Shown one piece after another: positions 1 through 64,000 of a DNA stretch of 64,000 nucleotides. The DNA comes from Candidatus Saccharimonadales bacterium. Lineage in GTDB: Bacteria > Patescibacteriota > Saccharimonadia > Saccharimonadales > UBA4665. The position numbers and the translations under genes are program-made. The notes under the pieces were generated by a model that worked only from the letters and a program-made list of their open reading frames with translations, had not been told where the DNA came from and made no database searches. The stretch covers positions 124,029 to 188,028 of the forward strand of contig DASZVS010000014.1 in the NCBI GenBank assembly GCA_035546975.1, written 5' to 3'. How positions within the stretch are numbered: the first letter of the stretch is position 1; every line of letters begins with the position of its first letter.

Positions 1-1770
1 TGCCAGAGGCTTAGCCTTTTTGTTTTCGCCTGCCGGATCGTAAGTCAAGTAGTAACAGCCGAGCACAATATCTTGCTCGATATGCAAGATCGGCGAACCG
101 TCTGCCGGCTTCAGCAGGTTGCGGTTAGCAGCCATGATGTTGCGGGCTTCGTCTTGCGCTTTAATGCTCAATGGCAAGTGGACGGCCATTTGGTCGCCGT
201 CAAAGTCGGCATTGAAACCTTTACATACCAGCGGGTGCAGCTGGATGGCACGGCCTTCGATGAGTACCGGCTGGAAAGCCTGAATACTGAGGCGGTGCAG
301 CGATGGGGCGCGGTTCAAGAGCACGTATTTGCCTTTAATAACCTCGTCCAAGGCATCCCAGACAACCGTCTCGCCCATTTCGATGAGGCGTGAGGCGCTG
401 CGGATATTGTGCGCCTGTTCGCGCTGGATCAGTTCGCCGATGACGAATGGCTTGAACAACTCAAGCGCCATCATTTTCGGCAAACCGCACTGGTTAATCT
501 TTAGTTCAGGGCCGGCCACAATAACGGAACGGCCGGAGTAGTCAACGCGTTTACCGAGCAGGTTCTGGCGGAAACGCCCCTGCTTGCCTTTTAGCATGTC
601 ACTAAGAGACTTCAGGCGGCGGCGCTGGCCGGTAGCGGCTACGGCCCGGCCGCTGCGGGCGCTGTTATTGTCAATCAAAGCATCGACGGCCTCCTGAAGC
701 ATGCGCTGCTCGTTGCGGCGAATTACTTCGGGAGCATTCAGGTCAATTAATTTCTTCAGGCGGTTGTTGCGGTTAATCACGCGACGGTACAAATCGTTTA
801 AATCGGATGTTGCAAACCGGCCGCCAGTTAATTGCACCATGGGGCGCAGGTCTGGAGGGATTACCGGTAATACGCTCACGCACATGGAGCCCGGCTTAAT
901 GCCGGCGCGGTCCATGCTTTCAAGCAAGCGCAACCGCTTCATCAGCTTCTTCTTGCGCTGGCCCTTGGCGTCTTCGGCGTCTTTTGTCAGATCTTCAATA
1001 AGTTGCTTCAGATCAATCTCTTCAAGCAACTCTTTGAGCGCTGCGCCGCCCATGCCGACAGTAATCAAGCTGCGGAGGTCATCGGGCAGGTTGCGGTAAT
1101 CGGTCTCATTGATGAGGCTGAAGCGCTCCAGGCCGGTAAGTTGTTCACGGTAGGTTTCGAAGTCTTTAGTAAGCTGCTCCGTTTCCTTGGTCTGCATCTC
1201 GGCCAGGGCCTTCACGTTGGCATCTTCTGCTTCGGCCTCTTTTTCGTAGCGAATTTTAATAGCCTCTTTGGCAGCCGCAAATTCAGCTTCCTTGTCAGCC
1301 AATAGCTGGTCACGCTTCTTAGTATCAACCGTTTTGATGATGTAGCTGGCGAAGTAAGCGACACGTTCCAGGTTCTTGACAGTCATGCCGAGCAAAAGAC
1401 CCATGGCGCTCGGAGTACCGCGGAGAAACCAAATGTGCGACACAGGAACAGCCAAGCTAATATGACCCATGCGTTCGCGGCGGACAATACTGCGGGTTAC
1501 CAGCTCGCCTTTCTTATCGACGGCAGCTTCGCGGCTGCGTACGCCTTTATATTTGGCGTCATGCGGGTTAATATCTTTGACCGGGCCAAAGATACGTTCG
1601 CAAAACAGCCCGTCGCGTTCCGGTTTCTGGGTACGGTAGTTAATGGTTTCTGGTTTGGTGACTTCGCCGTAGCTCCAGTCGAGGATATCTTCCGGAGAAG
1701 CTACCGCTAGGCGGACGGCATCAAAGTCAGCAATATCGGTTCCGTTGTTGCTATAGCGTTGCGGACTCAT
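1..1770 (-). CDS. rpoC: DNA-directed RNA polymerase subunit beta' (5' part; gene runs off the left edge)
   Basis: Absent from the ORF track because there is no stop in the window. Hand translation of the minus strand from the ATG at 1770-1768 gives [66 protein letters not shown]..., a canonical beta' N-terminus. The start overlaps the rpoB stop (TAATG). I translated only about the first 130 codons and assume the frame stays open to the edge. Confidence 0.9.
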
Positions 1771-4700
1771 TATTTTGCCTCCTCTTCTTCATCATTATCA
1801 TCAGCATCGTCACTCGTAACAGATGCTGGTGTCAGTTCGTTTGTATCAGCTTCTACTGCAGTAGTTTCTTCAGTGGCCTCGAATTCGTCGCCAACCGATT
1901 CTTCGGTAACATCGACTTCGGAAATTGCCGCGTGCGGCACGTCAACCTCTGCCGGATGCGTAGCTTCATCGTGAATGTTGCTAGCAAGTACATCCTCGGC
2001 ATCTACCATTTGATCGGAATGGATGAGGTCGACTTTAAGGCTGAGACCCTGTAATTCTTTAACCAGGACATTAAAGCTTTCCGGTACTTTCGGGCCGACA
2101 ATCGGCGTCTTCTTAATGATCGACTCATAGGCCTTTGAGCGGCCATAGACATCATCGGACTTAATAGTCAGCATTTCCTGCAAGGTGCTGGCAGCACCGT
2201 ATGCTTCAAGCGCCCAGACTTCCATTTCGCCGAAGCGCTGGCCGCCGTTCTGGGCTTTACCGCCGAGCGGCTGCTGGGTAACCATGGTGTATGGGCCAGT
2301 AGAGCGGGCATGGATCTTGTCGGCTACCATGTGGTTGAGCTTAATCATGTACATACTGCCGACCGTGACGCGCTCTTTGAAAGCATCGCCGGTGCGACCA
2401 TCATACAAAACTTGTTTGCCGTCTTCAGGCAGGCCCGCTTCCTTTAGCAGTTCCTGTATTTTTTCGCCGGATACGCCGTTAAACGACGGGCTGGCAACTT
2501 TCATTCCGAGCGCCCGGGCGGCCATACCGAGGTGTGTCTCGAACAGCTGGCCGACATTCATGCGCGATGGCACGCCGAGCGGGTTCAGAATGATATCTAC
2601 CGGGGTGCCGTCAGCCATAAATGGCATGTCTTCGACTGGCAAAATCCGGGCAATAACACCCTTGTTGCCGTGGCGTCCGCCGAGCTTATCGCCGACAGCA
2701 ATCTTACGCATCTGAGCCACGAAGACCTGGATCTGCTTGATGACGCCGGCCTTCAGCTCATGGCCGTTTTCACGGCTAAATACCTTCACGCCGACAACTT
2801 TACCGTGCTTGCCGTTACTCATACGCTGGGAGGTATCACGGACTTCCTTGGCTTTTTCACCGAAGATTGCACGCAGCAACCGCTCCTCAGAGCTAAGCTC
2901 CTGTTCGCCTTTCGGCGTAATTTTACCGACTAGGATATCGCCTGGATGCACTTCTGCGCCGATGCGGACAATACCGTCCTCATCAAGGTGGCGCAACGTT
3001 TCTTCGGAAACGTTCGGGATATCAGAAGTAATGATCTCAGGGCCAAGCTTGGTCTCGCGGACTTCGATCATGAAGTCAACAATATGTACCGAGGTCAGCG
3101 TATCGTCCTCAACCAATTTACGGCTGATGATGATAGCATCCTCGAAGTTGTACCCGGACCACGGCATAAAGGCAGTGATTAGGTCTTTGCCGAGTGCCAA
3201 CTCGCCGTCTTGGATCGACATGCCCTCAATTAGTACATCGCCAGCTTTGACTTTATCGCCAGTAGTGACATATACTTTCTGATTTATAGAGGTGCCTTCG
3301 TTGCTGCGAACGAAACGCTGAGGCTCGTAAGTCTTAGAGCCCTCTTTGTACTTCACGACAACTTCTTGGGCGGTGGCTTTCGTAACTTCGCCGGTGCCTT
3401 CAGCCAAAACAACCTGGCCGGTATTATGTGCGGCAGGCTCTTCCAGGCCGGTGCCGACAATCGGGCTGCTCGGCTGGATTAGCGGTACAGCTTGGCGCTG
3501 CTGGTTACTACCCATGAGCGAACGGTACACGTAGTTCTTTTCAATGAATGGGATTAGCCCGGCCGAAGAACCAATAATCTGGTTGCGGGATGCATCAATG
3601 TGCGTAACCTCGTTGGCGTCCACTTCGCCTGAATTCAGGTACGAGCGGGCGCTGACGCGCTCGCTTGCAAAGTAGCCGTCTTCGTCGATTTCCGTACCGC
3701 CGCCGGCAATGATTGCTGCACCTTCCTCAGCTGCATCGAGATATACGACTTCATTCGTCACTTTCGCCTTAACCGGCCAAGTGGCACGGTCTTTGACCTT
3801 TGCCAAGCGGGCTGCCTGTGCAGCAGTAACTTTGGCATCCTTTTTGACAATAACAGTGCCTTTATCGTCCGCGAGATCTTCGCGGGCAATATAACCAGTA
3901 ATGTCTTTTGCGGCCACAGCATTCACTACCTTGCGGTATGGGGTTTCAATGAAACCGTAATCATTCACACGGGCAAAGTTAGCAAGGTTCAAAACCAGGC
4001 CGATGTTGGCGCCTTCGGGCGTTTCAACGGCGCAAATGCGGCCGTAGTGCGTGGCGTGCGCATCGCGCACTTCAAAGCCGGCACGTTCGCGGGAAAGGCC
4101 GCCGGGACCCATTGAACTGAGGCGCCTCTTGTGCGCAAGCTCGCTGAGGGGGTTGATCTGGTCCATAAACTGGCTAAGCTGGCTACTCGCGAAAAATTCG
4201 CGGACAGCGGCAACAACCGGGCGGGCATTAATTAGCTGGCCGGGCGTTACCGTTTCAATCTCGCTCATACTCATGCGGTCCTTGGTGTTGCGTTCCATGC
4301 GGAGTAAACCGATACGGAACTGCCGCTGGACAAGTTCGCCAACGAGCTTTACGCGGCGGTTAGACAGGCTATCAATGTCGTCTGCCGGTTCCTGCGTATT
4401 GTTTAGCCGTATCAGTTCGGCAACGATAGCCTCAATGTCTTCCAGCCGCATAACGCGGTTTTTCGTGGTATTAGGCACATCAAGATCCAGGCGCTTATTG
4501 AGCTTATAGCGGCCCACGCGGGAAAAGTCGAAGCGCTTGAAATTGTAGAACATGTTTTCGATGGTAGTTTTAGCGCTATCAACGGTAGCCAGGTCGCCGG
4601 GCCGAAGGCGGCGATAGACTTCGATGAGCGCATCATTTTGGCCATGTGTCGGATCTTTCTCAAGTGTTGCATCAAGGTAGCTGGCTTTGCCGGTATCAAC

Positions 4701-5321
4701 ATGCTTGAATGTTTCGCGCATGCGGCTTTCAGTCACACCGAGCGCGCGCAAAAGTGTAGTTACAGGGATTTTGCGCTTGCGGTCGATCTTTACGTATAAC
4801 GCACCGTTTGGAGCAGTCTCAAACTCGAGCCATGCACCGCGGCCAGGGATAACCTTGGCGCCGTACAAGCTGGTAGTACCATGTGGCTCGGCTGTGAAGA
4901 AAACGCCGGCAGAACGGATCAGCTGGCTGACAACTACGCGCTCAGCGCCGTTAATTACAAATGTGCCGCGCGATGTCATCCACGGATAATCGCCAAGATA
5001 AATTTCCTGGTCTTTAACTTCACCGGTAACTTTATTAGTCAGCTCGACCGTCGCCATCAGTGGCGCTTCATAGCTGACATTATTCTCGCGCGCCATCGCT
5101 TCGGTAAGCTTCGGATCGCCGAAATGATAGTCCTTAAAACTAAGCGACAATTTGCCGCCAGTATAGTCATCTATCGGGCTGATCTCTTCCAGCAATTCGC
5201 CGAGGCCCTCTTCCACGAACCATGTAAAAGAACGGTTCTGGTGGTCTACCAGGCTCGGCAAATCGAGCGAATCTCCGGTGTTAGTAAAATATACGCGCTT
5301 CTTAATAGCTGCTTTGGCCAT
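1770..5321 (-). CDS. rpoB: DNA-directed RNA polymerase subunit beta, with an acidic C-terminal tail
   Basis: 1183-aa ORF with typical beta-subunit blocks ([58 protein letters not shown]). An AAGGGGA Shine-Dalgarno lies upstream of the ATG. Confidence 0.97.
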
Positions 5322-5541
5322 ACGTCTCTATACATCCCCTTGTTTTACGTTGATACCCCAAAACACGACCAAATATTGCCCACTGATCGTAATCCTGGAA
5401 ATTTTGTTTGATAATAATATCTGTTGTTATTTGATTCGGCCGAAGATCCTAAGCGAGGCGTTTTGGCTCTATTTTTTGGCAATAGACTACCCGGCTTACA
5501 CTACTTCTTGCTGTCTATTGTGAGGCAAATCAGCCTGGCTG

Positions 5542-6105
5542 TCAAGCTTCCGTGGCAGGAAAAACGTAGAGCTGCGATACACGGCCGGCGCGGGCCACGT
5601 CGTATACGTCTTCTGTATCGCCTGCGGCCAATTGTCCCGGCTCGCCGACAGGGGTCATAAAGCGCTCCAAGCCTTGCGGCGAGTTCGGATGTCCCCCAAC
5701 AATGGCAACCATGGCCGTTTGGCCGGCGCGGGACAGCAGCTCTCTTGCTACTTCCTCATGTGCTTCCAACCCTTCCCGCAAACGCAGCCAATAGTCAACA
5801 TCGTTACCAGTAAATACACCTTTCTCAGGATGAACGATTTGTTGGCCATGGATAACGGTCGCTATGCCTATTGCTATATTCCCGCGTCGTATAATGCTAG
5901 CCTCGACTGGGGTCTCATGATCACGCCACCCTTTTGCTATACGGGTGATATTTTTAGCGCCTTTTAGTACGGATTGATAGCGCTCGACTGTTCCCGGCTG
6001 CACAGCCTGAAGCCAGCCGCGCTCGCGATTAATGAGCGGCTTTAAGCTTCGGGCCTGGGAAAGGGCTCCGTATTCGTGCTCGCTGAATGGCTCAAGTTTT
6101 ATCAC
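5542..6105 (-). CDS. hypothetical protein, weak acetyltransferase-like pattern
   Basis: 187-aa ORF whose start overlaps the upstream ORF stop by 4 nt. The N-terminus IKLEPFSEHEY and a beta-strand/helix pattern resemble RimJ/RimL-type GNATs. The Q/RxxGxG/A motif is not clearly present. Confidence 0.5.
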   Translation of the reverse strand: MIKLEPFSEHEYGALSQARSLKPLINRERGWLQAVQPGTVERYQSVLKGAKNITRIAKGWRDHETPVEASIIRRGNIAIGIATVIHGQQIVHPEKGVFTGNDVDYWLRLREGLEAHEEVARELLSRAGQTAMVAIVGGHPNSPQGLERFMTPVGEPGQLAAGDTEDVYDVARAGRVSQLYVFPATEA

Positions 6106-7484
6106 AGGACACCTCTTTCGCCGGTCAAACCGGTCAATCTTAATATGGTTGCCTGCTCTTCGTGATGCGCTCTCTCCAGCGCTCTTTGCTGGCTGCGCTT
6201 CGTTCTCTTAGCCGGATTGGATAACCTTTTCTGTATAACGGCGTGTCGAATTTGCGCCTTATTCAGTACCCCGTAAAAGTCGTCAAGCATCTTTTCTGAC
6301 AGCGACGTAAAGCCCTTCTCGTCCATAATACGCCACACCTGCATCCAAGCCTGGTCGAGGCTTATTTCATTGCTCACCCCGTCTACTGTTACTTTTCCAT
6401 CAATTACGCTTGCCACCATTGAGTCAATGAATTCAGCCCTAACACTACCGGCTACGAGCGGATCCGAAACTTCTAAAAACTCCTGCATATCCGATGATAC
6501 TACCCAATGGCTAGCGTCGACGGTAGCTTGGCGTAAATTGTCCCCGTAGATAATCACCGACCGCACGAGCTGCTGCACTTCCTTGCCGAAATCTCCCTGC
6601 GCTTTCGTCGCCGCCTCACTTCCTTTAGCAAGACCTTCGCCGCTGTATGGCACGCCTAATTCTTTAAAAATACCAAAGAACGGTACGCGTGCGCCTTCAT
6701 AACGTGAAGCCAACGCTGCGACAAACGCCTGGACGGCTTCGGTTCCATAGATGACAGCCTGCGGTAATAAACTTTTATTTTCTTCAGCGAATTTAAATAA
6801 GGCTTCCGCCTCTTGGGCTGTATCAGCAAAGCCGAGCTGGTCAACCGGAGCGCCAGGCGCTTCAAAAGCGCCAACCTCTACGGTCGAGCGGCCAGAGCCA
6901 AATCTGGGAGTACGCCGAATACTGTCGGCATCCAAAGCCCCTTCGGCAAGGTAAATGCTCGTAAAAATATCTCTGATAGCAAGCTGTAAGCTATGCACAT
7001 TGCCCCTCTTGGAACGGTGAACCCCAGCTACGTCAGGCTCGGAAAGGTCCGGCCTTTTTCGCAGCTCCAGAACAGAGAGAGCAGGCTTGCGATCCCGAAC
7101 CCCCGTCGTAATAACGATAGGGTGCTGCTCGGTGTATGCATAATGATTGAGAGCATCAACGTCATTCATAAGGTCGAAAAATTCACCCCTGTCTCTACCA
7201 TCAAGCACCATCTGAGCCTCTAATGTTTCACTTGCCGGTGCCTCAGTTATGGACGCTAGTGCGGCATGACCAGCGGACCGCAAACTATCCAGCCTTTCTT
7301 TTGCGGCTGTTTCGCTGGCAGTAGTCCGCTCAAGGCGCACTTCTGCGGCCTGGAGCATAGACACCGCTCTTTCTCGCGTATCCGTAGCTCTCTCTACTCC
7401 AACTTGGGCTTCTTGAAGCGGCCCTGAAAACATTTCGACTAACTCTGCTGGCGACATTGAACTGCTCTGGATTTCTTCGGGCAT
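6102..7484 (-). CDS. hypothetical protein (460 aa, N-terminal coiled-coil-like region)
   Basis: Long ORF with a good SD (AGGAAGGTG) before the ATG and its own promoter-like element upstream. I recognise no family motif. Confidence 0.6.
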   Translation of the reverse strand: MPEEIQSSSMSPAELVEMFSGPLQEAQVGVERATDTRERAVSMLQAAEVRLERTTASETAAKERLDSLRSAGHAALASITEAPASETLEAQMVLDGRDRGEFFDLMNDVDALNHYAYTEQHPIVITTGVRDRKPALSVLELRKRPDLSEPDVAGVHRSKRGNVHSLQLAIRDIFTSIYLAEGALDADSIRRTPRFGSGRSTVEVGAFEAPGAPVDQLGFADTAQEAEALFKFAEENKSLLPQAVIYGTEAVQAFVAALASRYEGARVPFFGIFKELGVPYSGEGLAKGSEAATKAQGDFGKEVQQLVRSVIIYGDNLRQATVDASHWVVSSDMQEFLEVSDPLVAGSVRAEFIDSMVASVIDGKVTVDGVSNEISLDQAWMQVWRIMDEKGFTSLSEKMLDDFYGVLNKAQIRHAVIQKRLSNPAKRTKRSQQRALERAHHEEQATILRLTGLTGERGVL

Positions 7485-7510
7485 AACACCTTCCTGTCTT
7501 ACGCTCGTCT

Positions 7511-7538
7511 ACTATACCGCAATAACGTTAACTTGCAA
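7511..7538 (-). promoter_or_regulatory. sigma70-type promoter candidate for the 460-aa/187-aa gene pair
   Basis: On the minus strand: TTGCAA (7538-7533), 16-nt spacer, TATAGT (7516-7511), about 25 nt upstream of the ATG at 7484. Confidence 0.4.
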
Positions 7539-7603
7539 ACCGCGCAAGTATAGGGTTGCGTGAAGCCGCAAAAGCCTGCTTAGCGGCAGTCTTTCCTTTT
7601 ATT

Positions 7604-8221
7604 TTATTTGCCCTGCTCTTTAGGCGGGTTTTGAATGACAGCATCAACGAGGCCGTATTTCTTGGCTTCCGCCGCGGTCAGCCACTTGTCGCGTTCCATA
7701 TCTTCATGGATTTTCTTAGCGGTCTGGGCGGTATTTTTGGCCATAATTTCTTCGAGCAATTTCTTAATACGCAAAGATTCGCGCAGATCAATCTCCTGAT
7801 CGGTAACTTTGCCGCGGGTGCCGGATGATGGTTGGTGAATCATAACGGTGGCATTCGGCAACGCAAAGCGCTTGCCCTTCGTGCCAGAGCTCAAGAGGAA
7901 GGCGGCAGCTGAAGCTTGCACACCGATACCTACTGTCTGTATGTCATTAGTGACATATTGCATGGTGTCATAAATAGCCAGCGCATCGTAAACGCTGCCA
8001 CCGGGGCTATTAATGTAGAAAAAGATGTCTTTCTTGGGGTCTTCTGCCTGCAGGAACAGCAACTGGGCAACAATCAAGTTGGCCGTAGCTTCGTTCACGT
8101 CAGAGCCCAGAAAGATAATCCGGTCTTTTAAGAGGCGCGAATAAATGTCGTAGGCACGCTCATAGCGGCCTTCATTTTCGATAACGGTGGGGATTAAAAC
8201 TTGTGCTTTTGGACTGCTCAT
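7604..8221 (-). CDS. clpP: ATP-dependent Clp protease proteolytic subunit
   Basis: Motifs [31 protein letters not shown], catalytic Ser context [11 protein letters not shown], and IHQP. The ORF-track start at 8257 is a TTG lying inside the CIRCE/-35 element. The ATG at 8221 ([13 protein letters not shown]) gives a normal ClpP N-terminus. Confidence 0.92.
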
Positions 8222-8228
8222 ACCATCT

Positions 8229-8257
8229 ATTTTATAGGACGAATTAGCACTCGTCAA
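8229..8257 (-). promoter_or_regulatory. clpP promoter candidate overlapping CIRCE
   Basis: On the minus strand: TTGACG (8257-8252, inside the CIRCE spacer), 17-nt spacer, TAAAAT (8234-8229). The ATG follows 7 nt later. Confidence 0.5.
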
Positions 8258-8270
8258 CCCAGAGTGCTAA
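8244..8270. promoter_or_regulatory. CIRCE inverted repeat (HrcA operator consensus)
   Basis: Exact TTAGCACTC (8244-8252), N9, GAGTGCTAA (8262-8270). Both 9-nt arms match the consensus perfectly. Confidence 0.85.
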
Positions 8271-8594
8271 CTATTCTCCGCCTAGGGCCGCGTAATCGCT
8301 GTCGGGCAAGCCATACAGCTTGCCGAGAATCTGCCCAGCCTGTTCCTGGCGCAAGCCGCCAAAACCGCACTCGCTATAGTTATGGTCGCCGAGAAATATG
8401 CCTGTCAGGCCTTGCATCGCCATGTCGCTATACTCAACGTCCAACGGATAGGGAAAATCAATCAAATTAAGAACCAAGCGTTCGTGAAACGGCGCCCTTG
8501 CAGCCCCAAGCGCATTCAGAATTATTTTTCTGTCCGCTTCGGTCTCGATGATAATCTTATACGTCTCGGCAGCCGGGTCTTTCAGTCTCATCAT
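8271..8594 (-). CDS. hypothetical small acidic protein (107 aa)
   Basis: Strong SD (GGAGGTGA) 4-5 nt before the ATG, sitting between tig and clpP. No recognised motif. Confidence 0.6.
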   Translation of the reverse strand: MMRLKDPAAETYKIIIETEADRKIILNALGAARAPFHERLVLNLIDFPYPLDVEYSDMAMQGLTGIFLGDHNYSECGFGGLRQEQAGQILGKLYGLPDSDYAALGGE

Positions 8595-8604
8595 CTATCA
8601 CCTC

Positions 8605-9894
8605 CTACTTGGCGGGTGAAGCGTAACCGCGGAGCTTATCGATGGTTTTTTCGGTCATCATGCGGGCGTGGATATCGCGGCGGTTTTCATCCTTATCAAG
8701 TTCTGCTTGCATAGCAGGATCCGGATATTGGCCTTTGAGCAGCTGGATCCGAATTTCAAGTTCTTCCGGTGTAATCATGATGTTTTCTTCTTTGGCGATT
8801 TCACCCAGTATGAGGCCGACTTTAACGCGCAGCTCTGCCATCGGGCGTTTCTGTGCACGATGTTCTTCTTCGGTCACGCCTTCATCTTTGAGATGCTCTT
8901 GCCAAGTCTGGCCGCGATAAGCGAGATTTCGCTTTTCTTCGTCCTCCATGCGCGACACTTCCTCTTCAATGAGGCTCTCGGGCAAGGCAACAGTGCTTTT
9001 TTCGGCTATTTTCTCGAGGAGTTCATTGTCATATGCCTGCTGGGCTTGTTGCTGTTGCTCTGCAATAAGCTGTTTCTTTATATCTGCCTTTAACTCAGCC
9101 AGGCTTTTAAACGGGCCGGCGGTTTTAGCAAAGGCATCGTCCAGTTTCGGCTTTACCAGTTCCTGAACCTTCAATACGGTCACGTCAAAATTTACTTTGC
9201 GGTTTTGAAGGCTCGTAGCGCCATAGTCTTTGGGGAAAGTTAGTACAAAAGATTTCTTTTCACCGGGTTTTAAGCCTACTAGCTCTTCTTCGAAACCCGG
9301 GATAAAGGTTTTACTGCCTAGAACCAGCGGATATTCACTGCCGTCGGCGCCCTGGATAGCTTCTTTGGTCTTGGCATCCGTGCCCTTGAAATTAATAACT
9401 ACTTCATCATCCAGTTTAGCGGCGCGCTTTACCTCTTTTTTCTCCGCTGAACGGGCGCGTAAATTGTCGAGTACCTGGTCGACGTCTTTGGCAGTGATTT
9501 CTTGTTTTTTAGGGGCAAGCTTGATCGCCTTATAATCTGCGAGTTTCACTTCGCCGACAGTTTCCACGGTGGCAGAAAATTCAAGTGTCGAAAAAGGAAC
9601 GAATTTATCGATAGTGATATCCGGTTGGGCAACCGGGCGAAGGTTTTCACGCTCAACCGCGTCTACGTATAGGCGGTTTACCGCTTGTTCTAAAAACTCT
9701 GTCTGGAGCTGGGCTGCATCAACCTGTTTTTCAATGAGGTTATTAGGGGCCTTGCCTTCACGGAAGCCTTGGATCTTAACGTGCTGGCCGAGATGCTCCA
9801 ACACTTGCTGCTTGATGTTATCGAGCTCCGCCTGGGAGGCGCTAACGGTTACTTTGAGTTTTGTTGGTTCGAGCTGTTCCTTCTGTACTTGCAT
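8605..9894 (-). CDS. tig: trigger factor
   Basis: 429 aa with trigger-factor layout: N-terminal ribosome-binding region with GFREGKAP, a central FKBP-like part and a helical C-terminal domain. Confidence 0.9.
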   Translation of the reverse strand: MQVQKEQLEPTKLKVTVSASQAELDNIKQQVLEHLGQHVKIQGFREGKAPNNLIEKQVDAAQLQTEFLEQAVNRLYVDAVERENLRPVAQPDITIDKFVPFSTLEFSATVETVGEVKLADYKAIKLAPKKQEITAKDVDQVLDNLRARSAEKKEVKRAAKLDDEVVINFKGTDAKTKEAIQGADGSEYPLVLGSKTFIPGFEEELVGLKPGEKKSFVLTFPKDYGATSLQNRKVNFDVTVLKVQELVKPKLDDAFAKTAGPFKSLAELKADIKKQLIAEQQQQAQQAYDNELLEKIAEKSTVALPESLIEEEVSRMEDEEKRNLAYRGQTWQEHLKDEGVTEEEHRAQKRPMAELRVKVGLILGEIAKEENIMITPEELEIRIQLLKGQYPDPAMQAELDKDENRRDIHARMMTEKTIDKLRGYASPAK

Positions 9895-9902
9895 AGGGGG
9901 CT

Positions 9903-9911
9903 AGTGTAACA
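9903..9911 (-). promoter_or_regulatory. extended -10 element (TGTTACACT) 8 nt upstream of the tig ATG
   Basis: The reverse complement of 9903-9911 reads TGTTACACT. The tig ATG is at 9894-9892. Confidence 0.4.
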
Positions 9912-9928
9912 CTTCTTGGAAGTTTTTT

Positions 9929-10384
9929 CTAGCGTAAGAACGGCACCAGCAAAACGAGTGCCGCCGCAAACCAAGCTATTTCAACCACTGCGCCGATTGG
10001 CCGTTCAAACCACTGGATGCCGTGTGCCACTTTCGTATAAAGCCCCTGTTTCCATTGTTGGCCGCGGCGGGTTTTTATGTAGCCGCCGATAGAAAGCATA
10101 TCGGGCGAGGTTGCGATAAAAGCGCAAACCGAGGCCAGGAACCAATGTTCAGGACGGAATATAGCCAGTCCGGCAACCAGTAGCAAGCACAAACTCGCAT
10201 CAACGACTAGATAATTGCGAAACCACTTTGACTTTAACAGCTTGTCTGCAGACATATCACGCTTAAAATGCGGGATAACATCACAGATATAATGCGACGC
10301 CAGCGCGGCCGGCACCGCGATCAACGGTTCGCCGATAACCAAACCGATAATAGCACCGGTCAGCGCATGGTTCGTTGCCGTCAT
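9929..10384 (-). CDS. membrane protein, YdjM/DUF457-like putative metal-dependent hydrolase
   Basis: 151 aa with several hydrophobic helices. N-terminal NHALTG and SHYICDVIPH His/Asp pattern. ATGA overlap with the hisS stop. Confidence 0.45.
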   Translation of the reverse strand: MTATNHALTGAIIGLVIGEPLIAVPAALASHYICDVIPHFKRDMSADKLLKSKWFRNYLVVDASLCLLLVAGLAIFRPEHWFLASVCAFIATSPDMLSIGGYIKTRRGQQWKQGLYTKVAHGIQWFERPIGAVVEIAWFAAALVLLVPFLR

Positions 10385-11688
10385 GCGCCGCGCTGCTCCT
10401 TTAAGGTTTTGGCAATTTCCGCAGGCGTGAATACGTGTTCGGCGCCTGTCTGGAGATCTTTCAATTTATATCGGCCGGTTTCCAGTTCGGCCTCCCCGAT
10501 AATCAATACGAAATGGAGGCCCTTTTTATCGGCAGCTTTGAGCTGGTCGCCGAGTTTGCGGCCCGGCAAACCTACAGCGAGATTCACGCCCCGGCCGCGC
10601 AGCCCGGCAATAGTTTTTTGGGCGGCGGCCGCTACGTTGCCGACCAGGGCGACATAGGCGTCGGTTTCGGGCTTCAACGGCGGCAACAAATGATGCAGTT
10701 CCAAAAAATTAGCAAGCGTCACGTCGCCCCACCCAAAACCGACAGTCGGCACCGGCTGGACGCCGAAGAGGCCAACCAGACCGTCATAGCGGCCGCCGCC
10801 CAGCATGGAGCGGTTATTGTCCGGATGCATATCAAATACTTCGAAAATTATATCTGTATAGTAATCAAAGCCGCGCATCAGCGTGATGTCGAAACGCACG
10901 TTCTCGACGCCACCGTCTTGAAGCTCAGACAACATGCTTTCCAGCTCGGCATACGAGCTGTGCGTTTTAAGCTCTTTAGGCAATGCAGCGAGGTCTTTTA
11001 CGGCCAATAAATCGAGTAATTTCTCGACGGCTCCGCTCTCGCGCATGGCGGGGCTGCATGCCTCATCCAGCGCCGAAATAAATTTATTTCGCTCCATTTT
11101 GGCCATACGGTCTATTAACTTACTTACGTCGTGCACTTCCTGTTTACCAAATCCGATATAGTCGGCGAGCGCATAGTCCATGAGTTTACGGCTGCTGAGC
11201 CTGATTTCGTACATTTCATGACTGGCGCCAAACGCCCTGAACATAGCATCGACCATCGTAATGATCTCTTGCTCAGCCGAAGTATCGGCAACACCGAAAA
11301 TATCAACATTCAACTGCCAGTGCTCTCGTAATCTGCCGCGCTGGGGGCGCTCGTAGCGCCAAAGGTTCGGTATGCTGTACCACCGGACCGGATATGCCAA
11401 TTCTTGCCGCTTGGCGGCAACCATGCGGCTGACCGTCGGCGTCATCTCAGGGCGGATAACGACCTTGCGGCCACCCCTATCCTCAAAAACATAGGTCTGC
11501 TCATTGACGATTTCTTCACCTGTTTTTGCGAGATACATTTCAAGCGGCTCTAAGATCGGTGCATCATATTCTTCATAGCCGAAGCGTTCGCACACTTCCC
11601 GCCACTTGGCGAACATGTACTTTTGCAAGCGTTTATCCGCGGGGTAAAAGTCCCGCGCGCCTTTATATGGTTGTTTTGAGAGTGCCAT
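10381..11688 (-). CDS. hisS: histidine--tRNA ligase
   Basis: Class II motifs (YKGARDFYP, RWYSIPNLWRYERPQRGRLREHWQ, GGGRYDGL) plus a C-terminal anticodon-binding domain. The second ATG (11688, MALSKQ) is preceded by GGAGG. The ORF-track start is at 11703. Confidence 0.93.
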   Translation of the reverse strand: MALSKQPYKGARDFYPADKRLQKYMFAKWREVCERFGYEEYDAPILEPLEMYLAKTGEEIVNEQTYVFEDRGGRKVVIRPEMTPTVSRMVAAKRQELAYPVRWYSIPNLWRYERPQRGRLREHWQLNVDIFGVADTSAEQEIITMVDAMFRAFGASHEMYEIRLSSRKLMDYALADYIGFGKQEVHDVSKLIDRMAKMERNKFISALDEACSPAMRESGAVEKLLDLLAVKDLAALPKELKTHSSYAELESMLSELQDGGVENVRFDITLMRGFDYYTDIIFEVFDMHPDNNRSMLGGGRYDGLVGLFGVQPVPTVGFGWGDVTLANFLELHHLLPPLKPETDAYVALVGNVAAAAQKTIAGLRGRGVNLAVGLPGRKLGDQLKAADKKGLHFVLIIGEAELETGRYKLKDLQTGAEHVFTPAEIAKTLKEQRGA

Positions 11689-11738
11689 AACCGTAACCTC
11701 CATTATAGATTATTTTTCAGCCATATGAATAGAAGCCC

Positions 11739-12422
11739 CTAACAGCAGCTTCCATCGGCCAATCTTCCAACTAGCGCAGGATAGATGTCCCACATCTGTG
11801 TTACGCGCGCGAGACCATTGGCCTGGGCGGTTTTCCCAGTCTGGACCCGATCAGCCACTAACTCCACACCTAAGCGCCTAAGCAGCCTTGGCATTATTTC
11901 CATGCTTCCGGATATGGTTACACCGGGCGGCAAGTCCACTATTTCGACAGGAAGATCCAGCCGGCCAACCTGGTAGTTGACGATGCCCGGTAGCGGCGTA
12001 ACCGCACGCATAACCGCAGAAGAACCAGGTAAACTGTGCCACAACCGTTCTTCCAGCTCATCGCGTTTATCCTTTTCTGCCAATAATTCCAAACAGCACA
12101 TTGGCGCTCCAACCGGAAGAAATTGAAGATTTTCCAGTACCGGGCGCCCATAGTAAAAATCCATTTCAATGCTGTCTTCCCCGGCTACTCCTAAATCAAT
12201 TAGCCCGGAAGCAGCAAGTCCCGGCATATCTTTTCCTTTTAGGAGGAAAAACTCCCTGCCTGACGACGTAGCCGTTAGCTCGCGGCCGTTAAAGACGGGC
12301 ACTTCTATTCCGGTAGCCGCCTCAAAAGCCTTTATGCATGCGCTGCTATCATCTCCTTTGGGGATACCAATTCTTTCAGCGCCGGCAATGTCAAAATCCT
12401 TTATAGTTACTTCTCGTTCCAT
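11739..12422 (-). CDS. ATP phosphoribosyltransferase (HisG)-like protein, short form
   Basis: 227 aa. IGIPKGD..., FLLKGKDMPGLAASGLIDLGVAGEDS and SGSMEIMP...VADRVQTGKTAQANGL align by eye with HisG blocks (ALPKGR, dIpxyVexGxxDlGitG, GSVE...DIVxTGxTLxxNGL). Confidence 0.6.
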   Translation of the reverse strand: MEREVTIKDFDIAGAERIGIPKGDDSSACIKAFEAATGIEVPVFNGRELTATSSGREFFLLKGKDMPGLAASGLIDLGVAGEDSIEMDFYYGRPVLENLQFLPVGAPMCCLELLAEKDKRDELEERLWHSLPGSSAVMRAVTPLPGIVNYQVGRLDLPVEIVDLPPGVTISGSMEIMPRLLRRLGVELVADRVQTGKTAQANGLARVTQMWDIYPALVGRLADGSCC

Positions 12423-12456
12423 TACAGTAATTCCTTATCTAAATTTATAGGCAACT

Positions 12457-12480
12457 AAAAACGCCGGGGCGAGCCCGGCG
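12457..12480 (-). terminator. rho-independent terminator candidate
   Basis: Minus-strand RNA: CGCCGGG-CUCGC-CCCGGCG followed by UUUUUAGUU. It lies about 110 nt after the stop of the 12592..13188 gene. Confidence 0.6.
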
Positions 12481-12591
12481 TAGGATTTTCTAGACAAAGA
12501 GAATACTAACCGAGTCGCTCCGGCAAGATATGCAGATGATGGTTAGTACGAACGATGTTCATAATGGCGATAATTATACTACTTATGTCAA

Positions 12592-13188
12592 TTATTGCAA
12601 ATTTTTAGCTGTCCTTTTAAGAAAACGAATAAAAAACGGCGCGCCGAATATTATTTGCGTGGCAATAGTAATCCCGTGGCCGATTGACGGCGACAAGCGG
12701 TTATAGGCGCCCGGCATTTTACTGTCCTTTTTAACGATAATTTCATCTAACAAGCCATACAACGAGAGTATTTTTCGCCGCTGGGGTGCAGTGAGCCCGG
12801 CTAGCGACTTTTCACCGGCATAGGCCGAGGCCACAAAGGATGGGTTATTGCGGCGGTAACGCTTACGGATATTCTGCGGCCTGTTGATCTTGCCGGCGAT
12901 CGTAACAGTGCCGCACACCTCATTCGGCCGGGCTTTATATGCATTAATAACGGCTGAAGCGCCGGCACTCGCGCCAACTAGACCAACTTTCTTGCCCTGG
13001 GAAGCTAAATCGTCAATATGGCCAAGGAACTCTTCAAATTTTTGCTCCCATGGCCGTTCATCTGCCCAATTCATTCGCCAAAGTTCGGGCTCGACACCCC
13101 ACCAACGCCACGCCTTCACGACTTTGCTTTGAAACCCGGATCCGTCATCACCGATCCCGGGAATATATATGATGTGTAGCTGTTTCAT
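12592..13188 (-). CDS. alpha/beta-hydrolase fold protein
   Basis: 198 aa. GASAG nucleophile-elbow motif (GxSxG) after a beta-strand (KVGLVGASAGAS). ATGA overlap with the upstream gene. Confidence 0.6.
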   Translation of the reverse strand: MKQLHIIYIPGIGDDGSGFQSKVVKAWRWWGVEPELWRMNWADERPWEQKFEEFLGHIDDLASQGKKVGLVGASAGASAVINAYKARPNEVCGTVTIAGKINRPQNIRKRYRRNNPSFVASAYAGEKSLAGLTAPQRRKILSLYGLLDEIIVKKDSKMPGAYNRLSPSIGHGITIATQIIFGAPFFIRFLKRTAKNLQ

Positions 13189-13712
13189 GCCCGGAGAAAA
13201 CTCCGAAGACCCTCGGCAGCCTCATGCACCCGCTTACCGAACGTATCATCCGTGATTTTTATGGTGACATCATCACCGTGCGCACGCATGAATTTTTTAT
13301 GATCGGCAAGATACCTGTCCAGTTCCCCAATAGCCTTCTGCCGTTTCGTCGCCTTAAATAAGTCTTCGAAAAAACTGCGTGAGAGCTCCATATCGATCAT
13401 AAACCAGCGGTATCCCGCCGCCTCCAGGTCTTTCTTGGTTTCACCCCACCGCCGGTCAACGCTACCGTCAAGAATAAAACTCCGGCCATTCTTGAGCGTT
13501 TTCTGCCATCTGTCCGTAAATCGTTTTTCAAATTCTTTGAGCGCAGGGCCTTCTGAAATGTCATCAGTGAATAAATCTTCTTTGACCTCAGAACGAATGA
13601 TATCGCGGTTGAGGATGGGCAGGCTGAATTCCATTGATAAAAAGTGCGCCACTATGCTCTTAGAGCTCCCCTGCGCCCCCGCGAACACCACAACATACGG
13701 CGTCTTTGTCAT
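13185..13712 (-). CDS. P-loop NTPase / putative kinase (AAA_33 / zeta-like fold)
   Basis: Variant Walker A VVFAGAQGSSKS and a later ILDGSVDRRW block. The ORF-track start (13778) would overlap the tRNA gene, so the ATG at 13712 (MTKTPYVVVF) is preferred. Confidence 0.6.
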   Translation of the reverse strand: MTKTPYVVVFAGAQGSSKSIVAHFLSMEFSLPILNRDIIRSEVKEDLFTDDISEGPALKEFEKRFTDRWQKTLKNGRSFILDGSVDRRWGETKKDLEAAGYRWFMIDMELSRSFFEDLFKATKRQKAIGELDRYLADHKKFMRAHGDDVTIKITDDTFGKRVHEAAEGLRSFLRA

Positions 13713-13733
13713 ATGCAAAGCATAGAATAAAAA

Positions 13734-13819
13734 TGGTGGGGATGAAAGGACTTGAACCTTCACGCCGCATGGGCACATGCTCCTAAGGCATGCGTGTCTA
13801 CCAATTCCACCACATCCCC
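13734..13819 (-). tRNA. tRNA-Leu (anticodon UAG), CCA encoded
   Basis: Hand-folded 86-nt sequence: GGGGATG-TG-GTGGAATTGGTAGACAC-G-CATGC-CTTAGGA-GCATG-(long variable arm TGCCCATGCGGCGT)-GAAGG-TTCAAGT-CCTTT-CATCCCC-A-CCA. The 7-bp acceptor stem pairs perfectly. The class II variable arm fits Leu. Confidence 0.9.
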
Positions 13820-13861
13820 GCGCCGCTCCACGGCATTTGTTCCAGTGTGGCTCGAAGTATT

Positions 13862-14392
13862 TTAGCTAATTTTACGGTAAAAGACTAGCTGGGCGTCACC
13901 GTATAATTTGCGTTCGGCCTCCTCGAACTCTTCAAATGCAGGGACTTCTCCGCTGCCCGGCCACGACAGTATTAAGAGGCCTCCGGATTTTACCCGCTGG
14001 CCAAGCCGCTCTATCAAGGAAACCTGCAAATCGTCGTACGGCGGATCGCAAATTATGAGGTCGAATGCCTGGCTGGTTGTAGAAAACCAGGCGCCGGCGG
14101 CAGCCTTGATGAGCTTGACGCGGCCTTCAAGGCCCAAGGCAGCGATATTTTCGGCGATCGTACGTTGGGCAGCCCGGTCGGCATCTAGTGCTACCACTTC
14201 TTTGGCTCCTCTGCTGGCCGCTTCAAAACCCAGGGCGCCGCTGCCCGCAAACGCATCGAGAACGGATAAGCCAGCAATGTCACCAAGTACATTAAAAAGA
14301 CCGCCGCGCACTTTGTCGCTCATGGGATGCGTTTTATGGCCGGGAGGGCTGGCAAAAGTACGTCCGCCCAGGTTACCGGCAATAATACGCAT
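13862..14392 (-). CDS. rsmD: 16S rRNA (guanine966-N2)-methyltransferase
   Basis: MRIIAGNLGGR, DKVRGGLFN, LDAFAGSGALGFEAASRGA and the DPPY motif. Confidence 0.88.
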   Translation of the reverse strand: MRIIAGNLGGRTFASPPGHKTHPMSDKVRGGLFNVLGDIAGLSVLDAFAGSGALGFEAASRGAKEVVALDADRAAQRTIAENIAALGLEGRVKLIKAAAGAWFSTTSQAFDLIICDPPYDDLQVSLIERLGQRVKSGGLLILSWPGSGEVPAFEEFEEAERKLYGDAQLVFYRKIS

Positions 14393-14393
14393 T

Positions 14394-15218
14394 TTATCCC
14401 TTGGCCTTCACTTTGGCCGAGCCGGCCTCTAATAGGGCGCCGTACCAAGCTAACTCAACTGCTTGAACCAGTACTGGCGTCAGTTGGTTGCGGACGCGGC
14501 GCGCAAGGCCGATCGTCCAACCGGTACGATAAAACGCTTCGTAGAGCTCTAGGCGCGCAACTTCTTGCGCGGTTTTACGGAACCATTCTGCCATGGATTG
14601 CGCCTGAAATTCCGCAACCTTATCTTTAGTAAGGCGAACCCGCCGGCTTTTGATCGGTGCAATAAGAAAAGCAAACCCCATTTCGAAAGCCGCGTGGGTA
14701 GTAAATAATCCTTTAGGGCCCCACATTTTCCAGTTATTACGGACGCGAAGAGATGGCGTAGCCCCCGGCAAGAAAATCTTTTTGCCAAGGCTTGAACGGT
14801 CAGCCATGCCTTTGCGGCCAAGTTCTGCTAATTTTTCTTCGTATGGATAGTGGTGCGCGGGCGTTAAGCCGTCGACGATAGCATGCGCTAGCCAGGCCGC
14901 CTCGAAGGAAGCTCGGACGCTATCATCCATCTTGAGCGCTTTTACCAGCTTGTTGTAATGATCTTCAATGAGGTTGATAAGTTGCGTATCGTCTGGATCG
15001 AAAGGCTGGAAAAAGTGCCACGGCTCATCCTTGGCGGGGCTCTTCCGCTTGATAGCATCCGGGCCGCGGCGGCCTTCGAAATGCAATATCGATCGGGTGC
15101 CCGGAAACTGCGTGTGCGGGGCTACGAATTCAAGATTGCGCCGTGCCAGACGGTCAATTTTCTGATGGGCGCCAAGTAGGCGCCCTGAAAATGAGGTAAT
15201 TGTTGAGCCAGAATACAT
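14394..15218 (-). CDS. hypothetical protein, zinc phospholipase C / S1-P1 nuclease superfamily-like
   Basis: 274 aa. LAHAIVDGLTPAHH matches the HxxxDxxxPxH metal-binding signature shared by zinc PLC and S1/P1 nucleases. Confidence 0.45.
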   Translation of the reverse strand: MYSGSTITSFSGRLLGAHQKIDRLARRNLEFVAPHTQFPGTRSILHFEGRRGPDAIKRKSPAKDEPWHFFQPFDPDDTQLINLIEDHYNKLVKALKMDDSVRASFEAAWLAHAIVDGLTPAHHYPYEEKLAELGRKGMADRSSLGKKIFLPGATPSLRVRNNWKMWGPKGLFTTHAAFEMGFAFLIAPIKSRRVRLTKDKVAEFQAQSMAEWFRKTAQEVARLELYEAFYRTGWTIGLARRVRNQLTPVLVQAVELAWYGALLEAGSAKVKAKG

Positions 15219-15219
15219 A

Positions 15220-17256
15220 TCAATTAAGATTTGTGACGGCCCGCAATTTGGTAATGTGTTCCGCCAGTTGGCTATATTTTAGCAAATCCTCCCCACTATC
15301 TATAAACGCTGCGGCTGCGGACCGGGCGGCGGCTATCAATTTCGTGTCGCTCAGTTTTGCAATTCTTAGGTCAAGTTGGCCGTGCTGCGACGTCCCGTAA
15401 ATAGCGCCCGGTCCGCGCAAATCCAAATCCATTTCGGCCAAACGGAAGCCGTCCGAAGAAGTAGCTAAAGCCCTGAGCCGGGGGCTCGGCGGCCTGGAAT
15501 CACCGAGCACAAGATAGCAGTAGCCCTGGTGCTTGCCCCTGCCGACACGCCCTCGTAATTGGTGCAACTGGGCCAAACCGAAACGCTCCGGATTCTCAAT
15601 CATCATAATCGTGGCGTTTGGCACGTCGACGCCTACTTCAATTACAGTTGTCGAGACAAGAATGTCCAACTTATGTTCTACAAACCGTTGCATGACCGCT
15701 TGCTTGTCGGCAGCCTTCATTTTTCCATGCAGAAGCCCCAACCGCCGGTGTTTGAAATCTTTTTTTCTAAGCTCATCGTACACCTTTTCAACGGATTGGG
15801 CCTCGAGCGCTTCAGAATCCGCGATCAGCGGGCACACCACAAACATTTGGCGGCCGGCCTCGAGTTCGGAGTCGATCTTCGCGTATAGCTGAGCGCGGGA
15901 ATTGGGTGAAATTATTTCCGTGATTATAGGTGAGCGGCCTGGGGGCTTATCCGCCAGCACGCTTATATCGAGTTCACCGTAAAGAGTCAGGGCTAATGAT
16001 CTCGGAATCGGTGTGGCTGTCAGACTAAGCACATGCGGCATATGGCCGGCTTTGGCCATTAAAGCTTTGCGCTGCTCAACGCCGAAACGGTGTTGTTCAT
16101 CAACGACTATAAGCGCCAGCTTGTGCATATCCACCTTTTCCTGGATAAGCGCATGCGTCCCGACTACCAGCGCAGCTTCGCCGCTGCTGATTTTGTCACG
16201 CACCTCTTTCTTCTGCGAGGCATTCAGGCTGCCTATCAGCAAGCCGACTCTGCCAGCATAGCCAAGCGGTTCGAGCAGCGCATGGATTGTCTCGGCGTGC
16301 TGCCTGGCCAACAGTTCCGTCGGGGCCATGAAAGCCACCTGCCACCCCTGGTTCAATGCCATGAGCGCCGCCATGGTGGCTACCACCGTTTTGCCGGAGC
16401 CCACATCGCCCTCTACAAGCCGGTTCATGGGGTGTTTCTTTTGCATGTCAAGGTACAGTTGCCAGATAGTTCGCCGCTGGGCATCAGTAAGCGAAAATGG
16501 CAAATGCTTAACGAAATTTTTTGCCAAACTCTCCTCGAAGGGAATGGCAAGAGAAGTTTCGCTCATATTTTCTTGCTTATTTAACAAGCTGGCGAGACTG
16601 AGGCCGAATACTTCTTCGAATCCAAGCCGCCGTTTAGCGCGCTCCAGTTGTTCAGGCGATTCGGGTAAGTGAATATTCCGTAAGGCTTCGGCCCGGCCCA
16701 TGAGCTTGTAAGACGTAATTACTTGCAGCGGCAGCGTTTCGGGCAGCGCGGAGAACTCGTCTTTGATTTGCTTTACGACTTGGCGGACTTGCCGTGAGGT
16801 CAGACCTTTGGTTTCGCGGTATACGGCCAGGATCCGGGCCGTATTGACCGGAAAATCGCTGGCCATTTCAACGCTTGGATTAAGCACCGAGAACCGTTGG
16901 CGGTTGCGTTCGTATTGGCCGGAAATGAAATAACTTTGGCCGGACTTAAGCGCAGCGGCCCGATAGGGTTGGTTAAACCATGTTAGGCGTACACTGCCAG
17001 ACTCATCGCTTGCCACCGCCTCCGTAATATGCAATCCGCGGCGGACATAACGGCCCTTCGCTTGTTTGATCTCGGCCTCGATAGTTATCGGTCCTGGCTT
17101 CAATTTGCTAATGGGCGTAACGGTAGAATAGTCTTCGTAGCGGCGGGGGTAGTAGTTAATAAGATCGCCGACAGTATGAACGCCGAGCAGCGCAAATTTC
17201 TCGGCCAAAGCATCGCCCACGCCTTTTACGTCTTTAATTGGGCTGTCGTATGCCAT
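15220..17256 (-). CDS. recG: ATP-dependent DNA helicase RecG
   Basis: 678 aa. Wedge-domain N-terminus, GDVGSGKT Walker A, DEQHRFG, and TATPIPRSL. Confidence 0.95.
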   Translation of the reverse strand: MAYDSPIKDVKGVGDALAEKFALLGVHTVGDLINYYPRRYEDYSTVTPISKLKPGPITIEAEIKQAKGRYVRRGLHITEAVASDESGSVRLTWFNQPYRAAALKSGQSYFISGQYERNRQRFSVLNPSVEMASDFPVNTARILAVYRETKGLTSRQVRQVVKQIKDEFSALPETLPLQVITSYKLMGRAEALRNIHLPESPEQLERAKRRLGFEEVFGLSLASLLNKQENMSETSLAIPFEESLAKNFVKHLPFSLTDAQRRTIWQLYLDMQKKHPMNRLVEGDVGSGKTVVATMAALMALNQGWQVAFMAPTELLARQHAETIHALLEPLGYAGRVGLLIGSLNASQKKEVRDKISSGEAALVVGTHALIQEKVDMHKLALIVVDEQHRFGVEQRKALMAKAGHMPHVLSLTATPIPRSLALTLYGELDISVLADKPPGRSPIITEIISPNSRAQLYAKIDSELEAGRQMFVVCPLIADSEALEAQSVEKVYDELRKKDFKHRRLGLLHGKMKAADKQAVMQRFVEHKLDILVSTTVIEVGVDVPNATIMMIENPERFGLAQLHQLRGRVGRGKHQGYCYLVLGDSRPPSPRLRALATSSDGFRLAEMDLDLRGPGAIYGTSQHGQLDLRIAKLSDTKLIAAARSAAAAFIDSGEDLLKYSQLAEHITKLRAVTNLN

Positions 17257-17278
17257 AACTTAAGTATACGACCGTAGA

Positions 17279-18085
17279 CTATTTGGCTTTGCGGACCAGT
17301 AGAAAGATGCTGGGGCCAAAATAGACGACCGAAAGCGGACGCTGCAGCATACGCTCAGCAGTCAGCATAGCGCCCCTCGGCATAATTTTTTTCAGCCGGA
17401 CGCTCCGCAAGTTGGAAACCGATAAAACACCCTCAACATACAGTCCGGCATGCTCGAGTTGCCGGAGGACTGTATACGGATTATGATTTACGAAAGGAAT
17501 TTCGTCGGCTTTTTTATTGGCCTCCGAACGGATATCTACAGGTTTTACGGGCATTTTTTCGCGGCGGGCGATATGTTTTAAGCGGTTGCGCATATGCACG
17601 TAATTAGCAAATTCGATAATCGCTATGCCGTCATCGCTGAGCACCCGGTTAATTTCGGCTAATTCTACGCTTGGATCCGGTAGATGGTGCATGACACGCA
17701 CCATCGTCAAAAGGTCTACGCTGCCGTCAGCAAACTTGAGATCGGCAGCCTGCATGAGTTTGCGGTCAATTTCCGGATGGTCTCTCAAAAAATCTTTGGC
17801 AATATCCAGCTGCTGCTGGCTCGGCTCAGCCAGGGTGACCTTATCGGCATAATTCTCTAGGAGTAGGCATAAACGGCCGTAGCCGCCGCCTACGTCCACA
17901 GCATGCCGGAAGTGTTTCCCCCGGAGCAGTTTACGGATGGCAATTTCCTCGGCAGCATGCTCGTACTCGCGGCCTTCCCAGTACTGCCGGTAATTATGTT
18001 TGGGGTCATTGTACTGGTCGGCCTTACGGGTCGACTTTGTGCTCGTTTTAGCCGGTTTCTTTGTTGTCTTCGATGTCTTTGGCAT
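17279..18085 (-). CDS. class I SAM-dependent methyltransferase with Lys/Thr-rich N-terminal tail
   Basis: VDVGGGYGRL motif I, followed by Rossmann-like alternation. Confidence 0.7.
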   Translation of the reverse strand: MPKTSKTTKKPAKTSTKSTRKADQYNDPKHNYRQYWEGREYEHAAEEIAIRKLLRGKHFRHAVDVGGGYGRLCLLLENYADKVTLAEPSQQQLDIAKDFLRDHPEIDRKLMQAADLKFADGSVDLLTMVRVMHHLPDPSVELAEINRVLSDDGIAIIEFANYVHMRNRLKHIARREKMPVKPVDIRSEANKKADEIPFVNHNPYTVLRQLEHAGLYVEGVLSVSNLRSVRLKKIMPRGAMLTAERMLQRPLSVVYFGPSIFLLVRKAK

Positions 18086-18116
18086 AAATTCTCCCTAGTA
18101 TAGCAATCCTCAGAAA

Positions 18117-19361
18117 TTAACCAAGTTCCAACACGGCAAACTTATTTTTGCCCCGTCGCACCAGCGCATTGCCGGACAATGTGTCAAATAAAAAGTCTGC
18201 TGTCATTTTTTCATTATTTATATATATGGCGCCGCTTTCTATGAACCGGCGGGCTTCGGTCTTGGAAGCTGCTAAGCCCGTCTGCACGAGTGCTTGGACA
18301 ATATGCTCGGATGTCATGCGCGCGGGCACTTTAGCAGTAGGAAGTTCCTTTTTTAGGGACTTAAACTCATCCGCACCCAATTCCAGGGAATCTTCCCCGC
18401 CAAAAAGAACGGCAGCGATATTTTTCTGGCTTTTTGCAACCGCCTCGCCGTGAACTAATTTCGTGACCTCGTACGCCAATGTCTTTTGGGCAAGCCGACT
18501 GCTGTGGTCGCGGCCGAATTCTTCCATAACCTGGTCAATATGGTTTTTATCCAGCTCAGTGAAAATCTTCAGGTAATCTGCGACGCTATCGTCATCGGCA
18601 TTCAACCAAAACTGATAAAACTGGTACGGACTCGTTTTGGTAGGATCAAGCCATACGGCGCCGGCCTCACTTTTGCCAAATTTTTGCCCGGTTGCCTTAT
18701 TAACTATGAGCGGTGCTGAAAATACGTGCGTTTCGGCGCCGGTTTTACGCCGGATCAGGTCTACGCCGGCAATGCTATTGCCCCACTGGTCTGAACCGCA
18801 TAACTGCAGCGTAACACCGTGTTTTTCATGAAGGTATAAGAAGTCGTAGGCCTGAATAAGTACATAACTAAATTCGGCGTAACTAATCCCGGCCCCTTCT
18901 TCGCCGAGGCGTTTTTGCACAAAATCGCGGCCCAACATTTGGCGCATCGGCACATGTTTGCCCACATCCCGTAAAAACTCCAGGTACATGAAGTGCTTGA
19001 ACCAATCATAATTGTCTTCCAGCGCAAATGGTTGGCCGTTAAAAAGCTGGCTGTATTGGGCGGCAATCGCTTTTTTATTGGCGGCGATTTCTTTCTCTGT
19101 CTTCAAGGACCGCTCCTCAGCCTTGCCGTCAGGGTCACCGATCAAGCCGGTCGCACCGCCAACGAGCAGCACGGCCTTGTGCCCATGCTTCATGAAAGTC
19201 TTGACCATCATAGCGGCAGCGAGGTTGCCGATGGTCATGCTATCGGCGCTCGGGTCCACACCAAAATAAAAGGTTAGCGGTTTGCCATCGAGCGCGTCCA
19301 AGCTCTTAAAGGTCGTCTGGTTGACGAACCCGCGCCAGTTCAATTCTTCGGAAAGTATCAT
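18117..19361 (-). CDS. tyrS: tyrosine--tRNA ligase
   Basis: FYFGVDPSADSMTIGN (HIGH region equivalent), KFGKS (KMSKS) and a C-terminal S4-like domain. The ORF-track start at 19421 is a TTG. The ATG at 19361 (MILSEELNWRG) fits better. TTGGTC-N17-TATAAT lies upstream, with the TATAAT at 19399-19394. Confidence 0.93.
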   Translation of the reverse strand: MILSEELNWRGFVNQTTFKSLDALDGKPLTFYFGVDPSADSMTIGNLAAAMMVKTFMKHGHKAVLLVGGATGLIGDPDGKAEERSLKTEKEIAANKKAIAAQYSQLFNGQPFALEDNYDWFKHFMYLEFLRDVGKHVPMRQMLGRDFVQKRLGEEGAGISYAEFSYVLIQAYDFLYLHEKHGVTLQLCGSDQWGNSIAGVDLIRRKTGAETHVFSAPLIVNKATGQKFGKSEAGAVWLDPTKTSPYQFYQFWLNADDDSVADYLKIFTELDKNHIDQVMEEFGRDHSSRLAQKTLAYEVTKLVHGEAVAKSQKNIAAVLFGGEDSLELGADEFKSLKKELPTAKVPARMTSEHIVQALVQTGLAASKTEARRFIESGAIYINNEKMTADFLFDTLSGNALVRRGKNKFAVLELG

Positions 19362-19477
19362 ATATGTACTGTTTTCGCGTATCTTATTCTTTATTATACC
19401 TATTAGCAGGAATGAGACCAAGCTGAATCGAAGCTGAAAGGCGCTGCTAAAAATACAAGCTTTTTTACGTTTCTATT

Positions 19478-19486
19478 TGCTATAAT
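19478..19486 (+). promoter_or_regulatory. extended -10 element (TGCTATAAT) upstream of the PBP gene
   Basis: TG at 19478-19479 and TATAAT at 19481-19486, 48 nt before the ATG at 19535. Confidence 0.35.
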
Positions 19487-19534
19487 GAGCAGGAATATTT
19501 GCCATAAGGGATATACAGGATTTAAAACCAATCT

Positions 19535-22500
19535 ATGAATATTAGACGTGGCTCAGGACGTAGCCGCCGCTCGCGAAACACCATCACCACCAAGAGCGGT
19601 AAGACTATCCCCTTGAACCGTTCATTGAGTGACCGCGTCAAAGCTGCGCGCGCCACCCGGGCAGCTGACCGGGCAACGTACCTAAGTACTTTGCCGAAAG
19701 GCCGCGCTAAACGGATGCTCTACCGCCTGCAGCCGAAACATTTAGCCGCCTATTGGTTTAGTCGAGAGGGCGGTATTATGGCGCTCAAAATTATCGGCGT
19801 GGCAATTATCGTCGGCTTTTTCCTGACTATCGGCATGTTCGCTTATTTCCGCAAGGACTTGCCGAAGATTAAAGACATCTCGGGCGACAATCTCGGCGGG
19901 AGCATAACGTATTACGACCGTACCGGCCAGATCGTACTGTGGCAGGATTACAACGCCGTTAAACGCATACCCGTACAAAGCAATCAGATCTCTCCTTATA
20001 TGAAAGAGGCCACAGTGGCTATTGAAGACAAAGATTTTTATAAGCACGGGGCTTTTGATGTCCGCGGTATTATGCGGGCCGGATTCCACGACATATTCGG
20101 CGGAGGCGGCGCCGTACAGGGCGGTTCAACAATTACCCAGCAGCTCGTCAAGCTTAATGAAAACTGGACAACTAACCGGACGGTTACCCGTAAAGTTAAA
20201 GAACTTATCTTGGCGGTCGAATTGGAACGTGAATATTCCAAAAATGACATCTTAACAGGCTACCTTAATATTGCTCCGTATGGCGGCGTGGAATACGGGG
20301 TTGAGAGCGCGGCGAGAGACTATTTTCAAACCGATGCAAAAGACCTGACGCTTCCCCAAGCGGCAATGCTTGCAGCCATCCCGCAGTCGCCAAGTTATTA
20401 TTCGCCGTACGCCAGCAGCCAGTTTAACCAATCCGTTACCGACAGCACCTTCAGCCAGTCCGCTCTTCTTAACCGCCAGCACTACATACTAGATCAGATG
20501 GCGCTGCAAGGGTACATTACCAAGCAGCAAGCCGACGACGCAAAAAAGGTTAATATTCTGGCAGAAATTCACCCGCAGGCACCAAAATACCAGGGTATTA
20601 AAGCGCCTTACTTCGTGCTCGCGGCCAAACAGGAGCTTGAACAAACCTACGGAGCCGCGACCGTACAGCGTGGCGGCTGGCAGGTCATCACAACGCTTGA
20701 TATGGACCTACAAAATAAGGCCGATGAGCTTGTTCAGCAAAATGTCCCTAATATCTCAAAATACGGAGCGGATGAGGAGGCGCTCGTCCTGGAGGACGTT
20801 CCGACAGGCCAAATGATGGCCCTCACAGGGGGTACTGATTTCACAAATCCCGACCATGGGCAAAACAACTACGCGGCCGGAATTCAGATACCGCCTGGTT
20901 CAAGCTTCAAGCCGTACGACTACACGACATTCATCAATAACAATAATAATGTCGGCGCAGGCTCCGTCCTGTACGATGTACAGCAGCCTTTGCCAGGCTA
21001 TCCGTGTACTAACCAAGCAAAACCGTTCAATAGTAGCGGTAATCCAACCGGCGGTAACTGTTTGTGGGACTATGACTTTAAATATCCTGGCCCAATAACC
21101 CTGCGCTATGCCCTCGGCGGCTCGCGTAACGTCCCGGCAGTCAAATCTATGCTGGAGGCCGTTCCGGGCGATAAGAGCACGAACTATACTAAATCAGTCA
21201 ATAAAGTCATTAGTACTGCTTCGGCGATGATGGACAATACATACGACCAATCCAAACATATACAGCCCTATAACTGTTATTCCGATGCTGCGCTTACAAA
21301 AACCACACAGTGTTATGGGGCATCGGCAATCGGCGACGGCGCCTACCTGCACCTCGATGACCATGTGAATGGCCTCGCGACGCTCGGGCGTATGGGCAAA
21401 GCCATCCCGCGAACCTACATCCTGAAAATTACCGATGCCGCAGGTAAGACCGTTTACCAATGGAAACAGCCTACCGGCCAACAAGTCGTAAAACAGGACG
21501 CAGCGTACATTGTCGATAATATGGCAAGCGACCCGCGGGCCAGCTACCTCCCCGGCAGCTGTACGACAACTACCTGTACTACGTTACGGAGCGGCGGCTA
21601 TAAGTTCCAACGCTACAATGGCTGGGATTTCGCAGTAAAGACTGGTACCACTAACAATGGTTTCGATGGATTGATGACAAGCTGGTCTACTAAATACGCT
21701 GTAGTTTCGTGGGTCGGCAACCATACGCGTAATGTCGAGTTGAATACCTCTATGGAGTACCTAACCGAACCGCTTACCCGCAATATGATGGAATATGCCC
21801 ATCAGAACCTCAAACCGGATAACTGGGTACAGCCGAAAGACATCAAGACGGCATCCGCCTACATCGTCCGAAACCATATCGACTACGGCGACCAAGAACC
21901 GAGCCCTTCGACCGATCTATATCCGTCATGGTATGTTGGCGGCGGCTCAAACAGCAAGAACACGTCCGCAACAATAGATAAAGTTTCGGGCAAACTGGCT
22001 ACGAGTTGTACGCCGGCAGCCGCTAAGGAATACGTCTACAACGCAAACGTCGCATCCTGGAATGTAGACATCTTTAAGGGAGGCACGCCGAATATCGGCA
22101 GCGGCAGCAGTAGCTCTAAGAGCAGTAACAGCTCCTCGGCGAGCGACGATGTCCATAACTGTAATGACAGTCCGCCGACAGTAACCTTAGTGGCTCCATC
22201 CACCTGTACGAGTAGCTGTACAATTACCGTAACCACTACCCAAGGCACTCATCCTTTCTCGGACCCGCAGTACCCGACCTATCCAGGGTTGCTTACGGTA
22301 ACACTCAATGGCCACACCATTTACTCGGCCCACATAGACTCCTCGCCTACCACCAAGAGCTTCACCTATACGCCTACAAGCAGTGGCGGGGGGACACTAG
22401 TGGCGACCGTGACTGACAGCGTCCTATATAGTGGCAGCCAGAGCACGCCATTTACCTACACAATTCCAGCCCCTACCCCAGCGCCAACAACTCAAGACCA

Positions 22501-22549
22501 GACTAATAGCGGTAATGGCGGCGACGGGAACCCTGGCGGCAATCCGTGA
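19535..22549 (+). CDS. class A penicillin-binding protein (transglycosylase/transpeptidase) with extra C-terminal domain
   Basis: EDKDFYKHGAFD and GGSTITQQLVK (GT51). SSFKP (SxxK), SRN and KTGTT (transpeptidase). Arg-rich cytoplasmic N-tail plus a TM helix. Ser-rich linker and beta-rich C-terminal extension. Confidence 0.93.
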   Translation: MNIRRGSGRSRRSRNTITTKSGKTIPLNRSLSDRVKAARATRAADRATYLSTLPKGRAKRMLYRLQPKHLAAYWFSREGGIMALKIIGVAIIVGFFLTIGMFAYFRKDLPKIKDISGDNLGGSITYYDRTGQIVLWQDYNAVKRIPVQSNQISPYMKEATVAIEDKDFYKHGAFDVRGIMRAGFHDIFGGGGAVQGGSTITQQLVKLNENWTTNRTVTRKVKELILAVELEREYSKNDILTGYLNIAPYGGVEYGVESAARDYFQTDAKDLTLPQAAMLAAIPQSPSYYSPYASSQFNQSVTDSTFSQSALLNRQHYILDQMALQGYITKQQADDAKKVNILAEIHPQAPKYQGIKAPYFVLAAKQELEQTYGAATVQRGGWQVITTLDMDLQNKADELVQQNVPNISKYGADEEALVLEDVPTGQMMALTGGTDFTNPDHGQNNYAAGIQIPPGSSFKPYDYTTFINNNNNVGAGSVLYDVQQPLPGYPCTNQAKPFNSSGNPTGGNCLWDYDFKYPGPITLRYALGGSRNVPAVKSMLEAVPGDKSTNYTKSVNKVISTASAMMDNTYDQSKHIQPYNCYSDAALTKTTQCYGASAIGDGAYLHLDDHVNGLATLGRMGKAIPRTYILKITDAAGKTVYQWKQPTGQQVVKQDAAYIVDNMASDPRASYLPGSCTTTTCTTLRSGGYKFQRYNGWDFAVKTGTTNNGFDGLMTSWSTKYAVVSWVGNHTRNVELNTSMEYLTEPLTRNMMEYAHQNLKPDNWVQPKDIKTASAYIVRNHIDYGDQEPSPSTDLYPSWYVGGGSNSKNTSATIDKVSGKLATSCTPAAAKEYVYNANVASWNVDIFKGGTPNIGSGSSSSKSSNSSSASDDVHNCNDSPPTVTLVAPSTCTSSCTITVTTTQGTHPFSDPQYPTYPGLLTVTLNGHTIYSAHIDSSPTTKSFTYTPTSSGGGTLVATVTDSVLYSGSQSTPFTYTIPAPTPAPTTQDQTNSGNGGDGNPGGNP

Positions 22550-22596
22550 AGAGAGCGTAGTCACACACACCGTTAAACTAAACCTGCGCAGTTTTG

Positions 22597-23946
22597 TTAA
22601 TCTTTTTCTAGAAATTGATTGAGCGCGTTTCGAACATCGGCTACGCCGTACAGCCCCGAAATTTTCTTGCCAGATTTCTGTACCGGGCCGATGGCGCCTT
22701 TAAATCCGAGCTTTTTAGCTTCAGCTATCCTTTTTTCGGCATACGGCACGTGCCGGACTTCCCCCGAAAGCCCCACTTCCCCGAATACCACAGCGTTTTG
22801 CTTCAGCTGTAATCCTTTGGCCGCAGAGCCGATAGCCAAGCAAATTGCCAGGTCGGCAGCCGGTTCTCGGACTTGGATACCACCAACAATATTAATATAA
22901 ATATCATGTTCATTAAGTTTTAGTTTGGTACGGCGTTCCAGCATCGCTACCAATAAATTAAGGCGGTTTAAGTCAAAGCCGCTGGCAGTACGCTTGGGGT
23001 AACCATAGCTGGTACGATTTACAAGCGCCTGCACTTCTACAAGGAGAGGCCGAGTACCTTCAAGCGTGGCAAGCACCACCGAGCCATCGGTTACTTGCCG
23101 CTCCGCTAAAAGCGCCGCAGAAGGGTTAGCAACCGGCTGAAGACCTTCCTCGACCATCTCAAATATGCCAGCTTCACTCGTCGAGCCAAAGCGGTTTTTG
23201 ACAGCCCTAAGCAGCTTGAAGCCGCCATAACGGTCGCCCTCCAACTGCAATACCACATCCACCACGTGCTCCAACACTTTCGGGCCGGCTATCGAGCCTT
23301 CTTTCGTCACGTGCCCTACCAGCAACAACGCGGTAGATGAACGTTTTGCGGCGGCTGAAAGCAATTGTGTACTGTTAGTGATCTGCGAGACGGTACCGGC
23401 AGCAGAACTAATGGCCTGGCAGCTCATCGTCTGGATAGAATCCACAATAATAAGACGGTAATCGCCGCTGGCGATAGTCGCTGCAATGTCATCGGCGGAA
23501 GTGCTTGTGGCCAGCTGAAGCTCGGGCCTAAGCGTGCCTAGCCGCTTAGCCCGAAGGCCTACCTGATGAGCGGACTCTTCGCCGCTCACATACAAAACGG
23601 GCACTTTAGCAGCCAAGGCATACGCTAGCTGCAAAAGTAAGGTACTCTTACCTATCCCAGGTTGACCGGCAAGTAGGTTGATGCTGCCTGGCACGATTCC
23701 GCCGCCCAGAACCGCATCAATATCATGGATGCCGCTAGCAAGTCTCGGCTGGTCGGCGCGTACCGCCTCAGTCACAGATTCCGGCTGTAAGCTTTGGCCC
23801 GAGCCTCCGGCGCCTTGTAATACGCTCGGCGCTAATTGCTCTTGCATCGTATTCCATTCGCCGCACTGCAGGCACTTGCCACTCCAAGTACTGCTGACAG
23901 CGCCGCAGTTACTGCACACATAACGAGCGGCTGTTTTCTTAGCCAT
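22597..23946 (-). CDS. radA: DNA repair protein RadA
   Basis: Zinc finger CSNCG...CLQCGEWNT, Walker A GQPGIGKST, the KNRFG motif and a Lon-like C-terminal domain. Confidence 0.95.
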   Translation of the reverse strand: MAKKTAARYVCSNCGAVSSTWSGKCLQCGEWNTMQEQLAPSVLQGAGGSGQSLQPESVTEAVRADQPRLASGIHDIDAVLGGGIVPGSINLLAGQPGIGKSTLLLQLAYALAAKVPVLYVSGEESAHQVGLRAKRLGTLRPELQLATSTSADDIAATIASGDYRLIIVDSIQTMSCQAISSAAGTVSQITNSTQLLSAAAKRSSTALLLVGHVTKEGSIAGPKVLEHVVDVVLQLEGDRYGGFKLLRAVKNRFGSTSEAGIFEMVEEGLQPVANPSAALLAERQVTDGSVVLATLEGTRPLLVEVQALVNRTSYGYPKRTASGFDLNRLNLLVAMLERRTKLKLNEHDIYINIVGGIQVREPAADLAICLAIGSAAKGLQLKQNAVVFGEVGLSGEVRHVPYAEKRIAEAKKLGFKGAIGPVQKSGKKISGLYGVADVRNALNQFLEKD

Positions 23947-24025
23947 GAATTATCCTCCGCATCATTACTAAAAGTGTAGCATCTCTTTCAGCACGGCACC
24001 GTAGTGAAATAAGCCGTTTCTGAAA

Positions 24026-25108
24026 TCAATTCTGTGTATTCTGCTGGCTCAAACGAGTATCCAGCGCTTTATCCAGAGTGGTCAACGCTTTAGCTATGTT
24101 ATTCCGGGCATCTACTAGCTGGTTGTACTGCGCGATAGCTTGCTTAAGCGCCCCTACGCCATTATTATACGAGCTAACTTGACTGTTAAAGGTTGGCACG
24201 GCGGCATTATAAGCAGCAGTTTGGCCGGAGGACAGTTCATTATCCAGCTGCTTTTTGAGGGCCATAATAGAACTTTGCTGGCTTTCGAGAGCCGCCTCTT
24301 GGCTGTCAATCTGTTTTTTCATGGCAGCAAGCTGCTGATCATCCTGGGCTATAGCATTCTGTCGTGCAGTAAACTCGTCCTGATAATGGTTGCTATACGC
24401 TACAATAGCCGCCCGGTTGGAGAAATATTTTTTATAATATGCCTCGAGTGGCGCCGGCAAATTGGCAATTTCTGTACCGAAAGTAGAGTGCATCTCATCG
24501 AGTACGGCTCCCGGCTCAGTTTGCTGGTACAACTTAATTTCACTGATAACTTGCGGGTCTTTTAAGCCATTTTTGTAATAATCATTGAGCATTTTGTTAA
24601 CGTTCGCCCGCTCTTCAGGACTGAGGCGCGCATAAATAGCATGGAGTGTCTCATGGGCAGCCGTCACTTGTGCCACGCCTTTAAGCGAAGGATCTTGGAC
24701 GTTGTAGATGTATATTCCGTTTTCGCCGGGGTGATAACAACCGAGGACAACGGTATCTTTATTCTCAGGACAGTGCTGCCGGAAACTGGTGATATTTGAT
24801 AAAAGTTCCGGCTTGTTCAGATAAAAAAGATGCTGGGCATACGGCGTCATGGTATCTTCCGTGGCCAGCTGGCTGACCGCCGAAGCGGGATGGTAGCCGC
24901 GCATCCGCCACCAGTCAGAAATACCTTGCCTATTGGCTATGATGAGCCCGAGCAGGATTGCCCACACCGCCACCATAGCGAACGTTATAGTCCATGCCCG
25001 CTTGGAGCGCCGCGGTTTTAGAGTGCGGATTCCTGGCAAAGGCCCGGCTGCCGGCCGAGGTGGCAATCCGGGTACTTCTGGAGGCGGAGATTGTGAATTG
25101 TCATTCAT
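24026..25108 (-). CDS. membrane-anchored hypothetical protein with HExxH motif and Gln-rich coiled-coil C-terminus
   Basis: 360 aa. Pro-rich N-tail, one TM helix (WTITFAMVAVWAILLGLIIA), AAHETLHAIY, and a C-terminal heptad-like Q/A/L-rich region. Confidence 0.6.
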   Translation of the reverse strand: MNDNSQSPPPEVPGLPPRPAAGPLPGIRTLKPRRSKRAWTITFAMVAVWAILLGLIIANRQGISDWWRMRGYHPASAVSQLATEDTMTPYAQHLFYLNKPELLSNITSFRQHCPENKDTVVLGCYHPGENGIYIYNVQDPSLKGVAQVTAAHETLHAIYARLSPEERANVNKMLNDYYKNGLKDPQVISEIKLYQQTEPGAVLDEMHSTFGTEIANLPAPLEAYYKKYFSNRAAIVAYSNHYQDEFTARQNAIAQDDQQLAAMKKQIDSQEAALESQQSSIMALKKQLDNELSSGQTAAYNAAVPTFNSQVSSYNNGVGALKQAIAQYNQLVDARNNIAKALTTLDKALDTRLSQQNTQN

Positions 25109-25229
25109 GATGTATTTTATTTAGGATAGACAAGAAAGACCAAACTGCCTGCATGCACAATTTACGATGGAAAGCGAGGATAGAAGCTTTACGCGCAAAG
25201 TGTGCCAGGCTAGTTTGGCCGTAATGTTT

Positions 25230-27710
25230 TTATTCGGTAACGGTAGCATAGGTAAGCTCGCTATTTTTGCTTGCTACCTGAATGATATCACCTTTTGTGT
25301 ATTTTTCGTCTAACAAATCAAGGGCCAAATGGTCTTCGATCGTATCCTGGATGAGGCGGCGCAATGGCCGGACGCCATTCTTCGCATCGTAACCCTGCTC
25401 GAGCAAGTATTGCTTGGCGCTCGTACCCAGCTGTACGCTAATTCCTTTGCGCTGCAGGCGCTCCTTCAGTTCATTGATCTGCAAATCGATGATCTTGTAT
25501 ATATCTTTCTTGGTCAAGGCGTGAAAGACGATAGTTTTATCTATGCGGTTCAAGAGTTCCGGCCGAAGCAATTTCTTCAACTCGTCGTGAACCCGGTCTT
25601 TGTTGGCCTCATGCATAGCTTCGAGATCTTTGAGCTCATCGGCCTTGGTTGCACGGAAACCGAAACTGGCTTCTTTTTGCAATTTATCCGCGCCAACGTT
25701 CGAAGTCATGATGACAATCGTATTGGTAAAGTCTATGCGGCGGCCTTTGGCGTCAGTGATATAGCCGTCTTCCAGCATTTGCAGGAGCATGTTAAATACA
25801 TCCGGGTGGGCCTTTTCGATTTCGTCAAAGAGGACTAGGCTGTAAGGCTGGCGGCGAATTTTATCCGTCAACTGGCCACCTTCGTCATAGCCGACATATC
25901 CGGCCGGAGCGCCCACTAGGCGGGAAACATTGTGATGTTCGCCGAATTCCGACATATCTATCTTAACGAGGGCATTCTCGCTGCCAAAGAATTCACGCGC
26001 TAATACGCGGGCCAACTCGGTCTTGCCTACACCGGTAGGGCCAAGGAAAATGAATGACCCGATGGGGCGCTTCTCGGTACCGACGCCGCTGCGGTTACGC
26101 CTGATAGCGCGGGCCACGGCACTCACTGCTTCTTTCTGGCCGATGATATATTTGCTCAGTTCCTTTTCAAGGTTCAAGAGATACTTTGCTTCGCTGCGGA
26201 TAACGTTCTTCACCGGCACACCGGTCATGCGCGAAACAACATCGGCTACATCTTCGCTGGTTACCGTAAGCTGTTTGGTATGCTTGCCGTTGGCACGTTC
26301 AGCCGCAAGCTTTTCATTAATCTGCGAGGCACGGGTCTTAGCACGGGCAGCGCGCTCGTAGTCCTCGGCGTCCACTGCTTCTTCGATTTGCGTATTAACC
26401 AGTTTGAGCTCTTTCTGCAGCTTCCGGACTTCCGGGCTAGTCTTGCCTTTATCTACTCGCAAATGCGCCGCAGTTTCGTCAATCAAATCAATAGCTTTGT
26501 CCGGCATATAGCGGTCATTTATGTATCGTCTGGCAAGATTAACGGCGTCCTCCAGAACTTCGTCGCTCAGTTTAACGCCGTGGAACTGCTCGTAGTGGCC
26601 GCGCAAGCCTTTCAGAATAGCGAGCGTTTCGCCAGGCGTCGTTTCAGGGACCTGGATAGGCTGGAAGCGGCGCTCCAGGGCGGCGTCTTTTTCGATATGC
26701 TTGGTGTACTCTACCGTAGTAGTAGCCCCGATAACTTGGATTTTGCCGCGGGCCAGTGCCGGCTTCAAGATATTACCGGCATCCATAGCGCCCTCAGCGG
26801 CGCCGGCGCCTACAATCAGATGCAACTCATCGATGAAGACTATAGTCTGGTTGTCTTTCTCCAGTTCTGCCATAACCTTTTTCAGGCGCTCTTCAAATTC
26901 GCCCCGGTACTTTGTGCCGGCAATCATACCGGCTAAGTCCAACATAACGATCCTTTTATCGATCAAACTATCAGGCACATCCTCGGCAATAATACGCTGG
27001 GCCAGGCCTTCTACAATAGCGGTTTTACCAACGCCAGGCTCGCCTATTAATACGGGGTTATTCTTTGTCCGCCGGTTCAAGATGGTAATAACGCGGCGTA
27101 TCTGGTTATCCCGGCCTACCACCGGGTCAAGCTTGCCCTCACGGGCTTGTGCCGTCAGATCTGTACCGAAGAAATCAAGAGCTGTCTTTTTAGCCTTCTT
27201 GCCGCTGCGACGGCTGCGGGCCGTTCCGGTATCATTTTCTTCGTATTGTTGCCGGTTGAAGAATTGCTCGAGCTCATTCATAAGCGTTTCGACATCAATA
27301 TTCATATCGCGAAGCAAAATCGTAGCCCGGGCGTTTTTCTGGCTGAGAATGCTATAAAGGATATGCTCCGTACCGCAATACTCTTGCGAGTAATCCTGGG
27401 CTACGTCATATGCCATCTTGAGTGTTAGCTTGGCAGTTTCGCTTAAACCTTTGGCGCCAACATTTATAACGAGCGTCTTGGGCGTCATATTGAGCGCCAT
27501 GCGCGCCCGATCAAGCGTAACGCCAGCGCCCTCAAGCACTTTAGCGCCCATGCTGCCATCTTGCGCCAACACGCCAAGCAAAAGATGCTCGGTGCCAACG
27601 TAAGCACTGCCAAAATTACGAGCAATAGCGTCTGCATGCTTCAAGCTCTGCAGGGCATTGTTCGTTAAATGATTTAAAAATTCTTGGAAGTCGGGAGAAT
27701 TCGGCATCAT
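25230..27710 (-). CDS. clpC: ATP-dependent Clp protease ATP-binding subunit ClpC
   Basis: 826 aa. Two Clp_N repeats, two AAA+ modules ([10 protein letters not shown] and [11 protein letters not shown]) and a UVR-like linker. Confidence 0.95.
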
Positions 27711-27871
27711 ATTTTTTGTACCACCTTTCCTTTATGTGTCATGCCTTAAGCCTAATCGAGACGGCTGAGGTGCTGCTGTAAAGGGGTCGCTTGTTGATAA
27801 ATCTGGATGCCCCGCTGCCTGGTGGCCTGACATTTGGCTTGTTTCTATGCTCTTAAAACTTGCCTACATCC

Positions 27872-27899
27872 ATTGTAGCACTTAGCACTCTCACGTCAA
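27872..27899 (-). promoter_or_regulatory. clpC promoter candidate overlapping CIRCE
   Basis: On the minus strand: TTGACG (27899-27894, inside the CIRCE spacer), 16-nt spacer counted to TACAAT, and extended -10 TGCTACAAT (27880-27872). It lies about 160 nt upstream of the clpC ATG. Confidence 0.5.
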
Positions 27900-27908
27900 G
27901 AGTGCTAA
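27882..27908. promoter_or_regulatory. CIRCE inverted repeat (HrcA operator consensus)
   Basis: Exact TTAGCACTC (27882-27890), N9, GAGTGCTAA (27900-27908). Confidence 0.85.
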
Positions 27909-28010
27909 TTCAGCCTGTTGTTTGGGTTGGTTGGCAGGGCTGGATTGCCATTTATCTCCAAGACTCCGAGCAAGCCGTAGTCGTCGCTACGGCGCAGCTG
28001 GATTGAAGGA

Positions 28011-28036
28011 GAAAATGGCGAGAAAGCCCGTCGCCA
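28011..28036 (-). terminator. weak terminator candidate after the giant gene
   Basis: Minus-strand RNA: UGGCGA-CGGGCUUUC-UCGCCA followed by UUUUCUCC, about 60 nt after the stop at 28094. Confidence 0.35.
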
Positions 28037-28093
28037 GACAGTCCAAGCAATGGGTTGCACGTAGTATTCTTGGCGTGAGTCAAGAGTGCTAAT

Positions 28094-31000
28094 TCAGCTC
28101 TTGTCTTCGGGGTTTTTCGTCTCAGGCGAATAGACCGTACCGGGGCTTGCAGGATGATGGCCCGGAGCTTCGGACGGGGCTGACTGCTGCTCGGAAGAGA
28201 CAATGCGTGACGGCTCAACGGGACGCACGGTAGCAAGGCGGCTATTCCACGGCCGATAGATCAGCAGAGCGCCGCCCAGCAATGCCAGAACTGGTATGAC
28301 AAGCAAGAACGGGTTAACGGCGGCATGCGCCATCGACAGTTTAATATTTTGTAGATCATTACGGTGGGAGGAATTTGCGTCTTTTACATGAATAGTGCGG
28401 GATGTAACTTGGCCGTTGTACTGGACTGAGACGTCGTGCTTGCCCACGGGCACGTTAGTGAAGTAAGCAATGCCTTGCTGGTTGGTCTGCACCGTTTGGT
28501 TGTACAACGTAACTTGGGCGTGATAAGCCGGTCTATGGTGCTTGTCGAAAACAGTAATGGCTACGCGCGGCCTAACCGGCTGCTGGTGACTGCCGCTGCC
28601 AGAGTTGCTTCCACCATTACTACCACTCCCCGAGCCGGCTCCGCCCTGGCTCGAGCCGCCGCCCGAAGAAGAGGAGGAAGAGCTCACATAAGCAGACAGC
28701 GTGCAAGTCTGCCAAAGCTGTCCGGTTTTCCAGCTTGCAGGTAAGTCTGCAAGGTTATTACTACTGGGCGATTGCGAACAACTTCCAGAAGCGGCGTCGC
28801 GGAATTTAACTTTTCCGCCTGTGCCAAGTAAAGCAATCCAATACGTCGCACCCTTTGTAACGTTCGGTTTAGAGCTGAGCGTAATTGCATTCCATGCTGC
28901 AGGCTTAGGCGAATTAATGCTGCCGCTGGCCAATAAAGAACCTGGCTTACCGTTGCTGTCAGAGTAGAGCCCTGCCGTAACTGTGGTGGCGGCTGAACCG
29001 CTGTCCAGATAAAGGCTTATTGTACCGGCTTGGCCAGAGGCCACAGCGGTGTATTTAAATGCTTCCGGGCTGCCTGCTGCATCATTATCCTCTGCCGCCT
29101 GGACGCCATTAGTTCCGAGCAGCAAGTCGTTGCCGCCGCCATTATTACCCGAACCACCGCCTGAGGTGCTGGCCGCCGGCGTCGTTACGCTCACCGTTGC
29201 CGTCTTGTTACTGGCATTACCGGCCTTATCGACTGCACTGACTTGATAGGTATAGGTTGTTGACGGCTGGGCTGATGTGTCAGTGTATGCAGTGGCAGTT
29301 TGCGGAGATTGATTAAGCTGCTGGCCATTCCGATAAACGATATATCCGGCCAAGCCCGAGCCCCCCTTATCAGTTGAGTCGCCCCAACTAAGGTTGACTT
29401 GCGTGGAGCTATTGGCCGTGGCTTTCAGGCCGCCCGGTACTGTCGGAGCGGTTGTATCCTGCGGCGCCGGCGTCGTCGCGCTGGCAGCGGTTGATTGCGA
29501 AGATTTGTTGCCGGCACCATCGACGGCCTCTATCTTATAGCTGTACGTTGTATTTGCGCTAGCCGTGTCATCGCCGTATGTCGTGGTTGTAACCAGGCTT
29601 GAATTTATCTTGGTGCCATTTCGGTAAACGTTATAGCCTGCCAAACCCGAGCCGCCGGCATCCGTACTGGCATTCCAGCTAAGGTTGACTTGCGTGGAGC
29701 TTGCCGCGGTCGCCGAGATACCCGAAGGAGTACTTGGCGGCGTCGTGTCAGGAGTGCCTGTGCCTCCCCCGTTTGAGCCAGCGCAGCCGTTAGTGCCGTC
29801 GATACAGACTGGCTGCAAGTTATCGTCCCAAACATTGCCGCTCCAAGTTGTAGCTTTGCTGAAATAATACTCTGATATGCCATAGTTGCCTGACTTAGGG
29901 TAATAACCGTTGGCATCGGCTCCGCCCTGACAGGTCGTATTGCCGCCATTCGAGTGATAGACCGGAGCTGTTAAGCAGCGTGCCAGATGATTATTGGTGA
30001 TGCTCGTGCTACTGGAGCCCGCGCTTGTGCCATTGCCGCATGGATAGAACGTGAAGCCGCCGCCCGCTACCAGGCTATTTGATACGGTGACATGGTTGGA
30101 GCAAGTGCCGCCAGAGCCGCCATTGACGTTAGCGAAAACGACAGCCGTCTGCCCTACCGGGTTGAAGAATGTTGAGTGGTCCATATTCAATGTACTGTCA
30201 CTCATATATATGTTTTCTACATGATCCGTAGAAATAGCTATCTTAGCGATACCGTACGTATTGGTTACCGTAGCATTACCGACATTATATAAGTTGGAGT
30301 CACAACCATGCAGATAGGAACCGCTGATCTGGACCGTGCCCGAGCTCGTATTACGGATGTCATGCTCACAGGTGATACCAGGCGCGGTCAGTAATTCAAC
30401 GTTCTTGATGACCGTTCCGGTGACGCCTTCATTGATCCGGATTTCTGAATTACCGCAGGTGTTAGTGGCACCACAGCTGCCCGAATTCAAGGTAACGCGC
30501 GTATTTTCGACCGTGACATTATTAGCATCAATCTCTATTGAGCCAGCCACATCCTTGGCATTTATGACCTGTCCTGCCGTTGAGGCCGTGATAGAGCCCG
30601 ACGCGGTCAAAGCCGTGCCAGCCGGGACACCGGTGTTGGTAGGATCAGGATAGCCGCAGGCACTAGGCTTGGAGAAGCAATTCTTAGCTTGGGTACCACC
30701 GGTCGTACCACCGCTACCAGCGCTCGGCGTCGTCACGGATGCTGCCGCAGAATTGGCCGAGACGTTCCCGGCACCGTCGACGGCCTGAATAATATAACTG
30801 TAACTCGTATTGGCAACGGCATTGGTATCTGTGTAGCTAGTGCCGGCTACCTGGGCTATAACTGTTCCGCCGCGTAGGACGTTGTACTTAGCCACACCGG
30901 TAGCATTCGTGCCGCTATCTGTGGAAGCGCTCCAACTGAGATTGACGGTCGTGGCATTGCTAGCCGTGGCTTTAACGTTCGTAGGCGCACTTGGCGGCGT

Positions 31001-33601
31001 AGTATCCGGGTTATTGACGGTAAAGGTCACCGAGCTTGAGGCCGTATTGCCAGCAGCATCGTAGGCTTTAGCGGTAATGCTGTGCGACCCATTACCCAAC
31101 GTTTTACTATCGAATGAATAATTATACGGGCTGGCGGTATCCGTCATGGCTGGCGAGGAAGACTTGTCGACATAAAACTCAACCTTGGAAACACCGACAT
31201 TATCCGATGCGGAAGCAGTAGACGTGACAATCCCGGAAACTGTGCCACCGTTTGCAGGAGCAGTGATCGAGACCGTGGGTTTGGTAGTGTCGGTACCAGA
31301 GCCGCCCGTACCACCGCCGGAGCCAGAGCTACAACTACCGCTACCATCTTGTGTCGGGCATATAGTTTGCGAGTTATTATCCCAGACATTACCTGACCAA
31401 GTCAGTTTGCCTGTATCCGTTGCTAAGCCGTAATGCCCGCCGTATGGCCAGTAGCCGTTGCTGTCAGCTCCGCCCTTACAGACGTAACCCCCGCCGGAAT
31501 CCTGGCTCACAGAGCCCAGGCACCGGCCGACGCGATTATTGGTAATAGTAACTGGGGCGCTCACACCTTTAGAGTCGGGCTGCAACATCCAACCGCCGCC
31601 GGCGAGCAAGCTATTCGTAACAGATACCTGGTTTCCGGAACCGCATATGCCGTCACCGAATATCAGTGAGGTTTCATCGCTCGTATTGTATAGAGTTGAA
31701 TGATTAACGGTAGCCGGCGTGCCGCAAAGATAGATATTTTCACTATGGGCGCCGCTATACTCTGCATCGACAATCATATAAGAATCTTCTACGTCGACCG
31801 GGCCTTCCACATTATCCGGCGAGCCATGAACGTAGGAATTGACGATTTTAAAACCGGCATTACCATAATGATTCCATATGCCGGATTCCGGAGCATTGGT
31901 CTTCGAACCGTTGCCATAGATTTCGGAATTTTCGATTGTGAAGTTAGTGGCACCCTGGTTAAGAACGATCGCCGTGGTTCCGCTACCACCGCTACTGGTG
32001 TGAACTTTGGAATCTTTGAGCGTGACGTTAGGGGCATTGACCACTAGTTCGCCGGTGATGTCTTTGTCTTGTATGACCTGGCCATTAGTCGATGCCGTTA
32101 TTGAACCGGAGGATGCAAGAGTGGTGCCTGCTGGAACACCGGTATTGGTAGCGTCGGGATAGCCGCAGGCACTAGGCTTGGAGAAACAGTTGGAGGTCTG
32201 TGTGCCGCCAGTGGAACCGCCGCCGCTTGCGCTATTATTGACTGTGACCGTAACAGTGGAGGAAGTCGCCGTATTGCCGGCCGCATCGCGGGCAACGGCG
32301 GTAAGCGTATGCGTGCCGTTAGTAGCTTGCGTAGTATCCCAGGTCGTGCTGTATGGGCTCGTAGTGTCCTCGCTGCCCAGGTTAGCGCCGTCAAGCTTGA
32401 ATTGCACGCCGGCTACGCCCGTATCGTCATTAGCATTGGCGGATACGGTCACGCTTCCTGAGACGCTGGCGCTCTTAGCCGGTGCAGTAATTGAGACAGT
32501 AGGTGGGGTGGTATCTACCGGAGGACCGCTAGGGCTGCCATTGCTGCCGCAGCCAGCGCTGCCATCCGCGCACACCGCTTGCAGGTTATTATCCCAAATA
32601 TTGCCCGACCACGTCATACCCTTATCAAAGTAATACGCCGCGATGCCGTAACTGCCATCGCCCGGATAGTAACCATTGGAGTCAGTACCGTTCTTACAGA
32701 GGTGGTGGCCTCCGGAAGCTGAATCAACTTCGGTTGAAAGACAGCGCGCAAGATGATTGCTAGTTATGCTTATGCTGCTGGAGCCGGCGCTGCTGCCATT
32801 TCCGCAAGGATAGAAAGTATAGCCGCCGCCGGCGAGCAGGCTGTTAGTTACCGTAAGGTGGTTTGAACAAGTGCCTCCCTGGCCGCCGTTCACATTGCCG
32901 AAAATAACCGCTGTTTGATCGACGGGATTGTACAAAGTCGAGTGATTTACGGTTACTGTGCTGTCACTGAAATAGATATTCTCGATATGATCATTTGATA
33001 TATCTATTTTTGACAGGCCGTAATCATCGGTAAATGTGGTATTACCGACACTGTAAAGGTTAGAATCGCAGCCGTGCAGATAGGAGCCAATAACTTGGAT
33101 AGTCGACCCGAGGTTGCGAATATCGTGTTCGCAGGTATCGCCGGTAGTGTTCCGCAGCTCAACGTTTTTAATCACTATGCCGCTTAAACCCGGCTGGACT
33201 ATGATTTCATAATTACCGCAGGCATTGGTCGGGCCGCAGGTAGTGTTTGATGTAACCCGTGTGTTTTGGACGGTTACATTATTGGCGGTGATATTAATTA
33301 TGCCGGTGACATCTTTTCCATCGATAACCTGCCCGGCCGTTGAAGCCGTTATAGAGCCGGAAGCAGCAAGCGAAGTTCCGGCCGGAACGCCGGTATTGGT
33401 AGCATCAGGATAGCCGCAGGCACTAGGGATAGCAAAGCAATTTGAATTCTGGGTACTGGTGGCTGCAAAAGAGTTGAAAATAACATATGCGCCGGCCAAA
33501 CCGACGACAATGGCAACGAGCAGTAAAGGCAGTTTCGGGATCCGGCGGCGCTGGCTGAATTTTTCAGGAACCTGGCCGATGACTGGATTATTTTTGTCCA
33601 T
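28094..33601 (-). CDS. giant multidomain cell-surface protein (three beta-helix-like modules, Ig-like and FN3-like domains, C-terminal membrane anchor)
   Basis: 1835-aa ORF. N-terminal hydrophobic signal/anchor, three paralogous modules starting NCFxxPSACGYPDxTNTGVPAGT, PTVSITAP Ig-like domains and FN3-like repeats (VNLSW...AGYxVYRNG...AVDxAGN). S/G linker, a CarboxypepD_reg-like segment, a TM helix (PFLLVIPVLALLGGALLIY) and a Pro-rich tail. Confidence 0.85.
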   Translation of the reverse strand: MDKNNPVIGQVPEKFSQRRRIPKLPLLLVAIVVGLAGAYVIFNSFAATSTQNSNCFAIPSACGYPDATNTGVPAGTSLAASGSITASTAGQVIDGKDVTGIINITANNVTVQNTRVTSNTTCGPTNACGNYEIIVQPGLSGIVIKNVELRNTTGDTCEHDIRNLGSTIQVIGSYLHGCDSNLYSVGNTTFTDDYGLSKIDISNDHIENIYFSDSTVTVNHSTLYNPVDQTAVIFGNVNGGQGGTCSNHLTVTNSLLAGGGYTFYPCGNGSSAGSSSISITSNHLARCLSTEVDSASGGHHLCKNGTDSNGYYPGDGSYGIAAYYFDKGMTWSGNIWDNNLQAVCADGSAGCGSNGSPSGPPVDTTPPTVSITAPAKSASVSGSVTVSANANDDTGVAGVQFKLDGANLGSEDTTSPYSTTWDTTQATNGTHTLTAVARDAAGNTATSSTVTVTVNNSASGGGSTGGTQTSNCFSKPSACGYPDATNTGVPAGTTLASSGSITASTNGQVIQDKDITGELVVNAPNVTLKDSKVHTSSGGSGTTAIVLNQGATNFTIENSEIYGNGSKTNAPESGIWNHYGNAGFKIVNSYVHGSPDNVEGPVDVEDSYMIVDAEYSGAHSENIYLCGTPATVNHSTLYNTSDETSLIFGDGICGSGNQVSVTNSLLAGGGWMLQPDSKGVSAPVTITNNRVGRCLGSVSQDSGGGYVCKGGADSNGYWPYGGHYGLATDTGKLTWSGNVWDNNSQTICPTQDGSGSCSSGSGGGTGGSGTDTTKPTVSITAPANGGTVSGIVTSTASASDNVGVSKVEFYVDKSSSPAMTDTASPYNYSFDSKTLGNGSHSITAKAYDAAGNTASSSVTFTVNNPDTTPPSAPTNVKATASNATTVNLSWSASTDSGTNATGVAKYNVLRGGTVIAQVAGTSYTDTNAVANTSYSYIIQAVDGAGNVSANSAAASVTTPSAGSGGTTGGTQAKNCFSKPSACGYPDPTNTGVPAGTALTASGSITASTAGQVINAKDVAGSIEIDANNVTVENTRVTLNSGSCGATNTCGNSEIRINEGVTGTVIKNVELLTAPGITCEHDIRNTSSGTVQISGSYLHGCDSNLYNVGNATVTNTYGIAKIAISTDHVENIYMSDSTLNMDHSTFFNPVGQTAVVFANVNGGSGGTCSNHVTVSNSLVAGGGFTFYPCGNGTSAGSSSTSITNNHLARCLTAPVYHSNGGNTTCQGGADANGYYPKSGNYGISEYYFSKATTWSGNVWDDNLQPVCIDGTNGCAGSNGGGTGTPDTTPPSTPSGISATAASSTQVNLSWNASTDAGGSGLAGYNVYRNGTKINSSLVTTTTYGDDTASANTTYSYKIEAVDGAGNKSSQSTAASATTPAPQDTTAPTVPGGLKATANSSTQVNLSWGDSTDKGGSGLAGYIVYRNGQQLNQSPQTATAYTDTSAQPSTTYTYQVSAVDKAGNASNKTATVSVTTPAASTSGGGSGNNGGGNDLLLGTNGVQAAEDNDAAGSPEAFKYTAVASGQAGTISLYLDSGSAATTVTAGLYSDSNGKPGSLLASGSINSPKPAAWNAITLSSKPNVTKGATYWIALLGTGGKVKFRDAASGSCSQSPSSNNLADLPASWKTGQLWQTCTLSAYVSSSSSSSGGGSSQGGAGSGSGSNGGSNSGSGSHQQPVRPRVAITVFDKHHRPAYHAQVTLYNQTVQTNQQGIAYFTNVPVGKHDVSVQYNGQVTSRTIHVKDANSSHRNDLQNIKLSMAHAAVNPFLLVIPVLALLGGALLIYRPWNSRLATVRPVEPSRIVSSEQQSAPSEAPGHHPASPGTVYSPETKNPEDKS
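29792..30688 (-). repeat. beta-helix-like module 3 (aa ~972-1270)
   Basis: Close paralogue of module 1 at the protein level. Shares an exact 20-nt DNA core with modules 1 and 2. Confidence 0.7.
31352..32200 (-). repeat. beta-helix-like module 2 (divergent paralogue, aa ~468-750)
   Basis: Same opening motif (NCFSKPSACGYPDATNTGVPAGT) and closing motif (TWSGNVWDNN). The interior is divergent. Confidence 0.65.
32546..33448 (-). repeat. beta-helix-like module 1 of the giant protein (aa ~52-352)
   Basis: Shares TCEHDIRN, GSYLHGCDSNLY, GGTCSNH and FYPCGNG with module 3. Boundaries are approximate. Confidence 0.7.
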
Positions 33602-33604
33602 GGC

Positions 33605-34021
33605 CTATTTCTTTACCACTAATGTTCCATTTATAGTCGGGTGCAGCTGGTCATGATACCCAAAACTGCCGCTTGCGCTAGCCACATAGGTATAATCTTG
33701 GGCATTATTTAAAATTTGTGACTTCAGGCTTGGCAAGTCAGTGCCTTTCGGAAACGGATTCGCCGTTATTTGATGCAGCGTTTGGTCGTCATTAGTCCAT
33801 ACAACTTTTGTTCCGGCCTTGACAGCTAGAGTTGCCGGAACGAAGCCGTTTGGCGTGATCCGCACCGTAGCTACCTGTGAAGATGTTTGTTTGCCGCTAA
33901 TGTGCGATACCAGTACCGTAACCACGACAACCGCAACTACAAAAACTGCGAAACCGCCGGCCACTATTAATACTCTTCGTAATGGGCTCTGTCTTTCTGT
34001 CGGGGTAAGTTTTTCTTCCAT
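33605..34021 (-). CDS. membrane-anchored cupredoxin-like protein lacking the copper-ligand Cys
   Basis: 138 aa. One TM helix, then VRITPNGFVPATLAVKAGTKVVWTNDDQTLHQ...GYHDQLHPTINGTLVV, a plastocyanin/EfeO-like pattern. The protein contains no Cys at all. Its stop is 3 nt before the giant gene ATG. Confidence 0.6.
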   Translation of the reverse strand: MEEKLTPTERQSPLRRVLIVAGGFAVFVVAVVVVTVLVSHISGKQTSSQVATVRITPNGFVPATLAVKAGTKVVWTNDDQTLHQITANPFPKGTDLPSLKSQILNNAQDYTYVASASGSFGYHDQLHPTINGTLVVKK

Positions 34022-34067
34022 CTCTGTAGCGGCTGCCTCTTAAAGCCGTTCCACACTAATCAACCCC

Positions 34068-34096
34068 ATCATAGCTTTTTTATTTAGCGTAAGCAA
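34068..34096 (-). promoter_or_regulatory. promoter candidate for the cupredoxin-like/giant gene operon
   Basis: On the minus strand: TTGCTT (34096-34091), 17-nt spacer, TATGAT (34073-34068), about 45 nt upstream of the ATG at 34021. Confidence 0.4.
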
Positions 34097-34158
34097 GTTA
34101 ATTCTTAGGCATGCTAAAATAGGGGGCAGAAAACCCATGTAACAAAAACGGCATAACC

Positions 34159-34800
34159 ATGCTTTCGTACAATGAAGAGCAGCTTCGCGCATTAGAAATC
34201 CGGCATCTATTCTGGCCCAGGACTTACATATTTTTTATCGAGGCTATAATAGCGGTTGTTTTATTACTGTTATTTAACGTAAGTACGCTTAATGACCAGG
34301 TGTTGAATGCAAATACCGGCGTCGATGCTAGCCCATTCTCTTTATGGGGCAATGTTTTTGATAAGACACTTGGCAACACCCAACATGCCGCCGCCGAGCA
34401 TATTCTGCTTTTTGGATTATGGGCACTGGTAGGCGCCTTACTATACGTACTTATCTTTCGCTTTTTGCAATTCTTTCTTAAGGCCCAGGGTTCGGTGCGC
34501 CAAGGAGCGTCTTTGATTCAGGCCGAACACAGCCAAGGCGCCATGCGCTACCTGGGTTCGCTTCATAATTTTTTTCTGAAGCTCATCGTTATAATCATCG
34601 GGACTATGGCAATACTCACGGGAGCGCTAGTTTGCTTCGGTATTGCAAGCCAGGAGCTCAGCAAGGGGCTAGACCAACCGTTGCCGAACAATTTGCTTTC
34701 TTTTTTGATCAGCTTCCTGGGAGCGCTATTGGCAGTGCGGCTGATTATAATCGGCGGCAGCTTGATCTCCCCCCGTTTCAGAGCCTGGTATAACTCCTAG
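34159..34800 (+). CDS. hypothetical integral membrane protein (about 4 TM helices)
   Basis: 213 aa with long hydrophobic segments. TGCTAAAAT extended -10-like element upstream. Confidence 0.55.
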   Translation: MLSYNEEQLRALEIRHLFWPRTYIFFIEAIIAVVLLLLFNVSTLNDQVLNANTGVDASPFSLWGNVFDKTLGNTQHAAAEHILLFGLWALVGALLYVLIFRFLQFFLKAQGSVRQGASLIQAEHSQGAMRYLGSLHNFFLKLIVIIIGTMAILTGALVCFGIASQELSKGLDQPLPNNLLSFLISFLGALLAVRLIIIGGSLISPRFRAWYNS

Positions 34801-34808
34801 AGGCGCGA

Positions 34809-35132
34809 TTAATGCGTCCATATATAAGCAAACATGGCTATATCGCCAAAAAATACGGCTGCGCTCGTCCAAAAATATACTCCGCCGCGGTTAAGCCAAG
34901 TAAGGCTATTTATGATACTGAGAAATAAACTCAGCAAATAGCTTATATATAGGGCTGCCGTAAATATAAGAACAAGCAGCATCACCCCCAAGCTAACTTG
35001 GCTCATGCGGTCCTGGCCCGCAGTACCGGAAGACCGGTTAGAAACTATGAATATTAGGAAAAGTATAAGGGCTACGCCGAAAGAACTGTACATAACCCTT
35101 ACACTTAGAGGAGCTTGTTTGTAAACCGCCAT
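34809..35132 (-). CDS. hypothetical small membrane protein (3 TM helices)
   Basis: 107 aa, strongly hydrophobic, directly downstream of nusA on the same strand. Confidence 0.5.
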   Translation of the reverse strand: MAVYKQAPLSVRVMYSSFGVALILFLIFIVSNRSSGTAGQDRMSQVSLGVMLLVLIFTAALYISYLLSLFLSIINSLTWLNRGGVYFWTSAAVFFGDIAMFAYIWTH

Positions 35133-35157
35133 ATCCCTTCCTTATAGATAGGATTGG

Positions 35158-36399
35158 TTATTCGCTGGCTGGCGTCTCTTCGCTCGTATTTTCGGCATCT
35201 TCAGCAGGCGTTTCGGCGCCATCATCCTCGCCGTGCTCTTCAATGGCTTCCAGCAAGCTGTTTTCCAGCTCGCTCTTCTTCTTCAATTTCGGCTGCTTTG
35301 GCAATTCGGTAGTGGTGACTGTGCCCTCGGCATCGTCGTTAGTGTTTTCAGCCGCCTCGCCCTTTTCAGCCTCGATGTCCAGTTCATAGCCGGTTAGCTT
35401 ACTCGCCAGGCGGACATTTTGGCCGCTCTTGCCGATAGCAATACTCAACTGGTCTTCGGGGACGATCACTTTGGCTTTCTTATTTTTCTCATCAATTTCA
35501 ACGCGTGAAACTTTGGTAGGGCTCAAGGCGTTTGTGATGTATTCAACCGAATCTTCGCTCCAAACAATGATGTCGATTTTTTCCTGTTCGCCGACTTCGC
35601 TCGTTACAGCATTGACGCGCGTGCCATGTCCGCCCACAAAGGTGCCGACGGGATCCACGCCCGGCACACTGGAGGCCACGGCAATCTTGCTGCGCACGCC
35701 GGCTTCGCGGGCTATATCTTTAATTTCTACGGCGCCGCTTTCCATCTCGGGCACTTCGCCGCGGAATAGCCACTCGATAAACTGAGTGTTGCCGCGTGAA
35801 ACGACTAGTTGCGGGCCGCGGTAACTACGCTCTACGTCTTTTAGGAAAACTTTGAGGCGCTGGCCGGGGTAGTAGCGTTCGCCCTGGATCTGCTCGCTGC
35901 GCGGCATAATGCCCTGCGCCTTGCCGAGGTCGATCCGGACAATATTACCTTCTACGCGGGCCACCGTTGCGTTAATGACCGTGCCGATCTTGTCCTGGTA
36001 TTCATTCATGACGATCTCGCGCTCAGCTTCGCGTAGCCGCTGTAAAATGACCTGCTTGGCTGTCTGGGCGGCCACGCGGCCGAATTCCTCGGCTTTTTCA
36101 TGCACTTCAACGGTCTCGCCGATTGCCGCATTCTTACGCATGACCTGCGCATCCTTCAAGCTGATTTGCTCGGCCGGCCGCTCGGCATTCTCAACGATTT
36201 CTTTAGATACGTATACGTCGATATCTCCGGTGTTAAGATTCATGCTGACGCGGATTTCCTGCTCGCGGTCGCCATAATCGCGGCGATAGGCGGCAGCCAA
36301 AGCCTGCTCGACAACTTCCTTAACCGAGTCTTCCGGCAAGTTTTTTTCTTCGGCGATGGTGCGGATGGCCAGCGCCAATTGTTTCATGTCTAAATCCAT
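35158..36399 (-). CDS. nusA: transcription termination/antitermination factor NusA with acidic C-terminal tail
   Basis: 413 aa. N-terminal domain, S1 (TVINATVARVEGNIVRIDLG) and two KH domains (GVDPVGTFVGGHGTRV, AIGKSGQNVRLAS). SD AAGGAAAGGA. Confidence 0.93.
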   Translation of the reverse strand: MDLDMKQLALAIRTIAEEKNLPEDSVKEVVEQALAAAYRRDYGDREQEIRVSMNLNTGDIDVYVSKEIVENAERPAEQISLKDAQVMRKNAAIGETVEVHEKAEEFGRVAAQTAKQVILQRLREAEREIVMNEYQDKIGTVINATVARVEGNIVRIDLGKAQGIMPRSEQIQGERYYPGQRLKVFLKDVERSYRGPQLVVSRGNTQFIEWLFRGEVPEMESGAVEIKDIAREAGVRSKIAVASSVPGVDPVGTFVGGHGTRVNAVTSEVGEQEKIDIIVWSEDSVEYITNALSPTKVSRVEIDEKNKKAKVIVPEDQLSIAIGKSGQNVRLASKLTGYELDIEAEKGEAAENTNDDAEGTVTTTELPKQPKLKKKSELENSLLEAIEEHGEDDGAETPAEDAENTSEETPASE

Positions 36400-36444
36400 G
36401 TAATTTCCTTTCCTTAGTTAATTTCCAGATTGTCTCTCGATATT

Positions 36445-36465
36445 AAAAAAGCCGACCACTTCGGC
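36445..36465 (-). terminator. hairpin plus U-tract in the nusA leader (possible attenuator)
   Basis: Minus-strand RNA: GCCGA-AGUGG-UCGGC followed by UUUUUU. It sits between the predicted promoter (36508-36480) and the nusA ATG (36399). Confidence 0.4.
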
Positions 36466-36479
36466 CGGACTATGAGTAC

Positions 36480-36508
36480 AGTATACTTCAGCGGGCTTCT
36501 ACCGTCAA
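36480..36508 (-). promoter_or_regulatory. nusA promoter candidate
   Basis: On the minus strand: TTGACG (36508-36503), 17-nt spacer, TATACT (36485-36480). Confidence 0.5.
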
Positions 36509-36517
36509 ATAACAGCG

Positions 36518-36526
36518 TGCTACACT
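36518..36526 (+). promoter_or_regulatory. extended -10 (TGCTACACT) 6 nt upstream of the pepN ATG
   Basis: TG at 36518-36519, TACACT at 36521-36526, ATG at 36533. No room for an SD. Confidence 0.45.
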
Positions 36527-36532
36527 GGATAG

Positions 36533-39100
36533 ATGAGTAAAAAAGTACGTAGGTTATATGAACAGTTCCAGCCGGAAAATTATCAGTTAGAAATGACGCT
36601 TGACCGCGGCGCCATGTCATTCAGTGGCCGCGTAACCATTAAAGGCAAAAAAATAGGACGGCCCGCCGAACGCCTGACCTTCCACCAAAAAAGCCTCAAA
36701 ATCACAAGCGCGGCCATAACCAAGCATGACAAGAAAGGCGATAGCGAACTTTCCGTTAAACGGATCAACAATCAGGATAGTTTCGATGAGATCCGCCTGC
36801 ACACCGATGGCATGGCGTATCCGGGCGAGTATACCGTGGTTATGGAGTTCGAGGGCAAGATAGTCAGCGGGATGAATGGCATTTATCCGTGCCCGTTTGT
36901 TCACGACGGGCAAGAGAAAATGCTGATAGCCACGCAGTTTGAGAGCCACTACGCACGCAAAGCATTTCCATGCATCGACGAGCCGGCAGCAAAAGCTACA
37001 TTCGACCTCACGCTTACCACTCCAAAGGGCGAAACCGCTCTTTCCAACACGCCGGTCAAACAGCAAAAAGACGAAGGCAAAAACACGGTTTTTACCTTTG
37101 AAACTACGCCGCGGATGTCTACCTATTTGCTGGCTTTCGTTGTCGGTGAAATGCATGCCAAATCCGCCAAAACCAAGAATGGTACCGAAGTAAAAGCATG
37201 GGCAACGGTTGCCCAACCCAAAGATTCACTTGATTTTGCCGTAGAAGTTTCCAAAGGTTGCATCGAATTTTTCGAAGACTATTTTGGCGTTCCCTACCCG
37301 CTGCCTAAACTTGATAACGTCGCCTTGCCGGATTTTGCTGTTGGCGCTATGGAAAACTGGGGGCTTTTGACGTACCGCGAACGATTATTAGTAGCCTATC
37401 CGGGCCAGACTTCGCAGGCCGTCAAAGAGTCTATCGCCTTGGTGGTAGCCCATGAAACATCGCACCAATGGTTCGGTGACCTGACGACTATGGAATGGTG
37501 GGACGACTTATGGCTCAATGAGAGTTTTGCCAACATGATGGAGTATCAAGCCGTTGATTCGCTTTTCCCTGAGTGGAATGTCTGGGAAATGTTCATCAAT
37601 TATGAGGGTCTATTGGCGTTCCGCCGTGATGCTACACCGGGTGTCCAAGCCGTAAAAACCGAGGTTAATCACCCCGACGAAATCAGCACCATCTTTGATC
37701 CCTCTATTGTTTATGCTAAAGGCGGCCGCCTGCTTTATATGCTCAAAAATTACATCGGCGAAGAGGCTTTCAGAAAAGGCTTGGCTCTCTATTTCACAGA
37801 ACATGCCTATAAAAACACTACCGGCAGCGATTTATGGAAGGCGCTTGGCGAGGCCAGCGGCATAGACGTACAAGCCTTTATGAACCCTTGGCTCACCCGG
37901 TCCGGCTTCCCCATGCTCAGCATTACGCAGGAGGGGAAGAACATACAAATAGACCAAAAACAATTTCTCGATAATCCTAAAAAAGCTGATCCGGAGCGGC
38001 TCTGGCCGGTACCATTATTTGCCAGTGAAAAAACCGGCGAAGATATCATCACAAAACGCGCCCTGGAATTTACCGCGGCGAGCGATGATACGCTCCTTTT
38101 GAATACAGGGGCACGCGGGCACTACATCGTCCGCTACGCAACTGATGCACAGAAAAACGCCGCCATTGGTATGATAAAAGACGGCCAGCTTGATACGGTG
38201 GACCGGCTGATGCTTCTCAGCAGCGGCAGTATGCTTTCCCGCGCCGGGTACCAGCCGTACGGCGACGTTCTGGCTATGCTCGAAGCCTACGGCCAAGAAA
38301 GCAGCGAACCCGTCTGGGAAATAATCGCCGTTATCCTCGGTGAAACCAAGCGCTTCGTAGACCTCGACAAATCGCTAGATGACAAGATAAAGCAATTGAC
38401 CCGCAATCTCATTGCCCACGAATATAAACGCCTCGGCTGGAAAGAAAAAGAAGGCGAATCGGTCGCCGACCGCAAGTTACGGGCAACCATCATAGGATTG
38501 GGTGCCTACGCCAAAGAGCCCGACATCATCGAAAAAGCCAAAGAACTTTTTGCGAAATATCAGAAAAACCCTTCCGCTGTACCTGCGGAGCTGCGGAGTA
38601 TCGTGTTTAGCGTGGCGGTCAAGGAAAAGATTGCGGGCGCTTTTGATTACTTACTGAAGCTGCATGATAAAACCGATAACAGTGATCTTAAGGCAGATGT
38701 CGCCGGATCATTGACGGCTACCCGATCAATAGCCGAAACAGAGAAACTGCTGGCCCGTTTGACTGATGCTAAGCTCGTTAAATCCCAAGATGCCGACCGT
38801 TGGGTCATTTATTTGCTTCGGAACCGGCACACCAAAGACATAGCCTGGCAGTGGATGGAAGAAAATTGGCAGTGGATAGAGGACACGTACAAAGACGAGG
38901 CTACCTACGACGGCTGGCCGCGCTATGCAGCCTCGATTTGCAATACCGAAAAATGGCTAGAGCGATATAAAGCATTCTTCATACCCAAACAGACGCAGAT
39001 CGCCTTAAAGCGGAATATTGAGATCGGGATAGAAGAGATCAATAATCGTATTGAGTGGCTTGGACGCGATCTTGAATCGGTCCAAAAGTTCTTTATATAA
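36533..39100 (+). CDS. pepN: M1-family aminopeptidase N
   Basis: 855 aa. GAMEN exopeptidase motif (AVGAMENWG), the zinc motif HETSHQWFGD...WLNESFA, and an ERAP1-like C-terminal domain. Confidence 0.93.
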   Translation: MSKKVRRLYEQFQPENYQLEMTLDRGAMSFSGRVTIKGKKIGRPAERLTFHQKSLKITSAAITKHDKKGDSELSVKRINNQDSFDEIRLHTDGMAYPGEYTVVMEFEGKIVSGMNGIYPCPFVHDGQEKMLIATQFESHYARKAFPCIDEPAAKATFDLTLTTPKGETALSNTPVKQQKDEGKNTVFTFETTPRMSTYLLAFVVGEMHAKSAKTKNGTEVKAWATVAQPKDSLDFAVEVSKGCIEFFEDYFGVPYPLPKLDNVALPDFAVGAMENWGLLTYRERLLVAYPGQTSQAVKESIALVVAHETSHQWFGDLTTMEWWDDLWLNESFANMMEYQAVDSLFPEWNVWEMFINYEGLLAFRRDATPGVQAVKTEVNHPDEISTIFDPSIVYAKGGRLLYMLKNYIGEEAFRKGLALYFTEHAYKNTTGSDLWKALGEASGIDVQAFMNPWLTRSGFPMLSITQEGKNIQIDQKQFLDNPKKADPERLWPVPLFASEKTGEDIITKRALEFTAASDDTLLLNTGARGHYIVRYATDAQKNAAIGMIKDGQLDTVDRLMLLSSGSMLSRAGYQPYGDVLAMLEAYGQESSEPVWEIIAVILGETKRFVDLDKSLDDKIKQLTRNLIAHEYKRLGWKEKEGESVADRKLRATIIGLGAYAKEPDIIEKAKELFAKYQKNPSAVPAELRSIVFSVAVKEKIAGAFDYLLKLHDKTDNSDLKADVAGSLTATRSIAETEKLLARLTDAKLVKSQDADRWVIYLLRNRHTKDIAWQWMEENWQWIEDTYKDEATYDGWPRYAASICNTEKWLERYKAFFIPKQTQIALKRNIEIGIEEINNRIEWLGRDLESVQKFFI

Positions 39101-39107
39101 ATCATTC

Positions 39108-39323
39108 ATGATCCTTGCTTTCATAATCATTATCGGCCAGCAGCTAGTCCCGCTGTTACTGGCTGTTTGGTGTGCTCTTTTTATCACTAATAGGTCAAAA
39201 GACGCTGGTTCCACGAAGTGGCGGCTGGCCCTATGGATAATCGTGTTTTATATAATTTTTTGGATGCTTCTTGTTTTTGCGGCAAGGTTGCTTTTTGCCC
39301 AGCTTTGGGGCGGCAGCGACTAG
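39108..39323 (+). CDS. hypothetical small membrane protein (2 TM helices)
   Basis: The ATG at 39108 lies 7 nt after the pepN stop. 71 aa with two hydrophobic helices. The longer ORF-track version overlaps pepN. Confidence 0.4.
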   Translation: MILAFIIIIGQQLVPLLLAVWCALFITNRSKDAGSTKWRLALWIIVFYIIFWMLLVFAARLLFAQLWGGSD

Positions 39324-39664
39324 AAAACGTTGTCGATGAAATTCATAATCGTGAAATTCGGATCAGCAACTTCGACCGCGCCGAGCTGGGACTCCCCGCG
39401 GTACTTGCTCTCCTCGCGCCATGATTCGGCGGCATAGCGCATCTGCCGAAGCTTAGTCGGGGTGATAGCCTCTAGCCCGCCGCCTTGTTTATCGTCACGG
39501 CGGTATTTTACCTCGACAAAACACACGACCCCGTCTTTTTTGGCGATAATGTCGATTTCACAGCGTGGACGGCGCCAATTTCGCTCGATAATCTGGTATC
39601 CGCGCATTTCCAGGTAGGTTGCGGCGGCTTTTTCGGCCCGGCGGCCCGTATCAGTGGTTGACAT
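39320..39664 (-). CDS. yraN: YraN-family (UPF0102) endonuclease-like protein
   Basis: GRRAEKAAATYLEMRGYQIIERNWRRPRCEIDIIAKKDGVVCFVEVKYR is the family signature. The ATG at 39664 is preferred over 39700. Confidence 0.8.
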   Translation of the reverse strand: MSTTDTGRRAEKAAATYLEMRGYQIIERNWRRPRCEIDIIAKKDGVVCFVEVKYRRDDKQGGGLEAITPTKLRQMRYAAESWREESKYRGESQLGAVEVADPNFTIMNFIDNVF

Positions 39665-39950
39665 TGGGCCTATCCTCTCCGGCGTACCCAGATAGATCAT
39701 CGTACTGGCTTGCCAACCCCCCGCCTACTTCTTCGCCTATATATTCGAATCGCGGTTTTTGCGATCCATCTATGTCTACCGCCTCAAAGAACATATCGTA
39801 CGGGCGCACAGTAATACGCGGCTTTTCTTTCACGCCGAGTGGTACGTAGGCCACTAATTTTTCTTCGGTTTCGCTATGCCGGGCTACGCCGATAGCAAGC
39901 ACCAAAAGGCCGCTATAATGTTTATAAACCCCTGCTTTCAATTCGCCCAT
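39651..39950 (-). CDS. DUF1653-like protein
   Basis: YKHYSG..., ARHSETEEKLVAYVPL and RPYDMF resemble the DUF1653 pattern (from memory). Confidence 0.55.
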   Translation of the reverse strand: MGELKAGVYKHYSGLLVLAIGVARHSETEEKLVAYVPLGVKEKPRITVRPYDMFFEAVDIDGSQKPRFEYIGEEVGGGLASQYDDLSGYAGEDRPNVNH

Positions 39951-39955
39951 TCTCT

Positions 39956-40513
39956 TTATTGTAACAGCGCCGCAACTGGCTTGAAACTCAGGCGGTGCAA
40001 ATCTGAAACGCCGTGTATCTTTAGCCGCTCAAGATGTAACGCGGTACCGTAGCCAACATGTTGATCAAATCCGTAAGCCGGGTACTGCGCCGCCATTTCC
40101 GCCATGTAGCTGTCGCGGGCTACTTTGGCGACAATACTGGCAGCGCTTACGGCGGGCACGCTGTCGTCAGCTTTGATGACGGCTTTCGCCTTCGAATTTT
40201 CCGAGAAAAAGTTAAGATTTCCATCGATGATAAGTTCATCATAATCAACAGTGATAGCGTCGAGCGCCCGCCCCATGGCCAGCTTTACAGCCGCCGTTAA
40301 GCCGAATTCATCGATTTCAGCCGGCTGCACCCAGCCTAAGCCGATAGCCAACGCCTCAAGTTCGATTTCTACAGATAGTTTTTCGCGCTGCCGCTTGCTA
40401 AGCTTCTTTGAATCCCTGAGGCCATGAATCGGCCGGCTGAGGACTACGGCGCCCGCTACAAGCGGCCCTGCCCAACAGCCCCTTCCCACTTCGTCCAATC
40501 CTACAATAACCAT
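39956..40513 (-). CDS. rnhB: ribonuclease HII
   Basis: VGLDEVGRGCWAGPLVAGAV and DSKKLS motifs. 185 aa. Confidence 0.92.
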   Translation of the reverse strand: MVIVGLDEVGRGCWAGPLVAGAVVLSRPIHGLRDSKKLSKRQREKLSVEIELEALAIGLGWVQPAEIDEFGLTAAVKLAMGRALDAITVDYDELIIDGNLNFFSENSKAKAVIKADDSVPAVSAASIVAKVARDSYMAEMAAQYPAYGFDQHVGYGTALHLERLKIHGVSDLHRLSFKPVAALLQ

Positions 40514-40585
40514 ATGCTCTATTCTATCAAATTTAATATTTGCTATTTATTAACTTTTATAATATAATGATATTAAAGGATACCT

Positions 40586-41392
40586 ATGGGCTCCCTCAAG
40601 CGTGCAGCACAAAATAGCTTAGATTCCGTCATAGCCGGTCGTGATGACACCCCAAGAGTACAGGAAATTACAGCAGTCGGTAAAGCACCGAAGCGTGCAG
40701 CCCTACTGGCTGTCCATGCCACGGTCGTAAGATTCCCCCGCTTGACTGCGAAACTGTTAGGAGCAGAATACCCTAAAGGTTTAGTAAAAGTTGGCGAAGG
40801 CCTACAGTCCGAAGTCTTTCGGATCACAGATAGCGATACTGTCTTAAAAATCGTTAATGAACATGATGGCTATAACAACCCCATACAACTAAGCCGCAGA
40901 GAAAGGCGGCAGTTAAAAGATGAGATGGCAGAGCAGCATGCCGTAATGGCAAGTTATGCTGGCGCCACCGTGCTACCACATGAGTTTGAGGTAGGCGCCC
41001 ATCCTTTATACCGGGATCGGGAAGCTATTAGAATAACGCAGCCATATGACGAAATTAACTTCGTATGGCTAAGCGATTACGACGCCCAAACTGGACGCGA
41101 GCCAGATACGAGCCAATTAAGCCTGCGTATAGACGGAGTCGAACAAACGAATCCGGGGTTTGTGTCGGACCTCAGAAGCTTCGTCAATAGCGGCAAAGTG
41201 ATGGCCCACGAACAAGGTTTAGTTGTAGATGTTGTCGGTAATAATAATGGAGGCGTGAGCTCAACCTCGGGGAGGCTTACATATGTTGACAGCCAGCCCG
41301 TCCCCGCTAGCCGGCCAGAAGAACAAGCTTTTGCCCTACATCATTTGGAACGGCTAGACATGGCACTTGCCGAGCTCGAAACCGCCGCCTAA
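40586..41392 (+). CDS. hypothetical protein with atypical protein-kinase-like motifs
   Basis: 268 aa. VGEGLQSEVFRI (Gly-rich loop like), TVLKI (VAIK-like Lys), VVDVVGNNN (DxxxxN-like) and YVDSQP (DFG-position Asp). SD AAGGA. Confidence 0.5.
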   Translation: MGSLKRAAQNSLDSVIAGRDDTPRVQEITAVGKAPKRAALLAVHATVVRFPRLTAKLLGAEYPKGLVKVGEGLQSEVFRITDSDTVLKIVNEHDGYNNPIQLSRRERRQLKDEMAEQHAVMASYAGATVLPHEFEVGAHPLYRDREAIRITQPYDEINFVWLSDYDAQTGREPDTSQLSLRIDGVEQTNPGFVSDLRSFVNSGKVMAHEQGLVVDVVGNNNGGVSSTSGRLTYVDSQPVPASRPEEQAFALHHLERLDMALAELETAA

Positions 41393-41401
41393 CTTGGCGG
41401 C
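41384..41401. terminator. hairpin between convergent genes (possible bidirectional terminator)
   Basis: GCCGCC-TAACTT-GGCGGC, spanning the stop of the 40586..41392 gene and ending just before the rplS stop. Confidence 0.35.
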
Positions 41402-41974
41402 CTATTCAGATTTTTCGTCTTTTTTATCGTCGTCAGCGGTTTGGTCGTGAGCTGCCATAGCAGCGGCTACTTTAGCTTCGTTTTCAGCGTCTTCTTTAGC
41501 CTTTTCCTCGGCTTTGGCGGCTGCTTCGGCTTTGGCCTGCTCGTGCAGCTTAGCTTCTTCGGCCTCGGCAGCTTCATCATGAACATCATTTACGGCTTTA
41601 GCATCAAATTCAACGCTGCTTAGGCGGGCAGCCTTGCCGGTGCGCTCGCGCATATAGCTGAGGTAATTGCGCCGGACCTTGCTGCGCTTAGTGACCTCTA
41701 CCTGTACAACTAACGGGCTATGCAACAAAAAGCTTTTCTCTACGCCGATTCCACTGGAAATGCGGCGGACAGTAATGCGGCTAGTGTGGCTGCCCTTTTT
41801 ATCAGTACGGATTACCAGGCCCTGGAAGATCTGAATGCGTTCTTTGTTGCCTTCGCGGATTTTCTGGTGTACGCGGACAGTATCGCCGCTACGAACATCA
41901 ACGACGGCTTTCTTCTTCTGCTTGGCATTAATTTTGTCAATCACACTGGACATATCCGGTAGATTGTACATCAT
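41402..41974 (-). CDS. rplS: 50S ribosomal protein L19 with Ala/Glu/Lys-rich C-terminal extension
   Basis: VRSGDTVRVHQKIREGNKERIQIFQGLVI...ITVRRISSGIGVEKSFLLHSPLV is a typical L19 core. About 70 extra residues follow at the C-terminus. Confidence 0.93.
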   Translation of the reverse strand: MMYNLPDMSSVIDKINAKQKKKAVVDVRSGDTVRVHQKIREGNKERIQIFQGLVIRTDKKGSHTSRITVRRISSGIGVEKSFLLHSPLVVQVEVTKRSKVRRNYLSYMRERTGKAARLSSVEFDAKAVNDVHDEAAEAEEAKLHEQAKAEAAAKAEEKAKEDAENEAKVAAAMAAHDQTADDDKKDEKSE

Positions 41975-42097
41975 TTAACCCGTTTGATCAAGATAAATCT
42001 TACGATACGGCCTTCCGTAGGCTGCTTCTTTTCGAATATACGCTTTGGCCGTCTAATACACTCTGCCGGAATGAATTCCGTCATGTACAATAAGAAT

Positions 42098-43234
42098 ATG
42101 CCTGATTTTAATGAAAAAGCTCTCAAAAAGCATAAAGAACTACGCGGCAAAATTGCCGTAAAACTAAAAGATTCGCTGGATAGCCGCGAAAAATTAAGCA
42201 TATATTACACCCCCGGTGTGGCTGCTGTATCCGACTATGCAGCCAAACATCCCGAAGAAGCGCGGGAGTACACATGGCTCAATAACAATGTCGCCGTTAT
42301 TAGCGACGGCTCGGCCGTACTCGGACTGGGCAATATCGGCCCATATGGTGCCCTGCCCGTCATGGAGGGCAAATGCATGCTCTTCAAACATTTTGCCGAT
42401 ATTGACGCTGTACCGATTGTGCTCGATGTTCATTCGGCCGATGAAATCGTAGCGGCCGCAAAAGCTATTGCGCCTAGTTTCGGCGGAATTAACCTCGAAG
42501 ATATTGCAGCGCCTATTTGTTTCGAGGTTGAAGAACGGCTCAAGAAAGAACTGCCAATACCCGTTATGCACGATGACCAGCACGGCACGGCAGTCGTTAC
42601 GCTGGCTGGGCTGATCAATGCGGTTAAACTGGTGGGCAAAGACCTGAAAGGCTGCAAGATTGTCATTGTTGGGGCCGGTGCAGCCGGCGTAGCTATAGCC
42701 AAGCTGTTACATGAATACGCAAAGCCGGAAATTATAGCGGTTGACAGCAAAGGGGTTATATCGAAGAATCGCCAGGATCTAAACGATTCGAAACGGCGGC
42801 TGCTCGACATCACAAATCCGAACCATGCCCACGGAAAACTTGAAGATGTTATACAGGGCGCCGATATTTTCATTGGCGTTTCACAGCCCGGGCTTTTAAC
42901 GGCTCAGATGGTGCGGTCGATGAAGAAGGATCCGATCATCTTTGCTATGGCCAATCCGACGCCGGAAATTATGCCAGACGAGGCGAAAGCCGCTGGCGCG
43001 GCTATTATTGCCACCGGCCGCAGCGACTTCCCGAACCAGGTCAATAATGCGCTCGCTTTCCCTGGCATTTTCCGCGGCGCGCTTGATAACGGCGTCCGGG
43101 ATATTACTGATGAGCATAAAATAAAAACTGCCGAAGTAATTGCCGCACTCGTTAAGAGCCCGTCGGTGGACGAAATTATTCCGCATGTCGGCGATGAGCG
43201 CCTCGTCCCGGCTATCGCCAAAGTCATTAAATAA
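42098..43234 (+). CDS. NAD(P)-dependent malic enzyme (short, MaeB-like catalytic form)
   Basis: YTPGVA, GLGNIGP and VVGAGAAGVA motifs. The ATG at 42098 is preferred: TACAAT at 42086-42091 lies 6 nt upstream, and the ORF-track start (41984) would abut the rplS start at 41974. Confidence 0.88.
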   Translation: MPDFNEKALKKHKELRGKIAVKLKDSLDSREKLSIYYTPGVAAVSDYAAKHPEEAREYTWLNNNVAVISDGSAVLGLGNIGPYGALPVMEGKCMLFKHFADIDAVPIVLDVHSADEIVAAAKAIAPSFGGINLEDIAAPICFEVEERLKKELPIPVMHDDQHGTAVVTLAGLINAVKLVGKDLKGCKIVIVGAGAAGVAIAKLLHEYAKPEIIAVDSKGVISKNRQDLNDSKRRLLDITNPNHAHGKLEDVIQGADIFIGVSQPGLLTAQMVRSMKKDPIIFAMANPTPEIMPDEAKAAGAAIIATGRSDFPNQVNNALAFPGIFRGALDNGVRDITDEHKIKTAEVIAALVKSPSVDEIIPHVGDERLVPAIAKVIK

Positions 43235-43277
43235 TTAATTTCTGGCACTATTGGGGCTACGGTATACTGAAAGCCAT

Positions 43278-43775
43278 ATGCCCGAAGAACCGGGTGGTGG
43301 GGCCGAATCACTGCTTATAAGCTTTCCGAATGCCGTACGCCTTAGGCAACAGTTAGGCTATGTTTCTATAAATCAACGGCACAAAAATAAGCTGGTATCT
43401 AGCATTGAGCAATTTGGCGGCCGCGAGATTCCTGTAGATGATTTTTTGGAATCGCTTGAGGAAAAGCTAACGTATTTCGCCGAAACATATTTGCATGGCA
43501 TAACCTCATTGGCGCTCGAAAGTATGCCGGTAATAATTGATAGTGTTGTCACCGAGGAGCCGCAACGAACAAAAGCGCTTGAACTATGGGCTGAGCGCGT
43601 CGAGGTAAAACGGGGTGAGGCCGAAAGGGTAGAGAAAATCAAGCGGCGCCTAACGTCTCCCAAACCAGAAAAAATACCTCGCAAACGGAAAAAAGCAGAA
43701 AAACGCCGCGGCATTATCCAGATTGATCCCAGCCGCTTATCGTCTAACCCGAACTATGGCAAAAAGCGGCGTTAG
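43278..43775 (+). CDS. hypothetical protein with Lys/Arg-rich C-terminus
   Basis: The ORF-track start at 43251 is a TTG. An ATG at 43278 follows a TATACT box (43263-43268). No recognisable motif. Confidence 0.45.
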   Translation: MPEEPGGGAESLLISFPNAVRLRQQLGYVSINQRHKNKLVSSIEQFGGREIPVDDFLESLEEKLTYFAETYLHGITSLALESMPVIIDSVVTEEPQRTKALELWAERVEVKRGEAERVEKIKRRLTSPKPEKIPRKRKKAEKRRGIIQIDPSRLSSNPNYGKKRR

Positions 43776-44491
43776 CCGCCCAGTACTTCTTTGATATGTG
43801 CCAGTAGCAACTCGCCTGCTTGACGGTTGGCAGGATTGGGCTCGCGGAGCCCTCTGGCTACGCCTATAATCTCCTCGGCTGTTTGGCGCGGCGCGTCAAA
43901 GGCGTTTTTAATCCATGCCATGCCGCCGCCTTGCTCGAGCGACCATTCCAAACTTTGGACGCCTTCTTTTATCCGTTTTTCCAGCTCATCCTCGCTCACT
44001 TGGGCGCTCCGGGCAGCTACTCCGATATCCCACATAAAAGGTGATGATACCAGCGTCATTTCTACCATTTTTCGGAATGGCAGGGCTCTCAGCGCAGGGA
44101 CGGCAGTTGATAAGGTATCGAGCATCGTATACGAATGGGAAAAATCTGAAAGATCAGAGCCGTACACAACCCCCGTTGTAGGGTGCACGACACACTGCAC
44201 GAGTTGGCCTTCTCGGACTTCTTCTGCAATAGCATCCACAGCCTCCTGCGTATGCCCGCGCCAACGATATTCGTCTTCAGCCTCGCCCTCGCGGCGGTCT
44301 CTGGTTGTAAAACTTTGTACCCGGCCGAAGTCATTATCAAGCGCTCGGACCATTTCCATGCAAGTACTTTTGCCAACGGCGAGCGGGCCGACGATCGGCA
44401 CCATAGTCACCGTAGCAAGCTCTGCGCACACTTCTTCGGAAGGCATATAATTGGCCAGTGATTTTCTCAGCGCCTCGACAGTGTTTGCCAT
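43772..44491 (-). CDS. guanylate-kinase-like P-loop protein
   Basis: VGPLAVGKST (Walker A), then SFTTRDRREGEAEDEYRW and VVYGS. These resemble the Gmk blocks GPSGxGKST, TTRxPRxGExxGxxYxF and YGT. Longer and more divergent than typical Gmk. Confidence 0.55.
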   Translation of the reverse strand: MANTVEALRKSLANYMPSEEVCAELATVTMVPIVGPLAVGKSTCMEMVRALDNDFGRVQSFTTRDRREGEAEDEYRWRGHTQEAVDAIAEEVREGQLVQCVVHPTTGVVYGSDLSDFSHSYTMLDTLSTAVPALRALPFRKMVEMTLVSSPFMWDIGVAARSAQVSEDELEKRIKEGVQSLEWSLEQGGGMAWIKNAFDAPRQTAEEIIGVARGLREPNPANRQAGELLLAHIKEVLGG

Positions 44492-44537
44492 ATCGCTGAA
44501 TATAACATACTGCCAGCGTTTTGCTAGGAGCTTATGG

Positions 44538-46154
44538 TTAGCCGACTACGCGGGAGAGTTCTTCGAGTGTGGTTTCGCCTGCCACAACCTTGAGAATGCC
44601 ATCTTGCTCCATAGTGCGCATACCGGACTTGATGGCAGCCTCTTCAAGGTTCTGCGTCGTAGCCACAATATGCGGGTTTTCCAGAACTTCGCGGAGAGGT
44701 TCGCTCATCATAAATTGCTCCCGGATAGCCAGCTGGCCCTGGAAGCCATACGGGTTTGCCTCGGACTTGCCCGGCTCATAGAGCTTCAGCCCGTCGAGGT
44801 TAGGCCGGGGAATTGCCTCCGGCAACGTATTAACGACTTCGTTGATATGATTCCATTCGGCTTCAGAGGGATCCCTCGCCTGCTTCGTGCTGTCATCCAA
44901 CCGCCGGATCAAGCGCTGCGCCATAACAAGCCGGATGGCTGATATGAAGAGCGGGTTTTGGCCGATGATGTCGGCTATACGCGTTAACGCGGCGGCGGCT
45001 GACGAGGCGTGGAAGGTACAAAGCACCAGGTGTCCGGTCAATGCCGCCTGCAAGGCTGTGCGGGCAGTATCCATGTCGCGAATTTCGCCGACCATCACAA
45101 TGTCCGGGTCAAGGCGCAAAACAGCGCGCAATTTATCCGCAAAGCTATCATCGTTGCCGCCTTCGCTGGAATGCACGGAAATTTGGGTGATTCCCGGGAA
45201 CTGGTATTCCACCGGGTCTTCGATAGTGATGATTTTGCGCTCTTCGGTATTAAGCGAATTAAGCATGGAATACAGCGTCGTTGTTTTGCCGGAACCGGTC
45301 GGGCCGACAATCATGACTAGGCCGCTCGGTTTCGCGATAATGTCATCGACCACTTTGCGCTCCTGCTCGGAGAGGCCGAGCCGGTCTAGCGTATACATTG
45401 ACTGGTCCATATTAAAGAGGCGCATCACGACATCCATACCGTTGATAGTTGGCACCGTCTCCAGGCGCACGTTTACATCAACCTCATTGCCGTCAGCCAT
45501 TTTGATGCGCTGCGCAATGTGGCCCTGCTGCGCTTCATTGGTAGATGTTGAAACATTGCCGGCGCTAGCAATGGCTGAGATCAAAATGCGGTACTTATCC
45601 GGCTGCAGGTGGGCGATAGGATGCAGCACGCCGTCGATTCTGAAGCGAATGCGTATGTAATCGCGCTGCGTTTCGATGTGAATGTCAGAAGCATTAAGCC
45701 GGTGCGCCTGCGCCACCAGGTACGCCAGCATGTCATCGGCGCGGACTTGCGCCAAAATGTTTGATATTTGCTCAACCAGCTCGCTCGTCCCCGCTTGGTT
45801 GATCTCAATATCTTGGTACACGATTTGCTTCGGCGGGTCGTACAAACGCATATATTCCCTGTACCCGGCGTCTGAAATGATGGCAAAACTAACGCGCTGG
45901 TCGGCAAACCGCTGCCTCAGGTCGGCCATTGTCTTCTGCGACGTCGTTGTCGTTATGCCAAACAGAATGTTGCTTTTGTCGGACCGAACAGGTATCACCT
46001 TGAGCTGATACAGCTCCGGCACCGTTAGCCAGTCTTTATAAAGCGGCTTGGGGCCGGGCTGTGAGGTGTCGAAGTAATCCATGCCGAGCACTTGGGCACG
46101 ATGCTGGGTCGATTGCTCTTCATCCCGGCGGGCACGGTTATCATCTGGATTCAT
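44538..46154 (-). CDS. pilB: type IV pilus / type II secretion assembly ATPase (GspE/PilB family)
   Basis: 538 aa. N-terminal T2SSE_N-like domain, Walker A GPTGSGKTTT, Asp box and Walker B (VMVGEIRD), and a His box. Confidence 0.85.
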   Translation of the reverse strand: MNPDDNRARRDEEQSTQHRAQVLGMDYFDTSQPGPKPLYKDWLTVPELYQLKVIPVRSDKSNILFGITTTTSQKTMADLRQRFADQRVSFAIISDAGYREYMRLYDPPKQIVYQDIEINQAGTSELVEQISNILAQVRADDMLAYLVAQAHRLNASDIHIETQRDYIRIRFRIDGVLHPIAHLQPDKYRILISAIASAGNVSTSTNEAQQGHIAQRIKMADGNEVDVNVRLETVPTINGMDVVMRLFNMDQSMYTLDRLGLSEQERKVVDDIIAKPSGLVMIVGPTGSGKTTTLYSMLNSLNTEERKIITIEDPVEYQFPGITQISVHSSEGGNDDSFADKLRAVLRLDPDIVMVGEIRDMDTARTALQAALTGHLVLCTFHASSAAAALTRIADIIGQNPLFISAIRLVMAQRLIRRLDDSTKQARDPSEAEWNHINEVVNTLPEAIPRPNLDGLKLYEPGKSEANPYGFQGQLAIREQFMMSEPLREVLENPHIVATTQNLEEAAIKSGMRTMEQDGILKVVAGETTLEELSRVVG

Positions 46155-46215
46155 ATGGATACTAGTATAACCTCTAGCGGTTTGGTTTGACTAGGCTAAA
46201 GATTACAATGTGGGA

Positions 46216-46710
46216 ATGCGAAGCATCGTCTTAATTGCTCATAACCTCCGAAGCGCCCATAATATCGGCTCACTACTTAGGACCGCCGAAGGGCTCGGCA
46301 TCGAAAAGGTGTATTTGACCGGTTACTCGCCGTATCCCCGTGCCGAACAAGATGATCGGTTGCCGCACATCGCCGAAAAAACAGATAAGCAGATAGCCAA
46401 AACGGCGCTTGGCGCCGAACACTCAATCGCCTGGGAACATCGTGCAGATATCGCCCCGTTAGTCACAGGGCTTAAGCAAGCCGGCTATCTGGTATCCGCC
46501 TTGGAACAAGTGCCTGGCTCTACACCGTTACCAGAATTTAAAGCGCCGGATAAAGTGGCGGTTATCGTAGGGCGCGAGGTTGAAGGTGTTGAACCTGAAG
46601 TACTCGATGCCTGCGATGCAATCCTTGAAATACCCATGGCGGGCAAAAAAGAATCATTTAATGTGGCTGCCGCGGCCGCCATGACCCTCTATGCACTACG
46701 CTTTGACTAA
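46216..46710 (+). CDS. SpoU/TrmH-family RNA 2'-O-methyltransferase
   Basis: SAHNIGSLLRTAEGLG, VIVGREVEGV and ESFNVAAAAAMTLY motifs. The ATG at 46216 lies 6 nt after TACAAT (46204-46209). The ORF-track GTG at 46210 abuts the -10 box. Confidence 0.85.
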   Translation: MRSIVLIAHNLRSAHNIGSLLRTAEGLGIEKVYLTGYSPYPRAEQDDRLPHIAEKTDKQIAKTALGAEHSIAWEHRADIAPLVTGLKQAGYLVSALEQVPGSTPLPEFKAPDKVAVIVGREVEGVEPEVLDACDAILEIPMAGKKESFNVAAAAAMTLYALRFD

Positions 46711-46737
46711 TAATCCTACGACTGGTTTAATATTTTA

Positions 46738-47124
46738 ATGCCCGGTGAACTACCCTACACTACTGCCGTCGTTCTGTCTGGCCTTGAACCAACTGCCCCT
46801 CTTCCCGATCGAATTGCCGCACTAAATCTCACTGGTCTTTCTTGTGAAGCTATAGCATATGGTGTTGGCGTAAGCTGCACTACTGTAAACAAGTGGGAGT
46901 GCGAGAGAACTACGCCAAGCGCCGCAAATAGCCGGCATCTGGATGACATACGCTTCGCCGCATTACTGCTCATTAAATTCGGCGGTCTTGAACCTCCGGA
47001 AGCTGGCCTTTGGCTCGCTAGGGAAAGTGGCGGCAGTGTGGAATACCCCATCCTTAATGCAATACGAGAAAATCCAAGTAAAACACTTAAAAAACTACAG
47101 CACGTCATAGTAAAACACTCATAA
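46738..47124 (+). CDS. XRE-type helix-turn-helix protein with antitoxin-like C-terminal region
   Basis: LSCEAIAYGVGVSCTTVNKWECERTTPS fits the XRE HTH pattern. The C-terminal GLWLARESGG...ILNAI loosely resembles Xre/MbcA/ParS (DUF2384) domains. Confidence 0.5.
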   Translation: MPGELPYTTAVVLSGLEPTAPLPDRIAALNLTGLSCEAIAYGVGVSCTTVNKWECERTTPSAANSRHLDDIRFAALLLIKFGGLEPPEAGLWLARESGGSVEYPILNAIRENPSKTLKKLQHVIVKHS

Positions 47125-47168
47125 CTATAGCGTTTATGGTATAATTGTGGCGTTAATCAAAAACTAAA

Positions 47169-48050
47169 ATGACACTGGTCACAAAACCCAAAAGAAACAC
47201 CAGGCACCATAAAAAGCGCAGCGGCAAGCATCATCGCCATAGCGATCATTACCTGAAGACGTATTGGCCGTACATACCGATGCTGTTGGTTGTTGGTTTC
47301 GGCCTGCTTGTTAATAGCATGTGGTCGCACGCCGGTGTCCTCGGCGTTAATAGCAACTTTACGAGTGCTTCCCTGCTGAATTCCACAAATACCCAACGGG
47401 TAGCCGATCATGAATCCGCTCTGAGTCTTAACCAGCAACTTACGTCAGCAGCCCAGGCTAAAGCCAATGATATGGTCCAAAAAGATTACTGGGCGCACAA
47501 CTCGCCGGATGGCAAAACGCCCTGGACCTTCATAAACGCCGCCGGCTACAGCTACCAGATGGCCGGTGAAAATCTGGCTTTCGGTTTTGATAACGCCGGC
47601 GACACTATTTCAGGCTGGATGAACAGCCCAACGCATCGCGCCAACATACTCAATGCCGGCTATAAAGATGTCGGCTTCGGCGTAGCGAGCTCGCCCAATT
47701 ACCAGGGTCACGGACCGGAAACAGTGGTTGTCGCCGAATACGCTACTCCTGCGGAAGCGTTACCTGCCGGCGGTACGGCTGGAGCCCCGGATACGAACAC
47801 GCCCATCGCGGCTAAGCCAGTCTCGCGCATTCAAATCCTTACCGGGCAAGATGCCTGGATAACTTCAGCCGTATCCGCACTTGCTGGCGCGGCTATAGCA
47901 GTCTTCTTAGTACGGCATGGGCTGCGCTTTAAGCGGCTCGCGCTGGAAGGCGAGAGCTTTGTTCTGCATCATCCAATGCTCGATATAGCGATTGTATTTG
48001 TCGGCACTATGGCAGTTGTCTTCGCCCAGGCAAGCGGCAACATTCACTAA
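47169..48050 (+). CDS. membrane-anchored CAP/SCP (YkwD-like) domain protein
   Basis: His/Lys/Arg-rich N-tail and a TM helix. CAP motifs (DYWAHNSPDG, GENLAFG, GWMNSPTHRANIL, VGFGV). C-terminal TM helices. Confidence 0.75.
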   Translation: MTLVTKPKRNTRHHKKRSGKHHRHSDHYLKTYWPYIPMLLVVGFGLLVNSMWSHAGVLGVNSNFTSASLLNSTNTQRVADHESALSLNQQLTSAAQAKANDMVQKDYWAHNSPDGKTPWTFINAAGYSYQMAGENLAFGFDNAGDTISGWMNSPTHRANILNAGYKDVGFGVASSPNYQGHGPETVVVAEYATPAEALPAGGTAGAPDTNTPIAAKPVSRIQILTGQDAWITSAVSALAGAAIAVFLVRHGLRFKRLALEGESFVLHHPMLDIAIVFVGTMAVVFAQASGNIH

Positions 48051-48054
48051 ATAA

Positions 48055-51000
48055 TTACTTTATAACCAGATTTTCGTTTCCTACGAGTTGCTTGAGCGCG
48101 TCGAGCCCTTCGCTCTCCGGGTCAATGCCGCCCGGCAGCTTAATAGCTTGTTTAGAGGTAGCTTCGCCGAGCACCAATACGACTTCAGTGTCGCCCTGAT
48201 GGCTATCGATCGTCTGTTTGAGTGACAGGAGCGTCTCTTCGTCGCCTGTATTATTCAAGCGGATATACACCCGTTCACTTACCGGTTTAGCTTCCGCGGT
48301 GGGCAACTCTTTCTTCTCGCCTGAAGGCTGGTACGCAGCAGCTTGTTCGGTTGTAATCCCCCGCACATTTTCGACAAGCACCTTTACTTCGCCGGTGCTT
48401 TTGCCCTCCTTATCGCGGCTATTTACCTTGCCGCGGATCAAAGCTATCTGATCCTGTTGGAGCTGGGAGGCAAACTGCTCGTAGTTGCCGGGGAAAAGTA
48501 TGATTTCCAATTCACCGAAGTTATCTTCGATTTTTATAAACGCCATCTTCTTGCCATTCCGCGTAGTGATGTCTCGGACGCTTGTGACAATCCCGCCGAT
48601 AGTGACCATTTTGCCGTCATGCTCGGCCTGCAGGCTATTAAGCGGTATAGTCTGTTCGCTAAGCATAACTTCGAAAGCTTCCAAAGGATGCCTGCTCAAG
48701 TACAGGCCGAGTAATTCCCGCTCCCATTGCAGCTGTTCGTGCTCGTCAATCTGTATAGGCGGCTCCTGCAGATCCAGCCGCGGCTTCTCTATGACAGATT
48801 CGTCCGATGTGCCGAAAAGGTCGGTCTGGCCGCTGCTTGCTTGTTTTTGCAACCGCGAGGCAAAGGCCTGCATCATCTCAAGGTTGTGCAGCAATGTGCC
48901 GCGGCTGCCGAAACGGTCGAACGCGCCTGCTTTAATTAAACTCTCCAGCGCTTTTCTATTAACGATCCGGCTATTTACCCGCGTAAGAAAGTCTTCGAGA
49001 TTTTTAAACTCCCCCTCTTCGCGGGCCCGCAGAATCTCTTCTACTGCGCCGGTGCCGACATTCTTGATGGCCGCCAAGCCGAAGCGTATTTCATTTTTTT
49101 CAGGGACTACGGCAAACTCCAAGAATGATTCATTAACATCGGGGGCCAAAACAGTTATGCCCATATGCTTACACTCGGTTATTTCGATTGCCAGTCGGTC
49201 GGTATCATCATAATCGCTTGTCATGAGCGCCGCCATGAACGCAGCCGGATAATTTGCCTTAAGGTAGGCTGTCCAATAGGCGATTTGCGCATAGCAAGTG
49301 GCATGAGCCTTATTGAATGAGTAGTCAGCAAAGGGCTGAATGAGCGCCCACAAATGATTTGCCTGTTTCTCGTTTAAACCCTGCTTCTTGCAACCTGCGA
49401 TAAACTTCGGCTCCTCGGCGGCCATAATATCGCGCTTTTTCTTACCAATAGCTTTGCGAACAAGGTCAGCCTCGCCGGGCGTGTAGCCAGCTACCAGCTG
49501 CAGTAGTTGGATTATGTTTTCCTGGTATACGATAACGCCATACGTATCTTCCAGCACAGGCTTGAGCGAATCGTGTAGATATGTAACGCCGGTCGGGCTA
49601 TTTTTACCTTTAATAAATGCCGGGATTTGTTCCATTGGCCCCGGGCGATACAAAGCATTCATGGCCACCAGATCGGTGAACTCCGTGGGTTTCAGCTCCC
49701 TTAGATAGCGCTTCATGCCAGCTGATTCAAACTGGAATACACCAGTCGTATCACCTACCTGGAACAGTTTAAACGTCTTCTTGTCGTCGTTTGGGATTTC
49801 GCCGAGCTCTATTTTCTTGCCATATACCCTGCGTACAATGCGTAGGGCATTATTCAAAATAGTAAGGTTGCTGAGGCCAAGGAAGTCCATTTTGAGCAGG
49901 CCGATTTGTTCAATCGGAACCATAGAATACTGCGTGGCAATCACGCCCTTTTGAGCCATTTCAAGCGGCGTATAGCAGACAATATCTTCGGGGGCGATCA
50001 CGACACCGGCAGCATGCACACCGTGAGACCGGATAGTCCCTTCGAGCTGCATGGCCAAGTCAAAGACGCGTTTTGCAGTCTCATTCGATTTATATTCCTG
50101 TTTGAGGTCGCGGTCTTCCTTAATCGCCTTGGCAAGCGGAACATGCCTACCCTGGACGGGCGGCGGGATCATCTTTGCCAGCCGGTCGGCTTCGGCATAC
50201 GGAACCTGCAAGACGCGCGACACGTCGCGAACAGCATTACGGGCGGCCATCCGGCCGAAAGTTACGATATTGGCAACACGCTCTTTACCGTATTTTTCAA
50301 CGCAATATTGGATCACCTCGTCGCGGCGGGTGTCTTGGATGTCGATATCTATATCGGGCATGCTAATACGACCCGGATTCAAGAACCGCTCAAACATGAG
50401 CTTATATTGCATCGGCTCGATTTCTGTAATACGGACCGCATAAGCAACTAATGATCCGGCTGCCGAGCCTCGGCCAGGACCAAAGATAATGCCCTGGTCT
50501 TTGCCCCATTTAATGAAATCCTGCACGATCAAAAAGTAGCCGTTGAAGCCCATTGAGTCGATGGTGTCGAGTTCGTATTCAGCCCGGTCAATGATTTCTT
50601 TGCTCAGGAGTTTTTTCGCTTCGGCAATACTCATTTTGGCACTTTTATCAGCACTCACTGCCCCATAACGCCAAGCCAGGCCTTGCCAGACAAGTTTCTG
50701 CAGGTAGGATTTCTCGTCTTCACCTTTTGGCACCGGAAATTTCGGAATTAAGATATCGCCGAGCTTGATCTCTACGTCGCAGCGGTTGGCGATGGCTTTC
50801 GTATTGCTGATGTAGTCGGGGTGATCTTTGCCCCAGCGTTTTATAACTTCCTTTGGGTCCGTCACATGCAGTTCGAAGTCCTTGAGACTCATCCGTTGCT
50901 CGTCCGTTAGGAAAGAGCCCGTTTGGACGCACAGCAAAATTTCGTGGGCCTCTTGGTCTTCATGTTTCAAATAATGCGCATCACACGTTACAACGCATGG

Positions 51001-51642
51001 TATATCCAGCTCTTCGCTGAGTTTCATAATTTGCTCGTTAATACCCACCTGCTCAACCCATTTGCTCGGATGGTCCGGATGGCCGTGGTCTTGAAGCTCC
51101 AAGTAATACCGGTCGCCAAAAACTTTTTTGTACCATTCGGCTGTTTCTTTGGCCTGTTGGTACTGCCCCTGGCGGAGCTGGTCGCCCACTTCGCTGCTAG
51201 CACACCCGCTGAGACAAATAAGCCCCTCGTTGTGCTCTGCGAGTAATTCCCGGTCTATTCTCGGCCGGTAATAGAACCCTTCTAAGTTGGCGATCGTGCT
51301 GAGCGCCATGAGGTTTTGGTAGCCGGCTTTATTCATAGCCAGGAGTATTAAGTGATAATTTTGCTTATCCTTCCCCGGGTCTTTGTCACGGAAACCGCGG
51401 GCCGCAACGTATGTTTCCATGCCGATAATTGGTTTAACCCCGTGCGATTTTGCTTCTTGGTAGAATTCAATTGTGCCGCTTAGCGTTCCGTGGTCGGTGA
51501 CAGCTACAGCAGGCATGTCATGCTGTTTCACGTATTTAATAAGGTCCGGGATTTTAGTCAGGCCATCAAGCAAACTGTACTGCGTATGATTGTGCAGATG
51601 TACGTAATCACTCGGTTTTAGCGTTTGTTTTTTGGACGTCAA
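48055..51642 (-). CDS. dnaE: DNA polymerase III alpha subunit
   Basis: 1195 aa. PHP domain HLHNHTQYSLLDG, polymerase core and OB fold. TTG start preceded by GGGAGAGGG. Confidence 0.95.
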   Translation of the reverse strand: MTSKKQTLKPSDYVHLHNHTQYSLLDGLTKIPDLIKYVKQHDMPAVAVTDHGTLSGTIEFYQEAKSHGVKPIIGMETYVAARGFRDKDPGKDKQNYHLILLAMNKAGYQNLMALSTIANLEGFYYRPRIDRELLAEHNEGLICLSGCASSEVGDQLRQGQYQQAKETAEWYKKVFGDRYYLELQDHGHPDHPSKWVEQVGINEQIMKLSEELDIPCVVTCDAHYLKHEDQEAHEILLCVQTGSFLTDEQRMSLKDFELHVTDPKEVIKRWGKDHPDYISNTKAIANRCDVEIKLGDILIPKFPVPKGEDEKSYLQKLVWQGLAWRYGAVSADKSAKMSIAEAKKLLSKEIIDRAEYELDTIDSMGFNGYFLIVQDFIKWGKDQGIIFGPGRGSAAGSLVAYAVRITEIEPMQYKLMFERFLNPGRISMPDIDIDIQDTRRDEVIQYCVEKYGKERVANIVTFGRMAARNAVRDVSRVLQVPYAEADRLAKMIPPPVQGRHVPLAKAIKEDRDLKQEYKSNETAKRVFDLAMQLEGTIRSHGVHAAGVVIAPEDIVCYTPLEMAQKGVIATQYSMVPIEQIGLLKMDFLGLSNLTILNNALRIVRRVYGKKIELGEIPNDDKKTFKLFQVGDTTGVFQFESAGMKRYLRELKPTEFTDLVAMNALYRPGPMEQIPAFIKGKNSPTGVTYLHDSLKPVLEDTYGVIVYQENIIQLLQLVAGYTPGEADLVRKAIGKKKRDIMAAEEPKFIAGCKKQGLNEKQANHLWALIQPFADYSFNKAHATCYAQIAYWTAYLKANYPAAFMAALMTSDYDDTDRLAIEITECKHMGITVLAPDVNESFLEFAVVPEKNEIRFGLAAIKNVGTGAVEEILRAREEGEFKNLEDFLTRVNSRIVNRKALESLIKAGAFDRFGSRGTLLHNLEMMQAFASRLQKQASSGQTDLFGTSDESVIEKPRLDLQEPPIQIDEHEQLQWERELLGLYLSRHPLEAFEVMLSEQTIPLNSLQAEHDGKMVTIGGIVTSVRDITTRNGKKMAFIKIEDNFGELEIILFPGNYEQFASQLQQDQIALIRGKVNSRDKEGKSTGEVKVLVENVRGITTEQAAAYQPSGEKKELPTAEAKPVSERVYIRLNNTGDEETLLSLKQTIDSHQGDTEVVLVLGEATSKQAIKLPGGIDPESEGLDALKQLVGNENLVIK

Positions 51643-51699
51643 AGCTACCCTCTCCCTTTGCTATACACCTATAAGTATACCATCGACAGCACGTAGTTT

Positions 51700-52308
51700 T
51701 TAGCTTGGATTCGTATAATTCTCCAGCGTAATATGCAGAAAGTTAAAACAACCTTCCCCGTAGCGGTCGGGTAAGCCTGTCCTTGTCGTTCCGAACTCAC
51801 TGACCCTTGCGTCGACCAAATCCATAAACCACCCAAGGCTTTCAGGCCTTAGATGATTAAGACGTTTTGCGTATGAATCCAGCGAATCTCTCGCCCTTAC
51901 TTCAGGAACAGTTTCATACTCTAGTGGCGGGTAGCGAAATTCTTCGGGTATCCAGTGAAGAAATTGGGGAAGCCGCGACAGGTCGCCATTTTCTGTAAAA
52001 AAACGTCGTGAGTATAATACCGTTAGCATATTCCATGACCTACCAGCGACTTTCCGGCTTAACTTCTCTGCATCGGCTATCTCATAGAAAGAATCTTTCG
52101 TTAGGCGTGCGGACTCAGAACCCTCCACATCTTCGGCTTCAGAAACCAGCTCAGGAACTTCGTGGGGCTCATCGCCTTTCGGAATCAACGCTACGCCTAT
52201 ACGGGACATTGTTTCCTCAACGCGCGACCACTGGCCAGGCAGAAGCTCGCCTGATAGTTCATAGGATCGTGCCTGTCTCAAATCATTCACAATAAAGAGA
52301 CTATACAA
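51700..52308 (-). CDS. hypothetical protein
   Basis: The ORF-track start is a TTG with no SD. The internal ATG at 52209 has GAGGAA 5 nt upstream, so the true start may be there (169 aa). Confidence 0.45.
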   Translation of the reverse strand: MYSLFIVNDLRQARSYELSGELLPGQWSRVEETMSRIGVALIPKGDEPHEVPELVSEAEDVEGSESARLTKDSFYEIADAEKLSRKVAGRSWNMLTVLYSRRFFTENGDLSRLPQFLHWIPEEFRYPPLEYETVPEVRARDSLDSYAKRLNHLRPESLGWFMDLVDARVSEFGTTRTGLPDRYGEGCFNFLHITLENYTNPS

Positions 52309-52347
52309 GGTATTTGAACTTCAGCCAAGTTCTCCCAAGCTCTCCGG

Positions 52348-52767
52348 CTATTTTTTCAGATACTTTCGAAGGTGGTCAAGCGCTCTATTGGCCTCTTTGA
52401 TGGCGCGCTCGAGATCTTTGTCGTCGGCTTCGCCCTCATGAACGGCGCTGAGCATTTCACGGACTTTTTCTTTGCTGTCGCCAGCCTTGTCCGTTAGGTC
52501 ATTCAGTTCGTCTTTGGCGCGGCCGCGCAGTTTATCGCCGCTTACTTTGGCCTGCGAAAGTGATTTGTCGAGTTCAGTGTGAAGTTTTTTCAACTCTTTT
52601 TCGGCCTCGGCCTGAGCTTTATTAGCGCTATCTTTGATGTCTTGGCGCGTTTCTTTACCGCTTTGCGGAGCCGTTAGAAGACCGGCTAAATAACCGATAG
52701 CCCCGGCTATGGCGCTGCCAATAGCCAAACGCCGCATATTCTTTTGCCGTTGCCGCCTCGTCATCAT
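52348..52767 (-). CDS. YtxH-domain (general stress-like) protein
   Basis: One N-terminal helix, then APQSGKETRQDIKD and a long charged helical region. Confidence 0.65.
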   Translation of the reverse strand: MMTRRQRQKNMRRLAIGSAIAGAIGYLAGLLTAPQSGKETRQDIKDSANKAQAEAEKELKKLHTELDKSLSQAKVSGDKLRGRAKDELNDLTDKAGDSKEKVREMLSAVHEGEADDKDLERAIKEANRALDHLRKYLKK

Positions 52768-53018
52768 TATTTCCGCCTCCCATTCACTATTTTGACAATG
52801 TTTCGAATGAGTTTGAAGAACGCAAGGCGCCCTTGGGTATCTCTGAGAACCTCCGCAGCCGACTCGACTGAGTCAACAACTTCTTCCGCCTTCATAACCA
52901 TTTCCCGAAGAGCCTGAACGAGCCGCAATACGCCCGCCATAACGGCGATACAAAGCAAGAAAAAGACACTGAGTAACACGCACAGGATAATAATAAGAAC
53001 TTGGTCGGTTGTAGTCAT
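52767..53018 (-). CDS. DUF948-like small membrane protein
   Basis: 83 aa. An N-terminal TM helix followed by an amphipathic helix. TAATG overlap with the YtxH-like gene. Confidence 0.5.
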   Translation of the reverse strand: MTTTDQVLIIILCVLLSVFFLLCIAVMAGVLRLVQALREMVMKAEEVVDSVESAAEVLRDTQGRLAFFKLIRNIVKIVNGRRK

Positions 53019-53074
53019 GGCTCTAGTATATAACGGTTATAGGCTATTGCAAGCTTCGGCCGGCTTACAACCCT

Positions 53075-53968
53075 TTAGCCTTGCAGCTTTTCGCGAAGAT
53101 AGTCGCAAAGCTCGTGGCCGATATCATCCCGCTCCAGCGCAAAGTCAAAAACAGTTTTTAGATACTCCATCTTATTGCCGGTATCGTGGTATACACCGTC
53201 CTGGATTTCGCATCCGTAAATGTCATGCCCGTCCTGGATCATCTTCTGCATAGCAGGCTGGATCATGAATTCGCCTTCTTTGAGCGCAGCGAGCTCCTCG
53301 TGTAAATAAGGGAATATTGCCGGTTCTAATACATAGCCGCTGACGGTTGCTAAATCCGACGGCGCCTTGGCTGCCGAGCCAGGTTTTTCTATGATCGTGT
53401 CGACTTGGTATAGGCGATCGCCCACTTGCTTTCCGCCCACGTAGCCGTAGCGGCTATAATCTTCTTCACCGCTGCGCCGGATGCAGGTAAGCACAGAACC
53501 GCCCCGCTCATCGCGAGCAGCAAGCAACTGCTTAAAGCGGCTGGGCTTGGCACGGACAAAGTCGTCGGCAAAAGTATAAATAAACGGCTCGTTGCCGATT
53601 AAATGCTCAACATCCACCAGCGGGGAGGCGCTGCCATACGGGCCTTTTTGGCGTACATAGGCAAAGTTTGCCAGCGTTGATATTTCACGTATTTTCTCAA
53701 AGATCTCTTCTTTGCCGCCTTGCTTCAAGTTCGACCGAAGCTCCATGCTGGTATGGTCAAAATGGTCCTCAATGGCACGCTTATGATAGCCGGTCACGAT
53801 AACGACGTCCTCTATGCCGGCATCCACCAGCTCCTCAACGATATACTGAATAATCGGCTTATCGACGAGCGGCAACATCTCCTTGGGCATAGCCTTGGTA
53901 AACGGCAAAAAACGGGTACCAAAACCTGCTGCGGCTATAACTGCTTTTCGGACTTTCGGTTTGCTCAT
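53075..53968 (-). CDS. galU: UTP--glucose-1-phosphate uridylyltransferase
   Basis: AAGFGTRFLPFTKAMPKEMLPLVDKPIIQYIVEE is the GalU signature. Confidence 0.92.
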   Translation of the reverse strand: MSKPKVRKAVIAAAGFGTRFLPFTKAMPKEMLPLVDKPIIQYIVEELVDAGIEDVVIVTGYHKRAIEDHFDHTSMELRSNLKQGGKEEIFEKIREISTLANFAYVRQKGPYGSASPLVDVEHLIGNEPFIYTFADDFVRAKPSRFKQLLAARDERGGSVLTCIRRSGEEDYSRYGYVGGKQVGDRLYQVDTIIEKPGSAAKAPSDLATVSGYVLEPAIFPYLHEELAALKEGEFMIQPAMQKMIQDGHDIYGCEIQDGVYHDTGNKMEYLKTVFDFALERDDIGHELCDYLREKLQG

Positions 53969-53998
53969 GGCATTGATTGTACCACGAGAACCTGCCTG

Positions 53999-54556
53999 TT
54001 ACGGGTGGCTTTTCTGTAGTTTCTTCAGCTTTTCATAAGCCATTAAAACAGCCGCGGCATCCGTCAGTTTGCCGGCTTTAGCATTCTCTATAAGCTCGGC
54101 GATACTAATGAACCTGATCTCAACGCGCTCTCTTTCATCGAGGTGTTGGCCGGCCGCTGTCGGCGCACAGCCGAGCGCCAAAAAGTAATGCCAAGTCGCA
54201 TTCATATAGGCGTCTTTACGCGCTTGGCCGAGATATTCTATGCTTGCCGGCTTATAGCCAGTTTCCTCTTCGAGCTCGCGAAGCGCCGCTTGCTGCGGCT
54301 CTTCATCACCTTCGCCAGTTCCGCCCGGTATCTCATCCATATACATTTCTGGGCCGGGACGGAATTGCCGGGCGACAATTACTTTATTATCTTCAGTCAG
54401 CGCGATAGTACCGGCGTGAAATACGCCCTCCTTATCATACGTATCAAAGCGCTGCTGGCTGCCATCGGGCAGCCGGAACGTTTTCGTGAGAATGGTCCGG
54501 AATTGCCCTGAAACTTTCGTGGTCGGTCCGATCCGCTTCCAGATAGGCTGATTCAT
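53999..54556 (-). CDS. Nudix hydrolase
   Basis: Nudix box GGTGEGDEEPQQAALRELEEETGY. Confidence 0.85.
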   Translation of the reverse strand: MNQPIWKRIGPTTKVSGQFRTILTKTFRLPDGSQQRFDTYDKEGVFHAGTIALTEDNKVIVARQFRPGPEMYMDEIPGGTGEGDEEPQQAALRELEEETGYKPASIEYLGQARKDAYMNATWHYFLALGCAPTAAGQHLDERERVEIRFISIAELIENAKAGKLTDAAAVLMAYEKLKKLQKSHP

Positions 54557-54622
54557 TGCTATGACGATTGTAGCACGCCGCCATAAATGCCGTTGCAGCC
54601 GGGCAGATTAAGAGTATAATCA

Positions 54623-55420
54623 GTGCCAATTATGCCCGAGCACGCAGCCTGGTTTTCAGCCCAGCCGGAAGTAATTCCAGAAGATGAACTCAGCATTGAA
54701 GGCTTTCAGTCGCGGTGGGGCAATGCACTAGGATTTAGCGGTGAACTTTTTGAACGGCTCTGGAATCGTGCGGCACAGTTCTACCCCGAAACTTCTGGAC
54801 ATGATTTTTCCCATGCGGCAGAAACGGCTTGGCGCGCTAATTTAATCGTTGATTTCAGCGAGGCGAACGGCACTACGATGAACCGGAAACTTGTGACAGG
54901 TATGTCGTTTTTCCACGATGCATGCTCGCATTCCGATCCCCGGCGGGCCGGTTTCGCCACCAAGGAGGCCCGCGCCGGATTTGTTTTTTTCAAAAATGCC
55001 CCGCTTCTTGGCTTTACCTACCCGGAAGCGATTCGCGGGCAGCGCGGCATCGAAACTACGAACCCGTATGTGCGTCCATCGAGAAACGAAGATGTAGCTT
55101 TAAATTTGGCCGACTTATATAACGTCGGTGCAAATTATGAACGGGTCATGGTACCGCGGACTGAAGAGTTTGCCGAAGAGGCAGCCGAGCGCTACGGCGA
55201 TAAATTTGATTTTGCACGATTTACCGCCGATAGCATCCGGCTAGTGCTTAATCTCACGAGCCTTGACCGGCTCAGCGGGCCGTTTCAGATCCCCGAATGG
55301 CAAGCCCTGGTAGATACGAACCTGCGTTCCTGGGCCGCAAATGCCGCGGAGGCTGCAGGCACTTCTTTTCAAAATTATGTGCGAGGCTTGGGAGGCGTAG
55401 CCGCCGCCCGGCTTTTATAA
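54623..55420 (+). CDS. hypothetical protein, possible HD-domain-like
   Basis: SHAAETAW and, about 40 residues later, FFHDACSH resemble the H...HD pattern. TATAAT lies at 54615-54620, so the ATG at 54632 is a more likely start than the GTG at 54623. Confidence 0.4.
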   Translation: MPIMPEHAAWFSAQPEVIPEDELSIEGFQSRWGNALGFSGELFERLWNRAAQFYPETSGHDFSHAAETAWRANLIVDFSEANGTTMNRKLVTGMSFFHDACSHSDPRRAGFATKEARAGFVFFKNAPLLGFTYPEAIRGQRGIETTNPYVRPSRNEDVALNLADLYNVGANYERVMVPRTEEFAEEAAERYGDKFDFARFTADSIRLVLNLTSLDRLSGPFQIPEWQALVDTNLRSWAANAAEAAGTSFQNYVRGLGGVAAARLL

Positions 55421-56869
55421 ACCGAGTTGTTTTTTAATAAGATCTTGGGCAAGGCTCGGATTGGCTTTGCCTTTGGATGCTTTCATAACCTGGCCGACTA
55501 AGAAGCCGATTGCCTTCATTTCGCCGTTTTTTACATCTTCGGCAGCTTTTTGATTCTCATTAAGTACTTGTTCGACAATCTTGGCGATTTCCCCTTCATC
55601 TGAGACTTGAAGAAGGTTTTTTGCTTCAGCGATTTTTTCGGGATCGCCGCCTGTTTTAAGCATCTCTCCCAATACTTGCTTTGCCGCTGTTGAGCTTAAT
55701 TTATTATCCGACACCATCTGCGACAGCTTGATTAATTTTTCGTCACTGGGCTTTAAATCGTTTCCAATGTTTACCTCAAGGTTTTCCGGCTCTTCGGTTT
55801 GCGGCTGCATCATCCAAAAAGCAACCCGTCGTGCATGTTCAGGATTACTCGCATCTAGAACACGTGATACCAGTCTCGCAGTTTCTGGCACAGCTATAAT
55901 GTCCTCGATGACCTTGGCTTCGATACCTATCTCTCCAAATTCTTGCCGATAATCACTAGGTAGTTTCGGTATTTCGCCCTTGATCTTTTCGATGTATTCG
56001 TCGTCGAGCACGATCGGCGGCAAATCAGGATCGGGCATGTAGCGGTAATCGTCGGCGTTTTCCTTAGTCCGCTGGGTGAACGTCTTTTGTTTGGCATCAT
56101 CCCAACCGCGCGTTTCCTGGACGATCTTTCCGCCTTTTTCCAGGAGTTCAATCTGGCGGTCGATCTCATATTCAATGGTTTTTTCAACCGCGCGGAAGCT
56201 ATTGAGGTTTTTCGTTTCGGTGCGCGTACCGAGTTCATCCGTTTTGCTGACGCTAACATTCACGTCAAAGCGCATATTGCCGTAATACAAATTGGCATCG
56301 GACACATCGGCGTACCGCATGCGCAGGTACAACTCATGGGCATACGCTTTTGCCTCGGCGGCGGAATGCATATCTGGCTCGCTAACGATTTCAAGCAGCG
56401 GCGTGCCGGCCCGGTTTAAATCGACTAGGCTATAATCTTCGCCCGGGTGATGAACGCTTTTGCCCGCATCGGCTTCCATATGGGCGCGCGTAATGCCGAT
56501 AGTTTTTTTCTCGCCTTCAACTTCTATCTCCACGCTGCCGCCCAGAATGATCGGCTCATCGTACTGCGTAATCTGGTAACCCATTGGCAAATCAGGGTAA
56601 AAGTAGTGCTTGCGGTCAAATTTACTAAACTTTTGTGGCTTGGATCCAAGCGCAAAAGCAGCGCGGGAGGCTAGATGTATCGCTTCCTTATTCAGGACCG
56701 GAAGCGCGCCGGGCAGACCGAAATCAATATGATTCACGAGCGTATTCGGCGGCGCTTCGCGGGCATCATTATCGACAGCGGAAAAAAGCTTGGTCTTCGT
56801 TTTGAGCTGCACGTGGCATTCAATACCAATGGTGGCCGTGTATTGAGACCGCGTTTCTTCGCCGATCAC
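55415..56869 (-). CDS. gatB: Asp/Glu-tRNA amidotransferase subunit B
   Basis: IGIECHVQL, GLPGALPVLN and a YqeY-like C-terminal domain. The GTG start overlaps the upstream stop (GTGA). Confidence 0.94.
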   Translation of the reverse strand: MIGEETRSQYTATIGIECHVQLKTKTKLFSAVDNDAREAPPNTLVNHIDFGLPGALPVLNKEAIHLASRAAFALGSKPQKFSKFDRKHYFYPDLPMGYQITQYDEPIILGGSVEIEVEGEKKTIGITRAHMEADAGKSVHHPGEDYSLVDLNRAGTPLLEIVSEPDMHSAAEAKAYAHELYLRMRYADVSDANLYYGNMRFDVNVSVSKTDELGTRTETKNLNSFRAVEKTIEYEIDRQIELLEKGGKIVQETRGWDDAKQKTFTQRTKENADDYRYMPDPDLPPIVLDDEYIEKIKGEIPKLPSDYRQEFGEIGIEAKVIEDIIAVPETARLVSRVLDASNPEHARRVAFWMMQPQTEEPENLEVNIGNDLKPSDEKLIKLSQMVSDNKLSSTAAKQVLGEMLKTGGDPEKIAEAKNLLQVSDEGEIAKIVEQVLNENQKAAEDVKNGEMKAIGFLVGQVMKASKGKANPSLAQDLIKKQLGL

Positions 56870-57225
56870 TGTTCTAATGCCCCCAGGTCGCGCAATGCTT
56901 GCCGGAAACCAGCCAGCGCCGTTACGATATCTCTTTTCTTCAGCGTGCGGACATCGATATCCTCTTCGGACATTTTCTTGCGTAATTTGTGGCCGACCCA
57001 GACAGATTCGTTGTCTGTAAGGTGGTGCTGGGCAGCTACTAGGCGTTCGCCTGTAGTCTTGCCTTTGAAGCCGGCGCGCTTAAGCGCGTCGCACAAGAGA
57101 TCATCTGCCTCGATAATGGCGTGCGGCCAGGTTTTGCGGCTGGCACAATGCTTCTGCAAATCCTTCCAGCGGGCGGTATATGCATCAACCTTCATTTTGC
57201 GCTTGCGGCGTGGCAAAAATTTCAT
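56866..57225 (-). CDS. hypothetical helical protein encoded between gatA and gatB
   Basis: The ATG at 57225-57223 overlaps the gatA stop (ATGA), and its stop overlaps the gatB GTG start (GTGA). 119 aa from this start. The ORF-track start is at 57246. Confidence 0.6.
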   Translation of the reverse strand: MKFLPRRKRKMKVDAYTARWKDLQKHCASRKTWPHAIIEADDLLCDALKRAGFKGKTTGERLVAAQHHLTDNESVWVGHKLRKKMSEEDIDVRTLKKRDIVTALAGFRQALRDLGALEQ

Positions 57226-58652
57226 GCCAGTACCTCCTCGGCGCATTGAGCCAATGCCAAAAGCTCCCGGTCTTTCCGCTGCGGCGCCATTAGCTGAACA
57301 CCTACGGGCAGGCCGTCGACATCACCAGCCGGCAGGCTAATTGCTGCATTGCCGATTAAATTTACCGCCACGGTCATAATATCGCTCAGATACATCTTGA
57401 GCGGGTCATTTACATTTTCGCCTATCTTAAAGGCGACTGTCGGTGCAACCGGTCCGATTAAGAAATCGACCTGTTCAAAAGCTTTTTGGGATTCTTCGAT
57501 CAGCTTAGTCCGCACGGTCTGGGCACGCTTGTAATAGGCGTCGTAATAACCGCTGCTCAGCACATAGGTGCCGATCATGATACGGCGCTTGGCTTCTTTG
57601 CCGAAGCCGCGGCCGCGGGAGCCCATGTAACTTTCATCGAGATCTTTGGCCTCTTTGTAGCTATAACCATACCGCTGGCCGTCATAACGGCTTAAGTTAC
57701 TGCTGACTTCGGCCGGGCAAAGAATGTAATAAACGGCCAGTGCCATATCGAGCGATGGCATGCTAATTTCGGTTATTTCAGCGCCGCCAGCCTCGAGCTT
57801 TTTTACGGTTGCATTGATAATTTTCAGGATTTCCGGATCCAGGCCTTCGCCCATATGCTCGCGGATAACGCCGATTTTCTTGCCTTTTAAGGAGCCGCTC
57901 GGCTCAACATAACCTTCGGGGTCGCGGTCGATCGTGGTGCTATCAAGTTCGTCTTTGCCGGCCATAACATCCAGCACCAGCGCCGCGTCTTCGACCGTCC
58001 TCGCGAGCGGGCCGATCACATCCAAACTTGAACCCATTGCCACCACACCGCTGCGCGAAACTAAGCCATACGTCGGTTTATAGCCGACGCAGCCCGTAAA
58101 GCTTGCCGGTTGGCGGATTGAGCCGCCCGTATCGGTGCCAAGCGCAAACGGAGCCATATCGAGCACGACGGCTGCGGCCGATCCGCCGGAACTGCCGCCC
58201 GGCACACGGGTTTTATCGTGCGGGTTCTTGGTGGTAAAGAAATCGCTGTTTTCGGTGGAAGTTCCATGCGCGAAAGCATCGAGGTTTGCCTTGGCCACGC
58301 AAATTGCCCCCTCCGCCTCGAGCTTTTCGATAGCTGTCGCCTGGTACGGAGCCTCAAAGCCGCGCAAAATATTGCTGGCTGCCGTCGTTTCAGCGCCGAA
58401 AACCAGAAAGTTATCTTTGGCTATAAACGGAACGCCGGCGAGCCGGCCTACTTTTTCGCCTTTCGCCACGAGATCATCGATTTCCCGGGCCCGCTTGCGA
58501 GCGCGCTCTTCGGTTGTAGCGATAATCGCGTCGTATTCTTTTTTATCGGCGATCGTTTTGAGCGATTGTTCAACCAGGTCAATAGCCTTGGTATTACCAG
58601 CTTGCACACTGGCAGCGAGCTCCGTGACCGGCAACCACTGCGACGCAGCCAT
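57222..58652 (-). CDS. gatA: Glu-tRNA(Gln) amidotransferase subunit A
   Basis: Amidase signature GGSSGGSAAAV, 476 aa. The start overlaps the gatC stop (TAATG). Confidence 0.95.
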   Translation of the reverse strand: MAASQWLPVTELAASVQAGNTKAIDLVEQSLKTIADKKEYDAIIATTEERARKRAREIDDLVAKGEKVGRLAGVPFIAKDNFLVFGAETTAASNILRGFEAPYQATAIEKLEAEGAICVAKANLDAFAHGTSTENSDFFTTKNPHDKTRVPGGSSGGSAAAVVLDMAPFALGTDTGGSIRQPASFTGCVGYKPTYGLVSRSGVVAMGSSLDVIGPLARTVEDAALVLDVMAGKDELDSTTIDRDPEGYVEPSGSLKGKKIGVIREHMGEGLDPEILKIINATVKKLEAGGAEITEISMPSLDMALAVYYILCPAEVSSNLSRYDGQRYGYSYKEAKDLDESYMGSRGRGFGKEAKRRIMIGTYVLSSGYYDAYYKRAQTVRTKLIEESQKAFEQVDFLIGPVAPTVAFKIGENVNDPLKMYLSDIMTVAVNLIGNAAISLPAGDVDGLPVGVQLMAPQRKDRELLALAQCAEEVLA

Positions 58653-58945
58653 TATCCGATCATCCGTTTCACTTTTATCTGGTTATCTTTAACTGCCGGC
58701 ACATTTTCCAGCAATTTCTCGGCTTTGTAGCCATAATCTTTAGTCTCATCGGAACGGGTTACATTTGTAAGCCCGGTGACTTGGTTAGTCGGCTCGAGCC
58801 CACCGATGTCAACTGATTGCAGCTGCTCGACGTATTGCAAAATCTCAGATAATTCGCCCTGAAACTCTTCAATTTCTTCATCACTAAGTTCAAGGCGCGC
58901 TAATCGAGCCAATTTTAAGACATCTTCCCGGGTCAGTTTTGCCAT
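58652..58945 (-). CDS. gatC: Asp/Glu-tRNA amidotransferase subunit C
   Basis: MAKLTREDVLKLARLARLELSDEE is a typical GatC start. GGGAGGA SD before the ATG at 58945. Confidence 0.88.
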   Translation of the reverse strand: MAKLTREDVLKLARLARLELSDEEIEEFQGELSEILQYVEQLQSVDIGGLEPTNQVTGLTNVTRSDETKDYGYKAEKLLENVPAVKDNQIKVKRMIG

Positions 58946-59008
58946 GATTCCTCCCATTGTACCAAAGTTACGTACAATAAATGAAGCGTGTTTTTCCTCT
59001 GTTGGTAT

Positions 59009-59650
59009 TTAGATTTTCCAAGGGAGGTTTGCGACGTCGTCAAGCAAAACGCGCATCTCCAAAGATGTATCTCGTATAAAGGCGTAATTAAAATGAGGAT
59101 CGAATTGCTCGCGGTAAGTTGGGTCTTCCTGCTTGTCGCTGCTACTTCCCTGGGCGACATAACAAAGCCCCTCCACCACTGGATAATTAAAGCGCGGTGT
59201 ACGGCCGCTGCCGCGGATACCCATATCGCCGAGCCACGCCAGGGCGTGCCGTACGACCGTTAGCGTATTGAGCTCGGAGCCATTACGGGGATATAAAACT
59301 ATGCGCGGAAGGTTGTCATATTGTTCATCCGTACCGCCGAACCATACTTTTGCCTCGTGCAATGACTCTCTAAATAAAGAATGTCCGCGGGCCCGGCGAA
59401 CAGCAGCCGTAAAAGCTGGGATAAGCTGGTCGTCTTCCGGATTAAGATGCACCTTGAAATCCGAAGGCTGATCTTCATAGCCGCCTATCGCTGCCAAACG
59501 GGAGCTCTCCGAAGCGCCCACCTGGTGGTCGGATGCGGTAAAGTAAGCCATGTAAGCACCTTGGCCCCTGGCCAGCGCGATGCCGTCTTGCTGCGCTGCG
59601 CCCAGAAGAGCACTGAATTGCTCGCGGTTTGACCCTATTTCTTGTGTCAT
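59009..59650 (-). CDS. hypothetical protein
   Basis: The ATG at 59650 (MTQEIGSN) is preferred over the ORF-track start at 59686. No firm motif. Confidence 0.5.
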   Translation of the reverse strand: MTQEIGSNREQFSALLGAAQQDGIALARGQGAYMAYFTASDHQVGASESSRLAAIGGYEDQPSDFKVHLNPEDDQLIPAFTAAVRRARGHSLFRESLHEAKVWFGGTDEQYDNLPRIVLYPRNGSELNTLTVVRHALAWLGDMGIRGSGRTPRFNYPVVEGLCYVAQGSSSDKQEDPTYREQFDPHFNYAFIRDTSLEMRVLLDDVANLPWKI

Positions 59651-59770
59651 AAAATTTATTATAAAACTAAAACTTAGATATAGCAATTTAGCGGCGCGCG
59701 TATCCCCTTTACAAACCCTAACCAGAAGCAGTACGATGTATGTAAGAAATCTTACAATAGAGATATATCA

Positions 59771-60907
59771 ATGGAAGCTGCACGAGCCCAACTTGCCGGA
59801 ACCCCGCCCGATATGGCGAATGCGCTGGCCGCCGCTAGCCAGCCGCAATTGTCCGCAGTCCCTTCTCCTGACGAGAAGGGATTTTTTTATGAAGATAGCC
59901 CGAATATCTTCGGGCGCGTGAGCCGGACCATCGCGCACGTAGCGAATATAGCAATCAACCAACCGCACTTGAATAGCCCGGCAATGCCGGAAGGCGTCGT
60001 CGTAACTGATGGCCGTGGCGCAGTCAAGATAAGCACGAGGTTTCTCGTAACCGAACCCCGCCCGGAAACCGGCATAGACCCTAAAACGGCATCAAACGAC
60101 GTTTTACACCCCGGGCTCTCAGAATTCGGGGACTTCGGCAGCGCTCTCCGCTTGCATGTAGCACACGCCGAGCGGCACCCGGAGCGACGGGTCATCACCA
60201 ACCCTACGGCGGGGGTCAGCCACGGTGGCAAACTGCTATCGGGCAGAGAGCTTATGGGCCGGTGCCCCGAGAAGACCGCCCGATTCAACCTGCGGCTACT
60301 GCGCCATGTGACTCAAGATGGCCCGATCCGCCTTATGGGCGTCTCGCTCGGTTCGTACATCGCCACGCACATGGCCGAGCAAAATGTAGGCGCCGACGAA
60401 GCAAAACAGCTCAACATTGAAGGCTTGGCATTGATTGCTTCGGCTGTGGTTGCGCTTCATGTCGATGATCATGAAAATTTCCGCGACCCGGATATAGACG
60501 AACACCAACACCGCGCGTACTTAACGAAAAGTTTCCTCATGCATATTCCCTGGGATTTGGCGCGGATGACACGCAAGCACCCCCTCGATACTTCAGCCTG
60601 CGTACCAATCATCGCGGCATATGCCTCCGCCCCGCATAAATTACGGCCGCGCCTCCAAGCAATCCATGCTGATTTCAAGAGCGTGCAAAACGGCGCCGAA
60701 TGGAGCATGCTCAAACACATCGCGCCTGAGCTTACAATCGGCATTTTAGGCGGCGAATTTGACCCGCTTATTGTTGAGCAAATACCGCAGTGGGACGCAC
60801 TTGGATCACTGTATCCGGGCCAGGTCACGCAACGTATTCTGCCGGATTTTGGGCATCTTATGACTATCGACGCCAGGCGCTCCGCCGCCGAACTAGATAA
60901 GATATAG
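59771..60907 (+). CDS. alpha/beta-hydrolase fold protein
   Basis: 378 aa. GxSxG nucleophile elbow (LMGVSLGSY) and a late FGHLM, consistent with a catalytic His. Confidence 0.55.
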   Translation: MEAARAQLAGTPPDMANALAAASQPQLSAVPSPDEKGFFYEDSPNIFGRVSRTIAHVANIAINQPHLNSPAMPEGVVVTDGRGAVKISTRFLVTEPRPETGIDPKTASNDVLHPGLSEFGDFGSALRLHVAHAERHPERRVITNPTAGVSHGGKLLSGRELMGRCPEKTARFNLRLLRHVTQDGPIRLMGVSLGSYIATHMAEQNVGADEAKQLNIEGLALIASAVVALHVDDHENFRDPDIDEHQHRAYLTKSFLMHIPWDLARMTRKHPLDTSACVPIIAAYASAPHKLRPRLQAIHADFKSVQNGAEWSMLKHIAPELTIGILGGEFDPLIVEQIPQWDALGSLYPGQVTQRILPDFGHLMTIDARRSAAELDKI

Positions 60908-60913
60908 GGTCGT

Positions 60914-62881
60914 TTATACTTTTTGCTTAATCTCGTCGATGAGGTCGCGGAGCTCGGCGGCAGTCTCGAACTGCAGATTAGCGGCCGCGAGGTCCATTTG
61001 CGATGTAAGGTCTTTAATGAGCGAACCGTACTCGTCTTTTGGAATTTTCTTAAGATCAAGCTTAGCTCGCTTGGCTTCCTCGGGCATATCAGGGCGCAAA
61101 CCTTTATCTACGGCGCGTTTGATTCCCGTCGGCGTAATACCATGCTTCTTGTTGTATGCTTCCTGAATTTCGCGGCGGCGCGCCGTTTCATCCATAGTTT
61201 TTTGCATGCTGTCGGTTACATGGTCAGCGTACATAATTACGTGCCCCTCTTCGTGGCGCGCCGCCCGTCCTACGGTCTGAATAAGCGCTTGCTCGCTGCG
61301 CAAAAAACCTTCCTTGTCTGCGTCTAAAATCGCCACTAGCGACACCTCGGGCAGGTCAAGGCCTTCGCGCAACAGATTAATACCGACAAGAACGTCATAT
61401 GTTCCTAGCCGTAAGTCCCGCAAAATGTCGCTGCGCTCCAAAGTATCTATATCGCTATGCAAATATGCTACTTTGATATTAATTTCCTGCAAATATTCGG
61501 CCAGGTCTTCGGACATACGCTTTGTTAACGTAGTTACAAGCACGCGCTGGCGTTTATCGATTGTGGCGCGGATTTCAGCAATAAGATCATCGATCTGACC
61601 TTCGATCGGGCGAACTTCAATAGGCGGGTCAAGCAAACCGGTCGGCCGGATTACCTGCTGGGCTGGCTCCGGCGAACGCGACAATTCGTACTCTGCCGGC
61701 GTAGCACTGACGTAAATCGCCTGGTTAACGTGGCGCTCAAATTCAGTAAAAGTGAGCGGCCGGTTATCGAGCGCGCTCGGTAGCCGGAAACCGTGCTCCA
61801 CAAGCACTTCCTTGCGGGCCCGGTCGCCGTTGTACATGCCCCGCACCTGGGGAATCGTCATATGCGACTCATCGATGAACATCAGGTAGTCATCAGGGAA
61901 ATAATCAAGCAAGGTAGCAGGTTGTTCGCCCGGTTCGCGGTTCGTCAAATACCGGCTATAGTTCTCAATGCCTTTTACGAAACCGGTTTCCTCGAGCATC
62001 TCAAGGTCAAATCGCGTCCGCTGTTCCAGCCGCTGGGCCTCCAACAGCTGTCCATTTTTTTTAAAAAGGTTGAGGCGCTGGTCGAGCTCGTGTTCGATAT
62101 GACCGAGAGCAACTTTGAGCTTTTCCTGCGGGGTTACATAGTGGCTCCCAGGGAAAATCTTGTATTCCTGGAGTTCTGCCAAAATCTCGCCCGTTAGCGG
62201 GTCAATCTTGGTGATACGCTCAACTTCGTCACCGAAAAATTCTACGCGATACGCTAACTCTTCGCCGGCCGGGAAGACGTCCACTACGTCGCCGCGCACC
62301 CGGAAGGTACTCCGGTGAAAGTCTATATCGTTGCGTTGGTATTGGATATCCGTTAATTGCCGCAAAAACTTATCACGGACACGCCGCTCGCCAACTTTCA
62401 CGTCGATGGAGAGGCCATTGTAGTCCTCGACTGAACCAATGCCGTAAATACAGCTAACACTGGCCACGATAATGACGTCCTTGCGGCTCAACAATGCATC
62501 GGTAGCGGCGTGGCGCAGCCGGTCAATTTCTTCGTTGATGGCACTATCTTTTTCAATATAGGTATCCGAACGCGGGATATATGCCTCGGGTTGGTAGTAA
62601 TCGAAATAGCTGACGAAATAATGAACCGCGTTATCCGGGAAAAAATTCCTGAATTCGCTGTAGAGCTGAGCTGCCAAGGTCTTATTGTGGCTGAGTATCA
62701 GCGTAGGGCGCTGCAAATCCTGGATGACGTTCGCCATAGTGAACGTTTTGCCGGATCCGGTCACGCCAAGCAAGGTCTGGTTCTGTAAACCATCTTTAAC
62801 CCCCGCACTGAGCTGCGCTATCGCCGAGGGTTGGTCGCCCATCGGCCCGAAATCGCTATGTAGCTTAAACTTAGCCATCAT
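60914..62881 (-). CDS. uvrB: excinuclease ABC subunit B
   Basis: [10 protein letters not shown] Walker A, DESH, a beta-hairpin region and a C-terminal UVR domain ([11 protein letters not shown]). Confidence 0.96.
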
Positions 62882-62938
62882 TTTATTGTACCAAGCTTAG
62901 GCCGAATGGGTGCAGATTGCGCTGCTAAAACGGTATAG

Positions 62939-63520
62939 CTAGCTCTTGACTGCTTTCAGCTTCGGCACGAGAGCCTTAACTGCATTATTAGTCTGTTGCT
63001 GCAGGCTACTTGTTGTATTGGGGTTGTCGCCGCAGGCGCCCTGGTCGTGGACAAAGAAGTAATAGTAATCGCCGACGTGGGCATAGGTGCCTTTGGCAAG
63101 CGTGCCGGCATATTGCGCTACCGTTTTGCCGTCGCCTCCGAGATTGGTGGCGTCAGCATCGCTGGCATAGCGGGCAATCGCTCCGCCGCGGCCGATGCAA
63201 TCCGTGCTCGCATTGGTCAGCTGTGTTGAGGAAAATGCAGCGCTATTTGTATCTGTGCCCTGCCCGATTGCATAAGAAAGCGTTAACGGGCCGTTATACG
63301 GCGCTTCTACGCCCCATTCCTTAAGAACGACCGTGTTAGTATTGTCCGTTGCCTGTTTTCCCGACGAACTTTGGGCGGTCTGAGAGGCAGATGAGTATGT
63401 TTTGTTGGTCTCGTGCTGGCTATGCCACACATAATAGCCGATGAAGCCTATGAGCAGCAAAATGATAATTATAAGCAGGGCTTCTACGGCCGAGAAACCT
63501 TTTTGGTTTAGTTTTCGCAT
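62939..63520 (-). CDS. type IV pilin (prepilin with class III signal peptide)
   Basis: MRKLNQKG|FSAVEALLIIIILLLIGF: Gly(-1), Phe(+1), Glu(+5) and a hydrophobic alpha-1 helix. Two Cys residues in the C-terminal half. The ATG at 63520 is preferred over the ORF-track start at 63577. Confidence 0.8.
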   Translation of the reverse strand: MRKLNQKGFSAVEALLIIIILLLIGFIGYYVWHSQHETNKTYSSASQTAQSSSGKQATDNTNTVVLKEWGVEAPYNGPLTLSYAIGQGTDTNSAAFSSTQLTNASTDCIGRGGAIARYASDADATNLGGDGKTVAQYAGTLAKGTYAHVGDYYYFFVHDQGACGDNPNTTSSLQQQTNNAVKALVPKLKAVKS

Positions 63521-63587
63521 GGTTGTAATCCTTTTTATTTTTGCAGGAGTGCAATAAGATTGTACCGCTCGCAACAAAGGCGGTCAA

Positions 63588-64000
63588 CTAACCCTTGCGT
63601 TTATAAGGCGGACCGCCAAGAAACCAGTGCTGGTCATGATGCTTCAGCATCTCAGCAATGTCAGCATTTTTTTCATCGAGTATAGCGATGATTTTTTTCA
63701 CCAGCCGGCCCGGATTATCGTCATATACCACCAGACTGTCGTCGGGCAGTTCAAGCGCCTCTACCAGTTTGGGGATTTCATCGGCCGTACCGCCACTACC
63801 GGTTAATATGCCACAGGGTTTATGCGCTTCGAGCGCCGAGGTGAATTCGTGTAGGCTGCCAAAACGGCCGCCGATAGTGATAACGGCATCGCTCGATTGG
63901 ACTAAATAGAGATCGCGCCCCACATAGTGCAAACCGGTAAAGTTAATGAAGTTATAACAATTGCTCGGCAAGCGGTATTTGCGCAAATGCTCGCGCAAAC
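63588..64000 (-). CDS. LOG/TIGR00725-like Rossmann-fold protein (3' part; gene probably continues past the right edge)
   Basis: SDAVITIGGRFGSLHEFTSAL...PCGILTGSGGTADE resembles the LOG/SLOG family core. The expected N-terminal glycine-rich strand is not in the window. Confidence 0.55.
   Translation of the reverse strand, partial: LREHLRKYRLPSNCYNFINFTGLHYVGRDLYLVQSSDAVITIGGRFGSLHEFTSALEAHKPCGILTGSGGTADEIPKLVEALELPDDSLVVYDDNPGRLVKKIIAILDEKNADIAEMLKHHDQHWFLGGPPYKRKG

Follow-up and report, generated by a model that had tools for sequence, protein, structure and literature searches.

The window analysed here, a 64-kb stretch of DNA (64,000 nucleotides), carries on its minus strand a clpP gene encoding 205 aa (7604..8221; Pfam PF00574, E 1.8e-76) that lies downstream of tig, encoding trigger factor (8605..9894, minus strand; Pfam Trigger_N, FKBP_C and Trigger_C). 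Between tig and clpP on the same strand is a 107-aa open reading frame without a Pfam match, ORF107 (8271..8594), the TAG stop codon of which abuts an inverted repeat of 27 bp, TTAGCACTCGTCAACCCAGAGTGCTAA at 8244-8270. A motif scan of the 64-kb window matched this repeat to the consensus of the CIRCE operator, the HrcA-type inverted repeat TTAGCACTC-N9-GAGTGCTAA, with 0 mismatches and 18/18 arm positions, in agreement with the perfect CIRCE reported in a first-pass annotation of this DNA. On the minus strand the 5′ arm occupies 8270-8262, the 9-nt spacer 8261-8253 and the 3′ arm 8252-8244. CIRCE-like sites with three or fewer mismatches occur twice in the window against an expectation of 0.03 obtained from dinucleotide-preserving shuffles of the window, with none of 100 shuffles giving two such sites.

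Reading along the clpP strand the order is TTAGCACTC TGGGTTGAC GAGTGCTAA TTCGTCCTA TAAAAT AGATGGT ATG, in which a -35 hexamer TTGACG (8257-8252) is formed by spacer positions 5-9 together with the first G of the 3′ arm, and a -10 hexamer TAAAAT (8234-8229) follows 17 nt past the -35 and 7 nt before the ATG. The pair TTGACG-17-TAAAAT agrees with 10/12 consensus positions and was the best sigma-70-like site found in 7500-10100 by a promoter scan, which returned the same pair at the same spacing to the ATG that had been proposed as the clpP promoter from inspection. The operator overlaps the -35 of this promoter, a position that would let binding block transcription.

The clpP start codon was placed at the ATG at 8221-8219, an assignment that is credible because the N-termini of ClpP in relatives start 3-12 residues ahead of the conserved LIPTVIE. 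In the longer frame starting at TTG-8257 the operator itself would be translated. The 7 nt before the ATG (AGATGGT) hold no Shine-Dalgarno sequence; together with the end of the -10 only 7 nt from the start codon, this makes a leaderless clpP mRNA probable. The near-leaderless geometry pointed out at first pass recurs in many relatives, in which the -10 lies 6-9 nt from the ATG without a Shine-Dalgarno sequence (L002, L003, L005, L162, L181, L281, L411, L455 and L463), while others have instead a leader of 20-30 nt with AGGAG (21-33 nt in L001, L004, L124 and L173, where the sequences read show ribosome sites of the AGGAG or GAGGA type). The clpP of the window was not found in any public RNA run searched, and bovine gut metatranscriptomes yielded just two short pieces, both inside the clpP coding sequence of a relative and neither containing a 5′ end.

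The order hisS-tig-CIRCE-clpP-rpoB is kept in relatives of the window. L001, L005, L280 and L281 lack ORF107: in these loci tig stops immediately ahead of the CIRCE, and ORF107 is therefore an insertion at the tig/clpP junction. A scan of the minus strand between 8221 and 8605 found no terminator-like site. On the other side of clpP two overlapping open reading frames without a Pfam match (460 aa and 187 aa) lie at 5542-7484 of the window between clpP and rpoB; the gap between these two genes is only about 250-290 bp in L001, L124 and L283 and longer in other relatives.

The other CIRCE of the window is also perfect (18/18 arm positions) and lies at 27882..27908 on the minus strand in the promoter of a gene for a ClpC-like AAA+ unfoldase of 826 aa (25230..27710, minus strand; Pfam Clp_N twice, AAA, AAA_lid_9, UVR, AAA_2 and ClpB_D2-small), which is the likely partner of ClpP. 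The clpC strand reads TTAGCACTC-TTGACGTGA-GAGTGCTAA-GTGC-TACAAT, with the -35 (27899-27894) at the first positions of the spacer TTGACGTGA and a TG-extended -10, TACAAT (27877-27872), past the operator after GTGC. The clpC leader is approximately 160 nt. A matching cassette stands ahead of clpC in L110, L143, L114, L126, L182 and others. Across the window and its relatives the gene upstream of clpC is either a conserved 413-aa open reading frame or hrcA, and no ctsR-mcsA-mcsB was found upstream of clpC in any of them. In one Saccharimonadales clade (L182:1637-5607 and L200-L204) hrcA is directly upstream of clpC, and each of the two has a CIRCE-promoter cassette to itself. Neither the window nor its closest relatives have hrcA at this position. 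No hrcA, groES/EL or dnaK is present within the 64-kb window. Further upstream of clpC, GTCAAGAGTGCTAATTCAGC at 28079-28098 is an exact 20-nt copy of the 3′ arm of the clpC operator with its flank (27895-27914), which overlaps the end of a gene encoding 1835 aa and is without the matching 5′ arm; it may be the footprint of a rearrangement upstream of clpC.

The relatives of the ClpP and ClpC of the window are uncultured Saccharibacteria/Saccharimonadales known as metagenome-assembled genomes, with best identities of 85-87%, and the window sequence itself is complete in two soil metagenome runs; the organism belongs to the uncultured Saccharibacteria of soil. An exact look-up of the ClpP of the window among public assemblies gave no record. 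Conservation of the operator was followed in two retrievals of clpP loci by ClpP similarity, one from genome contigs and one from metagenome contigs, both of which are unbiased for the motif. Among the genome contigs the five closest loci (72-87% ClpP identity) all have a CIRCE with 0-1 mismatch immediately 5′ of clpP, compared with 0/75 of the other clpP loci retrieved, which were Firmicutes mostly together with two more distant Saccharibacteria and one Paceibacterota. Among the metagenome contigs a CIRCE was present at 6/7 of the best loci (64-85% identity) and at 0/73 of the others, such that in the pooled similarity retrievals the element stands at 11/12 of the closest clpP loci and at none of about 148 others. 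The absences extend to Saccharibacteria-like clpP genes of 57-65% identity (L026, L072 and L285), for which no CIRCE was found within 400 nt upstream with up to six mismatches allowed, and because these more distant genes are without the element the link between clpP and HrcA is clade-specific rather than phylum-wide.

Pattern scans contributed 13 further clpP loci, and when 24 clpP upstream regions were aligned on the element the arms were near-invariant with TTGAC inside the spacer, while the flanks were unalignable. The palindrome that had been predicted to persist upstream of clpP in related genomes is therefore kept at 24 loci where the sequence around it is not, and the suggestion that a bound repressor would occlude the -35 holds for each of them, the hexamer being embedded in the operator at all 24. 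The -10 lies 15-19 nt past the -35 in these promoters, mostly 17-18 nt. The register of the -35 varies, spacer positions 1-5 being the commoner form, while positions 5-9 are used in the window, in its close relatives L005, L280, L281 and L283, and in L286, L376, L411, L455, L458 and L463; in L284 the -35 is at spacer positions 3-7.

The protein encoded after many such cassettes is a short HrcA of 225-250 aa, which has the PF03444 winged helix and a match to PF01628 that covers profile positions 105-215 only, the distal half. A search of genome contigs with one short HrcA gave 438 relatives, the best 80 of which are nearly all labelled Saccharibacteria/Saccharimonadales with a few other bin labels, and the short HrcA is widespread in the order. 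It is encoded at L200:3001-3717 and at about 110 other loci, such as L122:6845-7552 and L107:4580-5254. Among the best 80 of the 438 relatives, 79 loci had enough upstream sequence and all 79 have a CIRCE with three or fewer mismatches no more than 200 nt 5′ of hrcA, the signature of autoregulation. At 68 of the 79 there are two or fewer mismatches, with TTGAC at the spacer start in 61/68. Assembly JAQBRQ01 holds both an hrcA (L269) and a CIRCE-clpP locus (L124), the ClpP of which is 87% identical to that of the window. In the source metagenome (two runs) there are several hrcA-like fragments with approximately 80% identity to the hrcA of a relative, at depths of 3-23 compared with 17.8 and 12 for the window contig, and these are not assignable to the organism of the window.

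When aligned with the HrcA of Streptococcus and Lachnospira (344-357 aa), the HrcA of the Candidate Phyla Radiation (CPR) shows one clean internal gap of approximately 100 residues, which we take to be the inserted dimerising domain of 1STZ-type HrcA. The protein of this lineage is without the full three-domain 1STZ-type architecture (approximately 340 aa), and its sequence match to the Thermotoga maritima HrcA 1STZ covers the winged helix only (1STZ residues 16-105). An AlphaFold model (pLDDT 89.4) compared with 1STZ gave a TM-score of 0.80 normalised to the query and 0.60 normalised to the target, and because of this match the short HrcA is predicted to keep the winged helix and a GAF-like core.

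The wider regulon was examined by orienting CPR sites according to the embedded TTGAC, removing duplicates and identifying the first downstream open reading frame. The cassette precedes hrcA at 87 loci, dnaK at 76, clpC/clpB-type genes at 34, clpP at 13, hsp20 at six and dnaJ at one, counts which come partly from loci fetched with the CIRCE pattern and which therefore show which genes carry the cassette rather than the fraction of genomes that have it. A few small open reading frames of no known function are also preceded by it. TTGAC lies inside the spacer at 233/233 oriented CPR sites, a set that was partly selected by pattern. No groES/GroEL from Saccharibacteria was among the first 279 loci, and a second pattern scan found the cassette in the register of the window ahead of Saccharibacteria groES at eight loci, including Nanosynbacter sp. 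TM7-075, as well as giving more clpC and clpP loci. The expectation at first pass that the classical members would also carry the element was tested in relatives and holds for hrcA, dnaK, dnaJ and groES. Saccharibacteria dnaK promoters often have two CIRCE in tandem (L090, L101, L137, L157, L174, L191 and L194), one with the -35 and the second right after the -10, an arrangement that would imply tighter repression than at the clp genes.

Taken with the second perfect site at clpC, the CIRCE kept ahead of clpP in relatives, the same cassette on chaperone genes and the abundance of hrcA homologues in the order, these results favour the proposal of the first-pass annotation that the Clp protease belongs to the HrcA regulon, and in this lineage Clp is very probably under the control of the chaperone repressor. 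For the cultured strain TM7x of the Saccharibacteria, a transcriptome preprint reports a joint rise of clpB and clpP during stable symbiosis (bioRxiv 10.1101/2022.03.25.485537), which as weak evidence is compatible with co-regulation. The literature searched contained no paper linking HrcA or CIRCE with Saccharibacteria or Patescibacteria.

The reading preferred here, to which we give a probability of about 85%, is that the short HrcA uses the 27-bp palindrome as a functional operator of the CIRCE type, which is fused to a sigma-70-type clpP promoter. If the first base of the ATG is the transcription start, the operator would span about -49 to -23 with the -35 included, such that an HrcA dimer on both arms would cover the -35 together with most of the spacer between the promoter hexamers and exclude RNA polymerase. 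Polymerase reading through from tig could likewise be stopped by bound HrcA, since there is no terminator between clpP and the two genes ahead of it, tig and ORF107. During proteotoxic or heat stress HrcA activity would be lost and clpP transcribed as a leaderless mRNA, with clpC released along with it through the second cassette and, judging from the relatives, dnaK, dnaJ, hsp20, groES and hrcA as well. The binding of HrcA, repression, relief by stress, the clpP transcription start and the presence of hrcA in this particular genome are in this scheme inferred.

A different account of the locus would have clpP mainly co-transcribed with tig and ORF107, the palindrome acting for the most part to block polymerase or, in the RNA, to form a hairpin that affects stability or read-through, and the TTGACG/TAAAAT pair being minor or inactive. 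The lack of a terminator-like site between tig, ORF107 and clpP and the conserved order of tig, CIRCE and protease gene fit this account, as does Mycoplasma pneumoniae, in which the tig promoter drives lon and a CIRCE lies immediately 5′ of lon (PMC7737663). However, a consensus-like -35 and -10 at 17 ± 1 nt are kept in all 24 clpP sites while spacer and flanks drift, the cassette also serves genes without a co-directional neighbour upstream, and the missing Shine-Dalgarno sequence is more in keeping with a leaderless mRNA than with an internal cistron. With regard to a hairpin, the arms can pair as an 11-pair hairpin, but the fold is no stabler than shuffles (z -0.81) and there is no U-tract after it. 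Co-transcription as the main source of clpP mRNA is thus unlikely. A reading of the palindrome as a terminator or hairpin in its own right, for which the terminator scan likewise made no call, was set aside as a minor rival only.

Two further explanations dispense with HrcA as the present regulator of the site. If hrcA had been lost, or the short HrcA did not bind, the palindrome could be a relic kept just for the -35 of a constitutive clpP promoter, and the location of the -35 inside the element and the failure to find hrcA in the 64-kb window would both be explained. This is very improbable as the -35 accounts for only 6/27 bases, yet 18/18 arm positions are perfect at two loci of the window, the arms are conserved across relatives at 64-87% ClpP identity, and every sampled Saccharimonadales hrcA locus has its own CIRCE. 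More improbable still is that a non-HrcA regulator, for example one like CtsR or ClgR, binds a palindrome that happens to share the CIRCE consensus, even though clp genes in Firmicutes and Actinobacteria are under CtsR or ClgR and the canonical HrcA architecture is incomplete in this lineage. The sequence is the exact HrcA consensus, the element also precedes hrcA, dnaK and groES in the lineage as expected of an autoregulating HrcA, and the winged helix aligns well with 1STZ residues 16-105. Moreover, no CtsR-box-like site lies near either clp promoter: the CtsR operator (A/G)GTCAAA-NAN-(A/G)GTCAAA has two matches with three mismatches in the window compared with 4.45 expected by chance, neither of them at a clp promoter, and CtsR control was rejected at the operator level on the missing heptad box.

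A broader possibility extends the HrcA reading of the clpP operator beyond this locus. Tentatively, and with somewhat less than even odds, the minimal HrcA acting via a cassette with the -35 in the CIRCE loop may on its own act as master regulator of protein quality control in the cytosol of Saccharibacteria and probably of much of the Patescibacteria, co-regulating folding (GroES/EL, DnaK/J and Hsp20) with degradation (ClpC-ClpP), a task that other Gram-positive-type bacteria divide between HrcA and CtsR or ClgR. If this were true the short repressor would have to dimerise and sense stress otherwise than in the GroEL-titration model, which was worked out for full-length HrcA. Apart from this broader possibility, the findings add a second independent case, after the Mollicutes, of genome reduction collapsing the control of proteostasis onto HrcA. 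Most Saccharibacteria and other Patescibacteria have not been cultured, they are ultrasmall, and gene regulation in them is almost unstudied. A cassette defined by sequence offers a regulon map in which chaperones and the ClpCP protease fall under one repressor. It also yields a set of well-defined promoters and, as a prediction, a switch induced by stress, both of potential use in those few strains that are open to genetics.

The textbook targets of HrcA and CIRCE are groESL and hrcA-grpE-dnaK(-dnaJ), while clp genes are controlled by CtsR in Firmicutes and by ClgR in Actinobacteria; ClgR is an activator and HrcA a repressor. In Bacillus subtilis CIRCE coincides with the start site or lies downstream of it. 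Operator and repressor family here both belong to the classical class I heat-shock system and do not amount to a new mechanism. In common with the class I regulon of B. subtilis there is an identical operator consensus (18/18) and an HrcA with a winged helix and a C-terminal domain, with hrcA apparently autoregulated and dnaK and groES carrying the element in the lineage. What differs from the classical system is that the targets are clpP and clpC, which in Bacillus are CtsR targets, that the operator overlaps the -35, that HrcA is approximately 100 aa shorter, and that the clpP message is probably leaderless. The findings are therefore a solid but modest extension of the well-known HrcA system, with the short HrcA as the most intriguing point. 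Control by CtsR or ClgR resembles the present case in having the same clpP and clpC targets and in making Clp proteolysis responsive to stress; compared with CtsR the operator is a different one, with no CtsR heptad repeat at either clp promoter.

The nearest published precedent found is M. pneumoniae, in which HrcA controls dnaK, dnaJ, clpB, groESL, lon, pepA and pip (PMC7737663). The likeness lies in a genome-reduced bacterium with one heat-shock repressor for chaperones and an ATP-dependent protease, and in the order of tig, CIRCE and protease gene. The protease in M. pneumoniae is Lon, with ClpP not among the HrcA-regulated components listed (PMC7737663), whereas here a ClpP peptidase and a ClpC unfoldase each have their own operator-promoter cassette and the lineage is Patescibacteria. 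In delta-proteobacteria CIRCE is confined to groESL, hrcA-grpE-dnaKJ and rpoH, with clpP having sigma-32 promoters (PMC545781).

A layout in the same register as the clpP site of the window, TTAGCACTC-NNNN-TTGAC-GAGTGCTAA followed after approximately 17 nt by a TATAAC-like -10, was found mostly in Lachnospiraceae and other Firmicutes ahead of hsp20 (42 loci) and clpB (19 loci), with phylum and target genes differing from those of the window. The Lachnospiraceae-type HrcA is full length, with 357 aa in L362. The idea that only the candidate phyla place the -35 in the loop is ruled out by these hsp20 and clpB cassettes, which occur among L361-L476 (for example L363, L364, L377, L361 and L395) and suggest that both genes are part of the HrcA regulon of Lachnospiraceae and related Firmicutes.

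Follow-up and report, generated by a model that had tools for sequence, protein, structure and literature searches.

In Bacillus subtilis, CIRCE lies between the transcription start site and the gene in the dnaK and groE operons, these two operons make up the regulon, and clpC is controlled by CtsR. Relief of repression under proteotoxic stress is explained by established models, in which HrcA activity is linked to titration of GroE or HrcA acts as a thermosensor (reviewed in PMC7053576). The Mollicutes have lost CtsR and in this group HrcA and CIRCE control clpB and lon; in the lon promoter, CIRCE is located upstream of the -10 and the -16 (TG) element (PMC12597100). Next to nothing is known of how Saccharibacteria and other CPR bacteria regulate transcription. 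A search of the literature returned no paper linking HrcA or CIRCE to Saccharibacteria or CPR, and the TM7x transcriptome paper (PMC10768705) holds no usable co-regulation data for the clp and chaperone genes of the epibiont.

The DNA analysed here is a stretch of 64,000 nt from a Candidatus Saccharimonadales bacterium, which we refer to as the window. The operator upstream of clpC in the window is a textbook CIRCE; its position around the -35 and the inclusion of the Clp system in the regulon differ from Bacillus. Judged from sequence comparison, 27882-27908 is very probably a functional CIRCE that serves an HrcA-type repressor and is merged with the sigma-70 promoter of clpC.

The clpC operator and promoter

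The features of the clpC locus, and the related site upstream of clpP, are as follows.

25230-27710, minus strand: clpC, 826 aa, a ClpC-type Hsp100
27711-27864, minus strand: clpC 5' leader, about 155 nt, with a Shine-Dalgarno (SD) sequence, GGAAAGGTGG, at 27730-27721
27865 (A), minus strand: predicted transcription start, 7 nt past the -10
27872-27880, minus strand: extended -10, with TG at 27880-27879, then c, then TACAAT at 27877-27872; 16 nt past the -35
27894-27899, minus strand: -35, TTGACG, forming positions 1-6 of the CIRCE spacer
27882-27908, minus strand: CIRCE operator with perfect arms, at about -43 to -17, counted from the predicted start; in plus-strand reading, left arm TTAGCACTC at 27882-27890, 9 nt spacer TCACGTCAA and right arm GAGTGCTAA at 27900-27908
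8244-8270, minus strand: the other perfect CIRCE, 5' of clpP

An earlier sequence-only reading of this DNA had described a perfect CIRCE, TTAGCACTC-N9-GAGTGCTAA, upstream of clpC, and the sequence matches this description, with agreement at 18/18 arm positions. It had also placed TTGACG in the spacer on the clpC strand, followed after 16 nt by an extended -10, and this is borne out by the minus strand, which reads TTAGCACTC TTGACGTGA GAGTGCTAA g TGC TACAAT. There are only two CIRCE-like sites with three or fewer mismatches in the window, at 27882-27908 and 8244-8270. By chance, 0.03 such sites would be expected per window, and two or more occurred in 0 of 100 shuffles. The second site precedes clpP (7604-8224), which matches the ClpP family. 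The two promoters had been said to share the same architecture; the -35 does lie in the CIRCE spacer at both, but the registers are 4 nt apart, with TTGAC at positions 1-5 of the clpC spacer and at positions 5-9 of the clpP spacer (TGGGTTGAC).

A consensus scan of 27500-28400 for sigma-70-like sites found one only, which overlaps CIRCE, matches at 10/12 positions and has the TG. The arrangement TTGACG-16-TACAAT with TG is that of a sigma-70 extended -10 promoter, and 75 orthologues share its geometry.

For comparison, 80 orthologous loci were retrieved by ClpC protein (79-92% aa identity), almost all of them from Candidatus Saccharimonadales/Saccharibacteria MAGs, which assigns the window to a soil TM7/CPR bacterium and not to a Firmicute; the full comparison set holds 200 loci and is made up of named relatives and metagenome contigs. 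The presence of the operator in close relatives, on which the sequence-only reading had staked its claim, is seen at all 80 orthologous clpC loci (0-4 mismatches). In an anchored alignment, information content is near-maximal in the arms and TTGAC, with a moderate value at the -10 and none in the flanks. TTGAC forms the first 5 bases of the spacer in 69/78 aligned orthologues, and in L051, L057 and L060 it is at spacer positions 5-9, exactly the register of clpP in the window. TAnnnT follows 16-18 nt past the -35 in 75 orthologues, 44 of which have TG before the -10. Variant arms are often palindromic still, for example TTGGCACTC/GAGTGCCAA and CTAGCACTC/GAGTGCTAG. That the design is not due to chance, as had been argued from its occurrence at clpP and clpC, is upheld by these loci, at 75 of which the -35 and -10 can be called, and by its recurrence at other heat-shock genes. 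An exact 9 bp inverted repeat with N9, a position in the promoter of a protein-quality-control gene and conservation at orthologous loci together place the site among the CIRCE elements. In metagenome runs X1 and X2 of the source study the region is present without differences.

Two side observations concern these loci. The sequence AAGTGCTAY (9 nt, 3' of the promoter-proximal arm) is a near-copy of the arm shifted by 7 nt, which is found in the window at 27872-27890 (minus strand) and at about 40 of the 80 orthologous loci. This produces TTAGCACTC-N16-AAGTGCTAY, overlapping the TG-extended -10, and the near-copy could be a chance product of the TGnTA requirement or could serve as a second repressor contact. 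Additionally, five loci with a Saccharimonadales-type clpC and CIRCE (L009, L044, L050, L056 and L066) are filed under Verrucomicrobiia, Limnocylindrales, Dormiibacterota, Nevskiaceae and Chlamydiae. These nest inside the Saccharimonadales ClpC tree and are therefore probably binning contamination.

Support for a transcription start at about 27865 comes from how far past the end of the -10 the clpC ATG lies in the 75 orthologues. The distances are 6, 6, 6 and 9 nt, then 45 to 249 nt; there is no orthologue in which the ATG is less than 6 nt from the -10 and the next value after 9 is 45 nt. In the four orthologues with the shortest distances (L015, L017, L030 and L080) clpC starts 16-20 nt past CIRCE, and leaderless or nearly leaderless mRNAs are predicted. 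An ATG 6-9 nt after the -10 in these four suggests that the start site is where predicted, and the absence of any further ATG until the leader is long enough for an SD sequence (the gap up to 45 nt) points to the same position. The leaderless orthologues may thus be used to map the start site on evolutionary grounds. The clpP promoter of the window (8221-8270) resembles these leaderless clpC orthologues. With the start at 27865 the leader is about 155 nt long, much like the 160 nt or so that had been claimed.

The product of clpC has the Pfam domains Clp_N (twice), AAA, AAA_lid_9, AAA_2 and ClpB_D2-small, and a short UVR-like middle region without the long coiled coil of ClpB. By eye, the sequence also shows a 13-residue motif and an FGF loop. 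Two Clp_N domains, two AAA+ modules, a short middle region and a ClpP-docking loop identify it as a ClpC-type Hsp100; in NCBIfam no ClpC equivalog scores above its cut-off, and the ClpA and ClpB equivalogs score below theirs. Downstream, the gene order is clpC, a 360-aa gene and radA. The 360-aa gene (24026-25108, minus strand) matches no Pfam or NCBIfam family. In Firmicutes, the interval between clpC and radA is often filled by other genes of the clpC operon. The gene upstream of clpC is co-directional and encodes an 1835-aa surface protein with Ig/fn3 domains. Its TGA stop codon (28096-28094, minus strand) is 184 nt from the operator, or 1 nt in the empty allele described below, and read-through from this gene could add HrcA-independent expression of clpC.

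No similarity to the leader was found among the 200 loci, save for the SD region of L008, and with the same exception it is unconserved even against orthologues that are 89-92% identical. Its fold is no more stable than that of shuffled sequences (z = -0.29), and Rfam contains no match to it. Among orthologues, its length ranges from 0 to about 250 nt and is mostly 45-80 nt. The leader, whose function the sequence-only reading had called unknown, shows no sign of function in these data, and a role as a cis-regulatory RNA or riboregulator was rejected on all four counts. The range of 0-250 nt among orthologues suggests that the leader is most likely non-functional, unconstrained spacer DNA.

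HrcA and the CIRCE regulon in relatives

There is no hrcA within the 64-kb window. One contig of the source study carries hrcA, but its depth is 16.9 compared with 10.1 for the organism, and it was set aside as probably belonging to another organism. In three relatives hrcA is located beside clpC and encodes a protein of 237-239 aa.

L062, 1620-2339: hrcA
L071, 1582-2301: hrcA
L078, 905-1618: hrcA

Each of these genes has its own CIRCE/TTGAC/TACAAT promoter, 1.3-1.6 kb upstream of the clpC CIRCE. The proteins match the Pfam families HrcA_DNA-bdg and HrcA, and they score 176-178 bits with the NCBIfam hrcA model, below its cut-off of 197. The wing-helix aligns to Thermotoga HrcA (1STZ) with E = 1e-17. 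The location of hrcA behind its own CIRCE in these relatives shows that the lineage has the repressor, and suggests that the repressor is autoregulated and that the clpC design is the standard promoter of its regulon. As an observation on size, HrcA of Saccharimonadales falls about 100 aa short of the 338-position profile, with about 100 residues of the C-terminal region missing or diverged, and many other metagenome hrcA-like genes behind the CIRCE design are of about 225-245 aa.

The CtsR heptad box (A/GGTCAAANANA/GGTCAAA) has no match in the window with two or fewer mismatches. Immediately upstream of clpC there is no ctsR-mcsA-mcsB, and the locus does not have the make-up of a CtsR regulon. 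Taken together with the hrcA genes that carry the same operator beside clpC in three relatives, this makes HrcA-type control the best reading. The sequence-only reading had regarded such control, in the place of CtsR, as a rewiring. HrcA-type control is supported, but it is a rewiring relative to Firmicutes only and an order-wide trait rather than a local event.

Metagenomes were scanned for CIRCE sites whose spacer begins with TTGAC, giving at least 120 stretches, with 118 usable sites. TAnnnT is present at 16-18 nt in 97 of the 118 listed sites (82%), against a background of 4.4%. Among the matches listed, the first downstream gene is hrcA-like in 37 cases, dnaK in 23, clpP in 8, groES in 5 and hsp20 in 2; clpC-type (at least 6), clpB-type (at least 4), groEL and dnaJ genes also occur downstream.

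A few of the listed matches are not from CPR bacteria. In four of these, all high in GC (L084, L087, L113 and L140; GC 62-69%), small FmdB-type zinc-ribbon genes (MPTYEYxC...) follow a perfect CIRCE whose spacer contains TTGAC, with no obvious -10 at the CPR spacing. The others are three AT-rich contigs with a longer hrcA (358 aa) and a separate TTGACA further downstream. A further side observation is that some dnaK promoters (L081, L095, L096, L098, L115, L167, L189 and other dnaK loci) have tandem operators, in which a CIRCE enclosing the -35 is followed by a CIRCE-like left arm (TTGGCACTC or TTGGCAATC) right after the -10.

A hairpin element next to the operator

Between the operator and the 1835-aa gene there is a 184-nt element, related copies of which were found in the comparison set.

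27909-28092, plus strand: 184-nt element, a hairpin at about 27911-28057 and a decayed CIRCE-like extended palindrome at about 28059-28092
27895-27914: proximal copy of a 20-nt direct repeat, GTCAAGAGTGCTAATTCAGC, comprising half of the true CIRCE and a 5-nt flank
28079-28098: distal copy of the direct repeat, covering the stop codon of the 1835-aa gene
L033, 2718-2900; L059, 1105-1283; L054, 2680-2862; L043, 2651-2832; L036, 1841-2019: copies directly upstream of the clpC CIRCE
L132, 5997-6176 and 4667-4842: two copies, one upstream of the dnaK CIRCE and one free-standing elsewhere
L152, 3912-4070: a copy adjoining the hrcA CIRCE
L192, 364-726: two copies in tandem, upstream of clpC

The two copies of the 20-nt repeat bracket the 184-nt unit. 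Of all copies of the element, only those of the window, L033 and L192 have a duplicated flank. The unit is made up of an imperfect hairpin of about 150 nt and the palindrome TTAGCACTCTTGAC-N3-6-GTCAAGAGTGCTAA, which is decayed in the window. In 9/10 copies the element abuts a CIRCE promoter.

The eight copies that were aligned are 40-67% identical. In these alignments 84% of the cells are paired, against 29-43% with slid partners, and compensatory changes are found in 33/52 pairs of the element, a value that 0/500 shuffles reach. The base pairs have thus been kept by compensatory changes beyond the controls, as in a structured RNA or foldback. There is also an asymmetry between the strands, with 26 A.C cells and 6 G.U cells on the clpC strand. 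The plus strand, divergent from clpC, folds better by MFE in 8/8 copies and by alifold consensus (-61.5 vs -26.1 kcal/mol), and a covariance model on the plus strand gives 112-167 bits for the copies on which it was trained and 31-65 bits for untrained copies, including L036, L132 and L152. We considered a mutational strand bias behind the G.U/A.C asymmetry and find it unlikely, by reasoning, since the genes here are on the minus strand.

The element is polymorphic within a population. In metagenome run X3, which contains a relative that is about 96% identical, the assembly graph branches within the 20-nt repeat into a filled contig (depth 17.9) and an empty one (depth 37.5). In the empty allele an intact CIRCE and the upstream gene's stop codon are directly joined, the breakpoint falls exactly in the 20-nt repeat, and the clpC operator-promoter is identical in the two alleles. 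On the ClpC tree, the six carriers of the element need six changes, the same number as with shuffled labels. Vertical inheritance as a clade trait was therefore rejected, because the element is scattered on the tree and the identities between copies do not follow the relatedness of their hosts. Presence and absence at one site, direct repeats at the junctions and a scattered distribution are features of MITE-like elements, and no transposase or integrase partner of the element was seen.

The element matches no family in Rfam, and the sigma-70 consensus scan of 27500-28400 found no promoter-like site for it on the plus strand. The possibility that a CIRCE arm provides its -10 (TGCTAAnnT) was dropped, as this fits only about 4/9 copies by eye. 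A plus-strand ORF of 25 aa (MARKPVARQSKQWVARSILGVSQEC; 28016-28093, with the SD AAGGAG) lies inside the hairpin; its ATG is absent in L033 and L059 and it is probably not a gene.

In summary, the element is real, structured, polymorphic and tied to CIRCE promoters. On its nature we are evenly balanced: 27909-28092 may represent an undescribed family of strand-specific hairpins of about 150 nt with a CIRCE-derived palindrome, located specifically upstream of HrcA-controlled promoters (clpC, dnaK and hrcA) in Saccharimonadia and gained and lost within populations. Such a family could be a non-autonomous mobile or foldback element that targets CIRCE, an ncRNA produced in the divergent direction from HrcA-regulated promoters, or an auxiliary module of the operator. 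Under any of the three, a new structured element would be coupled to the CPR heat-shock regulon.

Proposed control of clpC and comparison with known systems

We infer from the sequence that hrcA is present in the source genome, that HrcA binds the operator and that clpC is induced by stress. The operator, at about -43 to -17, would enclose the -35, and its promoter-proximal arm would fill most of the spacer between the -35 and the -10 up to the TG. As the operator covers the -35 and this spacer, a bound HrcA dimer would be expected to exclude RNA polymerase by direct competition. When HrcA is inactivated by heat, or when the chaperonin is titrated by unfolded proteins, clpC would be de-repressed jointly with clpP, dnaK, groES/EL, clpB, hsp20 and hrcA.

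One alternative keeps CIRCE as a real HrcA site but supposes that the promoter has been called wrongly. Transcription would then start upstream, for example by read-through from the 1835-aa gene or at an unrecognised promoter, and CIRCE, now within a long 5' UTR, would serve as a roadblock, an mRNA element or both, much as in the dnaK and groE operons of B. subtilis with their CIRCE downstream of the start site. We regard this as improbable. In its favour, the upstream gene runs in the same direction as clpC and the minus strand has no convincing terminator between the two. However, TTGAC and TAnnnT at 16-18 nt are kept together with CIRCE in the 75 orthologues and at 82% of the listed unrelated sites (vs 4.4%), the ATG positions of the four leaderless orthologues are sensible only with a local start, and there is no other promoter-like site in 27500-28400. 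The empty allele of X3, which keeps the full CIRCE and promoter, bears on a different proposal, namely that the palindrome is not primarily an operator but the structural end of the 184-nt hairpin element (mobile or duplicative, with CIRCE-like termini) or a terminator hairpin of the upstream gene. It has in its favour that the element has a CIRCE-like extended palindrome, shares the 20-nt repeat with CIRCE and comes and goes, but 75/80 named loci have CIRCE without the element, and hrcA and the canonical HrcA targets have the same N9 palindrome in front of them. This proposal is, in our judgement, highly improbable.

The remaining alternative adds to HrcA control rather than replacing it. Expression of clpC would be controlled at two levels, by HrcA at the promoter and through the leader, which might hold an RNA thermometer, a binding site for a protein or a small upstream ORF. 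We think this unlikely to a marked degree. Set against the length of the leader, which is long for a small genome and exceeds 150 nt in some relatives, and against an upstream ORF of 33 codons that can be read in it by eye, are its lack of conservation, its z-score of -0.29, the absence of an Rfam match and a length that runs from 0 to about 250 nt and is mostly 45-80 nt. The preferred reading is the one given above, an HrcA-type operator fused to the promoter of clpC.

The locus and the 200 comparison loci together provide a concrete, testable regulon. One repressor, HrcA, would govern both chaperones and Clp proteolysis by means of a compact promoter with its -35 in the operator. The clpC design would also offer a ready-made stress-inducible promoter for the genetic systems that are emerging for Saccharibacteria. 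The hairpin element is a separate lead, being structured, polymorphic and in a fixed relation to CIRCE promoters.

With the HrcA/CIRCE system of B. subtilis, the regulon shares an identical operator consensus, TTAGCACTC-N9-GAGTGCTAA, a conserved wing-helix DNA-binding domain of HrcA, autoregulation of hrcA and the targets dnaK and groES/EL. It differs in that the operator here encloses the -35, in that clpC, clpP, clpB and hsp20 are added to the regulon and in that HrcA is about 100 aa shorter. The CtsR class III regulon of Firmicutes (ctsR-mcsA-mcsB-clpC, clpP and clpE) has in common with it the targets clpC and clpP and a repressor site over the promoter, and the downstream synteny clpC-x-radA is kept. 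In contrast with that regulon, the operator here is CIRCE, with no CtsR heptad repeat in the window and no ctsR, mcsA or mcsB upstream.

The 184-nt element may be compared with ERIC, Correia/NEMIS, RUP, REP/BIME and integron attC, which are small structured bacterial repeats. The element may resemble them in having a long imperfect hairpin, with structure kept over sequence, and in being intergenic, and also in its strand-specific folding, its presence or absence between strains and its tandem copies. It is set apart by abutting a CIRCE promoter in 9/10 copies and by including a CIRCE-derived palindrome.

Mollicutes such as Mycoplasma genitalium and M. feriruminatoris (clpB, lon and dnaK) are likewise genome-reduced and use HrcA and CIRCE for chaperones and AAA+ proteases. 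They belong to another phylum, their CIRCE arms differ slightly (TTAGCACTT/AAGTGCTAA) and HrcA acts there on clpB and lon, not on clpC and clpP; a TTGAC -35 within the spacer is explicit here and is not described for Mollicutes. By analogy, their HrcA/CIRCE regulon is the nearest functional analogue of the one outlined here, and the control of Clp proteolysis by HrcA would parallel an independent development in these genome-reduced bacteria. The best reading of the sequence is that clpC would belong to an HrcA regulon that has expanded, as in the Mollicutes.

Follow-up and report, generated by a model that had tools for sequence, protein, structure and literature searches.

A giant protein of a soil Saccharimonadales bacterium with three predicted beta-helix heads of an unnamed family and a candidate role in recognition of bacterial surface polysaccharide

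We report that the largest ORF in the window, i.e. the whole 64-kb stretch of Candidatus Saccharimonadales DNA analysed here, encodes a 1835-aa protein that, with a slightly better than even chance, acts as a surface display scaffold with exchangeable heads which recognise, and probably cleave, a bacterial, probably host, polysaccharide. To our knowledge, little is known about host choice and attachment of Saccharibacteria and other Patescibacteria beyond type IV pili, and we know of no identified hosts for the soil lineages. The locus gives a tangible candidate for a specificity determinant, one that is syntenic and diversifies rapidly, and our literature search for earlier reports of such proteins from soil Saccharibacteria retrieved nothing specific.

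The source is a metagenome-assembled genome from soil, and its lineage agrees with the small-genome, epibiotic organism surmised in the sequence-only reading. The next largest ORFs in the window encode DnaE (1195 aa) and RpoB (1183 aa). The order of parts as first read (leader, three modules, Ig-like and fn3 spacers, a beta-sandwich, a Ser/Gly linker, CarboxypepD_reg, TM helix and tail) was recovered, with module borders set by an HMM made from homologues, and the spacers scored above the Pfam gathering threshold (two Big_7, 125.7 bits; three fn3, 74.3 bits). The features are as follows, with the upstream neighbour given last.

28094..33601, minus strand: whole gene, 1835 aa (P0128; NCBI name 'Ig-like domain-containing protein', Candidatus Saccharimonadales)
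33461..33601, minus strand: leader, aa 1-47, from hydropathy and conservation, cleavage inferred
32549..33451, minus strand: head module M1, aa 51-351, predicted right-handed beta-helix of an unnamed family, M1-type subfamily
32297..32503, minus strand: Big_7 Ig-like spacer, aa 367-435 (Pfam)
31331..32200, minus strand: head module M2, aa 468-757, same family as M1 but the other subfamily, chimeric
31016..31279, minus strand: second Ig-like spacer, Big_7/Big_13, aa 775-862, with the Big_7 match at about aa 775-849 (Pfam)
30719..30997, minus strand: fn3 domain 1, aa 869-961 (Pfam)
29783..30691, minus strand: head module M3, aa 971-1273, predicted M1-type beta-helix
29492..29737, minus strand: fn3 domain 2, aa 1289-1370 (Pfam)
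29204..29437, minus strand: fn3 domain 3, aa 1389-1466 (Pfam)
28676..29140, minus strand: domain X, about aa 1488-1642, predicted jelly-roll beta-sandwich, weakly DUF4082-like
28589..28675, minus strand: Ser/Gly-rich linker, aa 1643-1671, from the sequence
28370..28564, minus strand: CarboxypepD_reg, aa 1680-1744, 32.8 bits and hence just past the Pfam gathering threshold of 32.3 bits
28250..28318, minus strand: C-terminal TM helix, aa 1762-1784, from hydropathy and kept in relatives
28097..28249, minus strand: presumed cytoplasmic tail, aa 1785-1835, with conserved motifs RPWNxRL … PGTVYxP
33605..34021, minus strand: 138-aa Cupredoxin_1-like membrane protein, 3 nt upstream of the giant gene on the same strand

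The leader, which is conserved in every scaffold relative, has a basic n-region (…EKFSQRRRIPKLP), a hydrophobic helix (aa 23-45) and a signal-peptidase-like site, S-F-A|A. Hydropathy identifies one further hydrophobic helix, that at aa 1762-1784, and the regular expression LPx[TSA][GAN] has no match across the entire 1835-aa protein, in line with the earlier statement that an LPXTG anchor is missing. Anchoring by the C-terminal helix, also proposed before, fits the sequence features, which are those of a surface protein that is secreted and held in the membrane by its C-terminus; leader, TM helix and tail are conserved in relatives. Specifically, the protein would be exported by the Sec pathway, cut at the S-F-A site and tethered through the TM helix with the conserved tail of ~50 aa in the cytoplasm, and it is predicted to be exposed at the cell surface. 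The CarboxypepD_reg segment, the Ser/Gly linker and the Big_7 and fn3 spacers would then form a stalk that presumably holds out M1, M2, M3 and the lectin-like domain X.

All three modules share the caps noted previously, starting with NCFxxPSACGYPDxTNTGVPAGT and ending with TWSGN[IV]WD[ND]N. M1 and M3 are 69% identical (E 2e-147), while M2 is 46% identical to M1 (E 4e-76) and 42% to M3 (E 4e-68). The AlphaFold2 model of M1 (pLDDT 95.8, pTM 0.93) consists of 29 short strands and one short helix, and in Foldseek searches its top 50 PDB matches were all beta-helix proteins, as were nearly all named BFVD matches; these fold neighbours are right-handed parallel beta-helix lyases, glycosidases, esterases and tailspikes. 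The model thus supports the beta-helical nature predicted for the modules, although the structural matches are weak (TM 0.2-0.46, best E 7.5e-4) and therefore provide no catalytic mechanism that can be transferred to them.

As first stated, the modules cannot be assigned to a characterised family: searches of Pfam, NCBIfam and PDB sequences gave no family match for them. Single-sequence searches of these databases yielded the Ig and fn3 domains and nothing else, and the Pfam models Beta_helix (PF13229), Pectate_lyase and NosD did not match the modules of the window protein. Among 58 family members searched against Pfam none exceeded the threshold (Pectate_lyase_4, E 0.011, in two and Beta_helix, E 0.82, in two), and a profile of the same 58 members against all PDB sequences returned spurious SIN3 matches only, with no solved beta-helix and no WceF. 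The beta-helix CAZymes (PL1/PL3/PL6/PL9, GH28, GH87, CE8, AlgG/AlgE) share the fold class and repeated [IV]x[IV]xN-type rungs with this family; however, no family member reaches their thresholds, their signature catalytic motifs are unrecognisable here, and their conserved residues differ from the His/Glu/Tyr/Arg/Asn set described below.

The polar positions conserved throughout the family are (module numbering) Y144, H155, E157, Y160, H170, N175, N232, R236 and D287 (in M1, by protein numbering, Y194, H205, E207, Y210, H220, N225, N282, R286 and D337), with family conservation of 97% for His and 96% for Arg, and they are retained in M1, M2 and M3. Since none of the three heads has lost this His/Glu/Tyr/Arg/Asn/Asp set, an enzymatic role is suggested, and beyond binding the heads may cut or modify a polymer by lyase-, hydrolase- or epimerase-type chemistry. 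The Cys/His/Asp motifs earlier taken as a possible active site do not have this distribution, TCEHDIRN and HGCDSN being confined to the M1-type subfamily. Moreover, the numbers of Cys are all even (12 in M1, 8 in M2, 12 in M3, 2 in domain X and 0 in the rest of the protein); these even numbers suggest disulfides, and the module Cys look like disulfide pairs. Paired Cys confined to the presumed extracellular modules are, with the leader and the TM helix, a hallmark of an extracellular protein.

An adhesin that only binds, in which the beta-helices and domain X serve as lectins to keep the epibiont on a target cell or matrix and the conserved residues make up the binding site, would account for an Ig/fn3 stalk-like architecture, which is typical for adhesins, and for our finding no catalytic motif of known CAZy families in the modules. 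Non-catalytic beta-helix adhesins do exist, and one of these, PfbA, is among the weak fold matches of M1; WceF, discussed below, itself agglutinates in a lectin-like manner and cleaves slowly (PMC7949094). The richness of the invariant set in acid/base residues (His, Arg, Glu, Tyr, Asp) argues against binding alone, as do the presence of relatives in biosynthetic clusters, which suggests polymer processing, and the interchangeability of head positions with bona fide polysaccharide-lyase domains in orthologues (see below), and we regard this alternative as unlikely.

The heads belong to a large family, with 4,323 representatives at the 50% identity level (E≤1e-3) and >1000 close homologues, every one annotated 'hypothetical', and has its centre in Solirubrobacterales and other Actinomycetota. 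The ordinary member is a secreted protein with a single module whose gene lies within a Wzx/Wzy polysaccharide cluster, mainly in Actinomycetota; for example, locus L074 has two adjoining homologues in a cluster with Bac_transf, DegT, four GT2, Wzx and Wzy_C genes, and a Pararhizobium homologue (PGAP annotation) has GT2, WecB and WecC genes on one side and a Wzz/CpsD pair on the other. Culturable carriers of stand-alone homologues include Cellulomonas cellasea, Nocardioides alpinus and Pararhizobium qamdonense (WP_276121614.1). At 33 loci, where flanking ORFs were called by a crude ORF caller, at least 47 of 189 were of polysaccharide type (18 GT2, at least 14 GT1/GT4, 11 Wzy_C and 4 flippases), compared with 1 of 72 for the single-module homologues in Saccharibacteria (Fisher p = 1.2e-6). 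Because the stand-alone kin are encoded in Wzx/Wzy clusters, the ligand of the heads is probably a bacterial heteropolysaccharide. The protein offers an entry to a family of >4,000 clusters (50% identity) that is standard in Wzx/Wzy clusters of Actinomycetota and has neither a Pfam model nor a known activity.

A precedent is WceF of Pantoea stewartii, a beta-helix glycosidase with a tailspike-like fold that is encoded in an EPS cluster and cleaves the EPS of that cluster (PMC7949094). Like WceF/AmsF, the modules' stand-alone relatives are right-handed beta-helix proteins that are secreted and encoded in Wzy-dependent clusters; they have, however, no detectable sequence similarity to any solved beta-helix and their structural similarity is weak, and the window gene lies outside a polysaccharide cluster and encodes three heads on a membrane-anchored stalk in an epibiont. 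Together with the usual cluster context of the family, WceF would fit heads that act on extracellular or cell-wall polysaccharide made by the epibiont itself (its chain length, release or remodelling) while tethered to the membrane of the producer, and Saccharibacteria do make EPS, the genes for which matter for growth on hosts (PMC10633639). Yet the gene and its syntenic orthologues have housekeeping genes around them, a scan of the ~30 largest ORFs (out of 55 called in the 64 kb of the window) revealed no gene for a glycosyltransferase, Wzx or Wzy, and the saccharibacterial single-module homologues likewise lack such neighbours. The presence of three heads from two subfamilies, and their complete replacement by unrelated lyase domains in an equally close relative, also fit a single self polymer poorly, so that we find a self-directed enzyme quite improbable.

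The giant gene is surrounded by a cupredoxin-like gene, ClpC and NusA, and the order Cupredoxin_1 - giant - ClpC is shared by P0129, P0131 and P0184. The Cupredoxin_1-like gene occupies the same place in every syntenic orthologue and is for that reason a probable operon partner; promoter and terminator scans performed no better than shuffles and are hence silent on an operon. While the locus is kept, the heads are not. In L077, an equally close relative with 89.5% identity in ClpC and 68-77% in scaffold segments, the giant protein has no match to M1, M2, M3 or X and instead carries two PF14099 polysaccharide-lyase domains. The latter domain is absent from the window protein (Pfam) and is present at equivalent positions in P0145, P0184 and P0240, other relatives pair one module with PF14099 or with Beta_helix/NosD, and the module order in the window protein is permuted relative to P0129. 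These lyase domains replacing modules in syntenic orthologues, and the Wzx/Wzy context of the family, strengthen the earlier proposal that the protein may act on host glycans.

Saccharibacteria are sugar fermenters, and a cell-bound, cellulosome-like multi-enzyme complex that degrades polysaccharides from its surroundings (EPS of soil biofilms, necromass, plant polymers) as food, with no host recognition, has been considered. Scaffold relatives P0172 and P0335 end in dockerin domains, and related proteins carry RGI_lyase-like or fn3 modules beside PF14099 lyases, which are CAZyme-typical architectures. The head family is, however, tied to bacterial Wzy-type clusters and not to loci for plant-polymer utilisation, no transporter or sugar-catabolic genes are adjacent to the giant gene, and a conserved single-copy locus with rapid turnover of heads resembles a specificity determinant; a foraging complex is in our judgement very unlikely. 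Foraging and recognition of a host overlap if the 'food' is the host capsule.

Indirect arguments point to host polysaccharide, rather than a self or environmental one, as the probable target of the heads. Two head subtypes sit on a scaffold that is specific to the lineage and keeps its locus, where heads are shuffled, recombined or, in equally close relatives, replaced outright by PF14099 domains, and the most likely role would be to recognise and locally thin the surface polysaccharide of a bacterial, probably actinobacterial, host. The action would resemble that of a phage tailspike depolymerase, with exchange of heads tuning the target specificity. Tailspikes of Acinetobacter phage Fri1 (gp49) and Pseudomonas phage LKA1 (gp49) and the Klebsiella K2-2 TSP are among the top Foldseek matches and share the right-handed beta-helix fold; in both systems a conserved attachment scaffold displays the head at its end and heads are exchanged among close relatives with retention of the scaffold, and domain X resembles fibre and baseplate jelly-rolls. 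In contrast to tailspikes, the window gene is cellular, chromosomal and vertically syntenic, its product has a TM-helix anchor, and its heads appear to be monomeric and in tandem on one chain instead of forming a trimeric spike. A tblastn search with M1 gave no match in 50,697 phage genomes, and a phage origin of the module is unsupported.

For cultured Saccharibacteria, essential envelope proteins that have glycan-binding or glycan-degrading domains have been proposed to target host glycans (PMC10633639). SEML1_0890, SEML1_0891 and SEML1_0315 of Southlakia epibionticum (PMC10633639) belong to the same phylum and lifestyle and are likewise large proteins of the envelope, in which fn3, lectin-like or dockerin domains occur; by description only, they differ in having VCBS, dockerin and fn3 domains and not this beta-helix family, and they are from oral, not soil, lineages. 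Actinobacterial hosts, in turn, remodel the synthesis of their cell-wall polysaccharides upon infection by epibionts (PMC13622651).

The trees (neighbour-joining, ~300 columns, uneven sampling) divide the heads into two subfamilies, M1/M3 and M2, each nested among actinobacterial sequences. The view of three paralogous modules is thereby upheld for M1 and M3, which are close kin, and not for M2: monophyly of all three was recovered in 0 of 100 replicates, and M2 is sister to the actinobacterial L027 with a bootstrap value of 100, so that M2 did not arise from M1 or M3 by duplication within the gene. Support for one Saccharimonadales clade of M1 type is only 50%. M2 is chimeric, with module residues 26-50 of M1 type and 51-290 of L027 type, supporting an older recombination event. 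Recent gene conversion as the cause of the near-identical module starts was rejected, as these are 80-87% identical in protein but only ~70% in DNA and their first 25 residues are shared by the family as a whole.

The contigs of the nearest relatives have a GC content of 64-71% and several are 0.3-2.5 Mb long, on which grounds mis-binning of the 'Solirubrobacterales' relatives was rejected, while the window modules (50-51%) match their own genome. Both head subtypes appear to have reached the Saccharimonadales clade from Solirubrobacterales-like Actinomycetota, a direction suggested by the nesting of the sequences. The GC content is fully ameliorated; such transfers would thus be old, and the present-day host is not directly readable from head kinship. 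Still more tentatively, and with considerable doubt on our side, the locus may be a host-range determinant analogous to a phage receptor-binding-protein cassette, with heads captured from polysaccharide-processing genes of the host lineage and exchanged by recombination at the conserved module caps. If so, the nearest cellular relatives of each head would predict the hosts of uncultured Saccharimonadales strains, and here the nearest kin point to Solirubrobacterales and Thermoleophilia as host hypotheses. Should the heads be depolymerases, they would also supply novel enzymes with specificity for the surface glycans of actinobacteria.

Finally, the further beta-sandwich-like region noted in the first reading is a real domain: the AlphaFold2 model of domain X is all-beta with a pLDDT of 89, and it resembles jelly-rolls of phage fibres, baseplates and capsid decorations, with CBM6 lower in the list. 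Its score against DUF4082 (PF13313) is 16.1 bits (E 0.011), below the gathering threshold of 28.4 bits, and precomputed PF13313 annotations are present on two domain X homologues. According to local HMM searches, 23 of 143 representatives and seven actinobacterial loci have domain X fused to the N-terminal side of the beta-helix, and in other bacteria, too, it recurs as a fusion partner of the family.

The giant gene (28094..33601, minus strand) was confirmed to encode a protein of 1835 amino acids, P0128. As the sequence-only reading had stated, no ORF in the window is longer, the next two in size being RpoB and DnaE. The protein is named 'Ig-like domain-containing protein' in the database, nothing more specific. 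A Pfam scan detected two Big_7 Ig-like and three fn3 domains, with no Pfam family for the three long modules (M1, M2 and M3; referred to as heads), and searches against NCBIfam and all PDB sequences recovered the Ig and fn3 parts only. The architecture that had been read by eye is correct as judged by Pfam, the module HMM and hydropathy; its main parts are as follows:

aa 23-45: hydrophobic helix (hydropathy)
aa 51-351: module M1 (HMM from homologues)
aa 468-757: module M2 (HMM from homologues)
aa 971-1273: module M3 (HMM from homologues)
aa 1488-1642: beta-sandwich, domain X
aa 1762-1784: hydrophobic helix (hydropathy)

The opening and closing motifs quoted in that reading were found in all three modules, its CarboxypepD_reg-like segment near the C-terminus lies just above the Pfam threshold when scanned by itself, and P0128 has, as it noted, no LPXTG-like motif. 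By sequence comparison the modules are unambiguously homologous to one another: M1 and M3 are 69% identical, M2 shares 42-46% identity with either, and E-values range from 1e-68 to 1e-147. Cysteines number 12 in M1, 8 in M2, 12 in M3, two in domain X and none elsewhere, a pattern that fits disulfide formation in an exported protein.

An alignment of the three modules and 55 database homologues (58 members) was used as input to AlphaFold2, and the M1 model was all-beta and very confident (pLDDT 95.8, pTM 0.93). In a Foldseek comparison with the PDB every match was a right-handed parallel beta-helix protein, i.e. phage tailspike depolymerases, pectate, alginate and fucoidan lyases, GH87 glucanases, pectin methylesterases and DFA-IIIase, all of them distant (best E 9e-3, query TM ≤0.41); the viral structure library BFVD gave a similar picture (best E 7.5e-4, TM up to 0.46). 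Because the model is confident and all-beta and its PDB neighbours are exclusively beta-helices, though weak matches, the modules are beta-helical, in support of the earlier proposal. The module-family profile matched no solved beta-helix among the PDB sequences and none of the 58 members reached the Pfam threshold; within this fold class the family therefore stands as a separate branch that has no name.

With M1 as query more than 1000 proteins were retrieved, all named ones being 'hypothetical', and an exhaustive search of 1.84 billion cluster representatives with the family profile gave 4,323 matches at E≤1e-3, 1,950 of them at E≤1e-10. Among GTDB representative genomes, Solirubrobacterales and Thermoleophilia form the centre of the family (up to 65% identity to M1), with other actinomycetotal carriers in Gaiellales, Acidimicrobiales, Micromonosporaceae, Cellulomonas and Nocardioides; outside Actinomycetota it occurs in a few Proteobacteria and Myxococcales and in several Saccharibacteria. 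Nearly all other members have a single module running to the C-terminus (median 1 residue after and approximately 119 before the module).

The genomic context of these homologues points to surface polysaccharides. One Actinomycetes MAG (locus L074) has two neighbouring homologues within a textbook Wzx/Wzy cluster comprising an initiating sugar transferase, DegT aminotransferase, epimerase, four GT2, Wzx flippase, acetyltransferase and Wzy_C, as well as a weakly matching GT1/GT4-type glycosyltransferase. For 33 loci from different genomes, the three nearest ORFs per side (189 ORFs) were scanned with Pfam, and the commonest families were GT2 (18), GT1/GT4 (at least 14), Wzy_C (11) and Wzx-type flippases (4), with DegT, Hexapep and UDP-GlcNAc 2-epimerase likewise present. 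Applied to eight single-module homologues of Saccharibacteria, this census found one GT1 in 72 ORFs, a significant contrast (Fisher p = 1.2e-6). In an independently annotated cultured isolate, Pararhizobium qamdonense, plasmid p2 carries a distant homologue with GT2, WecB, WecC and TagA/CpsF-type transferase genes on one side and a Wzz/CpsD pair on the other. Therefore, the family regularly accompanies surface-polysaccharide pathways of the Wzy type as an accessory. WceF of Pantoea stewartii, a tailspike-like beta-helix glycosidase encoded in the stewartan cluster, cleaves stewartan EPS (PMC7949094), and WceF-type EPS glycosidases are the known analogue of these stand-alone members.

On L078 (stretch 6451..11804) the P. 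qamdonense homologue, WP_276121614.1, has as neighbours within its EPS cluster a Hint-domain protein and a 'calcium-binding protein' of 754 aa, an unusual combination of proteins that may be co-secreted. The L074 cluster is bordered by a gene (19992..21434, running off the locus) whose 1707-aa product combines DMFA2_C, Big_7, repeated DUF4082 and fn3; these spacer and DUF4082 types are also those of the Saccharimonadales scaffold, the non-head part of the giant protein. The closest actinobacterial M1-type homologue, P0002 of Solirubrobacterales, has a phage-type integrase upstream and six tandem ORFs of approximately 200-220 aa without Pfam match downstream; these surroundings (L073, 12507..17332) do not form a polysaccharide cluster, and the region might be mobile or variable.

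Domain X, which the earlier reading had as a further beta-sandwich-like region, was modelled as such with confidence (AF2 pLDDT 89, pTM 0.87). Its top structural neighbours are the jelly-rolls of a cyanophage capsid protein, the mycobacteriophage Douge central fibre, the Bxb1 tail tip and the phi812 baseplate, with CBM6 and lectin-like domains further down the list. Pfam gave a DUF4082 match below threshold, and two homologues have precomputed DUF4082. Strong homologues (E down to 3e-40) were found towards the N-terminus in 23 of 143 diverse family representatives, each time preceding the beta-helix within one polypeptide, and at seven actinobacterial loci as well. Domain X is more than a spacer and, in the simplest reading, a carbohydrate-binding partner of the beta-helix; the family, this partner and their link to Wzy clusters are new.

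Conservation among 120 family members, filtered to ≤60% identity, highlighted the polar positions Y144, H155 (97%), E157, Y160, H170, N175, N232, R236 (96%) and D287 (module numbering), a GGG turn and a C..P..CG.P cap, all retained in M1, M2 and M3. TCEHDIRN and HGCDSN, among the motifs shared by M1 and M3 that were proposed earlier as a possible active site, are restricted to the M1-type subfamily (M1 and M3). The His/Tyr/Arg/Asn/Glu set resembles the residues with which metal-independent uronate lyases and epimerases work, and we take this as a lead.

The heads of P0128 come from two subfamilies of the module family. In neighbour-joining trees (100 bootstrap replicates; simple trees with uneven sampling) M2 grouped with the actinobacterial homologue L027 in 100/100 and with L027 and L021 in 97/100 replicates, while M1, M2 and M3 were monophyletic in 0/100. 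With orthologues added, the Saccharimonadales M2-type clade (79%) was sister to L027 (100%); M1-type modules and one unplaced fragment clustered at a modest 50% beside Solirubrobacterales sequences. The contigs of the actinobacterial relatives have 64-71% GC, some being megabases long, and the window modules have 50-51%, equal to that of their own genome. The most economical explanation is that this Saccharimonadales clade received heads from Solirubrobacterales-like Actinomycetota in two or more old transfers, after which duplication and shuffling took place in the gene; the direction is suggested by nesting and the far greater diversity in Actinomycetota.

The window comes from a Candidatus Saccharimonadales MAG, to which proteins encoded beside the giant gene match exactly (its ClpC is HVV67332.1). 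The giant gene lies among housekeeping genes: TyrRS, PBP, RadA and ClpC flank it on one side, while the other side has NusA, M1 aminopeptidase and RNase HII. Three relatives have a large protein at the identical place in identical gene order:

P0129 (locus L076): three modules
P0131: two modules, M1 and M2 type
P0184 (locus L077): zero modules; two Polysacc_lyase (PF14099) domains instead

L077 and L076 are equally near the window (ClpC identity 89.5% and 89.3%), and the L077 scaffold (Big_7, Big_7+fn3 and fn3x2 segments) is 68-77% identical to that of the window, with no detectable counterparts of M1, M2, M3 or domain X. Further relatives have one module and PF14099, or PF14099 and a Beta_helix/NosD domain. 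Throughout the scaffold relatives, the leader at the N-terminus is kept, as are the TM-plus-tail motifs (RPWNxRL … PGTVYxP) at the C-terminus, and a dockerin replaces the TM anchor in some. The picture is one of a conserved scaffold for display whose heads are exchangeable. Type I dockerins were seen at the P0172 C-terminus and in P0335 (aa 1468-1511); such endings imply an alternative, non-covalent surface attachment, possibly with a cohesin partner in those genomes.

Between close relatives, M2 is 91% identical in the window and L076, above ClpC (89%). The third module of P0129 (L076, 10914..11807) is 86% identical to window M1 (32549..33451) and 71% to M3; between lineages, then, modules have changed order by permutation or exchange. 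Moreover, residues 26-50 of M2 are M1-type (76% vs 33% to L027, p = 0.004) and residues 51-290 L027-type (66% vs 41%, p = 4e-8), and the residues 26-50 pattern recurs in all orthologous M2-type modules. On this evidence M2 is a chimeric module, which suggests that heads can be exchanged, among other ways, by recombination inside the conserved cap at the N-terminus. Apparent head capture from Actinomycetota is likewise new, as is the turnover of heads, in the manner of cassettes, at one fixed locus.

As for function, P0128 would be exported by Sec with its leader cleaved at S-F-A|A, and tethered through the C-terminal helix, with the Ig/fn3 stalk projecting heads that would bind, and probably cleave, a bacterial heteropolysaccharide. 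In its proposed action it compares with a tailspike depolymerase, or with an EPS glycosidase of the WceF type, carried by an adhesin-like stalk. P0128 belongs to neither family, having no sequence relation to solved beta-helices; unlike for tailspikes, no phage homologues of the module were found, and unlike WceF the giant gene is not in an EPS cluster. The heads may instead serve pure adhesion without cleavage. Regarding the target, they may process the epibiont's own polysaccharide or forage on environmental polymers, but we favour the host's own heteropolysaccharide, because the giant gene is uncoupled from any polysaccharide-synthesis cluster (approximately 30 window ORFs scanned include no glycosyltransferase, Wzx or Wzy), a single locus alternates between head families in genomes whose backgrounds are nearly identical, and the nearest head relatives are in Actinomycetota, the phylum of the hosts of cultured Saccharibacteria (PMC10633639). 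Infected actinobacterial hosts of such epibionts also change their cell-wall polysaccharide synthesis (PMC13622651), which argues for the same target. Host-glycan targeting by Saccharibacteria envelope proteins has been proposed before, for other domain types (PMC10633639).

Other genes near the giant gene are:

33605..34021, minus strand: Cupredoxin_1-like membrane protein, 138 aa, ending 3 nt upstream of the giant gene
34159..34800, plus strand: 213-aa multi-TM protein without Pfam match, divergent from the cupredoxin gene
24026..25108, minus strand: 360-aa protein without Pfam match, between ClpC and RadA
44538..46154, minus strand: PilB-type T2SSE ATPase
47169..48050, plus strand: CAP-domain secreted protein

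The Cupredoxin_1-like gene is next to the giant gene in 3/3 syntenic relatives (59-70% identity). Its product has an N-terminal TM helix and His83, His122 and His126 at ligand-like positions; it is without any cysteine, and a classical type-1 copper site is therefore impossible. The 213-aa and 360-aa ORFs keep their position in L075, L076 and L077 (45-64% identity). The PilB-type ATPase and CAP-domain genes are 11-14 kb away from the giant gene; the known host-attachment system of Saccharibacteria is the type IV pilus machinery.
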